From NCBI GenBank assembly GCA_963828255.1, contig CAWHDZ010000034.1, positions 124,862 to 188,861 of the forward strand: a stretch of DNA of 64,000 nucleotides. The letters are read 5' to 3'. Origin of the DNA: an uncultured delta proteobacterium (GTDB taxonomy: Bacteria; Myxococcota; Myxococcia; Myxococcales; Anaeromyxobacteraceae). The position numbers and the translations under genes are program-made. The notes below the pieces were generated by a model that was not told the DNA's origin, ran no database searches, and saw only the letters and a program-made list of their open reading frames with translations. This document shows, in pieces, positions 1 to 64,000 of the stretch (the stretch's first letter is position 1; each line of letters begins with the position of its first letter).

Positions 1-60
1 CTGGTGCCTGGCGATCTCCTCGATGGGCTTCAGGTAGCGGATGATGGCGAGGACGTACAC
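1..60 (-). CDS. YciI-family protein, N-terminal part (runs off window start)
   Basis: GTG at 60 preceded by GGAGG; reads MYVLAIIRYLKPIEEIARHQ, resembling YciI-type N-termini. Confidence 0.5.
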   Translation of the reverse strand, partial: MYVLAIIRYLKPIEEIARHQ

Positions 61-106
61 GGCGGACCTCCGGGGTGGCACTCCTACCACGGCGCCCGGG
101 GGCCCG

Positions 107-1387
107 TCACGCCGGGGGGCGCCGCTCGCGCAGGACGCGCACCCGGTCGATGCGGCGCCCGTCTGTGTCACTGATGGTGAATCCCCAGCCGTGCCAGTGC
201 AGCCGGTCGCCGCGGGCCGGGATGGCGCCGGCCAGGGCCACCAGGAAGCCGGCCACGGTCTCGTAGGGCCCCTGGGCCGGGATGCCGGCCCCGGTGGCCT
301 CGTTGAACTCGGAGACCGGGGCATCGCCGCGGACCAGGAAGCTCCCGTCGGGCATGGCCTCGACCGCCCCCCCCTCCTCGGCGTCCCACTCGTCCCGGAT
401 CTCGCCGACGATCTCCTCGAGCACGTCCTCCAGCGTCACCGCGCCCATCACCCCTCCGTACTCGTCCACCACCACCATCATGTGCTGGTGCTTGCGCTGC
501 ATGGAGCGCAGCAGCACCTGCACCGGGGTGGACCAGGGCACGAAGGTGGGGGGGCGCAGGAGGTCGCGGAGCACGATCAGCTCCGGGTGGGCGAGGAGCG
601 GGACCAGGTCGCGGGCGTGGAGGATGCCCACCACCTTGTCGAGGCTCCCCGCGAAGATGGGGACCCGGGAGTGCCCCTCCTCGGCGAGCCGCACGATGAT
701 CTCGGGCACCGGCGTGTCCACGTCGAGGGCCATGACCTTGTTGCGCGGGACCATGATGTCCCGGGCCACCTTCTCGCGGAACTCCAGCACCCGGTGGATG
801 AGCTCGCTGGTGTGATCGGCCGGATCGGTCGAGCGGGCGTGGGCCGCGAGCGCCCGCTCCACCTCCTCGATGGGGGGCAGCGGAAGGGTGAACCGCCCCG
901 GACCACCCGCCAGCGGCGTCACCGCCAGTCCCACCAGGCGCGCCACCGGCGCGAGCACCAGGGTGAGGGCGCGGACCGGCGGCGCCAGGACGAGCGCCAC
1001 CCGCTCCGGGCGCGTCGCCCCCGCGCGGCGCCCCGCCGAGGCCAGACCCACGGTGAGAACGGCCCCCAGGAGCACCGCTCCGCCCATGGAGAGGGCGTTC
1101 GCGCCGGCCGGGAGCTGCGCCGCGGCCGCCGCGAACAGGGCGCCGGCCGAGAGGGAGGCGACCGCCACGAACAGGCGCATCCCGGCGGCTGCGCTCTCCG
1201 GCCGGGCGACGAGCTGCCCCAGGGAGCGGGCCCGCAACCCGGCGTCCGGCGCGGCGGCGAGCGCCTGGGCCCGGGGCACCCCCAGCGCGGTGAGCGCCGC
1301 CTCGAAGGCCGCGCCGAGGGCCCGCAGCGTCACGAGCAGGACGGCGGCGGCCGCGAGCTCCAGGGCCAGGCCGAGGGGGTCCTCCAT
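107..1387 (-). CDS. Hemolysin/CorC-HlyC family protein (DUF21 TM region + CBS pair + CorC domain)
   Basis: Motifs ARDIMVPR, GHSRVPIF, VVVDEYGG.MG.VTLEDVLEEIVGEI; start trimmed to MEDPLG. Confidence 0.9.
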   Translation of the reverse strand: MEDPLGLALELAAAAVLLVTLRALGAAFEAALTALGVPRAQALAAAPDAGLRARSLGQLVARPESAAAGMRLFVAVASLSAGALFAAAAAQLPAGANALSMGGAVLLGAVLTVGLASAGRRAGATRPERVALVLAPPVRALTLVLAPVARLVGLAVTPLAGGPGRFTLPLPPIEEVERALAAHARSTDPADHTSELIHRVLEFREKVARDIMVPRNKVMALDVDTPVPEIIVRLAEEGHSRVPIFAGSLDKVVGILHARDLVPLLAHPELIVLRDLLRPPTFVPWSTPVQVLLRSMQRKHQHMMVVVDEYGGVMGAVTLEDVLEEIVGEIRDEWDAEEGGAVEAMPDGSFLVRGDAPVSEFNEATGAGIPAQGPYETVAGFLVALAGAIPARGDRLHWHGWGFTISDTDGRRIDRVRVLRERRPPA

Positions 1388-1415
1388 CCCGGATGGCATA
1401 ACATGGGTGGCCTCC

Positions 1416-2033
1416 ATGCACGTCGACCTGCTCGGACCGGCTGGGCGCATCGAGGGGCTCCTCGAATCCCCGGATTCGCCCCGCTTCGCGGCGCTGGTGC
1501 TCCACCCGCACCCCCTCTTCGGCGGAACCATGCACAACCACGCCACCTACCAGATCGCGAAGGGCGCCCGGCTGGCCGGCGGCGCCTCGCTGCGCATCCA
1601 GTTCCGCGGGGTCGGGCTCTCCGAGGGAATTCACGGCGGGGGCCCCGGCGAGCTGGCCGACGCGCGGGCCGCGCTGCTCTGGCTCTCCGGCCGCCACCCC
1701 GGCCTGCCGCTCCTGGTGGGCGGGATGTCGTTCGGGTCCTGGATCGCGCTGGAGCTCTCCTGCGAAGAGCCGGAGGTGGAGGGGGTGCTGGCCGCCGGGC
1801 TGGCCTCGCGGATCCTCACCCTCGGATCCCTGCCCGATTGCCCGAAGCGGGTCGCCGCGATCCAGGCCACCTCCGACGAGTTCGGACCGGTGGAGGAGGT
1901 GGAGCGGCTCATGGCCGGCCCCCCCGATCGCCGGCGGCTCGTGCTGCTGGGCGGCGCCACCCACCTCTTCCTCGAGGACCTGGCCGGGCTGCAGCGCGAG
2001 GCCCGGGCTGCATGGGAGTGGCTGGCGGCGTGA
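1416..2033 (+). CDS. Alpha/beta hydrolase
   Basis: MHVDLLGPAGRIEG, HPHPLFGGTMHN, GMSFGS nucleophile elbow. Confidence 0.85.
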   Translation: MHVDLLGPAGRIEGLLESPDSPRFAALVLHPHPLFGGTMHNHATYQIAKGARLAGGASLRIQFRGVGLSEGIHGGGPGELADARAALLWLSGRHPGLPLLVGGMSFGSWIALELSCEEPEVEGVLAAGLASRILTLGSLPDCPKRVAAIQATSDEFGPVEEVERLMAGPPDRRRLVLLGGATHLFLEDLAGLQREARAAWEWLAA

Positions 2034-2060
2034 GCCCGGGTCCCGGCCCCCGGCTCCTCG

Positions 2061-3386
2061 TCACCTGCCGGCGATCTGGATCCCCGAGAAGAGCAGCGAC
2101 GGGGTGCGCATCGCCGAGTAGCGGTACGGATCGTTCCCGACGCCCGCCAGCCGGGTCCACAGGTCGCGGTGGTTCCCAGAGGCGTTCATCTCCCCCACCG
2201 GCCCGGCCAGCCGGCCGGCGCGCACCCGGAAGCCCTGCACGCCCAGCGAGAAGTCACCCGTGGTGGAATTGGAGTTGCCCCCCAGGAAGCCGGTGACGAG
2301 CAGGCCGTCGCCCATCCGGGAGAGCAGCGCGTCGCGGCCGTCCGGCCCGAGCCGCCAGGCCAGGTTGGAGACCCGCGAGGTGGTGGGGGGCATGCCGAGC
2401 TTCCGGCCGTAGTAGGTGTCCACGTAGTAGGCCCGCAGCACGCCCTTCTCGACCACCGGGAACTTCCGGGCGGCGATGCCCTCCCCGTCCCAGAGGCGCG
2501 ACCCCAGGCCGCGCACCACGAAGGGGTCGTCCCCGACGTCGAGCCACTCGCTGCCGATGGCGTGGCCGAGCTTGCCCTCCAGGAAGGAGCGCTTCTGCTG
2601 GAGCGACGACCCGGAGAGGGGTCCGAAGAGCGCGCCCACAAGCCTTCCGGCGGCCCGGGCGTCCACCAGAACCGGCGTCACCGCCGACTCGCCCTTCTCC
2701 GAGCCGACGCGGGAGAGGGCGCGTTCCGCCGCGCCGCGGCCGATGTCGGCGGGGTCGGGCAGGTCCGAGAGGAAGCGGGCGGTGGCGGCGTCCCAGTCCT
2801 CCGGGCGGCGGCCGTCGGGGTCGGCCACGCTCACCTGCGCGGACATCCCGTGGTCGGTGCCGCGCCGCGCACCCTCGAAGCCGTTGGAGGTGACGAAGAC
2901 CCGCTCGGCGAAGGTGTCGCCCACGCCGGCCGTGACCGAGAGGATGCGCCCTGCCCCCGGAACCGAGCGGGCCGCCTCCTCCATGGCCTCCGCCGCCCTG
3001 CGCCGGGCCTGGGGGTCGAGCCGGTCGTAGGCCGGGTCGGCGAGCTCCAGGTCCACGTCTGCCCGCCCGGCGTAGAGAGCCGGGTCGGGGAGCAGCCGGA
3101 ACGGGTCGGGGGCCAGCGTCCGGGTGAGCGCCACGCCGTCCACCACCAGCCGCTCGATGGCCTCCGGGCGCAGGTCGCTCGTGGAGACCGAGGCGTAGCG
3201 CCCGTCCACGTAGAGGTCGATGCCCAGTCCGCGGGTGGTGGCCTCGCTGGCCGTCTCCACCCGGCCGTCGCGCCAGGAGAGCTCCACCTGCCGGGCCCGG
3301 CTGGCCGAGGCGGCGGCGTCCCGGGCCCCGTGGCGGAGCGCCAGCATCACCGCGGCCCGGGCGGCCTCCTTCAGCTCTTCACTCAC
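2061..3386 (-). CDS. pmbA: TldD/PmbA family protein (PmbA/TldE-like)
   Basis: GLGSRLWDGEG, NSTTGDFSLG motifs; GTG start overlaps tldD stop (GTGA). Confidence 0.85.
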   Translation of the reverse strand: MSEELKEAARAAVMLALRHGARDAAASASRARQVELSWRDGRVETASEATTRGLGIDLYVDGRYASVSTSDLRPEAIERLVVDGVALTRTLAPDPFRLLPDPALYAGRADVDLELADPAYDRLDPQARRRAAEAMEEAARSVPGAGRILSVTAGVGDTFAERVFVTSNGFEGARRGTDHGMSAQVSVADPDGRRPEDWDAATARFLSDLPDPADIGRGAAERALSRVGSEKGESAVTPVLVDARAAGRLVGALFGPLSGSSLQQKRSFLEGKLGHAIGSEWLDVGDDPFVVRGLGSRLWDGEGIAARKFPVVEKGVLRAYYVDTYYGRKLGMPPTTSRVSNLAWRLGPDGRDALLSRMGDGLLVTGFLGGNSNSTTGDFSLGVQGFRVRAGRLAGPVGEMNASGNHRDLWTRLAGVGNDPYRYSAMRTPSLLFSGIQIAGR

Positions 3387-4834
3387 GGAGCACCCCGCCC
3401 GCCCACCGTCATGGAGGAGACCCGCACCGTGGGCAAGCCCTGCGAGACCGGCACGCTCTGCCCGTCCTTGCCGCAGGTCCAGCCCCCCTCGTCCACGGAG
3501 AGGTCGCCGGCCACCATGTCCACCATCGTGAGCGCCTTGGGCCCGTTGCCGATGAGGTTCACGTCCTTGATGGGCCGGGTGAGCTTGCCGTCCTCGATGA
3601 GCCAGCCGTTCTTCACGAAGAAGGTGAAGTCGCCGGCGCCGATCTGCACCTGCCCGTTGGAGAAGGTCTGGCAGTAGATCCCCTTCTTCACCGAGCGGAT
3701 GATCTCCTCCCGGTCGTGCGGGCCGGGGAGCATGTAGGTGGAGCGCATGCGCGGCAGCGGCGGGTGGCGGTAGCTCTCGCGCCTCCCGTTGCCGGTGGGG
3801 GCCACCTTGTAGTGGCGGGCCGAGATGGCGTCGTGCAGGTAGGAGGCGAGCACGCCGTTCTCCACCAGCACGGTGCGGCCGGCCGGGTTGCCCTCGTCGT
3901 CCACGTGGATGGAGCCGCGCGCGGCCAGGCCGGTGCCGTCGTCCACGATGGAGACGAACGGGGCGGCCACGACCTTGCCCAGCTTGTCGGCGTAGATGGA
4001 GGTGCCCTTGCGGTTGAAGTCGGCCTCCATGCCGTGGCCGATGGCCTCGTGGAGCAGGATCCCCGAGGATCCGGCGGCGAGCACCACCGGCATCTCGCCG
4101 GCGGGGGGCTGTCCGGCCTCGAAGAGGATGGAGGTGCGGGCCCATGCCTCGGTGCAGAGCCGCTCGATGCGCTCCGTCGAGTAGAAGTCACCCCCGGCGC
4201 GGCCGGCCACGTTGTAGCCGTTCTGCTCCCGCCGGCCGTCGCGCTCGGCCAGCACCGAGGCCGAGAGCAGCGCCATGGGCTGCATGTCCTCGACCACCCG
4301 CCCGCTCGAGTCGGCGATGAGCACGGCGCTCTGCTCGTCGTGGAGGTGGACGTTCACCTTGCGTACGGACGGGTCGGCGGCGAGGAGCCGCGCGTTCACC
4401 GCCTCGAGGACCGGAAGCCGCGCCGCGGCGCCCTCCCCCTCCCCCGGCGCCAGCGACGGGTAGCGCCCGCCCGGGCGGGACAGGAGGTGCATCCGGGCCG
4501 GAGCATCGCGCGAAGCGCCGTCGGCGATGGCCGCCGCGGTGCGCGCCGCCGCCAGGATGGCCGGGAGCGAGAGGTCCTCGGTGTAGCCGTACCCGGTCTG
4601 GTCTCCCTTCACCACCCGGACGCCCACGCCCAGCTCGACCGAGGCGTGGCCGCGGTTCACCGCCCCGTCCTCGAGCGCCAGGTCGGTCTCGACGCGGTGC
4701 TGGAAGAAGAGGTCGGCGAAGTCGCCCCCACGCGACAGCGCAGCCGCGAGCGCCTCCCGGAGCGTCCGCTCCGTCACCCCGAACCGATCGAACCAGCCGA
4801 TGCCGGCGCGCGCGGCGCCTGCTTCCGTCGCCAT
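3383..4834 (-). CDS. tldD: TldD metalloprotease
   Basis: LLHEAIGHGMEADFNRKG, GNGRRESY..PPLPRM, CGKDGQSVPV; start at MATEAG. Confidence 0.9.
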   Translation of the reverse strand: MATEAGAARAGIGWFDRFGVTERTLREALAAALSRGGDFADLFFQHRVETDLALEDGAVNRGHASVELGVGVRVVKGDQTGYGYTEDLSLPAILAAARTAAAIADGASRDAPARMHLLSRPGGRYPSLAPGEGEGAAARLPVLEAVNARLLAADPSVRKVNVHLHDEQSAVLIADSSGRVVEDMQPMALLSASVLAERDGRREQNGYNVAGRAGGDFYSTERIERLCTEAWARTSILFEAGQPPAGEMPVVLAAGSSGILLHEAIGHGMEADFNRKGTSIYADKLGKVVAAPFVSIVDDGTGLAARGSIHVDDEGNPAGRTVLVENGVLASYLHDAISARHYKVAPTGNGRRESYRHPPLPRMRSTYMLPGPHDREEIIRSVKKGIYCQTFSNGQVQIGAGDFTFFVKNGWLIEDGKLTRPIKDVNLIGNGPKALTMVDMVAGDLSVDEGGWTCGKDGQSVPVSQGLPTVRVSSMTVGGRGAP

Positions 4835-4933
4835 CCCTGCTCCTGTCTTGCCCTGGAAACGCCTTGAACCGGCGGGAATTCGAAATATATGCAGGCGGTT
4901 CCCGCTCGACCTGACTTTCCGCAAGGAGGATCC

Positions 4934-6940
<2,007 letters not shown>

Positions 6941-7014
6941 GTAGCGCCTCGGGTTTGCTCCTCGGAGCAGGGCGTGGCCATGATGCGGGGGTTCCGCGGA
7001 GGGAGCCCCCCATC

Positions 7015-7806
7015 ATGCCCACCACCGACCAGAGCGGCGCGAAGACCCATTACCAGGACACCGGCAACGGGAAGGACGTCGTCCTCCTCCTGCACGCCTT
7101 TCCGCTCCACTCGGGGATGTGGTCGCGCCAGGTCGCGTCGCTCTCCCCGCGATTCCGCGTCATCGCCCCCGACTACCCCGGCCTCGGCAAGAGCACGCCG
7201 CGCCCGGAGCCGTCCACCATGGAGGCGCTCGCCGAGCAGGTGCTGGGCGTCCTCGACACCCTGCGGGTGGATCGGGCGGTGGTGGCCGGGCTCTCGATGG
7301 GCGGCTACCTGGCCTTCGAGATCTACCGGCGGCGGCCCGGGCTCTTCCGCGGTCTGGCCCTCTGCGACACCAAGGCAGGGGCCGACACGCCGGAGGGCGC
7401 GGCGGGGCGGGAGGCGTTCGCGAAGAACGCGCTCGAGAAGGGGCTTCACTGGGTGGCCGACGAGATGACGCCGAAGCTGCTCCGCCCGCAGCCCGACGCG
7501 GCGGCGGTGAAGGAGGTCCGGCACCTCATCGGGCAGGGCACGCCGGCGGGGGTCGCGGCGGCGCAGCGCGGGATGGCGAAGCGGGTGGACTCGACAGCGA
7601 CGCTGGGTGCGATCACCTGTCCGACGCTCGTGGTGGTGGGGGCGGAGGACGGGCTCACGCCGCCGGCCGAGGCCGAGAAGATGGTGGCCGGGATGAAGGG
7701 GGCGCGGCTGGCGAAGATCGCCGGGGCCGGGCACCTGGCGAACATCGAGAACCCGGCGGAGTTCGATGCGGTACTGCTTGGTTTCGTGACGGGGTTGCCA
7801 AAGTAG
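7015..7806 (+). CDS. Alpha/beta fold hydrolase
   Basis: LLHAFP, GLSMGG, GAGHLANIE. Confidence 0.88.
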   Translation: MPTTDQSGAKTHYQDTGNGKDVVLLLHAFPLHSGMWSRQVASLSPRFRVIAPDYPGLGKSTPRPEPSTMEALAEQVLGVLDTLRVDRAVVAGLSMGGYLAFEIYRRRPGLFRGLALCDTKAGADTPEGAAGREAFAKNALEKGLHWVADEMTPKLLRPQPDAAAVKEVRHLIGQGTPAGVAAAQRGMAKRVDSTATLGAITCPTLVVVGAEDGLTPPAEAEKMVAGMKGARLAKIAGAGHLANIENPAEFDAVLLGFVTGLPK

Positions 7807-7843
7807 CGGCGGGGTTCCTGCGGCCGCTGAAGCGGCCGCTGTG

Positions 7844-11676
<3,833 letters not shown>

Positions 11677-11710
11677 AGCCCCGCGGGTACCCTCAAGGCG
11701 TGACCTTTCC

Positions 11711-14700
11711 TCACTCCTCGTCGGGCTCTTCTCGAGCCCCGATCCTCGAGAGCCAGGGATACAGGCTCGGGAGCACCAGGAGCGTCAAGATCGTCGACGT
11801 CACCAGCCCACCCACCACCACCGTGGCGAGCGGACGCTGCACCTCGGCTCCCACCCCGCTCGCCAGCATCATGGGCACGAAGCCCAGCGCGGCGACCAGC
11901 GCGGTCATGAGCACCGGCCTGGCCCGCTCCCGGGCGGCGTCGAGGGCGGCCTCGGCCGGACCCTTCCCCTCCTCCTCGAGGGAGAGCAGGCGCGACATGA
12001 GGACCACGCCGTTCAGCACGGCGATGCCGGAGAGCGCGATGAACCCCACCGCGGCCGAGATGGAGACCGGCATGCCGCGCATGGCGAGCACGATCATGCC
12101 GCCCACCGAGGCGAAGGGGACGTTCAGGAAGATGAGCAGCGCCGGCTTGAGGCGGCGGAAGGCGAAGAGGAGCACGGCCACGATGAGGGCCAGGACCGCC
12201 GGGATGACGATGGCGAGCCGCCGCTTGGCGTCCACCAGGGTCTCGTACTGCCCGCCCCACTCGAAGCGGTAGCCGCGGGGCAGCTTCACCTGGGCGTTCA
12301 CCGCCTTCTCGGCCTGCTCGACCACGGTGCCCAGGTCGGCGCCGCGGACGTTGAAGCCCACCACGATGCGCCGCTCCCCGTCCTGGCGGGAGACCAGGCT
12401 GGGGGAGGTGGTCAGCTCCACGTCGGCGACGCGTCCCAGCGGGACCAGGCCGCCGGCAGGGCCGGGGATGGACAGGTCACCCAGGGTGAAGGCGTTGGCG
12501 CCCCCGCCGAGCCGCAGCAGGATGGGCACGCGCAGGGCCCCGTCGTAGGTGGCGCCCACCTCGATCCCGGTGCGCAGCGCCTGCACCGCCTCGAGGAGCG
12601 ACTTCACCGTGAAGCCGGCCCGCGAGGCGTCGAGCGGCCGGGGGCGGACCTCGAGGAGCGAGACCGCCGGCGGCGCGATGACCCGGGTGTCCACTGCGCC
12701 GGGGACCTTTCCGGCCACCTCGGCGGTGCGGGCGGCGACCCGGTCGAGCTCGGCCAGGTCGTCGCCGTAGATGGAGATGGTGACGTCGGCCACCGACCCG
12801 CCCAGGAGCTCGTTGAAGCGCATCTGGATGGGCTGGGTGAAGCTCACCTCGGCGGAGGCGTTGACCGACTTCGCCGCACGGTCGATGTCGGCGATGACCC
12901 GGTCCTTGTCCACGCCCGGGCGCCAGGCCTCCTTGGGCTTGAGCAGCACGAAGACGTCGGCCTGCTCGAGCCCCATGATGTCGGTGGCCACGGCCGGGCT
13001 GCCGATGCGGGAGACGACCTCCTTCACCTCCGGCACCTTGGCCATCATCACCGCCTCGAGCTTGCCGGCCTCGGAGATGGCGGTGTCGAGGGAGATGTCG
13101 GCGGCGCGGGTGGTCTGCACCACCAGGTCCCCCTCGTCGAGCTGCGGCACGAACTCGCTGCCGGCGCGGGCGAAGAAGATCCCGCCCACCACGAGCAGCA
13201 CCACCGACCCGACGGCCACGGCCCAGGGGCGGGCGGCCGAGGAGCGCAGGGCCGGCAGGTACCCCTTCTCGATCCAGCGGACCAGGAAGGGGGCGCGCTC
13301 CGGCACGTCCCTGGGCCGGAGGAAGAGGGCGGTGGCGGCCGGGATGAAGGTGAGCGAGAGGACCAGCGAGGCCGCCAGGGCGAAGACCACGGTGAGCGCC
13401 ATGGGGCGGAACATCTTGCCGTCCACGCCGGTGAGCGAGAGCACCGGGACGTAGACCAGCAGGATGATGAGCACCGAGAAGAAGACCGGCTGGGCCACCG
13501 TGCCGGTGACCTTCTCGACGTGGCGCACCCAGAGGGTCCGGCACCTCTTCTTGTCGCCGAGCGGGTACTCGGAACGGTTCACCCCGTGGAACACCGCCTC
13601 CACCATGACCACCGCGCCGTCCACGATGAGGCCGAAGTCGAGGGCGCCGAGCGACATGAGGTTGCCGGGAATGTCGAGGGCCACCATGGCGGCGGTGGCG
13701 CCCAGCATCGAGAGGGGGATGGCCGCGGCGACCAGCAGCCCGGCCCGCCAGCTGCCCAGCATGAGGAAGAGGACGGCGATGACCAGCAATCCACCCTCGA
13801 GCAGGTTCTTGAAGACGGTCTTGAGCGTGCCCTCGACCAGCTTGCTGCGGTCGTAGACGACGTCCACGAAGACGTCCTCGGGGAGGACCTTGCGCACCTC
13901 GACCATCTGCTTCTTCAGGCGGTGCATGACGTCGAGGGCGTTCTCGCCCCGGAGCATCTGCGCCATGACGTAGACGGTCTCGCCCTTGCCGTTCTCGGTG
14001 GCCGCGCCGATGCGGGTGGACGAGCCCATGGAGATCTCGGCCACGTCGGAGAGGCGCACCGGGTTCACGTCGGAGCCGCGCCGGAAGACCAGCGCGTACC
14101 CCAGCTCGCCCGCGTTCTTGGGCAGGGCCACGGCGCGCAGCAAGGTCTGCCCCGACCCGGCCGGCAGCGAGGCGCCGGGGGCGGTCCCGGTGGCCTGCTC
14201 GAGCGCCTGGCGCACGTCCTCGAGGGTGAGGCCGCGGGAGGCCATGCGCACCGGGTCCACCTTCACCTCGAGCACGCGCTGGTCGCCGCCCCAGGTGTTG
14301 ACCTCGACCACGCCGGCCACGCTGCGCAGCATGGGGGCCACCTTGAACTGGGCGATCTCGAGCAGCTCGGCGGGGCTGCGGCGCGGTGAGTCGAGGGTGA
14401 AGTGGAAGATCTCGCCCAGGCCGCCGGTGATCGGCCCCAGTTCTGGCGGGGCCACGCCGGGCGGGAAGGAGAGGCTGGTGAGCCGCTCCTGGACCATCTG
14501 GCGGGCGCGGTAGGTCTCGACGCCGTCCTGGAACACCGCGGTGACCGAGGAGATGCCGTAGCGCGACAGGCTGCGCTGCTCGACCAGGCCGGGCAGGCCG
14601 CCCATCCCCACCTCGATGGGGCGGGTGACGAGCCGCTCCACCTCCTCGGGGGTGAGGCCGGGGGCGCGGGTGAGGACCAGCACCTGGTTGTTGGTGGTGT

Positions 14701-14821
14701 CGGGGAGCGCGTCGAACTTGAGGAACATGCCGACGGCGGCGCCCACGAGCATGAGGGCCAGCGTGGTGCCGACGACCAGCACCCGGTGGCGGACCGACCA
14801 CTGGACGAGTCCCTGGATCAA
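11711..14821 (-). CDS. CusA/CzcA heavy-metal RND efflux permease
   Basis: NLMSLGALDFGLIVDGAVVMVE, GKMFRPMA, RPVLMTALVAALGFVPM; TTG start coupled to upstream stop. Confidence 0.93.
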   Translation of the reverse strand: MIQGLVQWSVRHRVLVVGTTLALMLVGAAVGMFLKFDALPDTTNNQVLVLTRAPGLTPEEVERLVTRPIEVGMGGLPGLVEQRSLSRYGISSVTAVFQDGVETYRARQMVQERLTSLSFPPGVAPPELGPITGGLGEIFHFTLDSPRRSPAELLEIAQFKVAPMLRSVAGVVEVNTWGGDQRVLEVKVDPVRMASRGLTLEDVRQALEQATGTAPGASLPAGSGQTLLRAVALPKNAGELGYALVFRRGSDVNPVRLSDVAEISMGSSTRIGAATENGKGETVYVMAQMLRGENALDVMHRLKKQMVEVRKVLPEDVFVDVVYDRSKLVEGTLKTVFKNLLEGGLLVIAVLFLMLGSWRAGLLVAAAIPLSMLGATAAMVALDIPGNLMSLGALDFGLIVDGAVVMVEAVFHGVNRSEYPLGDKKRCRTLWVRHVEKVTGTVAQPVFFSVLIILLVYVPVLSLTGVDGKMFRPMALTVVFALAASLVLSLTFIPAATALFLRPRDVPERAPFLVRWIEKGYLPALRSSAARPWAVAVGSVVLLVVGGIFFARAGSEFVPQLDEGDLVVQTTRAADISLDTAISEAGKLEAVMMAKVPEVKEVVSRIGSPAVATDIMGLEQADVFVLLKPKEAWRPGVDKDRVIADIDRAAKSVNASAEVSFTQPIQMRFNELLGGSVADVTISIYGDDLAELDRVAARTAEVAGKVPGAVDTRVIAPPAVSLLEVRPRPLDASRAGFTVKSLLEAVQALRTGIEVGATYDGALRVPILLRLGGGANAFTLGDLSIPGPAGGLVPLGRVADVELTTSPSLVSRQDGERRIVVGFNVRGADLGTVVEQAEKAVNAQVKLPRGYRFEWGGQYETLVDAKRRLAIVIPAVLALIVAVLLFAFRRLKPALLIFLNVPFASVGGMIVLAMRGMPVSISAAVGFIALSGIAVLNGVVLMSRLLSLEEEGKGPAEAALDAARERARPVLMTALVAALGFVPMMLASGVGAEVQRPLATVVVGGLVTSTILTLLVLPSLYPWLSRIGAREEPDEE

Positions 14822-15882
14822 GGCGCGACCTCGGCCAGGCCGGCGTCCGCGGCGACCTCCTCGTCGGCGGCCACCCCGATGACCAGCGCCTCCGCGCCGG
14901 AGGAGGCGACGACGTCCACCTCCACCTTGACGGCCTTGCCGTCCCGGCGGGCCACGACGAAGGTCTTGCCGTCGGTGAGGATGACGGCCCGGGCCGGGAC
15001 CACCGCAGCCCCCACCACTCCGGGCAGGGTCACCACCACGCGGCCGGTGAGGCCGGCCTGGAGGGTCGTGCCCTTCTCGGGAACGAGCCACACCGAGATG
15101 GTCCCGTCGCGCGGGTCCACCACCGGCGCGCGGGCCACGAAGACGAGCGGGTACCGGGAGCCTGCGGAGGTGACGAGCTCGAACTGGGAGGTGGCCGCGT
15201 CGGGCGCGCGGGCGAAGCGGGCCTCGACGCGGGAGTCGCCCGCCCCTGCCACCCGGACCAGCGGCTCGCCGGTGGGCTCACGGCTGTCGCCCACGCCCAC
15301 GCCGACGGCGACGACCACTCCGGCGATGGGGCTCCGGAGGACCACCGGCTTCTTCCCGGAGACGATGTCGGCGGCCTGGCCCGGCTCGATCTGGGCCGTG
15401 CGCAGCGCCGCGGCGGCCGACTGCTGGTCGGCGCTGGCCTCGGCGAGCTTGGTCTCGGCCTCGAGCACGTCGGCAAGCCGGACCAGCCCGTCGGCCTTGA
15501 GCGCGTCGAGCTGGGCCTTGCGGCGGCCGTAGGCGTCCACCCGGGTGGTGGCGGCGGCGTAGGCCCCGGCCGCGGTGGAGACCTCGGGCATGACCACCTC
15601 GACGAGGGGCTGCCCCTTCGACACCTTCTGCCCGGGGCGGACCAGGACCTTGAGCACGCGGGCCCGGTAGGGAGGCACCACGGCGGCCTGCCCCTCGGGC
15701 GAGGGGAGCACGTGCGCCGGGGCCTCGAGGAGGGGCACGCCCTCGCTGGAGCGGGCCTTCACCCAGGGTGTACGAGAGCTGGGGGTGGGCGGCGTCTCCT
15801 CGGGGGGCGGCCCCTTCTTCGAGCAGGCGGCGAGGGCGAGGACGGCGGCGAGCGCCAGGGTGCGGTTCCAGGGAATCTTCAC
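14818..15882 (-). CDS. RND periplasmic adaptor (membrane fusion) lipoprotein
   Basis: Lipobox LAAC, lipoyl half-motifs VRPGQKVSKGQPL and LRSPIAGVV. Confidence 0.85.
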   Translation of the reverse strand: MKIPWNRTLALAAVLALAACSKKGPPPEETPPTPSSRTPWVKARSSEGVPLLEAPAHVLPSPEGQAAVVPPYRARVLKVLVRPGQKVSKGQPLVEVVMPEVSTAAGAYAAATTRVDAYGRRKAQLDALKADGLVRLADVLEAETKLAEASADQQSAAAALRTAQIEPGQAADIVSGKKPVVLRSPIAGVVVAVGVGVGDSREPTGEPLVRVAGAGDSRVEARFARAPDAATSQFELVTSAGSRYPLVFVARAPVVDPRDGTISVWLVPEKGTTLQAGLTGRVVVTLPGVVGAAVVPARAVILTDGKTFVVARRDGKAVKVEVDVVASSGAEALVIGVAADEEVAADAGLAEVAP

Positions 15883-17168
15883 TTGGCCCCTCCGGGCGTC
15901 ATGTCGGCGAGCAGCATCCAGACCTTCACCCGGGCCCATGCGTGGGCGGACTGCGCGCGGGTGAGCTTCTGCCGGGCCGCGGCCCAGACCCGGCGGGCCA
16001 CCAGGACCTCGAGGACGGTGGTCTCCCCGGCGCGCATCGAGGCCTCGCGGGCCTGGGCGTTGAGCTGCGCGGCCGGCAGGAGCTCCGTCTCGACGGCGGC
16101 GAGCAGCTCGCCGGTGTGCTCCACCTCGTGGAGCGAGCGGGCCAGCTCGGTGGCGGCGACGGCGCGGGCCTGCTGGAACTCGCCCTCTGCGCGGGCGGCG
16201 GCCGCGGCCACGGGAGCGGCCTCGCGCTCGCCGCGGTCGAAGAGCGGGAAGGAGACCTCGAGCACGGCCTGCGCGCCCCAGGTGCCCAGGTAGTCGCGGG
16301 TGCCCTTCACGCCGGTGCCGATCCCCCAGCCCTTCGCGGAGCGGAACTCGGCCTCGCGGGCGCGGTCGGCGTCGGCGGCGAGCTTCCGTGCGGCGACTGC
16401 GGGGAGCTTCCCGGCGGCCTCCAGGACCGACGGCCAGTCAGTGCGCCTGGGCGACGGCGGCGCGGGGAGCGGGCCCGCGGCGATGGGCGGCCTCTCCGCC
16501 TCCTGCCCCATGGCGACGGCCAGCTGGTAGCCGCGCTCGACCACCTCGCCCTCGGCGGAGATGGCGAGGACGTGGGCTTCGGCGGCGTAGGTCGCGGCGT
16601 CGGCGGCCTCGGCGCGGGTGTAGGCGGCGGCCGCGGCGGCGCGGGCCATCTTGGCGGAGAAGTCGCGGGCCAGCTCGTACTCCTGCATGGCGTCGGCGAG
16701 GGACCGCTGCGCGGCCCAGGCGTCGAGCCAGGCCTGTGCGGCGCCGAGCTTGTGGGAGAGCGCAGCGGCGCGGGCCTCGGCGGTGAGCTGGTCGCCCTCG
16801 GCGCGGATGGAGGCCTTTCGGTCGCCCGGCAGGCCGGAGAGGTTCCAGCCCTGCAGCAGGGTCGCCTCCCCCATGTACTTCCACTGATCGTCGAGCGGAT
16901 CCTTGGCGGCGCCGGGCTGGACGTTGAGCGTGGGGTTCGCGACGAGTGACGAGACCGAGTCGCCAACCCTGCGCTGCTCGGCGGCGGCGGCCTCGGCTCC
17001 GGCGACGGCCGGGGCCCGGGAGGCGAGGCCGATGGCCTCGTCGAAGGTGACCGGGGCGCCCGCCTCGGCCGGGAGGACCTGGGCGGTGAGCTGGGCGTCC
17101 GGCTTCGGGGCGGGGGGTGCAGGCGGGGCCAGGATGGCGAGCCCGAGGAGGAGTGCGGGAATGTGCAT
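15879..17168 (-). CDS. TolC/CzcC outer-membrane efflux protein
   Basis: Signal peptide, SFPLFDRG, GETTVLEVL; first gene of the RND operon. Confidence 0.82.
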   Translation of the reverse strand: MHIPALLLGLAILAPPAPPAPKPDAQLTAQVLPAEAGAPVTFDEAIGLASRAPAVAGAEAAAAEQRRVGDSVSSLVANPTLNVQPGAAKDPLDDQWKYMGEATLLQGWNLSGLPGDRKASIRAEGDQLTAEARAAALSHKLGAAQAWLDAWAAQRSLADAMQEYELARDFSAKMARAAAAAAYTRAEAADAATYAAEAHVLAISAEGEVVERGYQLAVAMGQEAERPPIAAGPLPAPPSPRRTDWPSVLEAAGKLPAVAARKLAADADRAREAEFRSAKGWGIGTGVKGTRDYLGTWGAQAVLEVSFPLFDRGEREAAPVAAAAARAEGEFQQARAVAATELARSLHEVEHTGELLAAVETELLPAAQLNAQAREASMRAGETTVLEVLVARRVWAAARQKLTRAQSAHAWARVKVWMLLADMTPGGAK

Positions 17169-17398
17169 GGCGATCGGTCGAGCCTAGCATCCGGGGGCGG
17201 CCTGACGCAGGCGGCCGTTGGGGCGGGGGCGGCGCGAGCGATAGCACGCATCTGGCTGAGATCGCGCTCATACTTGGAGCTGTCCGGTCGTGTATCCGGG
17301 GGTCACGGGGGAAACGCTTGATCCGGAAGGGCATCGTGCCTTACAAGGGCGGTCCCCGGGCCGGGTCCGGCCGGGGAGTGGTATGCGGAAGAGGCTCG

Positions 17399-17488
17399 GG
17401 AGGAGTGGCCGAGCGGCCTAAGGCGGCGGTCTTGAAAACCGCTGAGGGGGTAACCCCTCCGAAGGTTCGAATCCTTCCTCCTCCGCCA
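17399..17488 (+). tRNA. tRNA-Ser (TGA)
   Basis: GGAGGAG/CTCCTCC acceptor stem, anticodon arm GCGGT-CTTGAAA-ACCGC, long variable arm, GGTTCGAATCC, CCA end. Confidence 0.97.
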
Positions 17489-17516
17489 GCGAGACAGAGA
17501 TCACCGGGAGGATTCT

Positions 17517-17608
17517 GGAGAGGTGGCCGAGAGGCCGAAGGCGCTGGTTTGCTAAACCAGTATACGGGGTGACCTGTATCGAGGGTTCGAATCCCTCCCT
17601 CTCCGCCA
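17517..17608 (+). tRNA. tRNA-Ser (GCT)
   Basis: Anticodon arm CTGGT-TTGCTAA-ACCAG, long variable arm, GGTTCGAATCC, CCA end. Confidence 0.97.
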
Positions 17609-17651
17609 GTACGGCGGGACAGAAGTGGGAAGAGGTAGAAGGCGAGAGATT

Positions 17652-17728
17652 GCGCCCTTAGCTCAGTTGGATAGAGCGTCGGACTACGAATCCGAAGGCC
17701 AGAGGTTCAAATCCTCTAGGGCGCGCCA
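17652..17728 (+). tRNA. tRNA-Arg (ACG); probable integration site
   Basis: Anticodon arm TCGGA-CTACGAA-TCCGA, GGTTCAAATCC, CCA end. Confidence 0.97.
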
Positions 17729-17736
17729 GAAAAGAA

Positions 17737-17772
17737 GAGGCCCCATCAGTGTTTAGCTGGTGGGGCCTTTTC
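17737..17772 (+). terminator. Rho-independent terminator after the tRNA cluster
   Basis: Stem AGGCCCCATCAG / CTGGTGGGGCCT followed by a T run, with an A-rich flank upstream. Confidence 0.75.
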
Positions 17773-17933
17773 GTTGGCATCACCGACAGTGGAGTCATCA
17801 GCAAAACGTCAGCAAACGGTCGCCCCGGTTGCAGGACTTCCATCAAGAGAGGCGGCTACGCAGGCCCCGATGCTGGCCGTGGACATCCGCCAATCGTTCT
17901 GATGTCCTCGGCGGCAAGGCTCGGAGGGGACCA

Positions 17934-18143
17934 ATGGCCACGTACCGGGAGATCGCCGATCTCACACGCCAGATGTGTGGTCGGACCGTCAAGACCTGCT
18001 GGATCGCGCACGTGAAGTCGGACTTCGGGCTGATCACTCGCGAGGCCCCGAATCGAATAAGTCCAACCGCCCGGGTGCACCCGTGCCCTGACGACGTGAG
18101 ACCGGCAATCATCGCGGCCATGCGCCGTCTGGGCGAGATTTAG
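17934..18143 (+). CDS. Small hypothetical protein (ATY.EI...KTCWIAHVK...CP type)
   Basis: GGAGGGG RBS; resembles the short helical domain seen at C-termini of some RumA-like methyltransferases and as stand-alone ORFs. Confidence 0.65.
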   Translation: MATYREIADLTRQMCGRTVKTCWIAHVKSDFGLITREAPNRISPTARVHPCPDDVRPAIIAAMRRLGEI

Positions 18144-18150
18144 CGGCCTT

Positions 18151-18339
18151 TCAGGCAGCTTCGGCTGTGCGGTGCCCGTTCGTGGCTCCCTTGCCATGGA
18201 TGAGTTGGCCCAGATCATCCTCTGAGACTCGAATCGCGTTACCGACTCTGGAGTGCGCAAGGTCGTTTTTGGCGCAAAGCCGATAGACCGTCGCCGGACA
18301 CACGCCCAGGCGATGGGCGACTTCACGAACGGAGAGCAT
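18151..18339 (-). CDS. HTH_17/excisionase-like DNA-binding protein
   Basis: LSVREVAHRLGVCPATVYRLC...RVGNAIRV; overlaps the integrase stop. Confidence 0.8.
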   Translation of the reverse strand: MLSVREVAHRLGVCPATVYRLCAKNDLAHSRVGNAIRVSEDDLGQLIHGKGATNGHRTAEAA

Positions 18340-19645
18340 CGTCCCCGCCGCACGCTTGATGTCTCGCCCTGCCCCGTGGTCCCGGGGGCTCGGATCCTTC
18401 GTGCCCCTGGTTCTCCGGCTCCGCTGAACCAGGGCTTGGGTCGCCTCTCATGTCCTTGGGTGCGGCGTCGGTAGCCTTCTGGGGAGCGATTGTGTTGACC
18501 GCGTCGCGCAAGTCTTCGACAACAAGGTGCCCGTACGTGTCCGCTGTCAGGCGAACGTCGCTGTGCCGCAGGATGCGCTGAACCCTCACAACATCGACAC
18601 CTGATCTCAGGAGGAGAGTTGCCGTTGTGTGGCGGAGATCGTGGAAGCGCATCTTCCGGGGGAGCGGCCTCACCCAGAGCAGCATCTGACACTGAGGGCA
18701 TCTGCGCCGCTCGCTGTCTGGATGACGCTCGACGTGCTTCGTTCCCCTGCCCTTGCACCTCCGGCATGAGTGCTCATACCCATCAACAAGCCCAGCCCAT
18801 CCAAGTGTTCGCCGCAGGACCATCAGAGCGTTGCAGCCCTCCGAACGCATCCCTCCTGACTCGTTGGGGAAGACCAGATCAGAGGCTGAGGCGTCCATGG
18901 CCTCCTTTAGGTACGGGAGCAGCGGTTCGGCGATGGGAATCACATCGGCGTGCCCGCCCTTGGTCGTGTCGCTGTCGTAGGATCGGGCCACGGTGATGGA
19001 CTGATTGCGAAGATCCACGTCGCTCTTCCTCAAGCCAAAGATCTCGCCCTTACGCAGCCCAGCGTAGATGGCCACGGCGAAGATCCCCCGCCACTCTGGC
19101 GTCGCGGCGGCGAGGAGCGGACCGACCTCCTCAGCTTGCAGCGTGGCATAGGCGCGCTTGGGGACCCGGCGACTTTCCGTGTTGTCGAGGGGGTTAGCCA
19201 GAGGCCACAAACCCGCCTTCGCCGCCTTGGCGAAGATGCCGTGGAGTACCCGGCGAAGACCGTTGACTGTGGCGGGAGCAGCCCCTTCACGCTCCATGGC
19301 GATGAAGCGGTCCTCGAAGAGCGCGCCCGTCCGGGCGTTGAGCGGGGCGTTTCCCACGGGCTGTCTGATGATGTGCTTGCTAAGCCGACTGGTCTCTCTG
19401 CTCTTGCTCTTCGCTTGGCACCGGTTGGCAAGCCACCACTCACAGAGCGATGCAACGGTTGCACCGCTCTGCACGGGCATGGGCTCCTCGCCAAGGCGCT
19501 GGCGACGCGCCTTTGACTCCCATTCGTGGGCAAGGCGTTCGGCTTCGGGCTTGTTGCGAGCCGTCGATGGCTTGTCGCGCCATGCGCCATTCTCGTCGCG
19601 TACGCGCATGTACCATCGGTTGTTCTTCCGGTAGACCGAGGCCAT
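18323..19645 (-). CDS. int: Tyrosine recombinase/phage integrase
   Basis: AGLRKGEI (R), TKGG (K), FHDLRHT (HxxR), ILRHSD, TADTYGH (Y); N-terminal arm-binding-like MASVYRKNNRWY. Confidence 0.93.
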   Translation of the reverse strand: MASVYRKNNRWYMRVRDENGAWRDKPSTARNKPEAERLAHEWESKARRQRLGEEPMPVQSGATVASLCEWWLANRCQAKSKSRETSRLSKHIIRQPVGNAPLNARTGALFEDRFIAMEREGAAPATVNGLRRVLHGIFAKAAKAGLWPLANPLDNTESRRVPKRAYATLQAEEVGPLLAAATPEWRGIFAVAIYAGLRKGEIFGLRKSDVDLRNQSITVARSYDSDTTKGGHADVIPIAEPLLPYLKEAMDASASDLVFPNESGGMRSEGCNALMVLRRTLGWAGLVDGYEHSCRRCKGRGTKHVERHPDSERRRCPQCQMLLWVRPLPRKMRFHDLRHTTATLLLRSGVDVVRVQRILRHSDVRLTADTYGHLVVEDLRDAVNTIAPQKATDAAPKDMRGDPSPGSAEPENQGHEGSEPPGPRGRARHQACGGDDALRS

Positions 19646-19646
19646 G

Positions 19647-19913
19647 TCATGCCACCGCCCTTCCCGCACCCCTCGATACCAACGGTATGGAACCTCGCTG
19701 CGAGAGAGCCCACTCCTGCAACTCGGCTGGTACGAAGCGGAGCTTGCTGCCGATGTACACTCGCGGGAGACGGGCTGCCGCAGCCGCATGGTAGACCCAA
19801 CTCACGCTCATCCCCGTGTACTGGGCCGCCTGCCGAACATCCCACAGCGCCTCTGGACTGCTGTCCTTCGTTCCCTTCATTCGGGAGTTGGCGGTCTGCG
19901 TAATAGAAGCCAT
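19647..19913 (-). CDS. HTH_17/AlpA-like excisionase (start uncertain)
   Basis: LWDVRQAAQYTGMSVSWVY...LPRVYIGSKLRF; directly upstream of int. Confidence 0.8.
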   Translation of the reverse strand: MASITQTANSRMKGTKDSSPEALWDVRQAAQYTGMSVSWVYHAAAAARLPRVYIGSKLRFVPAELQEWALSQRGSIPLVSRGAGRAVA

Positions 19914-20126
19914 TCCCGGGTTTGTTCTTCCGTCCATCTTCAAATCACTCGTTTCCTTGTCCTACATGCACCTCCTCGGGAGAGGTGGATCACCGTGACC
20001 AACAAGCTTGGTCTGCATCTAGGTATAGCCATAGGTTTGTAAGGCTTGCCTTGGGGCGCGTTATCCCAGTCCGGCTTAACTTCCCAAGCGGATGGCCCCT
20101 GCCTGAGCCGCTACAAACCAGTCCCG

Positions 20127-20720
20127 CTATTTTTCCCGGGCCAAAGCGCGAGCGACCGTGGACCTGGGGATTTTGGCGGCCACCGCGATCTCCCGGATGC
20201 TGCGACCCTGCTTCCGAAGGCCCCTGAGCCGAACGAGGTCGGGTTCTGACAGACGTAGAGGTCGCCCCCACCTGCCCCCGGCGGCCTCGATGCGCGTCCT
20301 CGCGGCAGCAATCCTGTCGTTGATGGCTGCCCTTTCCAGGCGCGCAGCAAGAGCGAGGGCGAAGATCAGGGTTTCCGAAACGATGTCGTCAGGGCCGGGG
20401 CGGATGGTGAGGTTGTCGGCCACCGCCACCAGGGCACAGCCAGCCTTCCGAAACTCATCCAGAACCCTGTAGGTATCGGAAACGCCGCTACGGGTCAGCC
20501 GGTCGAGCTTGAAGACGTAGATCTTGGAGACAAGGCCGTCCCGGACCTGGGCGCGGAGCTTGTCGAGAACAGGGCGGGCCAGCTTGCCACCCGACACCTT
20601 CTCCGAGTGCCAATCAGCGATCACTTCTCCACGCTCCTTGGCGGCACGCTTGATGGCGGATTCTTGGAGCCCAAGGTCCTGGCCCTTCGAGCTAACCCGT
20701 ATGTACGCGACGGTCTTCAA
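20127..20720 (-). CDS. Serine recombinase (resolvase/invertase) with C-terminal HTH
   Basis: AYIRVSS..Q, KLDRLTRS, GRP, SIREIA...STVAR. Confidence 0.9.
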   Translation of the reverse strand: MKTVAYIRVSSKGQDLGLQESAIKRAAKERGEVIADWHSEKVSGGKLARPVLDKLRAQVRDGLVSKIYVFKLDRLTRSGVSDTYRVLDEFRKAGCALVAVADNLTIRPGPDDIVSETLIFALALAARLERAAINDRIAAARTRIEAAGGRWGRPLRLSEPDLVRLRGLRKQGRSIREIAVAAKIPRSTVARALAREK

Positions 20721-20734
20721 GGCCGGTCCTGGTG

Positions 20735-21067
20735 TTACGCGCCCGCCGCGTCCTCGGGGTCCATGAGGAACGGCTCACCAAGGTGGATGCCCAACGTGAG
20801 GAGGATGTCTCGCAGGTCGGTGAGCGAGAGGGCGTCGAGGTCAACGTTGTCGAGAGCCGGTGCTCCGTGCTGGATGCCAACGGCACTGGCGAAGGCGTCG
20901 GCCTGCTCACTGGCGTCGGCGTGGGACTCCGCCTGGATGGGTTGCTTGTGGCAGTAGATCATCACCTCGGGTTCCGCGTAGGCGACTCCGACGACGACGA
21001 GGAACGCCATCGGGGTCGCATGGGAGGTAGCCGCTGCTTCGGCTGCTGCTGTGGGTTCGGTGGTCAT
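20735..21067 (-). CDS. Hypothetical protein
   Basis: 110-aa ORF in tandem with neighbouring genes. Confidence 0.5.
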   Translation of the reverse strand: MTTEPTAAAEAAATSHATPMAFLVVVGVAYAEPEVMIYCHKQPIQAESHADASEQADAFASAVGIQHGAPALDNVDLDALSLTDLRDILLTLGIHLGEPFLMDPEDAAGA

Positions 21068-21117
21068 GGGTAGAAGATTGGCGTTGGGCTCGTATGCCTC
21101 AGTGGTGGGCGGTTGGA

Positions 21118-21747
21118 CTACGCCTGGGCCGACACCGCCGTGTCGAAGAAGGGAATCGAGCAGGGCGTGCAGGCTTCCGCCTCGGCATCCGCCCTGACCG
21201 CCGTCTCGATGTCACCAACCTCCCGGGCGATGGCCGCCTTGAGATTCCAGGCCGCCTGATTCGTCGGGGAGAGCGTGAGCACGGCATCGACAACGGCGAG
21301 AGCGCGGGTGTGCTTGCCGGTGGCGTTCAGGTGAGCCGCGAGGGCGAGGTGACATGCCTCGTCGGCCCCGGTGGCCTTGACCAGAAGCTTGTGCAGGACG
21401 GGCGTACCTTCATCATCGAGATCTCGATCAGGAGCCGTCAGGGCAGTGCGAGCCCTGTCCACGATGATGTCCATCGAGCGAGCCACGTTGCCGTCGAGGG
21501 GGTCCAGTGCGGCGGCAGCCATGATGTGGCGCAGCGCGGCCTCGAAGTCGCTGGCGTAGTCTGCGAGGATCGCCCGGTGCCAAAGCAGGTGGGAGCTTTC
21601 GACCCCCATGCGCTTGGCGTAGTCCGCGATGTTCTCGGCAAGGTCGCGGGCCTCTTGGAGCTTGCCCTCGCCGTACAGGGCGGGGCAGCGAGCAAGGTCG
21701 GCAAGGACCCTCTTTCGGTTCACTTCGGTGAGTCTGGACTTGGACAT
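21118..21747 (-). CDS. TPR-like helical repeat protein
   Basis: GGAG RBS; repeats such as AAALDPLD and LTLSPTNQAAWNLKA. Confidence 0.6.
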   Translation of the reverse strand: MSKSRLTEVNRKRVLADLARCPALYGEGKLQEARDLAENIADYAKRMGVESSHLLWHRAILADYASDFEAALRHIMAAAALDPLDGNVARSMDIIVDRARTALTAPDRDLDDEGTPVLHKLLVKATGADEACHLALAAHLNATGKHTRALAVVDAVLTLSPTNQAAWNLKAAIAREVGDIETAVRADAEAEACTPCSIPFFDTAVSAQA

Positions 21748-22111
21748 GGTTCTCCCTCTGCACGGCCCAAAGGCGGCGCGAGTAGTTAGGTGTGATTGTG
21801 GAGCGATTGGGGCGAAATAGGCCCCGAACGTTCACAGGATATAGCACATTCGGGGCGGATCGTCAATCCGTGGCGTAACCGTGCTCAATCATGGGGCACT
21901 CCTGGGAAACCCTCGATCCTGTACGACGCCCCCCCCCGGTGATGCCGAGCGCGCCAGACGGCCCCGTCCAACACCCTCTGGAATGGGCCTGGGACGCCTG
22001 CATGTGACCTATGGGCCACGCACTGGCCATGGGCTGGCAGGAAGGGCGGGCCGGAGTTTGGCTCTCGCCCACAACCCACGCTCGGCTTTCAAGCCAGTCT
22101 CTCTAATCCTC

Positions 22112-22430
22112 GTGTGTCCCGTGTCTGGCCGGGACTACTGAAAGAGCAAGACCCTCTACCCCAGGCACCCCCAAACTTGTTTGGGGTGCCGGGGGGTATG
22201 AGACACGGAATCACGGTGAACCCCTGGGTCAGTGCCTTCCTTCCTCCACTTCCCGTGTTCATTCTCCTTCTCCCTAGGGGTCCAGACACGGGACACGGGA
22301 ACACGGAATGGCTGTCCTTATTGTGGTTCCCCGTGCCTGGCGGAGCGAACACGGGAGGACACGGCAGACACGGGAATCTCACGGTTCAACTACAAGCCAG
22401 TCCCGCGTAAACCCGCCAACCACCCACGGT
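22112..22430. repeat. Cluster of short (GA/AA)CACGG(G) repeats in both orientations; putative replication origin
   Basis: About a dozen CACGG/CCGTG cores, e.g. GACACGGGACACGGGAACACGG at 22285, in a non-coding gap upstream of the primase gene. Confidence 0.6.
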
Positions 22431-22598
22431 GGGAGCACCCGCCCGACCATTGGGTGCCTAACGCTATATTCAGAGAGGGAGCAATCAGGACACTCCGGTT
22501 CCGGTCCTTGTGCAACCGGCAACCTAATCTTGAGATTGGGGAAGCCAATCTCGGCTTCCGCTAGCCCAGGATGGCAGCAACCGCTCGAAAGGAGTCCC

Positions 22599-23003
22599 AT
22601 GAAGTCAAGACACGCTGGCTTCCGCATCGATACACACGACCACCATGTCCTCGGCGTTGGTGAAGCCGCAGAGGGACGCATCGCTGGCGTCGCGTTCTCA
22701 TGCGGACAGCGGGGCAAGTACAACCTCGTCCACCTCGACACCGAGGCGGGACCGTTCTCTTTCAGAGCAACCCGGGATGTCTGTGTAGCCGCTGATGCCG
22801 CACGGGATCTCAACCCCGACGCACAGGTTCGCTTCACGTTTGTCGGTGAAGAAGAGCAGTCCAATGGAACCCGAAAGCGCGTCTTCACCATGCGCTCCGT
22901 TCAGAAGAGCCCCTCATCCCTCGCAGCACCGGGTGGCGATGCCACCTCGAAAGGCAACCGTGACCTCCCATGTCCTCCAACCTCGATATCTCCACCGCCG
23001 TAG
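22599..23003 (+). CDS. Hypothetical protein, possible OB-fold ssDNA-binding protein
   Basis: AAAGGAG RBS; beta-rich body ending VRFTFVGEEEQSNGTRKRVF plus a disordered tail; precedes the primase. Confidence 0.5.
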   Translation: MKSRHAGFRIDTHDHHVLGVGEAAEGRIAGVAFSCGQRGKYNLVHLDTEAGPFSFRATRDVCVAADAARDLNPDAQVRFTFVGEEEQSNGTRKRVFTMRSVQKSPSSLAAPGGDATSKGNRDLPCPPTSISPPP

Positions 23004-25326
23004 CTTTCCCTCTCTCCCACTACAAGTCCCAGGCAAGAGCGTTTGTCGAAGCCCTCACCGGCTCGCCCGATACGGTGATGTCCTGGGCTGTCTTCGTGGA
23101 CGACGGTGGCGAACCCGGAGCCAACGCTCCGCAAGGTTCATGGCGATTCAACGGCTCACTGGACGAGTGCTGGAACCGGCTCGTAGCGTTCAACCACGCT
23201 GGCTTCGGAATCTACGCCGTAGTCAACGAGGGCGGCCACACGGACTGCCGAGATCACATCCCTGCGCGCCATCTTCGCTGACGACGACGACGGGGCACTC
23301 CATCCAGAGTCCCTCGCAGTCCCGCCGTCCATAGTCGTGGATTCCAAGAGAGGAGTGCATACCTACTGGCTCATGCAGCCTGGGCAGGACCTGTCGCTCC
23401 TCGTCCCGGCGACGAAGGCCATCGCCGCCAAGCTCGGCACGGATCCAAAGGTCGCCACGCTGTCCAGGGTCCTTCGGGTTCCTGGCTTCTACCACTTGAA
23501 GAATCGGGCCGACCCCTCCCTGGTCAAGCTCCTCTCGGTGAACGACCGTCGCTACACAGTTGCCGAGGTCTTGGCCGGTCTTGGCGCAGAAGCGCCGGTA
23601 CCGGGCCCGACGGACCAGGGCAGACATCAGCGACCTACCCACCGAGCTTGATGATGACACCCGCACCCAACTTGAAGCCTTGGGCATCGACCAGGACAGG
23701 GCCTTCGACCTTGCAAGGAGCTACTTGGAGAACACCCCGGGGGCCATCGAGGGTGAACGCGGCAACGACCACACTTTCTTCGTGGCGTGCTGGCTCATCG
23801 GCCACACCTTCACCCGTGAAGACGCCTGGAATCTCCTCTGCGAGTGGAACGAAACATGCGACCCACCGTGGAGGACCGACAGAGGCTACGGGTCAGAAAG
23901 CCTCCCAAGGCTTTTCGAGAGCGCGTTGGCGAGAAAGACACGGGAAGCTAACGACAAGTCGCCGTTCGCCGTGGCGCGCCTCGAACAGCAACGGGAGAAA
24001 TTAGCTGAGCGCGAGGCCGACCGGGCCGCCTCCGTCGCCATCGATCCCAAGGCCCAGGAGCGGTTCGAGGAGGCCCGGTTGCGAGCAGCGTCCAAGGCCC
24101 CAGCCAACGAACCGCTGCACCCTGAATCGAAGGCTGAAAGCACCAACCCACTTCTCGCACTGATGCGTGGCTTCACGGCAGAGGAGCTTTTCGCTGACCC
24201 GCCGCCAATCAGGTGGATTCTCCACCGCTACATCCCTGCTGAGCCTGGGCGAATGGGGATCTTGACCGGGCGTGGGGGGCTTGGAAAGACGACTCTAGTC
24301 CTGTCGTTCCTCCTACACCGTGCCTTGGGCCTCCCCTTCCTTGGCGTGAAGACTACCCCGGGGAAGTCGGTGTTCGTCACGCTCGAAGAGAACAGGGTCC
24401 AGCTACAGCGACGCATGCACGCCTTGGTATTGGCCCTACAGGAGGACGGCGCGGAGATCGACACCAAGGCGGTCGAGGAGAACCTTCTCCTTCTGCCGGT
24501 GTCGAAAGCGCAGTGGTCCCTCATCGACGCCGGGGCCAAAGCGTCCCATGGAGCGCCTAGCCAAGAGGCCATCAAGGACTTGGCGGAAGCCATCCGAGAA
24601 AAGGCCCAGGGATGTGACTTCGTGGTCTTTGAAACCGTCGCCCGCATGACCGGCGACGAGTCCAACGAGGGGTACTCCGTCCTCGTTGAAGCCGTGGAGT
24701 CCGTCCTTGCCACCGTTGAAGCGTCGGGCCTCGTCATCCACCACCCGACAAAGGCGGGAGCGAAGAAGAACGAGGGAGGCATCCTCTCCGGGAGAGGCGG
24801 CTCGACTCTTGAGAACGCCGCCCGCTACGCCCTGGTGATGGTCGGGAAGGACGACGAGGCAGCCAAGGCGGCGGAAATGCTTCATCGCACACGCCCAGTG
24901 GACACCATCCAGCTTGCCAAGGCGTTCGGGGAGTCCATGCCCCCGCTCTACGCTCAGGGCTTCAAGGTCTACAAGGAGGGCAACCAGGAAGCCGTCGGTC
25001 TTGCGTTCCGGCTTGCCGACAAGGCCCAGGCCGACCGAGCCTCCATCGACAGCGCAAAGGTCGATGCCTTAGTGGATGCCGTCCGAGCCATCGAGGCCGA
25101 CGGTGGGAGGGCAAACCTTTCGTCGTTGAAGAAGTCCGACTACCGCCCAGATCGGGTCACCAAGGACGAGGTTCTAAGCCTCATCGAGAAGGCCCTCGCC
25201 GCCGGGAAGATCGTCCAAGTGGGAGTGACCCCTGGTGGCGGCAACCGTCCCGACGCCCCCTACTACGGCTTGCCCCCAGCGACACAGTGCAGCCCAGGTT
25301 CCGACTTGGTGCCGGGGCAGACCTAA
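22970..25326 (+). pseudogene. RepB-like primase + helical domain + AAA_25/RecA-like helicase, split by two +1 frameshifts
   Basis: GIYAVVNE..[shift at ~23246]..RAIFADDD, SKRGVHTYW, SRVLRVPG..[shift at ~23600]..GERGNDHTF, GRGGLGKT, VIHH, GRGGS. Confidence 0.78.
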
Positions 25327-25336
25327 TCTTCTCTGT

Positions 25337-25746
25337 ATGGAACCGAAGACCAAGATCTCGGGCGCGGAGAAATCCGACCATCGCCCGGGGATGGACGAAG
25401 TCCGGCCTGACGATGAGCAGCTACGCTCGGATGCACGGGATCTCGGAGCGCACCCTAAGAAACTGGCGGGCGATCTACGCTCCTGCCAGCCCGGTCAGCG
25501 AGGCTCGCAGAACCGTCGAGAAGGCCATCGGCCAGCTACAAGCCGTGCTCGATGGCATGCCGCTCGACCCGGAGCCGGAAGGCTGCCTCCCCGGCCCAGC
25601 AGCAGGTCCGGGACCAGGAGCGAGGCGGTACCGCCTCGATACCGCCTGCCGTAGTCCCTCCGCCAGTCGCAGGCCCGAAGGTTCAGACGGGGGCCGCTCC
25701 TCTGCCGCCACCGGAACCGGCCAGGGCCACCTTTAGCTGGGACTGA
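25337..25746 (+). pseudogene. Small HTH protein (SGLTMSSYARMHGISERTLRNW), apparently frameshifted
   Basis: ATG at 25337 joins the HTH frame after removing one base at ~25376. Confidence 0.5.
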
Positions 25747-25986
25747 GTTGGGGCGGCGGAGCAGAAGAAAGGCTAGCGCGCATTCCTGGGTGAGTGACGC
25801 GCAGGGCGGGAGTTTGCCTCCGGTTGATTCGGGAGCCAGGTGTCCGACCCGGGCAAGCCATCAAGGCGCTCTTGCTATACCTCTAAAGATAGTCAGAGCA
25901 ACCAACACGCAGCCTCTACCGACCCCGTAATTCGCGGAACGTCAATGTGTGCTGGGGGACGACATAGCTTTGCCCGTGGACCACTG

Positions 25987-26040
25987 GGAGGGGCGCGCAC
26001 TCCCTTGATAACGCGCTCGAAGGACGCCCGAGGAGGGCGA
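25987..26040 (+). repeat. 54-bp exact direct repeat, copy 1
   Basis: GGAGGGGCGCGCACTCCCTTGATAACGCGCTCGAAGGACGCCCGAGGAGGGCGA. Confidence 0.92.
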
Positions 26041-26469
26041 AGGCGGTTGAACTGTTCGGAATTGAGCAGGCCAACCTACTTCTTGATCGGGGCAGCATAT
26101 CGGGTCAAGTCGTCAAGAGTTGGGAGTGCCGCGACTGCATCTTGCTGGATAGTTGGCGCGCTCAGTGGAAGAGACTTGTCACCAATGGTTGGCAGCCGTC
26201 GCCACGTGACTCGCTCCACAACGATTTGTGGGATGCCCTCGACCGATACGACCTGCCGATGGCGGACGTTGAGATCCTGCTCCAGGAAGCACTCGGAGCG
26301 GTCAGGTATTTTGCGGCAAAGAATAGGGCCGCCGCAGGGAGTATCGGGACGCTACGCCATAACTATCCAGATATTTGAGCGACTGACACGCACAATCTAC
26401 AGAATTCTTACTTCGTGGTAGGCCAATGTGTGCCGAATGCAACAGTCTAACTCTGCTTGCCAATAGCCA

Positions 26470-26523
26470 GGAGGGGCGCGCACTCCCTTGATAACGCGCT
26501 CGAAGGACGCCCGAGGAGGGCGA
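26470..26523 (+). repeat. 54-bp exact direct repeat, copy 2 (supplies the RBS of the 26531 gene)
   Basis: Identical to 25987-26040. Confidence 0.92.
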
Positions 26524-26530
26524 GCACGCC

Positions 26531-27274
26531 ATGACACTACTGGAAACGAAGGAGCACCAAGTCGAGGTGAAGTTTCACGAAGCGCAGATGGAGCCCGTTA
26601 GCGATTTCATGGAAGAGGTCGGGGAGCAGTTGAGGTTCCTGCAAGAGCATCCCGGCGAGGCGGAGGTCGTGCTCGTTGGCATCACCAACAGCCGCCACTA
26701 CTGCGTTACGTCGGCGGCATTCGTGGACAACGACTCCTCCCACTTTGGAGGCGGCATTTGGAAGGTCAAAGGCACCATGTTTGACGTGGACACGGGCAGC
26801 TCTTCCACCGACAAGGTCTTCACCGGGGCCGTCGATGCCACTTCCTTCGCCGTTGTAGTTGAACCCGACAGCGAGCCAACGGAAGTCTGCTTTCAGTCGA
26901 GCATTGCCCCGCTTGTAGGGACGACGACGCAATCCAGCGCGCCTCCGGTTGATCGAAGCGTAGCAGAGGAGTTGGTGCGACAGGGTCTACTGATGCGGCA
27001 AGAGGACTGTCGGTTCGTTGATGTGGCGCTAGCTGGTGGCTCCTACAGTTACCTTGAACCGTTCTGGCTGCAGATCGGAGCGATCGTTCGTGTGGACGGC
27101 GACACTCTTGTGACCCCCATTCAATCTCGAGAGGACGAGGCCGTTGTAAGGGAGAAGCTGGCAGCGGTGTGGGTAACTGCGGGAGCTCCACTGGGTTGGG
27201 CGCGGAAGGAGGCTGGTGCGGCGCTGGCGCATCTCCTCGGCAACGAAGAGGACACGGCGGCCGACCTCGTTTGA
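26531..27274 (+). CDS. Hypothetical protein
   Basis: 247-aa ORF with GAGGAGG RBS. Confidence 0.65.
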   Translation: MTLLETKEHQVEVKFHEAQMEPVSDFMEEVGEQLRFLQEHPGEAEVVLVGITNSRHYCVTSAAFVDNDSSHFGGGIWKVKGTMFDVDTGSSSTDKVFTGAVDATSFAVVVEPDSEPTEVCFQSSIAPLVGTTTQSSAPPVDRSVAEELVRQGLLMRQEDCRFVDVALAGGSYSYLEPFWLQIGAIVRVDGDTLVTPIQSREDEAVVREKLAAVWVTAGAPLGWARKEAGAALAHLLGNEEDTAADLV

Positions 27275-27460
27275 GCAGCAGTGGCGGTTCCACTGGAACC
27301 ACCGGAACCGGCCGGGATCGCTCTCTACTAGAACGATTCAAAGGGGTCGGGAACAAGAGCAAGAAGCCTACGGACTGCGCACGCCAGGGACGGCCAAAGG
27401 CTGCACTTCTTGCCTGCGGCTGGTTTCCTGATCGGGTAGCCTTCGCGCAGCGGAGAGCCC

Positions 27461-28483
27461 GTGACCACGTCATTCGTAGAATACAGACCGACCCTGGAGA
27501 ACTACTGGCGCTCGGTCATACTCTTCGGGCTCAACGTCGCGTCGTACAAGTTCGCGCTGGGCAAGGCCCTGCTCGATCTCGCCCCGCAAGGGAATGACTT
27601 CGTGACCCTTGAAACACTGGCGGAGCCGTTCTCGCGACACGTCTGCGAGCACCTCAAGTCTGCTCCAAAGCAAGGCACCTTTGCAGAGAGCAAGTTCTTG
27701 AATGCCTGTAAGTCGTTCAACGACGGCCAGCTCTCCCAGGATCGACTGATCGGCGAGACTGTACGGCTCGGGTTCAATAACGTCATCGACGCATTTCATG
27801 TCGTGAATCGTGGGGAGATCGGGACACGGTTCTTTGTCGATGAGAGGAAGGGGGCCCAGAAGGGCATTCGCCTCACTGACCAGATTCGTACGCTCCGGGA
27901 AGCCTTCCAGTTCCGAAATCTCCCCGGCGAGATCGAAGCGCGGTGGAGGCTTGTCGAAACTTCATGGGAACTCAAGCTGCCCCGGCACGTCATAGCCATC
28001 GAGTACGACGAGACAACAGAGCGCCTCTTCGTCGATAGGTATGGATACGAACGAAGAGATGTGACGGCTTGTCGGGATGCCTTGAACGGTTACCAGCGAG
28101 GGAAGTGCTTCTACTGCCGCATCGACATCTCTATCGAGCCAGGTGGCGTAGATATCGATCACTTCTTCCCGCACACTCTTCATCGGTCAGGATACTTGGC
28201 CAATCCAAACGGGGTCTGGAACCTCGTTTTGGCGTGCGTCAACTGCAACCGTGGGACATCCGGGAAGTGGGCATTGGTGCCGGAACTGCGCTTTCTCGAA
28301 CGCCTGTACCGACGCGGCGAGTATCTCATCGGCAGTTTCCATCCCCTTCGCGAGACGCTGATGGCTCAGACAGGCGCGACTCCCGAAGAACGTAAGTCGT
28401 TCTTGCAGACACGCTGGAACGAGGCGGTCGGGCACCTCATTCACACCTGGCACCCTGAGAACGAACTGGAGCCGAACCTATGA
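27461..28483 (+). CDS. HNH endonuclease with N-terminal YKFAL-type domain
   Basis: NVASYKFALGKALL; CFYC...DIDHFFP...WNLVLACVNCN. Confidence 0.85.
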   Translation: MTTSFVEYRPTLENYWRSVILFGLNVASYKFALGKALLDLAPQGNDFVTLETLAEPFSRHVCEHLKSAPKQGTFAESKFLNACKSFNDGQLSQDRLIGETVRLGFNNVIDAFHVVNRGEIGTRFFVDERKGAQKGIRLTDQIRTLREAFQFRNLPGEIEARWRLVETSWELKLPRHVIAIEYDETTERLFVDRYGYERRDVTACRDALNGYQRGKCFYCRIDISIEPGGVDIDHFFPHTLHRSGYLANPNGVWNLVLACVNCNRGTSGKWALVPELRFLERLYRRGEYLIGSFHPLRETLMAQTGATPEERKSFLQTRWNEAVGHLIHTWHPENELEPNL

Positions 28484-28869
28484 CGGAGCGACCGTGCCCT
28501 TTCTGCGATCGTATTGCGGCTGGCAAGGTCGAGGCCGAGTCAAGGCTTGCAGTCGCCTTCCCGGATGGCTTTCCTGTCAGTAACGGCCATTTTCTGGTCG
28601 TCCCGAGGCGTCATGAGGCCGACTTCTTCGCGCTGACGCAAGCCGAGCAAGAAGACATGCTTGCTGTCGCCAGAGAGGTGGAGAGCCTCCTTCGGTCCAA
28701 GCACAGTCCTGCGGGGTTCAACGTCGGCATCAACGTCGGCACGGCTGCTGGCCAGACAGTCGGGCACGCTCACCTTCATCTGATTCCCCGGTACAACGGA
28801 GATGTGGCGGACCCGAGGGGCGGCATCAGGTGGGTGATCCCGACGAAGGCCCCCTACTGGGAACGGTAA
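28480..28869 (+). CDS. HIT family nucleotide hydrolase
   Basis: CPFC, GHFLVVP, AGQTVGHAHLHLIPR (histidine triad); ATGA overlap with the HNH gene. Confidence 0.92.
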   Translation: MTERPCPFCDRIAAGKVEAESRLAVAFPDGFPVSNGHFLVVPRRHEADFFALTQAEQEDMLAVAREVESLLRSKHSPAGFNVGINVGTAAGQTVGHAHLHLIPRYNGDVADPRGGIRWVIPTKAPYWER

Positions 28870-28895
28870 GAGCCCCACCAAGCCCCGCTAGAATT

Positions 28896-29783
28896 CTAGG
28901 GTGCGTTCACCACCGTAGCCGAGAGGGCGTAGGAGTAAGAGCACGCAACATGGCAATCACAAACGTTGGGTAAGGCCACTCCGGACGGCGGCGTTACGCT
29001 GTTGGTCAAGGATCCGGTGAAGCCCAAGGGTCGCCCGGACGGATCGCGATTCATGGTCCCGCGAGTCCGCTCCTCGATTGTCACGGGGCAGGAGCAGTTC
29101 AAGAGCGGGGAGCCGGGCGGGCAGAGGCACCTCCCTGCCGTGACTGCTGTGACGTTCGGGCAAGTGCAACTGCCCACGTTCACGGTTGAGTTCACGTAGA
29201 ACAGGTCGATGTCATAACCAGTGTGGGTTCCGAGGCGTGGCACCGAGTGCGGGGCCACTAGGAATAGGGCAGCGCGGTCACTACCATCGGCGGCGAAAAA
29301 GATGTCGCCAGAAAACCCGATGGGGTTCCTAACTTGGTAAGCGGGGCTTCCGGGGTTGGCGAAGAAGCAGTCGTTGGGGCTCAGAATCTGGCTGCCAGCA
29401 AAGGCGAAGGTGCCGATCAGGTTCCCCCAGGCAACGGCCACGCTGAGAATGGCCGTAGTACTGCCCGAGGCGTTGGTCGCTGTCACAGTGTAGTTGGCCG
29501 CTTGCGTGACCGCCGTGGGTGTCCCACCGATGACACCCGTAGCTGTACTAAGGCTCAGCCCTGGCGGTAGCGCCGGAGTCACGCTGTAACCGCTGACTGT
29601 CCCTCCCGTATTGGTTGGAACGTTCGGCGGAATCGCAGTTCCCTGCGTATAGACAGCGGGGTTCTGCGAGTACGCGAGGCCAGCGGGCGGCGTGCCGGTG
29701 CCCCCTCCCCCCGATCCCGTGGAGTCACCGCCACATGCGGTGAGCGCCAACACCATTCCGACAGCGAGCTGTGGACTTCGCAT
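28896..29783 (-). CDS. Lipoprotein with putative Ig (He_PIG) domain and Cys-rich C-terminus
   Basis: Lipobox LTAC; PALPPGLSLSTATGVIGGTPT...YTVTATN. Confidence 0.75.
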   Translation of the reverse strand: MRSPQLAVGMVLALTACGGDSTGSGGGGTGTPPAGLAYSQNPAVYTQGTAIPPNVPTNTGGTVSGYSVTPALPPGLSLSTATGVIGGTPTAVTQAANYTVTATNASGSTTAILSVAVAWGNLIGTFAFAGSQILSPNDCFFANPGSPAYQVRNPIGFSGDIFFAADGSDRAALFLVAPHSVPRLGTHTGYDIDLFYVNSTVNVGSCTCPNVTAVTAGRCLCPPGSPLLNCSCPVTIEERTRGTMNRDPSGRPLGFTGSLTNSVTPPSGVALPNVCDCHVACSYSYALSATVVNAP

Positions 29784-30191
29784 AACTTCCCCTCCGACGT
29801 GCACAATACGTGAGCGGGTGGAGGATGCGAGTACCAAGGAAGGGCGGGGTCAGTGGGCAACGTTATTCGCCTCAATCAGCCCCGTTTTGCGAAGCCTATT
29901 CCTAGGTCGGCATCAGATCGTCGCCAGCCTACCCTTCGGAAGTCGGCAGATCAGCGACCGCACATCTACCCAGCCCCGCCACAGGGTCTTCGTCGTCCAC
30001 TCGGACGAGGCTCCTCGGCCAGGAATGGGCTCACCGACAGTGCAGGGCGGGAGCCTGCCCAGGTGGAGCCACAGCCCACGGCACTTGCTCGACAGGCCTC
30101 GGACGCGAGATCCGCACTCCGTTCACCGCGTGGGGCTGCTATTGTCGTTGCCGTTCACGACTCGCGTTCCGAGGGCTGCCAAGGAGCTTCG

Positions 30192-31208
30192 ATGCATCTC
30201 CACCGAGCCGCCGCTGTCATCGCAAGCGTCGTTGCCGCCGCGTTCGTTGCATGCGGCGGGACCTCCACGCCGACCGATCCTCCCACCGGTCTTCTGTACT
30301 CCTCCAACCCAGGCGTCTACACGGTGGGCTCGGCCATCACCCCCAACACGCCGACCAGCAGCGGAGGGGCCGTAGCGTCCTACGCAGTGTCGCCCGCGCT
30401 GCCCCCAGGCCTGAGCCTGAACACCCCCACTGGCGTCATCGGAGGGACGCCCACGGCTGTTACGCCAGCGGCCAACTACACGGTGACCGCCACCAACGCC
30501 ACGGGCAGCACTACGGCGATTATCAACGTAGCGGTCAACGCCGTGATCCCGCCCACTGACCTTTCGACGCCACTGCCTCCTGGGCTGGGACCAGCAGCGT
30601 TGGTCACCGATCTCGGGTGGCCAGCAGCCTGCACCTCAGGGACCGGCACTGGGACGTTGACCATCGGAGCGTCGATAATCGTCCTCGGTTCGCCCGGGTA
30701 CACCGAGCGACACGCCCGGGGCTGCGTCGCGTCTCCGCTTTTGGCGGTGTGGCAGGCGCTCCAGATCCCGACCGGCATCGACGTGGCGTTTTGGCCGGAG
30801 CGCACCGAGTCCGATTGTGAGCCTCGACGCGACGTCGAGTCCGGCTACGCGGTGAGCTTTCTCACGAAGGAGATCCCCCACGGCGGGATCCAGAGTCACT
30901 ACACATTCGAGGTCACTTGGCGCGCTGAACTGACACAGGGCACGACCTCCGCCCCCACTGAGGTGAAGATGTTCTACGGGAAGACCTTCGGCACCGTGGA
31001 GGTCCCCTGGCTTCGCGGCTCGGCCGTCTTCACCACTGATTCCTCGAACCCCGGATGGACACGCATCGAGTTGGTCCGTCAGTACAACTCGAATGGTCAT
31101 GCCGATGATCCGACGAAGCTCTTGAACTGGTTGCAGGGATTCTACGACGGCCTCCAGACCCAGTTATCCACGGGGACACTGACTCCGCGCTACTGCGTCC
31201 TGCCCTGA
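30192..31208 (+). CDS. Lipoprotein with putative Ig (He_PIG) domain
   Basis: AAGGAG RBS, lipobox FVAC; PALPPGLSLNTPTGVIGGTPT...YTVTATN. Confidence 0.75.
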   Translation: MHLHRAAAVIASVVAAAFVACGGTSTPTDPPTGLLYSSNPGVYTVGSAITPNTPTSSGGAVASYAVSPALPPGLSLNTPTGVIGGTPTAVTPAANYTVTATNATGSTTAIINVAVNAVIPPTDLSTPLPPGLGPAALVTDLGWPAACTSGTGTGTLTIGASIIVLGSPGYTERHARGCVASPLLAVWQALQIPTGIDVAFWPERTESDCEPRRDVESGYAVSFLTKEIPHGGIQSHYTFEVTWRAELTQGTTSAPTEVKMFYGKTFGTVEVPWLRGSAVFTTDSSNPGWTRIELVRQYNSNGHADDPTKLLNWLQGFYDGLQTQLSTGTLTPRYCVLP

Positions 31209-31256
31209 GGTATTGGCTGATCGATCCCCCCCAACAATCCGCCCCAAGCGAACAAC

Positions 31257-32159
31257 GTGCCAAGCGTTCCCAACGAGAACCCACCAGTCGAGGTCGTCCG
31301 CTCACTTGAGGCCGCGATCAAGGACGGCCTCACGCGCCTCGGCGCGAGTTCGGTCCCCCGCTACGCTCGGTTCATTCTCGCGGCCCTCAGTAGTATCCCG
31401 TGGGTCGGCGGACTCATCGGGGCCAGCGCGAACCTCTACGGTGAGCACGACCAGGAGAAGGTCAACCGCCTCCAACGAGCGTGGCTGGAGACGCACGGAG
31501 AGCGTCTCCGCGACGTGGCCGATGCTATCGACGACGTGACAACTCGGCTCGATCAGTTCGGCGAAGAGGTTCAGCAGCGAATCGAGAGCGAGGAGTACCT
31601 GTCCCTCGTTCGCAAGGCATTTCGAGTTTGGGACGAGGCTGACACCAAGGAGAAGCGGCGTCTAATTCAGAAGCTTCTCGCCCATGCGGGAAGCTCGAGA
31701 ATCACCTCCGACGACGTGGTGCGACTCTTCGTGGAATGGATTGAGCGGTACCATGAGGCTCATTTCGCGGTCATCCGCGAGGTGTTCCGGCACCCCGGGT
31801 CAACGCGCTCCGACATTTGGGAAGCCATCCATGGCGACCAGCCACGCGAAGACTCTGCCGAGGCTGATCTTTTCAAGCTGCTCATCCACGACCTGACTAC
31901 TGGACGGGTCATCCGTCAGCACCGGCCCACGAACTATCATGGCCAGTTCCTGAGGAAGGCGCGGACGGGACCCAGGACGCCAGCCCCTTCGGTCATGAAG
32001 TCGGCCTTCGACGGTGCCGATCCCTACGAACTCACCGAACTGGGGAAGCAGTTCGTCCACTACACGATGAATGAAATAGTGCCGAGAATGGGTGAGGGTC
32101 CCGTGAATCCGAGCGCCTCCGAGCCAGCGCAGGTGGATGACAAACCGACCGAGGCCTAA
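31257..32159 (+). CDS. Hypothetical protein, Abi-alpha/DUF4393-like
   Basis: N-terminal IPWVGG, helical body, C-terminal winged-helix-like end YELTELGKQFV. Confidence 0.55.
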   Translation: MPSVPNENPPVEVVRSLEAAIKDGLTRLGASSVPRYARFILAALSSIPWVGGLIGASANLYGEHDQEKVNRLQRAWLETHGERLRDVADAIDDVTTRLDQFGEEVQQRIESEEYLSLVRKAFRVWDEADTKEKRRLIQKLLAHAGSSRITSDDVVRLFVEWIERYHEAHFAVIREVFRHPGSTRSDIWEAIHGDQPREDSAEADLFKLLIHDLTTGRVIRQHRPTNYHGQFLRKARTGPRTPAPSVMKSAFDGADPYELTELGKQFVHYTMNEIVPRMGEGPVNPSASEPAQVDDKPTEA

Positions 32160-32162
32160 GAC

Positions 32163-33595
32163 CAATGCCGATCAGATAAGGGCAAGCGATCGCCGCGACT
32201 GAGGTTTGGGCGACGGTCTTGCCGTAGGGATCGAGGGGATCATGATGCACGTCGGGAGGAAACGACGTGCACCTTGGCCAGGCGTTGGCGGCGGCGGCGG
32301 AGTTCGCGGAGCCGAGTAGCTTCGAGCAACTTGGGCGGCACCTCGACCCGGCATGGATCGAGCGGGCGCTTCGGGCCACGGGGACGACGACGATCCGTCG
32401 GCGGCGATTGCCCGCCGAGCAGGTGGTCTGGCTCGTCATCGGGATGGGGCTGTACCGGGCTGAATCGATCGAGCGGGTCGTGGACCTGCTCGACATTCCG
32501 TTGCCGGACCAAGACGACACGGCGGTCGCTAAGAGTGCCGTCAGCCAAGCGCGGCAGCGGCTCCCGGAGGCACCGCTGGCGTATCTGTTCGAGACGACGG
32601 CGGCGGAGTGGGCGACGCGGAGCGCGGATGCGCATCGATGGCGCGGTCTGGCCCTTTTCGGGATGGACGGAACCTCGATGAGGGTCCCGGATTCGCCGGA
32701 GAACCGGGAGGTTTTCGGAGGACCGGTCGGCCGGAACGGCGACAGTGGCTATCCCCAGGTCCGAGTCGTGGCGCTGATGGCGCTTCGCTCGCACGTGCTC
32801 GCAACCGTTCGCTTCGCCAAGTACAGCATCGGCGAGACGACGCTGGCCCGGTCGGTCTGGAGCGAGATCCCCGAGAACACGCTGACGATCGTCGACCGGA
32901 ACTTCCTCGTGAAGAAGGACCTCATCCATCTCGAGACGAGCGGGAACCGGCACTGGCTCTCGCGGACGAAGGTGAACACCCGCTGGGCGGTGAAGGAGAA
33001 GCTCGGCAAGGACGACTATCTCGTCGAGTGGGACGTTCACGAGACCGGCCTGCCGGGGAAGTGGGAAATCCGGGCGATCCACTACAAGCGCAAGGGCTGC
33101 CCACGCTCCACGCTTCTGACCTCGCTCGTCGATGCGGAAAAGTACCCGGCCAAGGAACTCGTCGCCCTCTACCACGAGCGCTGGGAACTGGAACTCGCGT
33201 ACGACGAGGTGAAGACGCATCTCCTCGACCGCCAGGAGACGATCCGCAGTCGAACCCCCGGCGGCGTTCGCCAGGAGCTCTGGGGGATCGCCATCGCCTA
33301 CAACCTGGTGCGCAGGGAGATGGAGCGCGTGGCCGAGGCGGCCGGCGTCCCGCCCACGCGCATCAGCTTCGTCAATGCACTCTTCTACGTCCGCGACGAA
33401 CTGAGCCGACTCCGGGGCCGAACTCTCGCGTTTGGAACCATCCCCTCGCGACTCAAAGCGCTCGAACGAAACCTCAAACGGCTCATCCTTCCGGAAAGAC
33501 GCCCAGAACGTGCCTTCCCCAGGGCCGTGAAGATCAAGATGAGCAACTACCCCCGGAAGCTACCCGTCACCGCAGGCCGTAAGTGAACGGCATTG
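32163..33595 (+). mobile_element. Complete IS4-family insertion sequence (1433 bp)
   Basis: Imperfect TIRs CAATGCCGATCAGATAAGG / CAATGCCGTTCACTTACGG; 10-bp TSD GGCCTAAGAC at 32153-32162 and 33596-33605. Confidence 0.93.
32267..33586 (+). CDS. IS4 family DDE transposase
   Basis: RRRRLPAE, DGT, GYPQVR, DRNF, YHERWELELAYDEVK (YREK motif). Confidence 0.95.
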   Translation: MHLGQALAAAAEFAEPSSFEQLGRHLDPAWIERALRATGTTTIRRRRLPAEQVVWLVIGMGLYRAESIERVVDLLDIPLPDQDDTAVAKSAVSQARQRLPEAPLAYLFETTAAEWATRSADAHRWRGLALFGMDGTSMRVPDSPENREVFGGPVGRNGDSGYPQVRVVALMALRSHVLATVRFAKYSIGETTLARSVWSEIPENTLTIVDRNFLVKKDLIHLETSGNRHWLSRTKVNTRWAVKEKLGKDDYLVEWDVHETGLPGKWEIRAIHYKRKGCPRSTLLTSLVDAEKYPAKELVALYHERWELELAYDEVKTHLLDRQETIRSRTPGGVRQELWGIAIAYNLVRREMERVAEAAGVPPTRISFVNALFYVRDELSRLRGRTLAFGTIPSRLKALERNLKRLILPERRPERAFPRAVKIKMSNYPRKLPVTAGRK

Positions 33596-34086
33596 GGCCT
33601 AAGACCGCAAGGGTATGCGACGCTGATCTTTGTGCCATGAACGGCACCGGTACCTCTGGCGCACGTTAAGCCCGAACGTCCGGCGGCAGAACTGCATCCA
33701 GTTCCACATTCGCTGCTCCAGCCGCAAGGGTCACCCGGCTAACCTCGACATCCCGCCGTCCCAAAATGTTGAGCCCGACTTCCCCCTCGCAACGGGGGCT
33801 GGCGGATCGGCAGCAGGGGTCGGTCCGAAAAGGTACTTCTGGGACTGCACCCGGTTGATGGTCGCTTGGCGCGCATTTCCCGGAAGCCACCGTCATTCGA
33901 ATACGCCGCCTGCCCCTAATCGGTCATGTGGCCGTCGCCGACCAGGGCAGGAGCCGCCAAGCCCTCCTGACGGGGAATTAGGAACCAGAATTCCGGCCAT
34001 TTGCAGGGCCATCGGTCGGGCATGAACACGAGGTCCCGTTCCGCCTGAAAGCAGCGTCGTGTCCCCCCCGCCTGTACACTCCTTTC

Positions 34087-35181
34087 GTGCCTCCGAGAAC
34101 ACCCAGCAAGAGCCGCGTCCGTCGTGCAGCTGACGTCGAGGGCAAAGTCCGGTCCTGGCTTGTCAGGAGCGGCACCACCGTCTTGGACCCTCAGTCGCTC
34201 AGGAAGGCCGCAGCAGGGGAACAGGACCCGCTCAACTACATCGACTTCCTTGTCACGAAGCCATTTCCCTTGGCGATCGAAGTGAAGGGTTCCGTTACCG
34301 CGCTGCCCCTATCCGCAAAACGGCTTCTGTCGACCCGCATCCTCCTCGCCGAGTCGTTCGGACCCGACTTGCCTTTCGTCGTGGTTGCCGCCGACGGGGT
34401 CGGCCGGCCCACTTCACGAACGCAGCTTCCCTTTGTGGATCGAGTTCTTTTCGCTTCCCGCCTGCCGATTCTTGCAGACTTGGCGAATGTGCAAGTCCGG
34501 CGGGATTTTCGCACCATCTTTTCTCTCGGAGACCCAGGACCTGTGCAGTTCTCCTCTGCGACACAGGTGACCTCCGATTGGTCGCGGCCTTGCACTCTCG
34601 AAGACTTCCTCGGGAGGGTCAGGGTGGCGGACCGAGTGCTCGGGGCCGAACTTAGGCGATCCCTTGTGTCGCAACTCTCCCCAGATGCGTCCGAATCTCG
34701 CGACAGCACCCGCGCTGACTTTGCTGGGCTAACGCACGGGACATACTTTGCCCTCGTGGGAAAGCTTCAGGGCGAATTCTCGAGGCACCTTGAGGAGAAG
34801 GCAGGCCTACGCGTCATAGGCAAGACCCATCCCGGCACCGGGCTCGGGCAACTCACAGAACTGCGCTCCGCCGCTGGTTCAATCCTAGCGGTGGACTTGC
34901 TCTTCACTTCCCCCGGCTCTCTTTCCAGCAAGGTCCGAGAACTCGTCGCACGGGCCTGGCTTCTACGCGCGATGAAGTCCCCGTCGCCGGTTGTCCCCGT
35001 CCTAGTGCTCGCGCTTTTGGGCGGGACCTCGGGGGAGGACGGTGTCCCCAATTCGCCGGCACCGTCGTTGGCAAACCTCAACGCGTTGGAGTCTGCGGGC
35101 TGGCGAGTGCTCCCCTTTGACTTAGGCCATCCACAGAGCCAGTTGCTGGCTCGGCTCGAGGAACTTGCGCGATGCCCTTGA
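34087..35181 (+). CDS. Putative PD-(D/E)XK nuclease-domain protein
   Basis: VEGKVRSWL...IDFLV...AIEVK. Confidence 0.5.
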   Translation: MPPRTPSKSRVRRAADVEGKVRSWLVRSGTTVLDPQSLRKAAAGEQDPLNYIDFLVTKPFPLAIEVKGSVTALPLSAKRLLSTRILLAESFGPDLPFVVVAADGVGRPTSRTQLPFVDRVLFASRLPILADLANVQVRRDFRTIFSLGDPGPVQFSSATQVTSDWSRPCTLEDFLGRVRVADRVLGAELRRSLVSQLSPDASESRDSTRADFAGLTHGTYFALVGKLQGEFSRHLEEKAGLRVIGKTHPGTGLGQLTELRSAAGSILAVDLLFTSPGSLSSKVRELVARAWLLRAMKSPSPVVPVLVLALLGGTSGEDGVPNSPAPSLANLNALESAGWRVLPFDLGHPQSQLLARLEELARCP

Positions 35182-35813
35182 ACGCTCCCCAGGTCGATCA
35201 CATCAGTTTCTTTCCTTCGGCCCCACGGGAGCTGGAGGCAGCGCGTGCGCTTGCCGCGGCCCGGCACTTCACGGAAGCGGGGCTTCGGCTCGGTCGCGGT
35301 CTCGAGGCCTGCCTCTACGACGCCGCCCGCATGCTCAACCTGCAGATCACCGACCGCGTCCTCGCCAATCTCGAGGGGCTTCGAGAGACCCTCCGAGGCG
35401 ACATGATTGGAATCTTGCGTCACGGAAGTTCGGAATCCGTTCGACGTCTCGCCAACGCAGCCAGCGGGCTCTCAATCGCAATAGCAACTCTCTCGGAGAG
35501 CGCGGCGGCTCGGGCTGGTGTGGCATCAGAGACCCCCCGAAACCCTGAAGCCATCTTCCGGGACCTACTCGCGATGTCACCTGGCAAGTCGTTTCGACGG
35601 AAGCTCGAGTCTCACCAGGCGTCGATCCGAGAGGTTCGCATTCTCCGCAATGCAGCCGCCCACGCATCCCTTCACGGCCTGCCGAATGAACTCTCGGAGC
35701 AAGAGTACCTGCGAATGCTCGGGTCGTTGGATGGGTTCATGCTTTCCCTGTGTCTCTTGTGCATCGGGCAGATCGCCACCCAGGTCGCGCTTTCGGCCTC
35801 GCCTGCCCCCTGA
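35172..35813 (+). CDS. Putative HEPN-domain protein
   Basis: All-helical; GRGLEACL near the N-terminus and RNAAAH (RxxxxH) near the C-terminus; overlaps the upstream gene. Confidence 0.55.
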   Translation: MPLNAPQVDHISFFPSAPRELEAARALAAARHFTEAGLRLGRGLEACLYDAARMLNLQITDRVLANLEGLRETLRGDMIGILRHGSSESVRRLANAASGLSIAIATLSESAAARAGVASETPRNPEAIFRDLLAMSPGKSFRRKLESHQASIREVRILRNAAAHASLHGLPNELSEQEYLRMLGSLDGFMLSLCLLCIGQIATQVALSASPAP

Positions 35814-35956
35814 CCGCTACCATCGCTGGTAGCAAGCAGCGAACCCGGGAATCCTGATCCTGAGCGACCGTCGGCTCTCGTGCTGAATGAGAACGGGCCG
35901 TCGAATCATCGCGGCTCGTTGACGGAAGCCAGTGTTGTTGAGTCTTCTCACCTAGG

Positions 35957-38189
35957 CTACGCAGCCCGCTGGAAGAACGCTCGTTCCTCCCAGGCGGCAA
36001 GCGCCGCCCTAGCCGCCTTCCCGTGCTTGGCGTGCCCTTTCCAGCGGCTCGCCACAACCTCCCTTCGCCTGGCGTCGAGGGCCGCGAGCACTTGATGACC
36101 AGCACCGAGTCTAGCCAGGATCCGGACGATGTCCCCTTCCAGGTCGGGCGAGAGGGCCTTAGCCCGCCCGGTAGTCACGTCCTCGGGCGGTTCAACGCCT
36201 CGAATCGACCGCGTCCAGCAACCGCATCCAGAGAGAGAGCCACGTCAGGATCTTGGGCCCCTCGAGGGTTCCGCTGTGCATGCGGACCTCGAGCGTGCCC
36301 AGGCTCCCGAACAGGCTACCCGCGCTCACCGCGAGGTAGCGTGCGCCCTCCTGCTCGAAGTGCCTTTGCCAGCCTCCGAGGGTCCGGAGCCCGCGCAGTT
36401 TCTTCCAGTGCCGACGAACGGGCTGGCAGTACCCGTTGTTGAACCGGGAAGGTGCGACGAGCGAGTGGAGCGCCGGTTCCATGAAGGCCACCCACCGGTG
36501 AAGGAGGCGCAAGCGTTCCAGGCTCGGGAGTCCCCAGCCGAGGTGGACGTGCGTTCCCGTCCGGAAGTCGACCGCGAGCCCAAACTCGCCCGCCGCCTTC
36601 TCCAACGCCTTGGTGACGTCGTGGAGTTCCTTGATGCCTTCCTCGCCACGCAGGACCCTGCTCGTCGCCTCCCAGCCGCAGGACCCGTCCCACTCGACGT
36701 TCCAGACCTCGTGGCTCTTCCTAGGGTCGTGCCCCTCCTGCAAGGGCCGCCGCGCCACCCTTCCTCGTCCCACGACCGTTTCGATCGCCGCCAGTAGGGC
36801 GCGCGCCACCTTCGTCCAGTCCGATGGCTTCTCCCCCACCCGGAACCCGCGCCTGGTGAGTTCGAGCTCGACGCCGAAGCTCTGGGCCGGCTGCAGTTCC
36901 AGGCCGTCGAGCCCCTTGTAGCCGGGCTCCGCCCGATAGCGCTGGATGGGCGCAGGTTCGAACGGGAAACGGGCCTTCGTCCCCGCTCGGCTCTCGACTC
37001 TCTTCCGGCTGGGGCATGACTTCCCCTCACCCCGCTGGGCACCATAGAAGTCGCTCGACCGTAACAGCTTGTCGGCGTGCGCCTCGAGTACGTCGACGAA
37101 GTCGACGATGTGGAAGCTCCTCTTTCCGGGGTGGATCCGGGCCCCTCGGCCCGCCATCTGCACGAACAAGATGTCGCTCGTGGTGGGACGGGCAAGGAAA
37201 ACGGTGCGAAGTTCGGGAATGTCGACGCCGTGGGTCGCCTTGGCCACGTTCACCAGCACATCCGTCGTGAACCCTCTCCGCGCTCGGAATCTCTCCAGGA
37301 CCTCCCGTTGCTGCTCTGCGCTCATTGCGCTGTGCACCGCCTCGGCCGAGACGCCGGCGGCGACGAAGAGCTTCTTCAGCCGCTCGGCATGCTCGATGTT
37401 GCAGGCGAAGACAAGGGTCTTGCCATAGCGCCTGCGGTTCTCCATCCACGTGGCGACGATCCGGTCGTTTCTCTTGCGGCTACGGCCCAACCTGCCGAGT
37501 GAACTCGGCGTGAAATCCCCGTTCGCCCCCGAGAGCTCGGGGCGCCACGCCACGCCGGTCTCCGTCCCCTTCTCCAGGATCGGCCTGGCGAGATACCCCG
37601 CCTTCACCAGGTCGTCGAAGGCGACGCGCACGATCGTCTCGTAGTCGCTCCAGACCCGTGGCGTTGCGGTGAGCCCGATGAAGAGAGCCGTGCGGACCAG
37701 GCGCTTTTCCAGAGCCCTGTACATCGTCCCCGCCTCTCCCCAGTGGACCTCGTCGACGACGACAAGGTCGAAGCGCTGCCGCTGGAGATCCTCGTTGCGG
37801 GCCACCAGCGTGTGCACGGTGCTGTAGACGATCCGTCCGTGCGCTCCCTCCGGGATCTCCGGCAGTTCGTGGCGGCCCCCCAGTCGAGTTGTGAGGCGAC
37901 GGAGCTCCGGGTGGGCGCCGAGGAGGTCATTCACGGCTTGCCGAATGAGCCACCAGTCCTTGGTGACCCAGAGCACTCGCTTGCCGGCGGCGAGCGACTT
38001 CAGGACCGGACCTTCGTTCGCGACGAGCGTCTTGCCGCTGCCAGTGGGCATTTGGACGAGCAGCTTGGTTCCCGGTCGGCCCGGGAGGTGCAGGGCGATG
38101 TCCGCCACGGCGGTAGCCTGGTAGTCGCGAAGGACGCGGGCAGCCTTGGGGGAGTTGCCGTTTCGGTTGGACACGGGTGGTGGACGCAC
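35957..38189 (-). CDS. SF2 (ResIII/DEAD-like) helicase fused to an Amidoligase_2-type domain; probable +1 frameshift at ~36203 (ORF as given stops at 36192)
   Basis: LRDYQ, MPTGSGKT, VDEVH, LTATP, QMAGRGAR; then SFGVELEL, VEWDGSC.WEATS, GTHVH, APSR, TLEVRMHSGTL. Confidence 0.8.
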
Positions 38190-38274
38190 AGCCTCCCGGG
38201 TCCTGACAGGCGACGCAGCGAGATCGGGCTGTCAGGTTCCCGGCGCTCCTGCGTCCTCACGCCAGGCCCTCGAA

Positions 38275-39375
38275 ATGACCAGGAAGCGCAAGTCCGCCAG
38301 AAGTCGCGAAACCAGGCGAGCCGCCGGGCCAGTGCCCGTCGACCGCCGAAACACGCGCCTTCGCTTTGAGCAGTGGGTGCGAAACCCCCGCTGCGCGGCA
38401 AACACCGCCTCCGCCATTCTCGGCGTCAGCATGGCTGTCGTGGCGGAGATGGAGAAGTTGCCCACGACCATGGGGCAGTCCCCCTTTGCCATCGCCCGCG
38501 GTCAGCAGTTCGAAAGGGGGCTATTCCGTGAGGACGCCTCGAGGCTCCGGCAGGCGCTCGCCAGGGTAGGCATTGCGCCCCCTCCGGGTCTCGCCGACTT
38601 CCGCCTCCGTCAGGCCGGGGGCCCCATGGCCGACCTCGATACCGCGCGGGCGGGCACCGAGACCCTCCTGCGAACAGCCGCCTCCGGCCAGCTCGTTCCA
38701 GGGATCGTCGCGGGGGCCTGCCTGGGCCTGCCCGGACGGCAGCCGATGCTACCGGAGGCGATGCTCGCGCTCGACGTCCTCGTCGTCCTCCCGGGAGAGC
38801 CGACGACGCTCATGGTGGGAGAGGTGAAGACCTACGCGGACCGGGGCGGGTACACGGATTGGGGCGAACTCGCCACGGCGCGGGCCCAGGCCGGGGTCTA
38901 CGTCCATGCCCTCGATGAGTTCCGGGTCGCGTCGGGCCTCGAGGACTCGCTTCAGGTGGCGGACTCGGGCTTCCTCGTGCTGAGCCGCCCTGGATCCAAC
39001 TTCCCGGTCGTGCGCCCCGCGGAGGACCTCCGGTACCAGGCTACCCGTGCGCAGCGCGGCCTGGAACGGCTCCGCGACCGTGCATCCGAGCTCGCAGGCG
39101 CCATCGTCGCGGGGGCCGATCCCATTGCGACGATAACCGCTGCCGACTGCAGCTACTCGCCGACCTGCGTGTCCTTCTGCGACCGGTCCCCGGCCTGCTT
39201 TCGGAAGGCGCTCGCCGCGGGAGACGCCGCGGTCCTGGGCGAGGACGTCGGCCGGTTCGTGGGTACGATCCCGCTCGACAGGGTCGTCGCTCTCCTAAAG
39301 GGAGATGCGCCCGCCACCGAGGCGGAGCTGTCGCTCTCCGCCCGCCTCCTCGACCTCGAAGGCGCCACGCCGTGA
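38275..39375 (+). CDS. Cas4/Dna2-like PD-(D/E)XK nuclease with probable Fe-S cysteines
   Basis: NPRC...ARGQQFE...LDVL...GEVK...QAGVY...CVSFCDRSPAC. Confidence 0.65.
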   Translation: MTRKRKSARSRETRRAAGPVPVDRRNTRLRFEQWVRNPRCAANTASAILGVSMAVVAEMEKLPTTMGQSPFAIARGQQFERGLFREDASRLRQALARVGIAPPPGLADFRLRQAGGPMADLDTARAGTETLLRTAASGQLVPGIVAGACLGLPGRQPMLPEAMLALDVLVVLPGEPTTLMVGEVKTYADRGGYTDWGELATARAQAGVYVHALDEFRVASGLEDSLQVADSGFLVLSRPGSNFPVVRPAEDLRYQATRAQRGLERLRDRASELAGAIVAGADPIATITAADCSYSPTCVSFCDRSPACFRKALAAGDAAVLGEDVGRFVGTIPLDRVVALLKGDAPATEAELSLSARLLDLEGATP

Positions 39376-40884
39376 ACGAGCGAGCCGTCCTTCGCCGTCT
39401 TCGCGCATACGCAACCGGAGGGCCGATGCCCCGAGGGAGCACGTTGCACGTTCCGCGCCCGGGTGGCGACGACCTCCTCGTCGCCTTCGTCCGCATGGGC
39501 GGGGAATCGTTGCCCTGGGGGGTCGCCTGGTCCTTCGGCGGCCTGAAGCCCCGGGCTCTGACCGTGCCGGAGCCTCGCGACCGGGAACTGGTCGGCGCGA
39601 TGATGGCGGAATTCTCGAACGTGATCCTGCCGCACGCAGGACATCCTGGGTTCGGCGACCCGCTCGAGGATGGCCAGGTGCCCCCGCCGATTCTGGGTGC
39701 CGAATCCCACCCACCTGTCGATGTTCCACTTCGTGGCCATCGCCTACGTGAACGCTCGTAAGGGCGAGCCCGACCGGGTTGGCGCCCTGAACGCGCTCGG
39801 CCGGCACGCGACCTGGCTCTTCCTCGAGGCACAGCGTGCAGGGCAGCAGGCGCTGCTCGACGCCACCGACGTCCTGCGAGAGTCCTTCACGTTCCCGTCC
39901 GACGACGTGCGCCAGGCACACCTGGGCTACCTGCTCGCCCTGCTCCGCACCCCGGGCCCCATCAACGCCCGCCTCGACGCCGCCGCCACCGCCGAGCGCC
40001 TTTCCGTGGCGACGAGTCTCGACCCCGAGATTGAGCGGAAGGAACTCGAGCCACTCGTGGAGGCGTACCGTGAAGTGACGAAGGCGGGAGACCAGGCGGC
40101 GACGACGCGCGCGACGACTGCGATCGACGCCATCCTTCGCCGGGAACTCTTCCGCCGGCTGGAACTCGTCTCGCAGGCACGCGACGTGGTCCGCGCCGAT
40201 CCCCGGGAACCGAACTCGGGCCTCGCGACCCTACGGAAGAGTGCGGCCTACCAGTACCAGGGGTACATGCGCCGGGAGGAACAGCTCGTGTCAGGAACTG
40301 GCCGCCCGTTCGTCCCCTCCCCCATCACCGATTTTGACCCCACCGCTGCGGCCCGGAACTTCCGGGTCCTCGAGTCGAGCGAACGAGCACGAATGGTGGC
40401 CCTCATTCATCACGACCAGGAGATGCTGGACGAGGCAGTCGCCTCCGGCGATGCATTCGTCGGTCGCCTATCGGAGGTCCGGGACGAGGGGCAGGGGCGG
40501 AAGACGACGCCAGTCTGGGAGATTGAGACCGCCGGGTCCGGCCCGCTGCGGCTCCGGGAGGGTGGCGAGGTCTGCGTGGCCGGGCTTCCGAGGCGCATGG
40601 GCAGGATCCGCTCCATCGATCTCACCCGGGCCGGACGGGTGATCGAGGTGGAGATCACGGGACTCAAGACCGTGCCGCGCAAGCCTGTGGACGGCGAGGT
40701 AGTCCTCCCGGCGACCGACCCTGGCCTCGAGGGTGCCGAGATCACGATGCTCGCTGCCGGGCCCGATCCCGTGGTGCTCATGATGAGGAGCCACGCATTC
40801 GACGGCGACGGGCCGGGTAGCTGGCTCACCCACTCCCGCCCCGGCGAGGCCGGCAAGGGCCAGATGGAGGAGGAGCCCGCGTGA
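39372..40884 (+). CDS. Hypothetical protein (helical region + C-terminal beta-barrel); frameshift in the C-run at 39681-39685
   Basis: ORFs 39372-39761 and 39670-40884 join after removing one C; GTGA overlaps at both ends. Confidence 0.65.
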
Positions 40885-42219
40885 CCCCCGGCCAACTGAA
40901 GGCCATGATCGACGCCAGGCGCGACGACGTCTTCGCTCGCCTCATGGGAAGGCTCCAGCGTCCTCGGTCGGTCGTCGTGGTCAAGGCGCCCCCGGGCTCC
41001 GGAAAGACCCACCTCCTCGTCGACTCGGTGGCGGCAGCGCTGGGTCAGGACATGCGCGTTGCCGTCGCGACCCAGACGAGCGCCCAGGCCGACGCCGTTT
41101 GCCTTCGCCTGGCCCGGCGCGTTCCGGCAGTTGCTTCCACCCGCTTCCTCGGGAGCGGAGGCGCGATGGAGGAGCGCCATTCGCTCGTTGCCGAGGTTCG
41201 CCATGGCGCCCAGCTCCCGTCCGGGAACGCCATCGTGGTAGCGACCACGGCCAAGTGGGAGTATGCCCCGCCGTCACCCGCCTTCGACGTCGTCGTGGTG
41301 GACGAGGCGTGGCAGATGCCCTGGTTCCGGTTCATGGGGCTCGGCAACGTCGCGCCCCGCTTCGTGCTCATTGGCGACCCCGGCCAGATCCCTCCGATTG
41401 TCACCGTGGACGCGTCCCGATGGGAGGTGGCGCCCCGCCCGCCGCATCGGGCCGCCCCGGAGCTCATCCTGGCCGACCAGTCGTTGGACTTCCTCGACCT
41501 CGAGTTGCCGGCGTCGCGGCGCCTGCCGTACGACACGGTCCAGCTCATCCAGCCCTTCTACGATTTCCCCTTCGCTTCCTACTCGGCTCCCGGCGAGAGG
41601 CGCATCGAGACCTCGGGGAGGTCCCGCGACGATGTGGACAAGGCTCTCGACCTGCTCGGGGACGGGAGCGTCTCCGGGATCACCCTTCCCTGCCCCGACG
41701 GCGGCCCGCCGCTCGACGTGGACGACGCCATCGCCGCGACCGCCGTCGACGTGGGGCGACGGGCGCTCCGCCGACAGGCGACGTTCGTAGCTGAGGATGC
41801 ATCCCCGGCCGAGCGCCGCATCGTGCTCGAGCCTCGACACATCGGCATCGTCGCGACACACAGGGTCATGAACGCGCGCATCGCCGAGTTGCTCCCTCGC
41901 GAGATGCGCGACGTGCGCGTGGAAACCCCGGAGCGCTGGCAGGGCCTGGAGCGCGAACTCATGGTCATGGTGCACCCGCTCTCGGGCGTGGTGGACCCAT
42001 CGTCCTTCGACCTCGACACAGGACGCCTCTGCGTGATGTCGTCCCGGCATCGTGGAGGGCTCGTTGTCCTGAGCCGCGACCACGTCCGGGAGTCCCTTGA
42101 GGAGCACGTGCCGGTCGCCGACCAGCCCGTCGGCCAGCCCGATTCGAACGGGCGCGGGCACACTCGCCACCTTGGATTCTGGACGGATTCTCGAGGAACG
42201 GGGGAGGTTGGTCGCGTGA
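40881..42219 (+). CDS. SF1 (Upf1/Dna2-like) helicase; probable +1 insertion at ~42189
   Basis: APPGSGKT, VVDEAWQ, IGDPGQIPP, SRRL, ETPERWQGLE, RLCVMSSRHR. Confidence 0.8.
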
Positions 42220-42827
42220 TCCACGAGTTTCGGGAGACCGTTCTCACCTATCGAGCCGCGCAGCGCATGGCCTGGTGCGCCGGGGATAAGTCCCTGGTGC
42301 CGGCCTTTCATCCCGTGGACGGCATCGTCCGCAACCAGAACGACAAGCACTTCGGAGAGTTCTTCACACTTCGCCACTTCCACGAGGCAGAGGGCTGGCT
42401 TGGCTTCCGCTTCTACGCCCTCAACTGCACGCCCGACCTCGGGCATCCCAGGTTTGGCGCTGGCGGCCGGAAGCTCATCACGCTCCTGCCAACAGAAAGA
42501 CTCCTGGCCTACCGGAGGGCGAGGGCGGAGTTCCTCCAGGGACGCAATCCTGAGAAGGGAGAGCCGGACCTCTTCCTGTACAGGGATTCGACGAAGGAGG
42601 TCGTGTTTCTCGAGGTGAAGCTGGGGAGCGATTGGCCGGACGTGGAGGGGATGCAACTCGCCTGCCTTGTCCAGATCCGCGACATCCTCGGCTGCCGAGC
42701 CGAGATCGTGCACCTCCGGGAAGAAGGCGAGCGGTACGTTCCGAGGGTTCACGCAGTGGAACTCGCACGGAGGCCCGTCGAGGTGGCGCGGGGACCTGTC
42801 GTGCGGAAGCGTGGTCAGGGGCGGTGA
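42216..42827 (+). CDS. VRR-NUC-like PD-(D/E)XK nuclease
   Basis: GGAGG RBS + GTG; GEPDLFLY...FLEVKLGSD...Q. Confidence 0.65.
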   Translation: MIHEFRETVLTYRAAQRMAWCAGDKSLVPAFHPVDGIVRNQNDKHFGEFFTLRHFHEAEGWLGFRFYALNCTPDLGHPRFGAGGRKLITLLPTERLLAYRRARAEFLQGRNPEKGEPDLFLYRDSTKEVVFLEVKLGSDWPDVEGMQLACLVQIRDILGCRAEIVHLREEGERYVPRVHAVELARRPVEVARGPVVRKRGQGR

Positions 42828-43564
42828 TGGCGACCGGAGAAGCTTCGGCGCAGGCGATCGAGGCTCGAATCAACGATGCCATCATGGAGGTCTGGTACCG
42901 GCCCGCCCTGGGGCTCGAGACGTCGCGCCCTCGGATGCCCATGGTCTATCCGCAGCTCGTCGCTGGCGGCCTTCTCGTCGTGGGTCTCAATCCCTCCTTC
43001 AGCGAAGTCGGATTCCGATCGTTCCTCCGCGGGCCCGAATGGGCCAGCTTCGACCCCATGGAGTTCTACCGGTGGAGGAGCGGGCCCGGGGACTACGTCG
43101 CCAAGGCGCAGCGGATCGAGGAGGCCTCCCTTCAAGCACACGCGTACTTCCGACCTTTCGAGGCGTTCGCGGCGTCTGTTGGGCGACCGTGGCAGCACCT
43201 CGACCTGCTCGCGGTCCGCGAGACGTCGGACAAGGTGGCGCTCGAGTGGGTGGGGTGCGCCGAGAAGAGGGAGCCGATCCTTCCCTCCCTGAACGCCTTC
43301 GGGCGTGCCCAGGTCGAAGTGTCGGTCCGGGCCATTGGCCTCATCCAGCCGGAATGCCTGATCGTTCCGAACGTCACAGCGGCCCGCATTCTCGTGGAGA
43401 CGCTGCGGGCGACGTTCGACGACGAACGTGGGTGCTACCTGGCGAGCGTCGGAGAGAAGCAGGTACCGATGTTCTGCTCGAGCATGTGGACGGGGCAGCG
43501 AGCCCTCGACCGGTTCTCTCGGGAGTTGCTCGAGTGGCACCTGAAGCGGAGTATCAGCGGGTAG
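42827..43564 (+). CDS. Uracil-DNA-glycosylase-superfamily-like protein
   Basis: LVVGLNPS, YFRPF, HLDLLAVRET, IQPECLIV; TGATG coupling with the upstream gene. Confidence 0.55.
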   Translation: MATGEASAQAIEARINDAIMEVWYRPALGLETSRPRMPMVYPQLVAGGLLVVGLNPSFSEVGFRSFLRGPEWASFDPMEFYRWRSGPGDYVAKAQRIEEASLQAHAYFRPFEAFAASVGRPWQHLDLLAVRETSDKVALEWVGCAEKREPILPSLNAFGRAQVEVSVRAIGLIQPECLIVPNVTAARILVETLRATFDDERGCYLASVGEKQVPMFCSSMWTGQRALDRFSRELLEWHLKRSISG

Positions 43565-43585
43565 GCTGTCAGGTACGCTCCGGTC

Positions 43586-44065
43586 ATGCGTCTGCCCCAC
43601 ATCATGTGTAGGCGCCTATCCGAGATCATCCTCCACATCCGGTACAAGCCTATCGGCGTCCCGGGCGTTTGCTATTACTGCGGCGTCCGGGCGCAAGGGC
43701 GCGATCATGTTCCGCCCCTGTCGCTCGTCTCCGAGGATCCGGATCTCCGCGAGGGGTTGCCGTTCTTCCTGCTTCCTTCCTGCAACGAGTGCAACAGCAT
43801 GCTGGGCAATAATCCGATCGTTGTCATTGAGGCTCGCCGCGCGTGGCTTTACAGGCGATACCAGGCGCGCTACCAGCGGGAGCTGGCCATGCCCGAATGG
43901 TACCCGGAGGAGATCGCCGAGCTCGGCTCCAACATGCGAAGCTCCGTCCGGGCCGGCCTTCGGCTCAAGAAGGCGGTGCTCGAGCGCATTGCGATCCTGG
44001 GTCGTCCGCGGGCGGAGCCAGCGAAGCTGGACTTCCTGGAAGACGGTGCTGAGGAGGCAGCATAG
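43586..44065 (+). CDS. Small HNH endonuclease
   Basis: CYYCG...DHVPP...PSCNECNSMLG. Confidence 0.7.
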   Translation: MRLPHIMCRRLSEIILHIRYKPIGVPGVCYYCGVRAQGRDHVPPLSLVSEDPDLREGLPFFLLPSCNECNSMLGNNPIVVIEARRAWLYRRYQARYQRELAMPEWYPEEIAELGSNMRSSVRAGLRLKKAVLERIAILGRPRAEPAKLDFLEDGAEEAA

Positions 44066-44090
44066 GCTCCATCTTGCGCTACCCTAGGGC

Positions 44091-45140
44091 ATGGCCGGGA
44101 GGGTCAGGATGCCAAGGATACGTTCCCTGAACAGGGTTCTTCCCGACGGCAGCGAGACTCGCGAATACAAGGATCTTTCGGACCCGGGCCTCGCGGCGCA
44201 CGTGGGGAAGCACATCCTGACTGCTGAGGAGGATTGGTCGACCCGGCTAGGCACGGAGATCCCCATTCCCGCTGATCCCGAAGCGGTGAGGCAGGCAGTG
44301 CGGCTCGCCCAAGCGGGGGAAGCCCTCGAGAACGTCCGGGCTCGCCTTCGCGAGCTGTGGGGCGATGACGGGGAGCGCGTCCTAGAGAGGCTCTTCTGCG
44401 AGAAGGAGTTGTCGGCGCTTCGGGGGAAGAGTGGAGCCGGCGCCAGGGAGATCCTTCGCCTGCTTTCCGAGGCTCCTTCCCAATCGCAATGGGGGAGCAC
44501 GAAGGGCTTGGGACCGGCCGAAATCGTCGAGAGCGCGCGGCGATCGGGCATCCTGCCAATTCTCACATCCGCCATCGTCCACCTCGACCTGACAGATCGG
44601 TTGCTTCTCGAAACCGACCCCGGAGATTACGCTCGGGACGTCGTAGGCGAAGCGCGCAAGCTCATGTCGAGGCAGGGCCTTTTCTGCAGCTTCCTGACGA
44701 CCTGGGTCATGGCCCCCGACAATGCGGTCGCCACCATCCGGGCCGCCTTCGGGGATCGCTATCCCGAGATCGCCGCGGCGTACCTCGACGCTGCTCACAG
44801 GGCCGCCGCGAGCGCGGGAGCCACCCCTCGGCACTGCACCTACGACCTGTCTTCCGGTATCTTTCTCGTCGAAGGTGTGGAGGGCTATGTAGACGATGCG
44901 GGCCTCGCCGTGGTCATCGGCCCCGACGGCTCCGGCAGGCATCGCCTATACACGGCGCACGTGCCCTCTAAGGCGAAGTCGCGAGGAGGAGAACTGGGTG
45001 CGGCGAACCGCGCGCTGCTCCGGAAGGCCTGGGGACCATCGACCCCTGAGGAACGAAAGAGATTCCTGGAAGAGTTGAACAAGGGACACGTCGTCCTCCA
45101 TGACCTCCATGCACTCGAGCGCTGGCGGGAGTTGCGATGA
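44091..45140 (+). CDS. Hypothetical protein
   Basis: 349-aa ORF, ATGA-coupled to the next gene. Confidence 0.6.
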   Translation: MAGRVRMPRIRSLNRVLPDGSETREYKDLSDPGLAAHVGKHILTAEEDWSTRLGTEIPIPADPEAVRQAVRLAQAGEALENVRARLRELWGDDGERVLERLFCEKELSALRGKSGAGAREILRLLSEAPSQSQWGSTKGLGPAEIVESARRSGILPILTSAIVHLDLTDRLLLETDPGDYARDVVGEARKLMSRQGLFCSFLTTWVMAPDNAVATIRAAFGDRYPEIAAAYLDAAHRAAASAGATPRHCTYDLSSGIFLVEGVEGYVDDAGLAVVIGPDGSGRHRLYTAHVPSKAKSRGGELGAANRALLRKAWGPSTPEERKRFLEELNKGHVVLHDLHALERWRELR

Positions 45141-45913
45141 CGTGCCCCGAAAGGTACATCGCGACTGCGCTGGCGCTGGCGGAGCCCCTATCGGACCTTC
45201 GCAAGGCCGCGCGCCAGTGGCGGGGCCCGGCGGTCCGGAGGAGGCAGGCACTCTTCGAGTTCCTTCGGCTTCGTAGCCACGCGCGACACGCCACGGCCAT
45301 CGCACTGCGGGCCGTCGCTGAACCGACGAACCAAGCCATCGCACGGGCCGCCGGGCACCTTCGGGCAACGATGGGACGGCTTCTGGAGACCGACGTCGGC
45401 AGTCGATGGGATCCGGAAAGGGTGGCGGACCAGGTCGTCCGCGAGTTCCTCGTCCGCGATCTCGCGCCAGCGGTGGAACAACTCCAGGCGCTGGCGCTGG
45501 TCAAGCCCGTTCATCCCCTCACCCTCTCCTGGGAGGAGCGGGGCGATGTGGAGGACCTCGTGCTGGACAGGCTGGCGGTGCGGCTCGTGTGGCAGGAAGC
45601 ACCGCTCGTCGTCGGTGCAGACGCGTGGTCGGCGATCATGAGGGGAGCGATCGACGGTCAGTTGGACCAGCGCAGTCGCTTTTCCCGATCGTATGAGAAG
45701 GCGGTGGGGGCCTATCGCTCGGTCGACCGCGGCCTCGAGGACGCCTTGCCCGGGGGCGTCCGCGACGGCTTCGACCTGATCCGGAGGGAAGTCTACAACC
45801 GCCATTTCCCTTCGATGCCCGCGCTCGTCGACGCCGGGCGATTGGCCTTGGGGCCACTCCTCACGATCGATGACCTTCCTTGGGAGGAACGATCGAGCCA
45901 ATTCCTCTTCTGA
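45137..45913 (+). CDS. Hypothetical helical protein
   Basis: 258-aa ORF with GGGAG RBS. Confidence 0.6.
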   Translation: MTCPERYIATALALAEPLSDLRKAARQWRGPAVRRRQALFEFLRLRSHARHATAIALRAVAEPTNQAIARAAGHLRATMGRLLETDVGSRWDPERVADQVVREFLVRDLAPAVEQLQALALVKPVHPLTLSWEERGDVEDLVLDRLAVRLVWQEAPLVVGADAWSAIMRGAIDGQLDQRSRFSRSYEKAVGAYRSVDRGLEDALPGGVRDGFDLIRREVYNRHFPSMPALVDAGRLALGPLLTIDDLPWEERSSQFLF

Positions 45914-45939
45914 TCCCGACGGCTACCCGAAGGTGACCA

Positions 45940-46290
45940 CGGCGTGGACGCGATGGGCGAACTCCGGCTACCTCGACGCGGGTATTGCTGGCCTCGGCAA
46001 CACAGTGCTGCATCTCGTACAGGATAGGTGCCTCGAAGATGGTCTTGGGAGCGTGTGGATCCCATGCGCCGCTGGCGATTTCGATGGCAAGGCGGACGAT
46101 CCCCGACTCCGGTGCAGACAGCGAGGGTCGTCGACACGCCGGCCGTCCGGCGGGGCTCGCCCGCGCGGGGAAAGTTCCCTCCGCCGAGTTCCTGGATGTA
46201 CACGATTCACTCCGGCGGGCTTGCCCAGTCGATACCGGGCAGGATCTGGTCGACCCTGTGGACCAGGAAGGTCTCGGAGTTGGGGCGGGT
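45940..46290 (-). pseudogene. Decayed paralog of the 55563-56447 metallopeptidase-like gene
   Basis: GIVRLAIEIASGAWD...YEMQHCVAEASNTRVEV versus GIVRLAVALAHGTWD...HEVQHCVAETGMTRIEI; in-frame TGA at 46207-46209. Confidence 0.75.
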
Positions 46291-46437
46291 GAGCGCACTC
46301 GTGTGCACCCATAGTGGAGTTGCTGAGCGACTCGAGAGTACTGGACGTGGTCTCTCCGGTGCATGAGGCCCCCGGGGTCACTACGGGGGACGCGTGCCGC
46401 CGCGGCCCTGACAGTCAGGACGTCGAACAGTTCGACC

Positions 46438-47262
46438 CTAGTCCCGCAGCAGCCGGTAGATGCCGTACCCGAGCAGGGCCGCCACGACGGCCGGGCCGGC
46501 GATCACCATGGCCGTTCCAGCAACCATCCCGCCCCCGACTCCACCACCGATTGCCGCGAGACCCGAGGTAATGCCAGCCGCGCTCAGGCCGGGGACTCCA
46601 GCCGCCGCGACCGCTCCGATTGCGCCCGCGGTGCCGGCAGCGCCCCCCACTGCCGTGGCCACCCGGCCCACCGCCCGGGCATCGCGCTCCCCCTGGGGGA
46701 GGCTAACGTCGTCCTTCAGGACATGCCTCATCGCGACTGTCGAGATGATGGCAGGGGTCGCCGCGAGGGCCGCGAGGCCTGCGACTGCTCCGCCTCCCAC
46801 CGCCCCTCCCACGGTCGCCAGACCGCTCATAGTGCCCGCCCCGCTGAGCCCGGCGACGGACCCCGCCGCGCTGACGACCCCGAGCGAGCCCGCGACCGCA
46901 GCTCCGCCGGCTCCCGCACCGCCGGCGCTCGCCGCCTTGTCGGTCACCTGTTCGCTCTCAGCGACGCCGGTCTTGCACCAACGAGCGAAGTGCTCGCAGT
47001 TGTTCCCAGCGAGGCTGTACGCGCGCTCGCCGAGGCGTGAATGGGCCCGCTTGACGACGACGTCGACGGGGAAGCTGGCCCCGTACTTGACGGCGGCGAC
47101 ACGGCAGCCTCGGACGAAGACCTCCATCACGTCGACGCGGACGTGGGCGTTCACCTTTTCACCATGTTCCCCACGGTAGTGGATGACACGGCCGTCTCCG
47201 AGGTCGATGCCGTGATGGAAGTAGATGCCTCGGTCCACCTTGAGATGATCGCCTCTCGCCAT
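46438..47262 (-). CDS. LRAT/NC-domain (permuted NlpC/P60) protein with Gly/Ala-rich hydrophobic C-terminus
   Basis: AAGGAG RBS; GDHL, YFHHGI, VIHY, NNCEHFARWC. Confidence 0.85.
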   Translation of the reverse strand: MARGDHLKVDRGIYFHHGIDLGDGRVIHYRGEHGEKVNAHVRVDVMEVFVRGCRVAAVKYGASFPVDVVVKRAHSRLGERAYSLAGNNCEHFARWCKTGVAESEQVTDKAASAGGAGAGGAAVAGSLGVVSAAGSVAGLSGAGTMSGLATVGGAVGGGAVAGLAALAATPAIISTVAMRHVLKDDVSLPQGERDARAVGRVATAVGGAAGTAGAIGAVAAAGVPGLSAAGITSGLAAIGGGVGGGMVAGTAMVIAGPAVVAALLGYGIYRLLRD

Positions 47263-48052
47263 AGTCGACTCCTTTTCGTCACCCGTTACGATCAGGGGAC
47301 GCAGGACCTGACCGACTCCTGACAGCCAGGCCTGGCCGGCTGGACATGTCCGGCGGCTAGTTAGGCTTCCAGCTGAACTTGGCGAAAGGACTTGGGCCGT
47401 TACCGACGGGCTGCCCGCATCCCTGCTCCACGCGCTCTCGCGGCCCGACCCGTCGTGGTTCGTGCGCCCGAACCGGCTCGATGCGTCCCGGTCCATCCAC
47501 GGCGTGCCACACACGCTCCCGGTGATGATCCACGCGGTGGAGATCACGGAGGCGCTCCCCATGCAGCGCGGGAACGGTAGACCGTCGTCCAGACTGCCCT
47601 CTGGCACGGCCTAGGGCAGACGGAAACCAGGCGGACGACCTCCACGGCGCAAAGTGCGCCGTGGAAGTGGCCGGTCTAGGGCTTCGCCGCCGTTTGAACT
47701 TCTTCCCGCCCCCGCATGGGCAGGGATCGCTCATTGCACACTTGAATGTGGGACTCATTCTCGTCATCTGCTGCCTGGAATTGCTCGCGCCCTCTTTCCC
47801 GGGTGACGACAAAGCAGAATCTGCCTTCCGGCCTCGATGCGAGTCAGTTCTGGCGAGACGGCCGTGTCGCGGAAACACCGCCAGTTCCAACCTCATTCTG
47901 TTTTATGCGGAATGGCTGCCCGCTCCTTCATCCCCGTGCGTGCCGATGGCAGTGGAGGTGTCTCCGGGGAATGGGACACGAGCGCCAGCCCCTCGATCTC
48001 CTCACGCGGAATCGCCCCAATTCACAACCCTTACACATATGATGTCTTCCCA

Positions 48053-51000
48053 ATGCACGAGGATGTGAAGGCGGCCAGCGCGGAAGCGGAACTTGAGGAC
48101 GTTCGGGCGAGGTATCTAAACCTGTCCGAACAACACAAGCGGCGTCTCCTCGCATATGTCGCCAGGAACGACGACAAGGCCTTCGATCTATGGCTGACGC
48201 GCGTCCAGAAGCGGAGTCGGATCAAGGGCGTTCACCGCGGCAATGTGCTGGCCCGGGTGGCGCCCTATGGTGCGCACCTTGACGCGGCGCTCTTCGAACG
48301 TGGTCCGGGGTTGCCGATAAGAATATTCAAGTGCCGCTTCGGGTATGGTGACTATGAGCCGAACGCGACCTTCCTTCGGATGATGGAGGAGCGAGGTAAC
48401 GAGCGGAATGGGAGCGATCCCGAGTTGGTGCGAAGCGCTCTGGAGGAGATCGCAGCGCAGACCGATGACGAGGAGTTCGACCTCTACTGCGCGGCGCTTC
48501 GGTTGGTTGAGCCGCTGTGGTTCAAGGGCGCGTCAACTGAAACTCGCGCTCTTCTATCACCTGACAACACGGTCGATCAGGCAGGCGTTCCGCCGAATGC
48601 AACCGTCAAGGCTTCCGCGCCCGCGGAGCCGGACCAGATGGCTCAACCGGACGCGCTAGCCCAACCGGACACGGTGGCTCCGCCGGACGACGTGGACACC
48701 GATTCGCTTGCCGTCCCCGAGGGCACCGGACCGAACGACGAATCCGCGGCTGTCGGCCAGACCAACGCGGAGTTCGAGGCCGCTGCGAGCCTGCTTCTCG
48801 AGGCCGTGGAACTCGGTGCCGAGGACCTAGCCAAGGCCCATGACATCCTCAAGCACTGCGCGTCCGAGTATGAGCGATGGACTCGGGAGGCCCACGATCA
48901 ATACGCAAGCGGCTCTGCGGACGCCTATCGCAGCGCCACCGAGGCGATTGCCAACCTCCTTCCGCAACGCCAGGAAGCGGCGCGCAAGGTGAGTGCTACC
49001 TGCGAGGTCCTCGGGCCACAGATCGATGCCGTGGCGGCGTTGCTTGAGGGTGCTCCGGGGAACTCCGCGCTGGGGACTGTCCTTTCCCAGATCGCGGAGT
49101 CGGTTCAGGCTGCCAGGATCTCCTACGACTCCTCCATTGCCGATGGGCTGCGCAACGGAGCCGGTACGATTCGGGAACGCCTCAGGTCACTTCGGGAGGG
49201 CCAACTCGCGGGACTGAGCCAAGAGGTGAGTGCACTTGCGGCGAAGTTGGAGTCGCTCGACCAGGACGCTTCAGAGTCCCGCCACCTGATACAGGATCGA
49301 GTGTACCTGGACAGGCCCATCGACGAAGGCCGGCGGCGACTCGAGAACGAGGCGGCGATTCTGCGCCGCAGGATCGAGGAGGCCGATGCGAACCGGGCGT
49401 CACGCTCTCTCGAGGTCCTGGCCGAGATGCTCGACTCCAAGAAGGTGAGCGACTTCGGCCACGCAATCGCCTTGCTGAGGTCGGGCCAGACGGCTGGTGA
49501 GGCCCGACGCCTTCGCAGCCTCGGTCTTGGCTTGATGCAGCAGAACCGCGAGGCGGAAGGTCCTTTCGCCGACCGCCTGAGCGTCTGGCAGGACCTCGTA
49601 AGCATCATTACCGCGAATGGGGCGGACGCCCTCAGCCCCGACGAGTGTGCGCTATCTTTACCAGCAGGGATGCTGGAGCGGGTCGAGGATCTTGTCGCGG
49701 TTCTCCCCGGTGCCATCGAGGCAGTTGGGATTGCGCAGGAAGGCGACGCTCCGTGGGGCCTCGCCGAAGCGTTCTGGGCCGCGGGGTCCTTGGCTTGGGC
49801 AAGAGCCGCGGGCCAGGTCGCATGGGACCGAACCCGGTCCAGGCCAGCGCTCGCTCGATGGCTGCAGAAGTCGGGGTTGCCGCCAACCCGGCAGCAGCTT
49901 TCCGCTTTGGTCGAGGCACTCGGGGCGGCTGAGTGCATTGCCCTCCGCTCTTTGGCCGCTGCGCGTGGACTGGAGTCGGAGAACCACAGCGAAACCCTCC
50001 TGATCGCTGCCTGGATCGACCGGGAAGAGCCCTACCCGGACATTCACTGCCTCGAGGTCGCGGCGAACGGATACCTGGAATCAAACCTTCCCGGCGCAGT
50101 CGTCCTCTGTTCCGTCGCGGTGCGAAGCGGGCTCGAAGGCTTGATTTCCAATCGGTGGCTCGACGTGATTCGCACCGCGGGGTGCGGTCACGTTTCGGCA
50201 GTCTTCACGGCCTACCAGCGCATCGGCAGGGAGGAGCTTTCCAGGCGGGTCGCCCAACTCACCGAATCGAGAAATGCTGGGGAGGAACTCGTCCGTCTAA
50301 CAAGGGACCGCAACCCCAAGAGCGCAACGGCTTACGAGGTCTGGAAGAGGGACCTCGAACCACTGCTAGGAAGGTTCCGGGCTCGGCTCGTCGACTCGGC
50401 AACGCGACCGGAAGCGCTTAGCGAGCTTCAGGATCTTGATGCGGAAAAGGTCACACGCAATGCCGCCAATCGTCGAGCCCCTGGACTTAACCGCCGGGCC
50501 TTGGACACGCTCTGCGAGTGGGTCGAGGCTCACAAGGCTCGATTGCCAGTTGCAACTGTTCGCCCAGAGCTTCCCCTGGAATTCTACGAAGAACGAGTTC
50601 GCGGAGCTCTTCGCGGGGAAGCCGATATTCTCGTGCAATCAGGGCCTCTTGGAGTTGTAGCGAGAACGCTCCTCGCCGTGATCCTGAAGCACCCCTTCCC
50701 ACCGGCCCAACCGGGAAGCAACGTTGAGTTCGAGGATTGCCGAAGGACCGTCTTCGAACACCTTCTTTCCATGGACGCCGACCCTCTCGTTTATTGGCGA
50801 TTCATGACTAGCGACGGTCCCGGATGGCTGGAGGCAACTGGCGAGGACGTCCTCGAGAGGATTGCTGACGGTTCGGGCTGGCGCCTCGCGGCCCTCGGGT
50901 ACATTCGAGGGAGGCGATATGGGCTGGCGGAGCGCCTGCTCGCGGCGACCCCGGCCGGCGAAAAGCCCGTGATCGAGGAAATTGTCCGTCCGAAGATTGA

Positions 51001-53857
51001 GGACGTTCGCAAGGACCAGAGGGGCTTGATCGAGGCACTCGCCATCGCTCCGCTCGAGGCCGCAAGTGCCGGTTGGGGAGTCGACGCGAAGCCTGAGTTG
51101 CGCTTTGACATCGAAAGGCTTCAGGAGGGAGCGCGCCTACTTCTCGCCAAGTTGGGCTCGCAAGACGTTGACGCGGTGGAGCGCGAACTTGCCGGTCTCC
51201 TCGACCAAATCGCCATTGTGACCGAGGACTGTGCAGCAGCGGAGCGCGCGGAACGAGATCTTGTCGCGAATCGCATCTTCCGCGCTGCAGAGCAGTTCCG
51301 CTGCGGCAACCCCATCTCCCAGCCTGTCCTTGTGACACGCCTGATTCTGGCAGCATCGAGCGGACACCGGACAGAGGCCACTCGCCTGGCGACGGTACCT
51401 CCGGAGTCGCATGATTATTCCCGCGAGGAGCCGCGGTCCGAACCCGAAGGCGACGCCCTGACGGCACCGGTTGCAACCCGATCCCATCCCTGCATGGAAG
51501 TGTCGGTCTCGCAGTTAAGCGTCCTCACCAAGGGCGCCTGGGACTTGACGACCGTCCCCGACGGCTTCCAGGTGAACGGCACTCCCGGTGATGTCGCCGC
51601 TTCCAGCAGTACTGATCGATTTGACTCCCTCCTTCGATCAGCGAAGAAGCTTCACGGCACGGGCGACGGGCGGTGGAGGAACTGGCTCGCATGTTGGGCC
51701 GTGGAGATGGGCAAGCGGCGCGCCAAGGATAGCAGCTTCGTAAATACCGCGATGCTGTCGCGTGACGCGCTCGTGCTACTCGCTCCTACCGGGTCGGACG
51801 ACGAGTTGCTCCGGGATCAAGCCCTGCTGTTGTGGCTTGCCTCGAGAATCGAGACTACCAACCTCTCGCTGGCCCGGCAGGCGCCGGACTGGGACGTGCT
51901 GCTTCGCTCTGCTGGTGTTCGAGTGCTGGGTCAGATCGTTCGGAGGTTTTTCGAGCTCGGAGCCGGGGACCTCCTCGCCGAGTCGCTGGCGGATCTCGCA
52001 GAGGTCGGAGGCGCGCCACTTCCGCGCGTCCTTTCGACCCTTGCAGGGAAGGAGTTTCACCTGCGGGCCCAGCTAGTCCGGGACCTAGTTCGGTTTGCCC
52101 CGGAGGGCGGTGGCGGGAACTTGCGAGTGACCGTCGACCTGCTGATGCCTTGGCTGGCACCGGAAGCAATCGAGAGCGTCGAGCGGAACTTGGCGGCAGC
52201 CATGGCGGGAGGCGGCGATTCATCGGCTCCTACTGCCGTCGCAAGGCAGGCTCTCGTTGACGCCGCGGTCCCACAGGAGATCCTGGAGCGCCTAGAGGAC
52301 GGGCTGAGGCGACGCGCAGAAGGGGACGCATCCCAGTCCGAGACGGGGCAGGCTCACCGCCTTACTGGCCGCGTACTCTCCAAGTCGATCTACGCATCCG
52401 CTACTGAGACCGAGGCCGGAGGAGAGATCGTCGTCGAGATCGGGCGGAGGGGTGGCAAGGGCACCCTCAGGGGGCTTCGAGCCGCCCTCACTCTCGAGCA
52501 TCCTTCGCTCGCCATCGAGGCCGAGAACCGAGTACGCGACCTCGGGGTCTTGCGCCCCGACGAGACCAAGGAGTTGACGTTCAAGTTCGTCGTCGCTTCT
52601 CCAGGCATTTCGGCAGCGCCCTCGGCCAAGGCGACCGCAACCGTCTTGGTATACGGCAGCGAGGACGCCCCACTCCTCCAGCGTCGTTTCGTGATCAATG
52701 TCGGGAAGGAGTACCCGTATCGCCACGCCTTGAGCCCTTACGTCTACGGGAAGTGCCTCACTAGCCTCGATCTCATCAAGGGTCGCGAACGGGAGACGAC
52801 CGAGATCCTCGACACCTTGCGGGGACAGCATGACGACAACTTCGTCGTGATCTACGGGATGCGACGAATCGGGAAGTCCTCGCTCCTCCAGAAACTCAGC
52901 TTGGACGTGCGCGCCCGCAGGCGATACGTGCCCGTCCACCTCGATCTCGAGCACTACCTCAAGTCGAAGGACACGTCCGTGACCTTCCTGGAAAAGCTTG
53001 CCGAGGGGATCCAGCGCGACATTCCCGATCGACGCGCTAAGGAGGTACGCCCTCCAGCCGGTGCCACCGACGCCCGCATCTTCCCTGAGTTCGAGAAGTA
53101 CCTTCGCGCCGTGGCCGACCGGTTGGCTCCCGAGAAGCGCTTGCTCCTGCTCTTCGACGAGTTTCAGATGCTCTTCACGCGCTCGATGGCCGAGCAGATG
53201 CAGGATGTCATCAAGAGTCTTCGGCACTGGATCCAGTTCCTGCCGATTTCCTTCGTTGCTGCTGGTACTCCGGAACTGCAGGACGCGACCATCGGGCCGG
53301 AGCAGCGGCTTTTCCAACTGGGTGTGCCGATCAAGGTGGGCCCGCTCGACGAGATAGCCGCCCGGGACCTGATTCGCGAGCCGGTGGCACAGACCTTCTA
53401 CGTGACCCCGCGGGCCGTCGACGCCATCGTCAACGACTGCAAGGGGTTGCCCAACCTTATCCAAGCGGTCTGCGTTGGGCTCTTCAACAACGTGAAAGCG
53501 TCAGAGAAGACCGTGGCGACATTTGATGACGCGGAACGCGCGCTCGATCAGGTGTCCTCCGCAGCGGAGTACTTCTCGTTCCTCATCGCCCCCCTTGAGC
53601 GGAAGAGCATGCAGAAGATGGTTATGCGGGCCCTCGCCGCAATCACGCAGGACGAGGCCAGAGGCACGCCAGAGGGGATCCTGGATCACCTTCGGATTCA
53701 CGGGAGGGGCGACGAGATCGACCAGGCATCCCTGGAAATGGTGCTGAAGGAGCTGAAGGACTTGGGAATCGCATTCCATTGGCAGAAGGGGGAGTGGCGC
53801 CTGCAGCCACCGATCCTCGCGCGCCACGTCATGCAAAGAGCGGAGTTCGCACTGTGA
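48053..53857 (+). CDS. Very large protein with C-terminal STAND/AAA-type NTPase and winged helix (start uncertain)
   Basis: SPYVYG...GRERE, GMRRIGKSS (Walker A), LLLFDEFQ (Walker B), GLPNLIQ; preceded by a beta-sandwich segment and about 1400 aa of helical sequence. Confidence 0.75.
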   Translation: MHEDVKAASAEAELEDVRARYLNLSEQHKRRLLAYVARNDDKAFDLWLTRVQKRSRIKGVHRGNVLARVAPYGAHLDAALFERGPGLPIRIFKCRFGYGDYEPNATFLRMMEERGNERNGSDPELVRSALEEIAAQTDDEEFDLYCAALRLVEPLWFKGASTETRALLSPDNTVDQAGVPPNATVKASAPAEPDQMAQPDALAQPDTVAPPDDVDTDSLAVPEGTGPNDESAAVGQTNAEFEAAASLLLEAVELGAEDLAKAHDILKHCASEYERWTREAHDQYASGSADAYRSATEAIANLLPQRQEAARKVSATCEVLGPQIDAVAALLEGAPGNSALGTVLSQIAESVQAARISYDSSIADGLRNGAGTIRERLRSLREGQLAGLSQEVSALAAKLESLDQDASESRHLIQDRVYLDRPIDEGRRRLENEAAILRRRIEEADANRASRSLEVLAEMLDSKKVSDFGHAIALLRSGQTAGEARRLRSLGLGLMQQNREAEGPFADRLSVWQDLVSIITANGADALSPDECALSLPAGMLERVEDLVAVLPGAIEAVGIAQEGDAPWGLAEAFWAAGSLAWARAAGQVAWDRTRSRPALARWLQKSGLPPTRQQLSALVEALGAAECIALRSLAAARGLESENHSETLLIAAWIDREEPYPDIHCLEVAANGYLESNLPGAVVLCSVAVRSGLEGLISNRWLDVIRTAGCGHVSAVFTAYQRIGREELSRRVAQLTESRNAGEELVRLTRDRNPKSATAYEVWKRDLEPLLGRFRARLVDSATRPEALSELQDLDAEKVTRNAANRRAPGLNRRALDTLCEWVEAHKARLPVATVRPELPLEFYEERVRGALRGEADILVQSGPLGVVARTLLAVILKHPFPPAQPGSNVEFEDCRRTVFEHLLSMDADPLVYWRFMTSDGPGWLEATGEDVLERIADGSGWRLAALGYIRGRRYGLAERLLAATPAGEKPVIEEIVRPKIEDVRKDQRGLIEALAIAPLEAASAGWGVDAKPELRFDIERLQEGARLLLAKLGSQDVDAVERELAGLLDQIAIVTEDCAAAERAERDLVANRIFRAAEQFRCGNPISQPVLVTRLILAASSGHRTEATRLATVPPESHDYSREEPRSEPEGDALTAPVATRSHPCMEVSVSQLSVLTKGAWDLTTVPDGFQVNGTPGDVAASSSTDRFDSLLRSAKKLHGTGDGRWRNWLACWAVEMGKRRAKDSSFVNTAMLSRDALVLLAPTGSDDELLRDQALLLWLASRIETTNLSLARQAPDWDVLLRSAGVRVLGQIVRRFFELGAGDLLAESLADLAEVGGAPLPRVLSTLAGKEFHLRAQLVRDLVRFAPEGGGGNLRVTVDLLMPWLAPEAIESVERNLAAAMAGGGDSSAPTAVARQALVDAAVPQEILERLEDGLRRRAEGDASQSETGQAHRLTGRVLSKSIYASATETEAGGEIVVEIGRRGGKGTLRGLRAALTLEHPSLAIEAENRVRDLGVLRPDETKELTFKFVVASPGISAAPSAKATATVLVYGSEDAPLLQRRFVINVGKEYPYRHALSPYVYGKCLTSLDLIKGRERETTEILDTLRGQHDDNFVVIYGMRRIGKSSLLQKLSLDVRARRRYVPVHLDLEHYLKSKDTSVTFLEKLAEGIQRDIPDRRAKEVRPPAGATDARIFPEFEKYLRAVADRLAPEKRLLLLFDEFQMLFTRSMAEQMQDVIKSLRHWIQFLPISFVAAGTPELQDATIGPEQRLFQLGVPIKVGPLDEIAARDLIREPVAQTFYVTPRAVDAIVNDCKGLPNLIQAVCVGLFNNVKASEKTVATFDDAERALDQVSSAAEYFSFLIAPLERKSMQKMVMRALAAITQDEARGTPEGILDHLRIHGRGDEIDQASLEMVLKELKDLGIAFHWQKGEWRLQPPILARHVMQRAEFAL

Positions 53858-55470
53858 ACGATTCGAACCGCACGCAACCCTTCGGAGCGCGACAGGCGCT
53901 CCCGCCCGGCGCGACATCCTTTGGCGGACGGAAACGACTGGACGAGGTTCTCGCTCTGCTGGGAACACTCGATTCCGAGAATTCCGTATCGGTCTCCGGT
54001 CCCAGACAGAGCGGTAAGTCGAGCCTCCTGCAGCAGTTGTCCGACGCCAGCGCCCTGCAGCCGTATCCTAGCCTAACCGGTGCACTCGTGGTTCAGGCCG
54101 ACTTCAGGGATTTTCGCGGAAGGGCGGCCAGCGCGATCCAATACCTTATCGACACAATCGCAGCGAAACTCGATGAGGAGGCCGTTCCAGGCGGAGCTGC
54201 GGTCCGCAAGTCGGGGACTATGGTGACGGCGGTGCGGAATGCCCTGCACGCTTTGGGCGGACGTCGCCTTATTATCGCGATCGACGACTTCGAGTACGTC
54301 GGGTCGGACCTGAAGAAGGACGAGCAAGCAGACCTTCGGAACGCCGTGTACAAGCAGCCAAACGCAGGTTATGTCGTCGCATCCAGACTGGCGCTCTCCC
54401 GGTGTTTGGAGGAATTCGGGGATCCCCTGAGCGATTTCGCTCCCTCTTGCGTGCGTCTCCCCCGCCTGCTTGGGCCGCTAGGTGTGAGGGATATCCAGCA
54501 CATGATCGAGCGGGCCCTCCCGACGATGCCGGCCGAGACGAGGCATGCGGCCGCAAAGGTTGTCCATGACCGAGTCGGGGGCTTTGCATGCTGGGTTCAG
54601 CAGGCTCTTGCGCTGGCCGTCAGGCATATTCCAGACAGCGACGGGCGGCTCCTCGAACGGCAGTTTGAAGATGAGCTCTTCGAGCGCCTTCAGGACGACT
54701 TCGCACTCGGGTATAGGCGCCTGTCGGCACGGACCCAGCGTTACATCGAGGAGTCGGCGATTGGGGATGGCCTGGACGGCGAGGATCAACTCGAGCTCGA
54801 GATCAGCGGGTGGACCACTCCCGGGAGCCCGACCTTCAAGCCCAGCGGCAACCTCGTGGAGCGCTGGATCCGGTCGGGCGCCTGGGAGCGCCAGCCCGTG
54901 CGCGCCGCCGCCGTCGAGTCCGACCCGTATGAGCGCCTCGTCAGGGCCGTCGAACTCGTAAACCGTCGTCACCAGCGAGCCACCGGGCGGGCAAGCGAGT
55001 TCGTGATCCGTCCCGATGTCTTCTTCTCCTCTAGCGACATTGCGTTCCTTCGGAGGGAAACGCAGTGCGAGGAAGACCTGGGGCGAAAGGTTCTGGTTCT
55101 GGCCCGACTCCTCTACGAGGGTTCGGGCGGAGCAACCAAGGGGCGCCTTCGACTCCCTCAGTGGTGCTACGACGATCCCGGCAGCATCGTCTACCAGGTG
55201 ACTCGGCTCCGGCACGCCTTCGTTCACCTCGAGAACCCCAACGCCTCAGAGGCGTCCAGGGACCTTCAGGCCGAGGCGCAGGTCTATAGAAGGTACGTCG
55301 GCGTGCTGGATCCCAGTTCGCTCGACCAGTACAAGAAGCTTGGCGAGGCCTTGATTGAAGAGGCAATCTTCCAGCTTGAGTGCATGAGGGACTACTGCCC
55401 GTTCGTGCCGGATCTCAAGCTCGGCGCCCTGATCGCCGAATCCAGAGGAGGCTCAGGGGCGAAGGATTGA
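53854..55470 (+). CDS. STAND/AAA-type NTPase with putative C-terminal HEPN-like domain
   Basis: FGGRK, GPRQSGKSS, IIAIDDFE; C-terminal LRHAFVH; GTGA overlap with the upstream gene. Confidence 0.72.
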   Translation: MNDSNRTQPFGARQALPPGATSFGGRKRLDEVLALLGTLDSENSVSVSGPRQSGKSSLLQQLSDASALQPYPSLTGALVVQADFRDFRGRAASAIQYLIDTIAAKLDEEAVPGGAAVRKSGTMVTAVRNALHALGGRRLIIAIDDFEYVGSDLKKDEQADLRNAVYKQPNAGYVVASRLALSRCLEEFGDPLSDFAPSCVRLPRLLGPLGVRDIQHMIERALPTMPAETRHAAAKVVHDRVGGFACWVQQALALAVRHIPDSDGRLLERQFEDELFERLQDDFALGYRRLSARTQRYIEESAIGDGLDGEDQLELEISGWTTPGSPTFKPSGNLVERWIRSGAWERQPVRAAAVESDPYERLVRAVELVNRRHQRATGRASEFVIRPDVFFSSSDIAFLRRETQCEEDLGRKVLVLARLLYEGSGGATKGRLRLPQWCYDDPGSIVYQVTRLRHAFVHLENPNASEASRDLQAEAQVYRRYVGVLDPSSLDQYKKLGEALIEEAIFQLECMRDYCPFVPDLKLGALIAESRGGSGAKD

Positions 55471-55562
55471 AACCTTGGCCTGCGGCGGGCAGTACTGGGC
55501 CCCTACGTTGATGCGATCGAGGTGGGCTCCCGTCGAACAAGGCGATCCTCGACGAAGGGCGC

Positions 55563-56447
55563 TCACCCCCGGATGAGGACGCCATCCGCCCGCGCACGGA
55601 ATTCCTGACGCACGTGGTCGGGCAGGCGCAACGCGTTCGGGCGCTCGTCGAGCACCAGATAGACGGGGACCTCTTGGCGCTTCGGGGTCGTCGAGGCGTC
55701 AAGCAGGAAGTGGACGGGGCCGTCCGCTGGTCCAGTGCCTGCCAGTACCAGTGCGAGCATCCCACATCGCTGCTGCCCAGCGAGGAAGTCCTCCGGCGAA
55801 AGAAACCTGGCGAAGTCCCGGTAGCCCGGACCGCATCCCTTCATCCAGGCGTCGAGCGCGGGCGAATAGCGGGCAGCCTTCTTCCTGATCGTGCTGGAAC
55901 TCCGCGCGTTAGCCATCGCCTCCTCAAGGAAGCTTCCCTGGGGGTGGGCGAACCAAGCCGGATAGACAGGCCGGGCATTCATGATCTCGATTCGCGTCAT
56001 CCCGGTCTCGGCGACACAGTGTTGCACCTCGTGCTCGACGAGCGCATCGAACGCGACGTCGGCCGCCTTCTCATCCCAGGTTCCGTGGGCAAGGGCGACC
56101 GCGAGTCGCACGATCCCCGGCTCGTGAACATAGATGCCCCACGCGCCCGCCACGTAGAAGTGGAACGGGCGGTAGAAGGCGAGGGCGTCCGGGGCGACAC
56201 CTACGACGGACTCCGACCCATGGAGTTCGGGGGCAGCCTCCCCGTGCCTGGGCAAGAAGCGCCCATCGAACTCGACCGAGTCCTCGAGCCAGTCCGGAGC
56301 GCGGGGCCGATCGATCCTGGGGAAATCGATGTCAACGTTCCCGAGACCGAGCAGAGCCGCATCCGGTCGGGGCGGCGGCGCCGACCGCTCTCGAAGGGGC
56401 GCAGCGGGGCGGTCATGCGCAAAGGTGACGTAGTCCTTCAGGTACAT
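55563..56447 (-). CDS. Putative zincin metallopeptidase-like protein
   Basis: GGAGG RBS; HEVQH followed by EEAMANA. Confidence 0.6.
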   Translation of the reverse strand: MYLKDYVTFAHDRPAAPLRERSAPPPRPDAALLGLGNVDIDFPRIDRPRAPDWLEDSVEFDGRFLPRHGEAAPELHGSESVVGVAPDALAFYRPFHFYVAGAWGIYVHEPGIVRLAVALAHGTWDEKAADVAFDALVEHEVQHCVAETGMTRIEIMNARPVYPAWFAHPQGSFLEEAMANARSSSTIRKKAARYSPALDAWMKGCGPGYRDFARFLSPEDFLAGQQRCGMLALVLAGTGPADGPVHFLLDASTTPKRQEVPVYLVLDERPNALRLPDHVRQEFRARADGVLIRG

Positions 56448-56631
56448 GCATCCTCCTGTCTTCCGCAGCGCCGGCCAGCGAAACAGTGGTAGCGACCGGC
56501 TCGGGCAACGCGGGCATCGCCGGCGCCGGTCCATGAGATGGCTGCGATCCAGTTTTCGCTCACCCTGTTCTTCCTATTCCTCCATTCATGGAGGCTTTTC
56601 CAGGACTCTCCTGACAAGCGCCTAGACTTGT

Positions 56632-56871
56632 TCACTCGAAGGCGAGTCCCGTAGACGGTGCCGGGGCGTCCTGCCGGATACGTGACGCCCGTCGCCATCG
56701 GATGTCCTCCGCCCGCTTGCTGTCGAGCAGGCGACGCCAGCAGCCGGGACACAGGCCATGGTCCCGGCGGGATGCGATCCCGCCACCGTTCGGTCGGCGG
56801 AAGCAGGCATGGCGCCCGCAGGTGCAGCGGGTACGGCTGATGCGTGCGTTTCTCGTGGCACTTAAAGACAT
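56632..56871 (-). CDS. Small Cys-rich (Zn-finger-like) basic protein
   Basis: AGGAGG RBS; CTCGRHAC...HGLCPGC. Confidence 0.5.
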   Translation of the reverse strand: MSLSATRNARISRTRCTCGRHACFRRPNGGGIASRRDHGLCPGCWRRLLDSKRAEDIRWRRASRIRQDAPAPSTGLAFE

Positions 56872-56944
56872 GTCGGCCCTCCTGATTTCCCAGACGTATC
56901 TGGCCTCCGGCTCCTGACACGCTTCTGCATCAGGCACGCACCTT

Positions 56945-57397
56945 TCACGCCAAGGCCCTAGGCAACTCCGGGGTGACATTGTCGAAGTACATCGCCCACG
57001 CCGCTTGAATGGTTCCGATGCAACGGCCAAGGATCTCGGGGCAAATCCCACGATCTGGTACGAAGACCTCCACCTGAAACTCGACGAACTCGAGGTCAGG
57101 TGGGAGGAACACTTTCGCAACCTTCGTCTCTGCCTGAATGGCTTGAGCGGCGCGAAGAAGGGTGAGTTCGTCCTTAGTCGTTCCCTCCAGAAGTACGCCG
57201 GCGCACACCTGAAGGAATCGCTCATCGTTCTCTTCGAACCGGATTAGGAAGGTCTTCCCCTCTACCTTGAAGACGACGTGCACTGGGGCATCGCTCTCGT
57301 TAACGAGCTGTGGCCGGAAGCCCTCCTCGGCGAGGAGTTTGCACACCCGCTGGGGGAGGGGTTTGCTGCGCTTTGACTGGAGGGCGAGGTCGGCCAT
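56945..57397 (-). CDS. YbjN/type III chaperone-fold-like protein
   Basis: AAAGGA RBS; LAEEGFRP, VVFKVEGKTF, DERFLQV, KVAKV. Confidence 0.55.
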   Translation of the reverse strand: MADLALQSKRSKPLPQRVCKLLAEEGFRPQLVNESDAPVHVVFKVEGKTFLIRFEENDERFLQVCAGVLLEGTTKDELTLLRAAQAIQAETKVAKVFLPPDLEFVEFQVEVFVPDRGICPEILGRCIGTIQAAWAMYFDNVTPELPRALA

Positions 57398-57574
57398 ATG
57401 CGAGAATCCTTTCTGGTTCGTCCAGGGTTTGGACGCAAATCGCCGGACCACCTGACACATGGTTCTTGCCGGTCTATTCAGGCCCCATGTGGTCCCAAGG
57501 CCGCCGGAGCGTTCTCGGGTAGCCCCCGACGTAACGCCACCTGCAACTGAGACCCGTGGTAATGGATGGTATCC

Positions 57575-58600
57575 ATGGACTTCACTGTCTTCACTGACGA
57601 GTCCGGGAGCTTCTCGAACCCGAGCGGCCCGCTTGGCAAGCACGTCACGGTGGCCCTCGTTCTTCCGGGAAGGCGGTCGGCGCTGGAGCCGCGAATCCGC
57701 GGGGCCCTTCGCGCCGCATCTACCACCCTTCCGTTTCCGTTTCACGCGACGGAAACGTGTCACTTGCCAAACGTAGTGGCGGAACTGAAGAAGCAACTTT
57801 CGGCCGGCATGACTCCGTGCTCGCCGGCGGTCGGTACGGCGCTCCGTGGGGCCAGCCTCGAAGAGGTCCTCAGTTGGGAGGAAGTACCCTCCATGCGTCC
57901 TGTTTCCCGGGAAGTCCGGCAGATTGCCTCGTTGTGGCTTGCGGCCGCTCGCTCGACGGCGGCCGCGTTCGTATCGGGCGGCGGGATGCTGGTCGTCTGC
58001 CTCCAGCACGGAAAGCCCCCGGAGCCAGACCAGTGGACGCGCATGATGTTCGCCTTGCTCCAGCAGGCGCTGATCCTCGTCGCTTTGGGTAGTCCCGGCC
58101 AGGACCACAACGTGGAATGGGCCATTGCCGACCGTGCTGGGCGACTGCCATTTGATCTGGGGGAAACGCTGGGCGCGCTCGCAGCAGCTAGGTCACGCGG
58201 TGAACCGTTCGCCCGCATAAACTCGAAGCGGTACGTCCACTTGGAAAACGCAGAGGACTGTCCGGGCATCTGGCTTGCGGATGCCATTGCGCATGCTGTT
58301 GGTCCTGGTGCGTCCCAGTACCAGCATGTCTCCACAGAGGATGCGGCTGCCTTGACTTGGCTCGCCCTTCGTCAAGAGGCAGCTACTGCCTTGGGGACGC
58401 CGGCAACCGCACTCTTCCACCCGGTGGGTGCAAGGCCTGAGACCCGTGACATGGTCATGCGCGCCACGTTGTCGCCTTGCGATCCGCGTGCGGCGCTGCT
58501 GTCCGCGCTGGAGCATTGCGTGCTGGACCTGCCCCCGTTTACATACGCCTGCTCCGTGGAGGGCTCGGTGGACATCGTTCGCCGCGTCACGGACTCATGA
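57575..58600 (+). CDS. DUF3800-like RNase H-fold protein
   Basis: VFTDESG, FHATE, GIWLADAIAH. Confidence 0.68.
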   Translation: MDFTVFTDESGSFSNPSGPLGKHVTVALVLPGRRSALEPRIRGALRAASTTLPFPFHATETCHLPNVVAELKKQLSAGMTPCSPAVGTALRGASLEEVLSWEEVPSMRPVSREVRQIASLWLAAARSTAAAFVSGGGMLVVCLQHGKPPEPDQWTRMMFALLQQALILVALGSPGQDHNVEWAIADRAGRLPFDLGETLGALAAARSRGEPFARINSKRYVHLENAEDCPGIWLADAIAHAVGPGASQYQHVSTEDAAALTWLALRQEAATALGTPATALFHPVGARPETRDMVMRATLSPCDPRAALLSALEHCVLDLPPFTYACSVEGSVDIVRRVTDS

Positions 58601-59358
58601 TCCAGGGCCTTCACGAGATTCTGAGCATCCTGTCCTCACCGGCCGCAACTCTAGCGGAGCGGCGCCGCGCTGAGAAAGCCCTCCCCGACCTCCTTTCCTG
58701 GGTAAGACCCTGGATTCGCAAGAGATGCCCGCGGGACGATCAGGAAACACTCGACCAGGCCGTGGACCATCTCCAGGACCGCCTCATGACGGGCACTGGG
58801 CGCTATCGTGGGGAGAATGGAGACAAGAGTGCGGTTGCCTGGTGTCAGGTTGTGATTGTCAACCGCGTCCGGGATATCAGGAGGCGGATCGTGAGTCAGG
58901 AGAGGCGCGAAGAGGCACTTTCGAGGCGACAGGAGGCGAACAACCCGACGGTTCTCGACGTCGACCGGCTCATGGCGGTCGTCCCTCGAATCGTCGAGTT
59001 GATTGAACGCAGGGTCCGCTCGCAGTCCAAGCCAGCCGAGTCCGACAAGCGCGTCAAGAACATGCGTCTTGGACTCGAGAAGCTCTTCACACCCATTTCC
59101 CAGCAGGCACAACTCGTGAAGTACGGCTATGTCCGTGCAGGTGAGACCGATCCTGAAGTGCTCAAACGTGCCAATTGGTTAGTCGACCAGCACCGCCGCC
59201 GCGGGCGCAAGGACATGAAGGAGGTTCTCTCCAATCTGGTGTCCAGCGGACTCGTCGGCGACGACGAAGCCCTCGAATTCTCCCGGGCGACCTTCTTGGT
59301 GCGTAGCGACCCAGCCACTGATTCGGAACATCGGAACGAGGGAGATGCCGATGCATAG
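58597..59358 (+). CDS. Divergent ECF sigma-70-like factor
   Basis: Region-2-like RYRGE...AVAWCQVVIVNRVRDIRRR; basic C-terminal DQHRRRGR; ATGA overlap with the upstream gene. Confidence 0.62.
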   Translation: MIQGLHEILSILSSPAATLAERRRAEKALPDLLSWVRPWIRKRCPRDDQETLDQAVDHLQDRLMTGTGRYRGENGDKSAVAWCQVVIVNRVRDIRRRIVSQERREEALSRRQEANNPTVLDVDRLMAVVPRIVELIERRVRSQSKPAESDKRVKNMRLGLEKLFTPISQQAQLVKYGYVRAGETDPEVLKRANWLVDQHRRRGRKDMKEVLSNLVSSGLVGDDEALEFSRATFLVRSDPATDSEHRNEGDADA

Positions 59359-59369
59359 TCCTTCCATGA

Positions 59370-60482
59370 TTGCGAGCGGTCTTGTATCCGGTCGCGGCCT
59401 CGAGGCGCTCCGTGACCAGTGACGCCAATCTTCCGACCATCCCTGTCGACGTGGCTTCGCTTCCGTTGTTGCTCCTCTCGGCGGACGAAAGGGCTTCCTC
59501 CAAAGGCGGAGACGTTGACCCCTTTGACTGGTTCTGCGCCGCAGGCCGGCTGCTTCGCTCTCCCTTCCTTTTTTCTTCTCCACGGGCTGCCGTACGGAAG
59601 GCCTGCGGGTTCGCCGCCAGCGAGTCCAGCCTGCCGGTACTTCGTGCCCGTATCGATATCGAACTCCACCAGTTCGCTTCAAGCCTGCGGTCAATCGTGC
59701 CGGATCGACTCTCCGGTGGGCGCGCATGGAGCCTGGTCTCGAACCGCGACGACCTCGAGAGCGTTGCCGTCTCGGTTGGAGTGGCGTGGCGGTCTCTCGA
59801 GTCGGTTTGCTCTCACCCACTCGACGAGCATTTCTTTGCCCTCGAGCGATTCCTTACCCAGCAACTCGAGCCGCTCGACGCCGAGATGGATTCGGCCGCC
59901 CTGTCGTTACTCGACGCGCTTCGCGCCGCTCCGCGGGATCCGCTCCGAGAACGAATCTCGGCCCTCAATATCAGCGACCTGACGGCAGGGGTTTGGCTGG
60001 CGCTGGTCGAGCGCGTGACTACCGTTCCCGAGGCGCTTCCGGTGGGGGACCGCGTCCCGCCTGAGGCGGAATCAACTCCCCAAGTTCCATGGCTCTCCAT
60101 CTCGCGGCACCTGACAGGGGGCCGCCCTCTCGCGACGGCCACGGGCAAGCGGGACGTTCTCCAGGCGCTCCAGGAAGCCGATCGTGACCCCGTCGCCAAA
60201 CTCGCGGAGGACCGGATCCTCGTCCGCGTTCGCCGGCCTCTCGACCCTCTTGCCCCGGTCTCGGAGACGATGACGGGTCTCGCGATCGAGTCAGAGCCGC
60301 CGTCCCTTCTAGTCAATGCCTGGGCGGAGGGTGCAACCCTTGTTGTCCAGTCGATCGCCGTAGCCGACGGGGTCCGTTGGCTACCGCTGGCGCCCCTCGC
60401 AGCCACCCCGCGATGGCGACTCAACTTCGAGACGAGTGAGGGGAAAACCTTGCTTCTCAATCTCGTCCTCGAGAAGGGCTAG
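59370..60482 (+). CDS. Hypothetical protein, putative anti-sigma/protease substrate (start uncertain)
   Basis: Helical N-terminal domain (RDDLESV), Pro-rich linker, beta-rich C-terminal domain; lies between the sigma and protease genes. Confidence 0.55.
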   Translation: MRAVLYPVAASRRSVTSDANLPTIPVDVASLPLLLLSADERASSKGGDVDPFDWFCAAGRLLRSPFLFSSPRAAVRKACGFAASESSLPVLRARIDIELHQFASSLRSIVPDRLSGGRAWSLVSNRDDLESVAVSVGVAWRSLESVCSHPLDEHFFALERFLTQQLEPLDAEMDSAALSLLDALRAAPRDPLRERISALNISDLTAGVWLALVERVTTVPEALPVGDRVPPEAESTPQVPWLSISRHLTGGRPLATATGKRDVLQALQEADRDPVAKLAEDRILVRVRRPLDPLAPVSETMTGLAIESEPPSLLVNAWAEGATLVVQSIAVADGVRWLPLAPLAATPRWRLNFETSEGKTLLLNLVLEKG

Positions 60483-60494
60483 GCGCTCTCGGGC

Positions 60495-62312
60495 ATGAAG
60501 CTCCCCCAGTTTTCCCGAGTCGGCGCTATCCGCGCGGGGATCGACCGTCGGAGCCCCCGCACTGCGTTGCTACTCCTGGCATCCGAGCTCCCACCTGGGG
60601 CGCTCACAGGCGTGAACGAGCAACTCGCGGAAGTTCTCCGCACGATGGGTGTGCCGTTTCGGACGTCCTGCCTTGCACTCCCAGATGCCTTGCCCGGGAC
60701 CACGATCTTGGTCGATGCGCTCGGCCCCACCGTACGAGCCGAGGCCACCTTCTCGCGGAAACCGGCCTACCCCGAGTGGCTTGACCACGCGGGTGTGAAG
60801 GCTGCCGCGGATGCCGAGAAGGCGGCAGGAACGCTCGTTCAATGCTTCGGCGAAGACGAGTTTCCCACGGTAGCCCTAGCTCCGGGTGAACCGGAGCCGA
60901 TGAAGCAACTCTGTGGGCCATCCGTTGGTCTCGGAATCGCCATTGCGATGCTTTCGAGGTGGCTGGAACAGCCAACACCGGCCGATACCTCCGTTTCGGG
61001 TGTCGTGCGCGCGAATGGCACCCTGGAAGCGATCGACTACATCGAAGCCAAGACGATTGCGCTCGTTGCTGATCGCCCGTGGGTGCGGAGGCTTTTGGTC
61101 CCCGGCGAACGTGGCCGGGTTGCGGTGGTCAACGGAGTCCGTGTCGAAGAGGTCGATACGCTCGCCGACGCAGCCCATCGAATGGGGCTCGACACGAGCA
61201 GGCCATCCCGGGCTCCGATGATTAGGGAGCGACTGCCGGGAGCAGTCGACGCAACGATGGCGCTCGTCAGGAACAGGACCCGAGACAATCCGTGGCTCCT
61301 CGACCGCATCGAGCGACTCTGGGAGTTGATCTCGCACGAACAGGAGCCGACCTTTGAACTGGATACCGCTGCTCTTCACCTCTGCGACCCGCTGGCGGAG
61401 TTCCGCACCCACAGGGGCCAAAGCGTAGAGGCCGCCGCTGTACTCGATGCGCTGCGTAAGATCCTAGAGAGACGCCCCGCACTTCCGCAGATCATCCCCG
61501 GAAAGGTGGCCGGAGCACTGAATTCCATTGCATCAGGCTTCATCGATCTAGGGGAGGCGACGCGAGCGCGCGATCTGTGCGTGGAAGGGATGGGGTATGC
61601 AGCCAAGATCCCACCGGAGAGGCTTCGTCTCCAGGGGACGCTCGGCAGGATCGAGGCTCACTCCTTGCACGATTCGAAGGCTGCTGAACTCTTACGGCTG
61701 GCCGTCGATGGACAGGTGGACGAGTTGCCAAAGGAGTCCAACATCCCCCGCTGCTACCTCATCTCGAGCCTGGTTCGCCTCGGCCGGACCGCGGATGCAC
61801 GCGCGCAGTTGCGCGAGGGCCGTGCTGTGAACGACCGGCACAAGCACGAGAATTGGGCTCGGGACAACACCGTCTTTTTGGACTTGGAAGAGGTAAAGAT
61901 CGCACTGGTGTGTGGAGCATTCGATCGCGTGGAGGAGATCTGGAACACGCACTCTTCGCCGTCCTTCTTCTGGCCACGTCTCGGCTTTCTCCGCCGATAC
62001 TTACTCTCGCTCCTTCAGCGAGACCAGGTCGATCGCGCCATCGGCGTCGCGAATTGGGCCCTTGACTCAACGTACCTGCCCTCTCACATCGCCAGAAGGC
62101 TTGCGGCCGTCACTATCGCGCCACTGGCCGCGTCTCTGCTCGATGACGGACGCTCATCGGCAAGCGTGCGCTTTGTCGCGGTCATCCGGGAAGTGTGCGC
62201 TGAAGTCCCCGCTACGGTTGACCTACCGTTTGCCCCATGGGCGCGCAGGATTGCCTCGGAGGGCGTGACCCCTGAACTCCTCTGCGGCTTCGCGGCCGGC
62301 GAGATCTACTGA
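60495..62312 (+). CDS. Lon-type (S16) Ser-Lys protease domain + TPR-like repeats, no AAA module
   Basis: GPSVGLGIAIAMLS, SGVVRANGTLEAIDYIEAK, EEVDTLADA; C-terminal helical repeats (GALNSIA, GTLGRI). Confidence 0.78.
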   Translation: MKLPQFSRVGAIRAGIDRRSPRTALLLLASELPPGALTGVNEQLAEVLRTMGVPFRTSCLALPDALPGTTILVDALGPTVRAEATFSRKPAYPEWLDHAGVKAAADAEKAAGTLVQCFGEDEFPTVALAPGEPEPMKQLCGPSVGLGIAIAMLSRWLEQPTPADTSVSGVVRANGTLEAIDYIEAKTIALVADRPWVRRLLVPGERGRVAVVNGVRVEEVDTLADAAHRMGLDTSRPSRAPMIRERLPGAVDATMALVRNRTRDNPWLLDRIERLWELISHEQEPTFELDTAALHLCDPLAEFRTHRGQSVEAAAVLDALRKILERRPALPQIIPGKVAGALNSIASGFIDLGEATRARDLCVEGMGYAAKIPPERLRLQGTLGRIEAHSLHDSKAAELLRLAVDGQVDELPKESNIPRCYLISSLVRLGRTADARAQLREGRAVNDRHKHENWARDNTVFLDLEEVKIALVCGAFDRVEEIWNTHSSPSFFWPRLGFLRRYLLSLLQRDQVDRAIGVANWALDSTYLPSHIARRLAAVTIAPLAASLLDDGRSSASVRFVAVIREVCAEVPATVDLPFAPWARRIASEGVTPELLCGFAAGEIY

Positions 62313-62449
62313 CATTCCCTCATCCTATTGGGTTGCTTCTACCGGTCGCCTCAGAGGGACGGCCTATGCCCAGGGTCGGAGGATGAAGGCCTGGAAGCAG
62401 GCGCTCCCACTCACTGTCAGGTAACCAGCGCCGTTACGTCCGTCGCGGT

Positions 62450-63304
62450 ATGGACGTCTCGCTGACATCGACCCGCCCCCTCTCCCGACCCCGCGACCTG
62501 CAAGCGCTCGGGCGACTCGTCGCGCTCGCCCACTGGGTCCGCTTGCAGGCTGCCCCCTTCAGATTCTGCGATGCGCAGGAGGCCTTCCGCGACCATCAGC
62601 GAAAGTCCCCGCAAGCCTCCGAGCGGATGTGGAGCCGCGACAAGCGGGCGCTAACGGCGGCCGGCGTGGTCCTCGAGCGTTCGGGCGCGAATGAGTACGC
62701 GTTCGACCCGGCCTGCTTACGTCGCCCCTCCCAGTTCGGCCGAGTCGAGGTCGCAGCCATCCACGACCTCGCCGCCTCCACAATTATCTTGCCCCCGCCG
62801 ATTGGGTTTGATCTTGATCTCGGGCTCCGGAAGATCCTCGTCCTCGGCGCCCCAGTCGCCGACGTCCTGTCGACTCGCCCTTCCCCGACCCCTGCCCACG
62901 GGCCGGCGCAACTCCTTCGGGCCGCCCTTCTGCTCATCGCCGTCGTCGCGGACGCCGGCTTCCAGGGAGTTGGCGCACGCCGGGTACGGCGGTTGGTGGG
63001 CGTCCTCGACGAAGTTAAACTTAACGATGTCACAAAGGTCCTTCAGGACCTGGACATCCCCGATGCGGCACCGCCACGCGACAGCCTGGGCATCGAGGAC
63101 GAGGGCGGCATCCTCCGCCTGACGATGAGTGCCTGGCCGGTCCCGCGCCTCGCGCTGACCCCCGGAGAGGTTGCCGCCCTCAGGCTCGGGGCGAGGATGG
63201 CTGGAATCCACCGTGGGCTCGACTTCCTCGATCGCGTTGCCTGGCGTCCTACGGCCGGAGCGCACCTCCCTACATTCGCAGAGATCCAGGGACTCGCCGC
63301 CTAG
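62450..63304 (+). CDS. PafB/PafC-like tandem winged-HTH protein lacking WYL domains
   Basis: ERMWSRDKRALTAAGV (PafB-like) and IPDAAPPRDSLGI...LALTPGEVAAL (PafC-like). Confidence 0.65.
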   Translation: MDVSLTSTRPLSRPRDLQALGRLVALAHWVRLQAAPFRFCDAQEAFRDHQRKSPQASERMWSRDKRALTAAGVVLERSGANEYAFDPACLRRPSQFGRVEVAAIHDLAASTIILPPPIGFDLDLGLRKILVLGAPVADVLSTRPSPTPAHGPAQLLRAALLLIAVVADAGFQGVGARRVRRLVGVLDEVKLNDVTKVLQDLDIPDAAPPRDSLGIEDEGGILRLTMSAWPVPRLALTPGEVAALRLGARMAGIHRGLDFLDRVAWRPTAGAHLPTFAEIQGLAA

Positions 63305-63408
63305 GCCTTTTGGCTACCAGGCCCACCGGCCTGCCTGAAGTTGCCGTGCCCCTCTCACCGTCCGCCATGTCCGTAACGCAGGCAATCTTGAATGCAGGAG
63401 AACACTCA

Positions 63409-64000
63409 ATGAGCAGCCAGTCCCCCACTCCCCTTGCTCTTCCGGTGCCCCTTCACACCGAGACCGTTCACTTCCAGGTCACCGACCCGGAAGTGGTCGA
63501 GGAACTACGCCGACATCCGGCCGGTGAAGGCCGCAACCAGTTCGCGGCCCAGGCACTCCGGATTGGTGTGCTGGCTCTCCGCACGGCGGGTGGCCAGCTA
63601 GATGCAGCGGCTATCCGCGAGGCAGGCGTTCGCCTTGTGGCCGACATGAAGGAGGTGCTCGGGGCGAAGGCCACAGAGATGGCAACTACCCTCGGGCAGT
63701 ATCTCGACCCGAGGAACGGGTCGTTCGCCCAGCGTGTCGAGTCGCTCGTCAAGCGCGACGGCGACCTCGAGCGGGTCCTTCGCGAGCAAGTCGGGATCGA
63801 CAATTCTGTACTGGCCCGCTCCCTGGCTCAGCACATCGGGGACCAAAGTCCCTTGCTCCGGATGCTCTCGCCCTCCGATGCCCAGGGACTGCGGGCCCAG
63901 ATTGAGGCAGCGCTCCGCCGCGGCCTCGAGGAACAGCGGGCGACCGTTCTTCGCGAGTTCTCCCTGGATCAGGCCGATTCGGCGCTGTCCCGGCTCGTCA
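63409..64000 (+). CDS. Coiled-coil protein, DUF2130/RmuC-like family, partial (runs off window end)
   Basis: AGGAG RBS; open frame MSSQSP...ALRIGVLAL...YLDPRNGSF...REFSLD..SALSRLV; absent from the supplied ORF track. Confidence 0.6.
   Translation, partial: MSSQSPTPLALPVPLHTETVHFQVTDPEVVEELRRHPAGEGRNQFAAQALRIGVLALRTAGGQLDAAAIREAGVRLVADMKEVLGAKATEMATTLGQYLDPRNGSFAQRVESLVKRDGDLERVLREQVGIDNSVLARSLAQHIGDQSPLLRMLSPSDAQGLRAQIEAALRRGLEEQRATVLREFSLDQADSALSRLV

Follow-up and report, generated by a model that had tools for sequence, protein, structure and literature searches.

The window analysed here (64,000 nucleotides) carries on its reverse strand, at 38189–35957, a gene for a RadD/HsdR-like SF2 helicase joined to an Amidoligase_2 domain and a C-terminal helical cap; in the assembly the gene is interrupted by one extra base at position 36203. 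The open reading frame (ORF) that runs from 38189 to 36192 encodes 665 amino acids and contains three Pfam domains above their cut-offs in a single frame, ResIII (aa 20–178, E 6e-19), Helicase_C (aa 249–352, E 5e-15) and Amidoligase_2 (PF12224; aa 436–656, E 2e-14), the last of which scores 54.3 bits against a gathering score of 22 and covers positions 3–243 of the 245 in the profile. The first-pass annotation of this DNA had read a complete set of helicase motifs followed in frame by an amidoligase signature and had proposed a Pfam scan; the scan agrees for all three domains, and every motif quoted can be located. The SF2 DExH helicase/translocase domain (37083–38132, reverse strand, as for all parts of the gene) has motifs Q, I, II, III and VI intact across two RecA domains; these include a Q motif, a Walker A sequence GSGKT (Walker A at 38051–38028), DEVH (37763–37743), TAT and QMAGRGAR (motif VI at 37160–37137). 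A linker (36906–37082) that is partly disordered in the structure model (pLDDT < 50 at residues 381–400 of the homologue P0003) leads to the Amidoligase_2 domain, a COOH-NH2 ligase of the GS/GCS fold (36207–36905). Its motifs are FGVELEL (36878–36858), WDGSCGWE (36692–36669), GTHVH (36557–36543), PSR (aa 580–582) and TLEVRMHSGT (36296–36267), and its putative catalytic residues are E441, E443, D501, E507, H547, R582, E634 and R636. The helical cap (35957–36202, ∼80 aa) lies in a second reading frame, where tblastn with P0003 finds it at E 6e-29; it has no Pfam match. The window protein is the minimal form of the fusion family described below.

The extra base at 36203 shifts the frame and brings an early stop at 36192, as judged from the P0003 alignment and from Logan contigs. 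P0003, the nearest homologue (738 aa, 82% identical), aligns as far as 36204 and then in the other frame to a stop at 35957. Near-identical Logan contigs of runs X2 and X4, from two studies, lack the base; their depths are 4.8 and 2.8 (both < 5), the X2 contig having no mismatches and reaching only 20 bases beyond 36203, and the X4 contig having four mismatches and being the sole one that bridges the position by at least 31 letters on both sides. Two further apparent frameshifts lie within 6 kb of the gene, near 39680 and 42190. Because P0003 and contigs from two studies are without the base, and because of these further frameshifts nearby, it is probably an assembly error rather than a mutation of the strain, so that the flag which the first-pass annotation had put on 36203 was well placed. 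Helicase and amidoligase are already joined in full upstream of the frameshift, and the fusion itself is independent of the base. The frameshifts, together with a contamination of 6.6% in the source genome, could be taken to mean that the gene is an assembly artefact or a decayed pseudogene, yet there are 198 independent fused homologues, near-identical contigs without the extra base exist, and GC3 is 0.8–0.9 in the frame of the 665-aa ORF and high in that frame only. Such an explanation for the gene has a very remote probability, and for the fusion itself it is refuted, which also settles the concern that the fusion might be a local assembly error lacking homologues.

The gene lies ∼18 kb inside a low-GC tRNA-integrase island. 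The left edge of the island (17399–20720) consists of two tRNA-Ser genes and a tRNA-Arg gene, followed by a tyrosine integrase (18326–19789) and a resolvase (20127–20720); the segment 17399–25326 also holds a RepB-like primase and an AAA_25 helicase. At this edge GC drops from ∼0.73 to 0.63 (the source genome has 0.71) and stays low to the end of the window and on to the end of the contig, on which no attR repeat was found. The gene's island neighbours, none of which accompanies the fusion at other loci, are genes for an HNH nuclease, for STAND ATPases and for a HEPN-like protein, and an operon with an SF1 helicase. The HNH-type nuclease (27461–28869, forward strand; weak PtuB-like matches) is coupled to a HIT hydrolase, and at 47837–55470 (forward) a 2006-aa protein that carries a STAND/AAA ATPase at its C-terminus is followed by a second ATPase. 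Immediately upstream of the fusion gene, a divergent three-gene operon (38278–42216, forward) encodes a 365-aa protein, an unknown protein and the SF1 helicase; the 365-aa protein has matches at 0.98 to ESM clusters that are unnamed and mostly actinobacterial, and offers a weak PD-(D/E)XK lead, and the operon is possibly another undescribed island system. On the other side lies a convergent overlapping pair (34087–35813, forward) of a 364-aa protein and a 213-aa HEPN-like protein (35172–35813; RNAAAH motif), neither of which has a match in Pfam, PADLOC, PHROG or NCBIfam. A coupling of the fusion to the divergent operon or to the convergent HEPN-like gene was considered and rejected, as neither recurs at homologous loci. 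No GGCT/AIG2, amidotransferase or poly-gamma-glutamate hydrolase gene adjoins the fusion in the window; two ORFs of the AIG2 family lie on other contigs of the source genome, and a genome search with PF06094 matched none.

Structure models were made of the full-length homologue P0003 and, since full-length fold searches were filled by the helicase, of the ligase domain alone. The P0003 model (mean pLDDT 89.9, pTM 0.57, disordered linker) is consistent with two tethered modules. The closest solved fold to its motor is RadD (6jde; Z 31.4, rmsd 4.0, 338 residues aligned), and Foldseek likewise places RadD first (E 2.6e-17), followed by SauUSI, XPB, type ISP and HsdR. RadD/YejH and the type I HsdR/SauUSI-type SF2 helicases are thus the groups that the motor matches best in structure and by HMM, and it belongs to neither by score: it reaches 84.7 bits against 720 for RadD/YejH, with a structural match confined to RadD residues 2–414 of 567, and 88 against 550 for the type I/III restriction subunit R, in the helicase part only. 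Unlike HsdR, the fusion lacks a nuclease domain and is not coupled to HsdM/S, and no methyltransferase partner recurs.

In VIA, the 19 highest-ranking matches to the ligase-only model (pLDDT 94.5) come without exception from GS, GCS/YbdK, GmaS, Dop and PafA (Z 12.1–7.8), the best being 2ojw (rmsd 3.5, 194 aligned); naphthylamine GS, which like GmaS is a small-amine glutamylating enzyme, is also among its GS-fold relatives, Foldseek gives YbdK as best (E 2.5e-6), and viral amidoligases reach a TM score of 0.72 against it. Such likeness in fold does not by itself reveal a substrate. The Pfam match and these models agree with the earlier assignment of the C-terminal domain to the amidoligase fold. 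A PDB sequence search with the ligase profile returned nothing significant, and a profile comparison with YbdK-like proteins aligned 40 columns at a probability of 45%, covering the GxHVH strand and the next helix only. YbdK, GCS, GmaS and PafA/Dop resemble the fusion ligase in fold over the whole domain, and YbdK-like proteins share its ExE and GxHxH strands; the fusion ligase differs from these GS/GCS-fold enzymes in being only 10–19% identical to them, in its minimal 235-aa core and in its tether to a DNA motor. The conserved ligase residues were matched to what we take to be the corresponding catalytic roles in GS.

The first-pass annotation had called for homologues of the same architecture to be sought, and they proved numerous: both the helicase and PF12224 are present in 81 of 119 non-self proteins among the homology-search matches listed, and 312 proteins pooled from the homology searches include 199 complete fusions (the window protein among them). 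Clustering at 60% helicase identity leaves 153 groups, and the median domain identities are 34–36% (34% for the ligase). The Walker A lysine K53, the Walker B residues D146 and E147, and the motif VI glutamine are present in all 199, and all eight putative ligase catalytic residues (the ExE, D/E, H, R and ExR set) are kept in 186 of 199 and in the window protein. A C-terminal tail of at least 40 aa is present in 196 of 199, with Trp columns conserved at 98% and 89%. Helicase and ligase identities are correlated (rho 0.70; permutation maximum 0.12), the domain trees are congruent, with only one of 40 strongly supported ligase splits in conflict with the helicase tree, and fused and stand-alone ligases separate in 89 of 100 bootstraps (FastTree; subsample of 40 fused and 21 stand-alone). 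The conservation of the residues, the congruent trees and the separate ligase clade together point to one old fusion in which selection appears to have been maintained at both active sites. A ligase profile built from fused members finds a helicase domain in 66 of its 67 top long matches; short ligase-only matches above 150 bits, which lie on contigs < 7 kb, are probably fragments. At three loci the helicase and the ligase occupy two adjacent ORFs (L027:1225–4035, L045:2619–5375 and L054:4666–7816).

One may ask whether the ligase domain chiefly serves the helicase, by binding a ligand or in regulation, with its catalysis dispensable. The remaining 13 of the 199 fusions lack one ligase residue or, in most cases, several and have kept the helicase, in at least two lineages, and several helicases within the clade carry tails other than the ligase. 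Retention of the eight residues by the large majority, at a median ligase identity of about one-third, and the eraser genes that accompany intact members (below) argue in the opposite direction, and make a merely regulatory ligase quite improbable. A decayed ligase site beside an intact helicase is seen in L059 and in P0261, P0267, P0268, P0270, P0272, P0083 and P0084. More distant helicase relatives have TerB, HNH or T5orf172 domains in the ligase's place.

Beyond this shared core, the members carry variable additions. N-terminal helical extensions are present in 71 of 199 fusions, 33 of them with acidic tracts, and some match SAP; C-terminal GNAT-like domains were recognized by motif in nine of 199, three with Pfam support, and N-terminal GNATs occur in Competibacteraceae fusions. 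There is also a winged-helix-like tail (judged by eye), one fused GGACT (P0142) and one fused FGE domain.

The named carriers belong to the Myxococcota, Bdellovibrionota, Planctomycetota and Competibacteraceae, and include the cultured Stieleria maiorica and Roseiconus nitratireducens. The gene was absent from all 91 other genomes of the window's own family and from 38 genomes of another class, 401 genomes of the phylum contained one other fused copy, and in a Planctomycetota-centred sample of 401 genomes only the centre genome had it; it is a rare, sporadic accessory gene. A viral contig search gave no fused relative (11 loci matched the helicase part only), a phage search gave distant stand-alone amidoligases only (32 records, of which 15 listed at 28–31% identity), a plasmid search gave a single record, again a distant stand-alone amidoligase, and the ESM Atlas gave generic helicase clusters only, at 0.90.

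Evidence on the chemistry comes from neighbouring genes. At seven of 30 fusion loci a gene for a gamma-glutamyl cyclotransferase (GGACT/AIG2) follows the fusion on the same strand within 1 kb, compared with none of 44 helicase-only loci; the 30 are non-redundant loci with at least 500 bp of downstream sequence (seven redundant loci and eight with too little sequence were dropped), the scanning profile was built from five of the seven positive loci, and the 44 controls are distant, partly redundant and partly viral, and were scanned with the GGACT profile only. Each of the seven genes has a Pfam GGACT or AIG2 match, there are two GGACT sequence types, and the fused proteins at these loci (six of seven compared) are 33–55% identical to one another. 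In four Bdellovibrionales loci (L029–L032) a PF05908 poly-gamma-glutamate hydrolase gene lies directly upstream of the fusion; these represent one lineage (71–86% identical) in two genomic flank settings. The first-pass annotation had stated that amidoligases normally stand alone or beside glutamine amidotransferases; for the fusion family the partner, where there is one, is instead a cyclotransferase, and no glutamine amidotransferase adjoins the fusion at the loci scanned with Pfam. The idea of a universal operon partner was discarded, the largest neighbour cluster covering only five of 50 loci.

Two of the seven GGACT partners are HEPN-like–GGACT fusions (L022:12154–13257 and L048:12207–13286), and L050:12210–12578 encodes the N-terminal part of such a partner where the locus ends. 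Their N-domain is helical, has an RNxLLH motif in the two complete copies and matches nothing in Pfam or NCBIfam. The ligase might accordingly be imagined as the antitoxin arm of a pair, glutamylating and silencing the HEPN-like partner, whose own GGACT would reactivate it when the motor is inhibited or titrated. The position of these genes directly after the fusion, and the HEPN-like gene convergent with it in the window, are in keeping with such an arrangement. It would apply to three loci only, however, through an N-domain that lacks a database match, and a profile of that domain has no match in the source genome, so the HEPN-like gene of the window is unrelated to it; an antitoxin role is improbable.

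Among 21 non-redundant loci scanned with PADLOC (111 selected proteins), named defence genes occur at five (BREX-2 with DruE-like, Septu, type I RM, PDC candidates and a type II MTase) and none at 16; tyrosine integrases occur at six of 29 loci of at least 6 kb, and by our own tally 15 of these 29 have a mobility or defence-type gene and 14 are host-like or unannotated, all of these fractions being given without a background control. A regular linkage with BREX (pglX/pglZ/brxC) was rejected, BREX being present at only one of the 21 loci, and base-modification genes or a cognate nuclease do not recur near the fusion. At L016:7534–9366 and L037:4593–9741 PolA-like (and primase) genes immediately precede the fusion, with tyrosine integrases close by, which suggests that there it travels as cargo on self-replicating integrative elements.

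Phages and islands commonly carry Amidoligase_2 enzymes; these were reportedly described by Iyer et al. 2009 as COOH-NH2 ligases found in phages and mobile elements next to AIG2/GGCT or amidotransferase genes, and we know of no substrate reported for any of them. The fusion resembles them in its Pfam match, GS fold, motifs and, at some loci, its GGACT neighbour, and differs in its SF2 motor, its private helical cap, its own ligase clade and its occurrence in bacterial genomes rather than in the viral, phage and plasmid collections searched. The cassette of Amidoligase_2 with GGCT or amidotransferase is not found in the window and is found at the seven GGACT loci. Passages of one report describe amidoligase and GGCT pairs in prophages without a helicase and cite a role in cell-wall modification (PMC11318856). 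Such a role fits the fusion poorly because it has no export signal or amidotransferase; the existence of those prophage pairs means that the GGACT partner informs the chemistry and not a defence function. In the main-text passages of a BREX survey (PMC12839542) the terms ‘ligase’, ‘cyclotransferase’ and ‘glutam’ are absent, and PMC7824862, PMC3417536 and PMC12353581 contribute reference-list mentions only. In PADLOC and NCBIfam no model covers the ligase part, and the helicase part alone is matched, below cut-offs where these are given, in line with the earlier remark that the fusion was not recognizable among described defence systems. The titles and abstracts searched contain no description of a helicase-amidoligase fusion (supplements and subscription papers lay outside their scope, and Iyer et al. 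2009 may mention it). It is apparently a motor-tethered, co-evolving variant of the amidoligase-GGCT module that is undescribed in print. The nearest parallels in logic are single-gene helicase-effector defence proteins, DarTG and HEPN-MNT, which share a motor with an effector, a writer with an eraser, and sporadic siting in islands; the effector of the fusion differs in being an amide ligase, not a nuclease or ADP-ribosyltransferase.

GS-fold enzymes use ATP to form gamma-glutamyl phosphate. The fusion protein is very probably an active ATP-dependent amide ligase. Two unrelated families that break gamma-glutamyl amides adjoin it at some homologous loci, and its fold is one that makes gamma-glutamyl amides, so a gamma-glutamyl product is probable; the amide ligation put forward in the first-pass annotation thus finds support in the GS fold and the partners and would be narrowed from protein, base or metabolite modification at large to the making of gamma-glutamyl amides. 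As the DNA motor is intact and its tether to the ligase conserved, we infer that the reaction is triggered by DNA or aimed at something on DNA. A role in defence or conflict is slightly favoured, by the sporadic island distribution and by the nuclease and TerB domains on distant relatives; the enrichment of defence genes is modest.

On the reading that we prefer, which as a whole has somewhat less than even odds, the fusion would be a DNA-triggered gamma-glutamylating enzyme directed against phage or mobile DNA and reversed by a cyclotransferase. The RadD/HsdR-like motor would load on DNA, probably at replication intermediates with forks or gaps, and in some members the SAP-like or winged-helix-like extensions would assist; the tethered ligase would use ATP to make gamma-glutamyl phosphate and pass the glutamyl group to a primary amine near the DNA, the likeliest acceptor being a lysine of a DNA-bound protein. 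The mark may stall replication or growth of the infected cell, and would be erased by GGACT or, in one lineage, by the poly-gamma-glutamate hydrolase; where no eraser is adjacent, as in the window, host-encoded AIG2-family enzymes might take that part. Cyclotransferases require a free alpha-amine on the glutamyl group, so free glutamate is the likely donor; a GGACT eraser suits it better than a Pup-like donor, and no gene for a Pup-like tag was seen. A broader form of the proposal, in which the DNA translocase halts infection by marking proteins on the DNA, or amine-bearing phage bases, with (poly-)gamma-glutamate, cyclotransferases and poly-gamma-glutamate hydrolases erase it and the fused GNATs cap amines, seems doubtful.

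The choice of a lysine over a base is a weak preference, made because the ligase is not basic and base-modification genes are absent nearby. Were the ligase to write on DNA itself, the motor would scan or open DNA and amine-bearing bases (hypermodified phage bases or exposed exocyclic amines) would be glutamylated as a blocking lesion or self mark, with GGACT as the eraser, in a logic like that of DarTG. Covalent attachment of the ligase to a DNA motor and the SAP domains of some members fit this, and passages of PMC8989533 describe phage contigs that hold amidoligase genes of unknown function along with genes for thymidine hypermodification. Fusion does not, however, go with a more basic ligase domain (median net charge per 100 aa −0.8 for fused and +2.9 for stand-alone domains), so that net charge lends no support to a basic DNA-binding surface on the ligase, the lack of recurring base-modification genes or a cognate nuclease counts against writing on bases as well, and exocyclic amines are poor nucleophiles, as is generally known. 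We therefore regard glutamylation of DNA bases as rather unlikely.

Glutamylation may also have nothing to do with defence. The RadD-like motor could act at stalled forks in DNA damage or island maintenance, where it would set off the production of a small gamma-glutamyl amide, such as a glutamylated polyamine, or of a regulatory protein mark, which GGACT recycles; RadD as the closest solved fold, the long loci (about half) that lack defence and mobility genes, the company of PolA, primase and integrase genes at L016 and L037, and the small-amine glutamylating GmaS and naphthylamine GS among the fold relatives would all suit such an enzyme. Its very sporadic distribution and the lack of a conserved neighbourhood are untypical for housekeeping repair, though, and its RadD equivalog score is 85 against a cut-off of 720; a repair or maintenance function is unlikely. 

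The family ties an amidoligase to a DNA motor in one soluble polypeptide, with matched erasers, so that both the product and the trigger of such an enzyme should be open to assay. If the role of the fusion is indeed defensive, gamma-glutamylation would be added to the writer-eraser chemistries of phage conflict, beside ADP-ribosylation and nucleotidylation.
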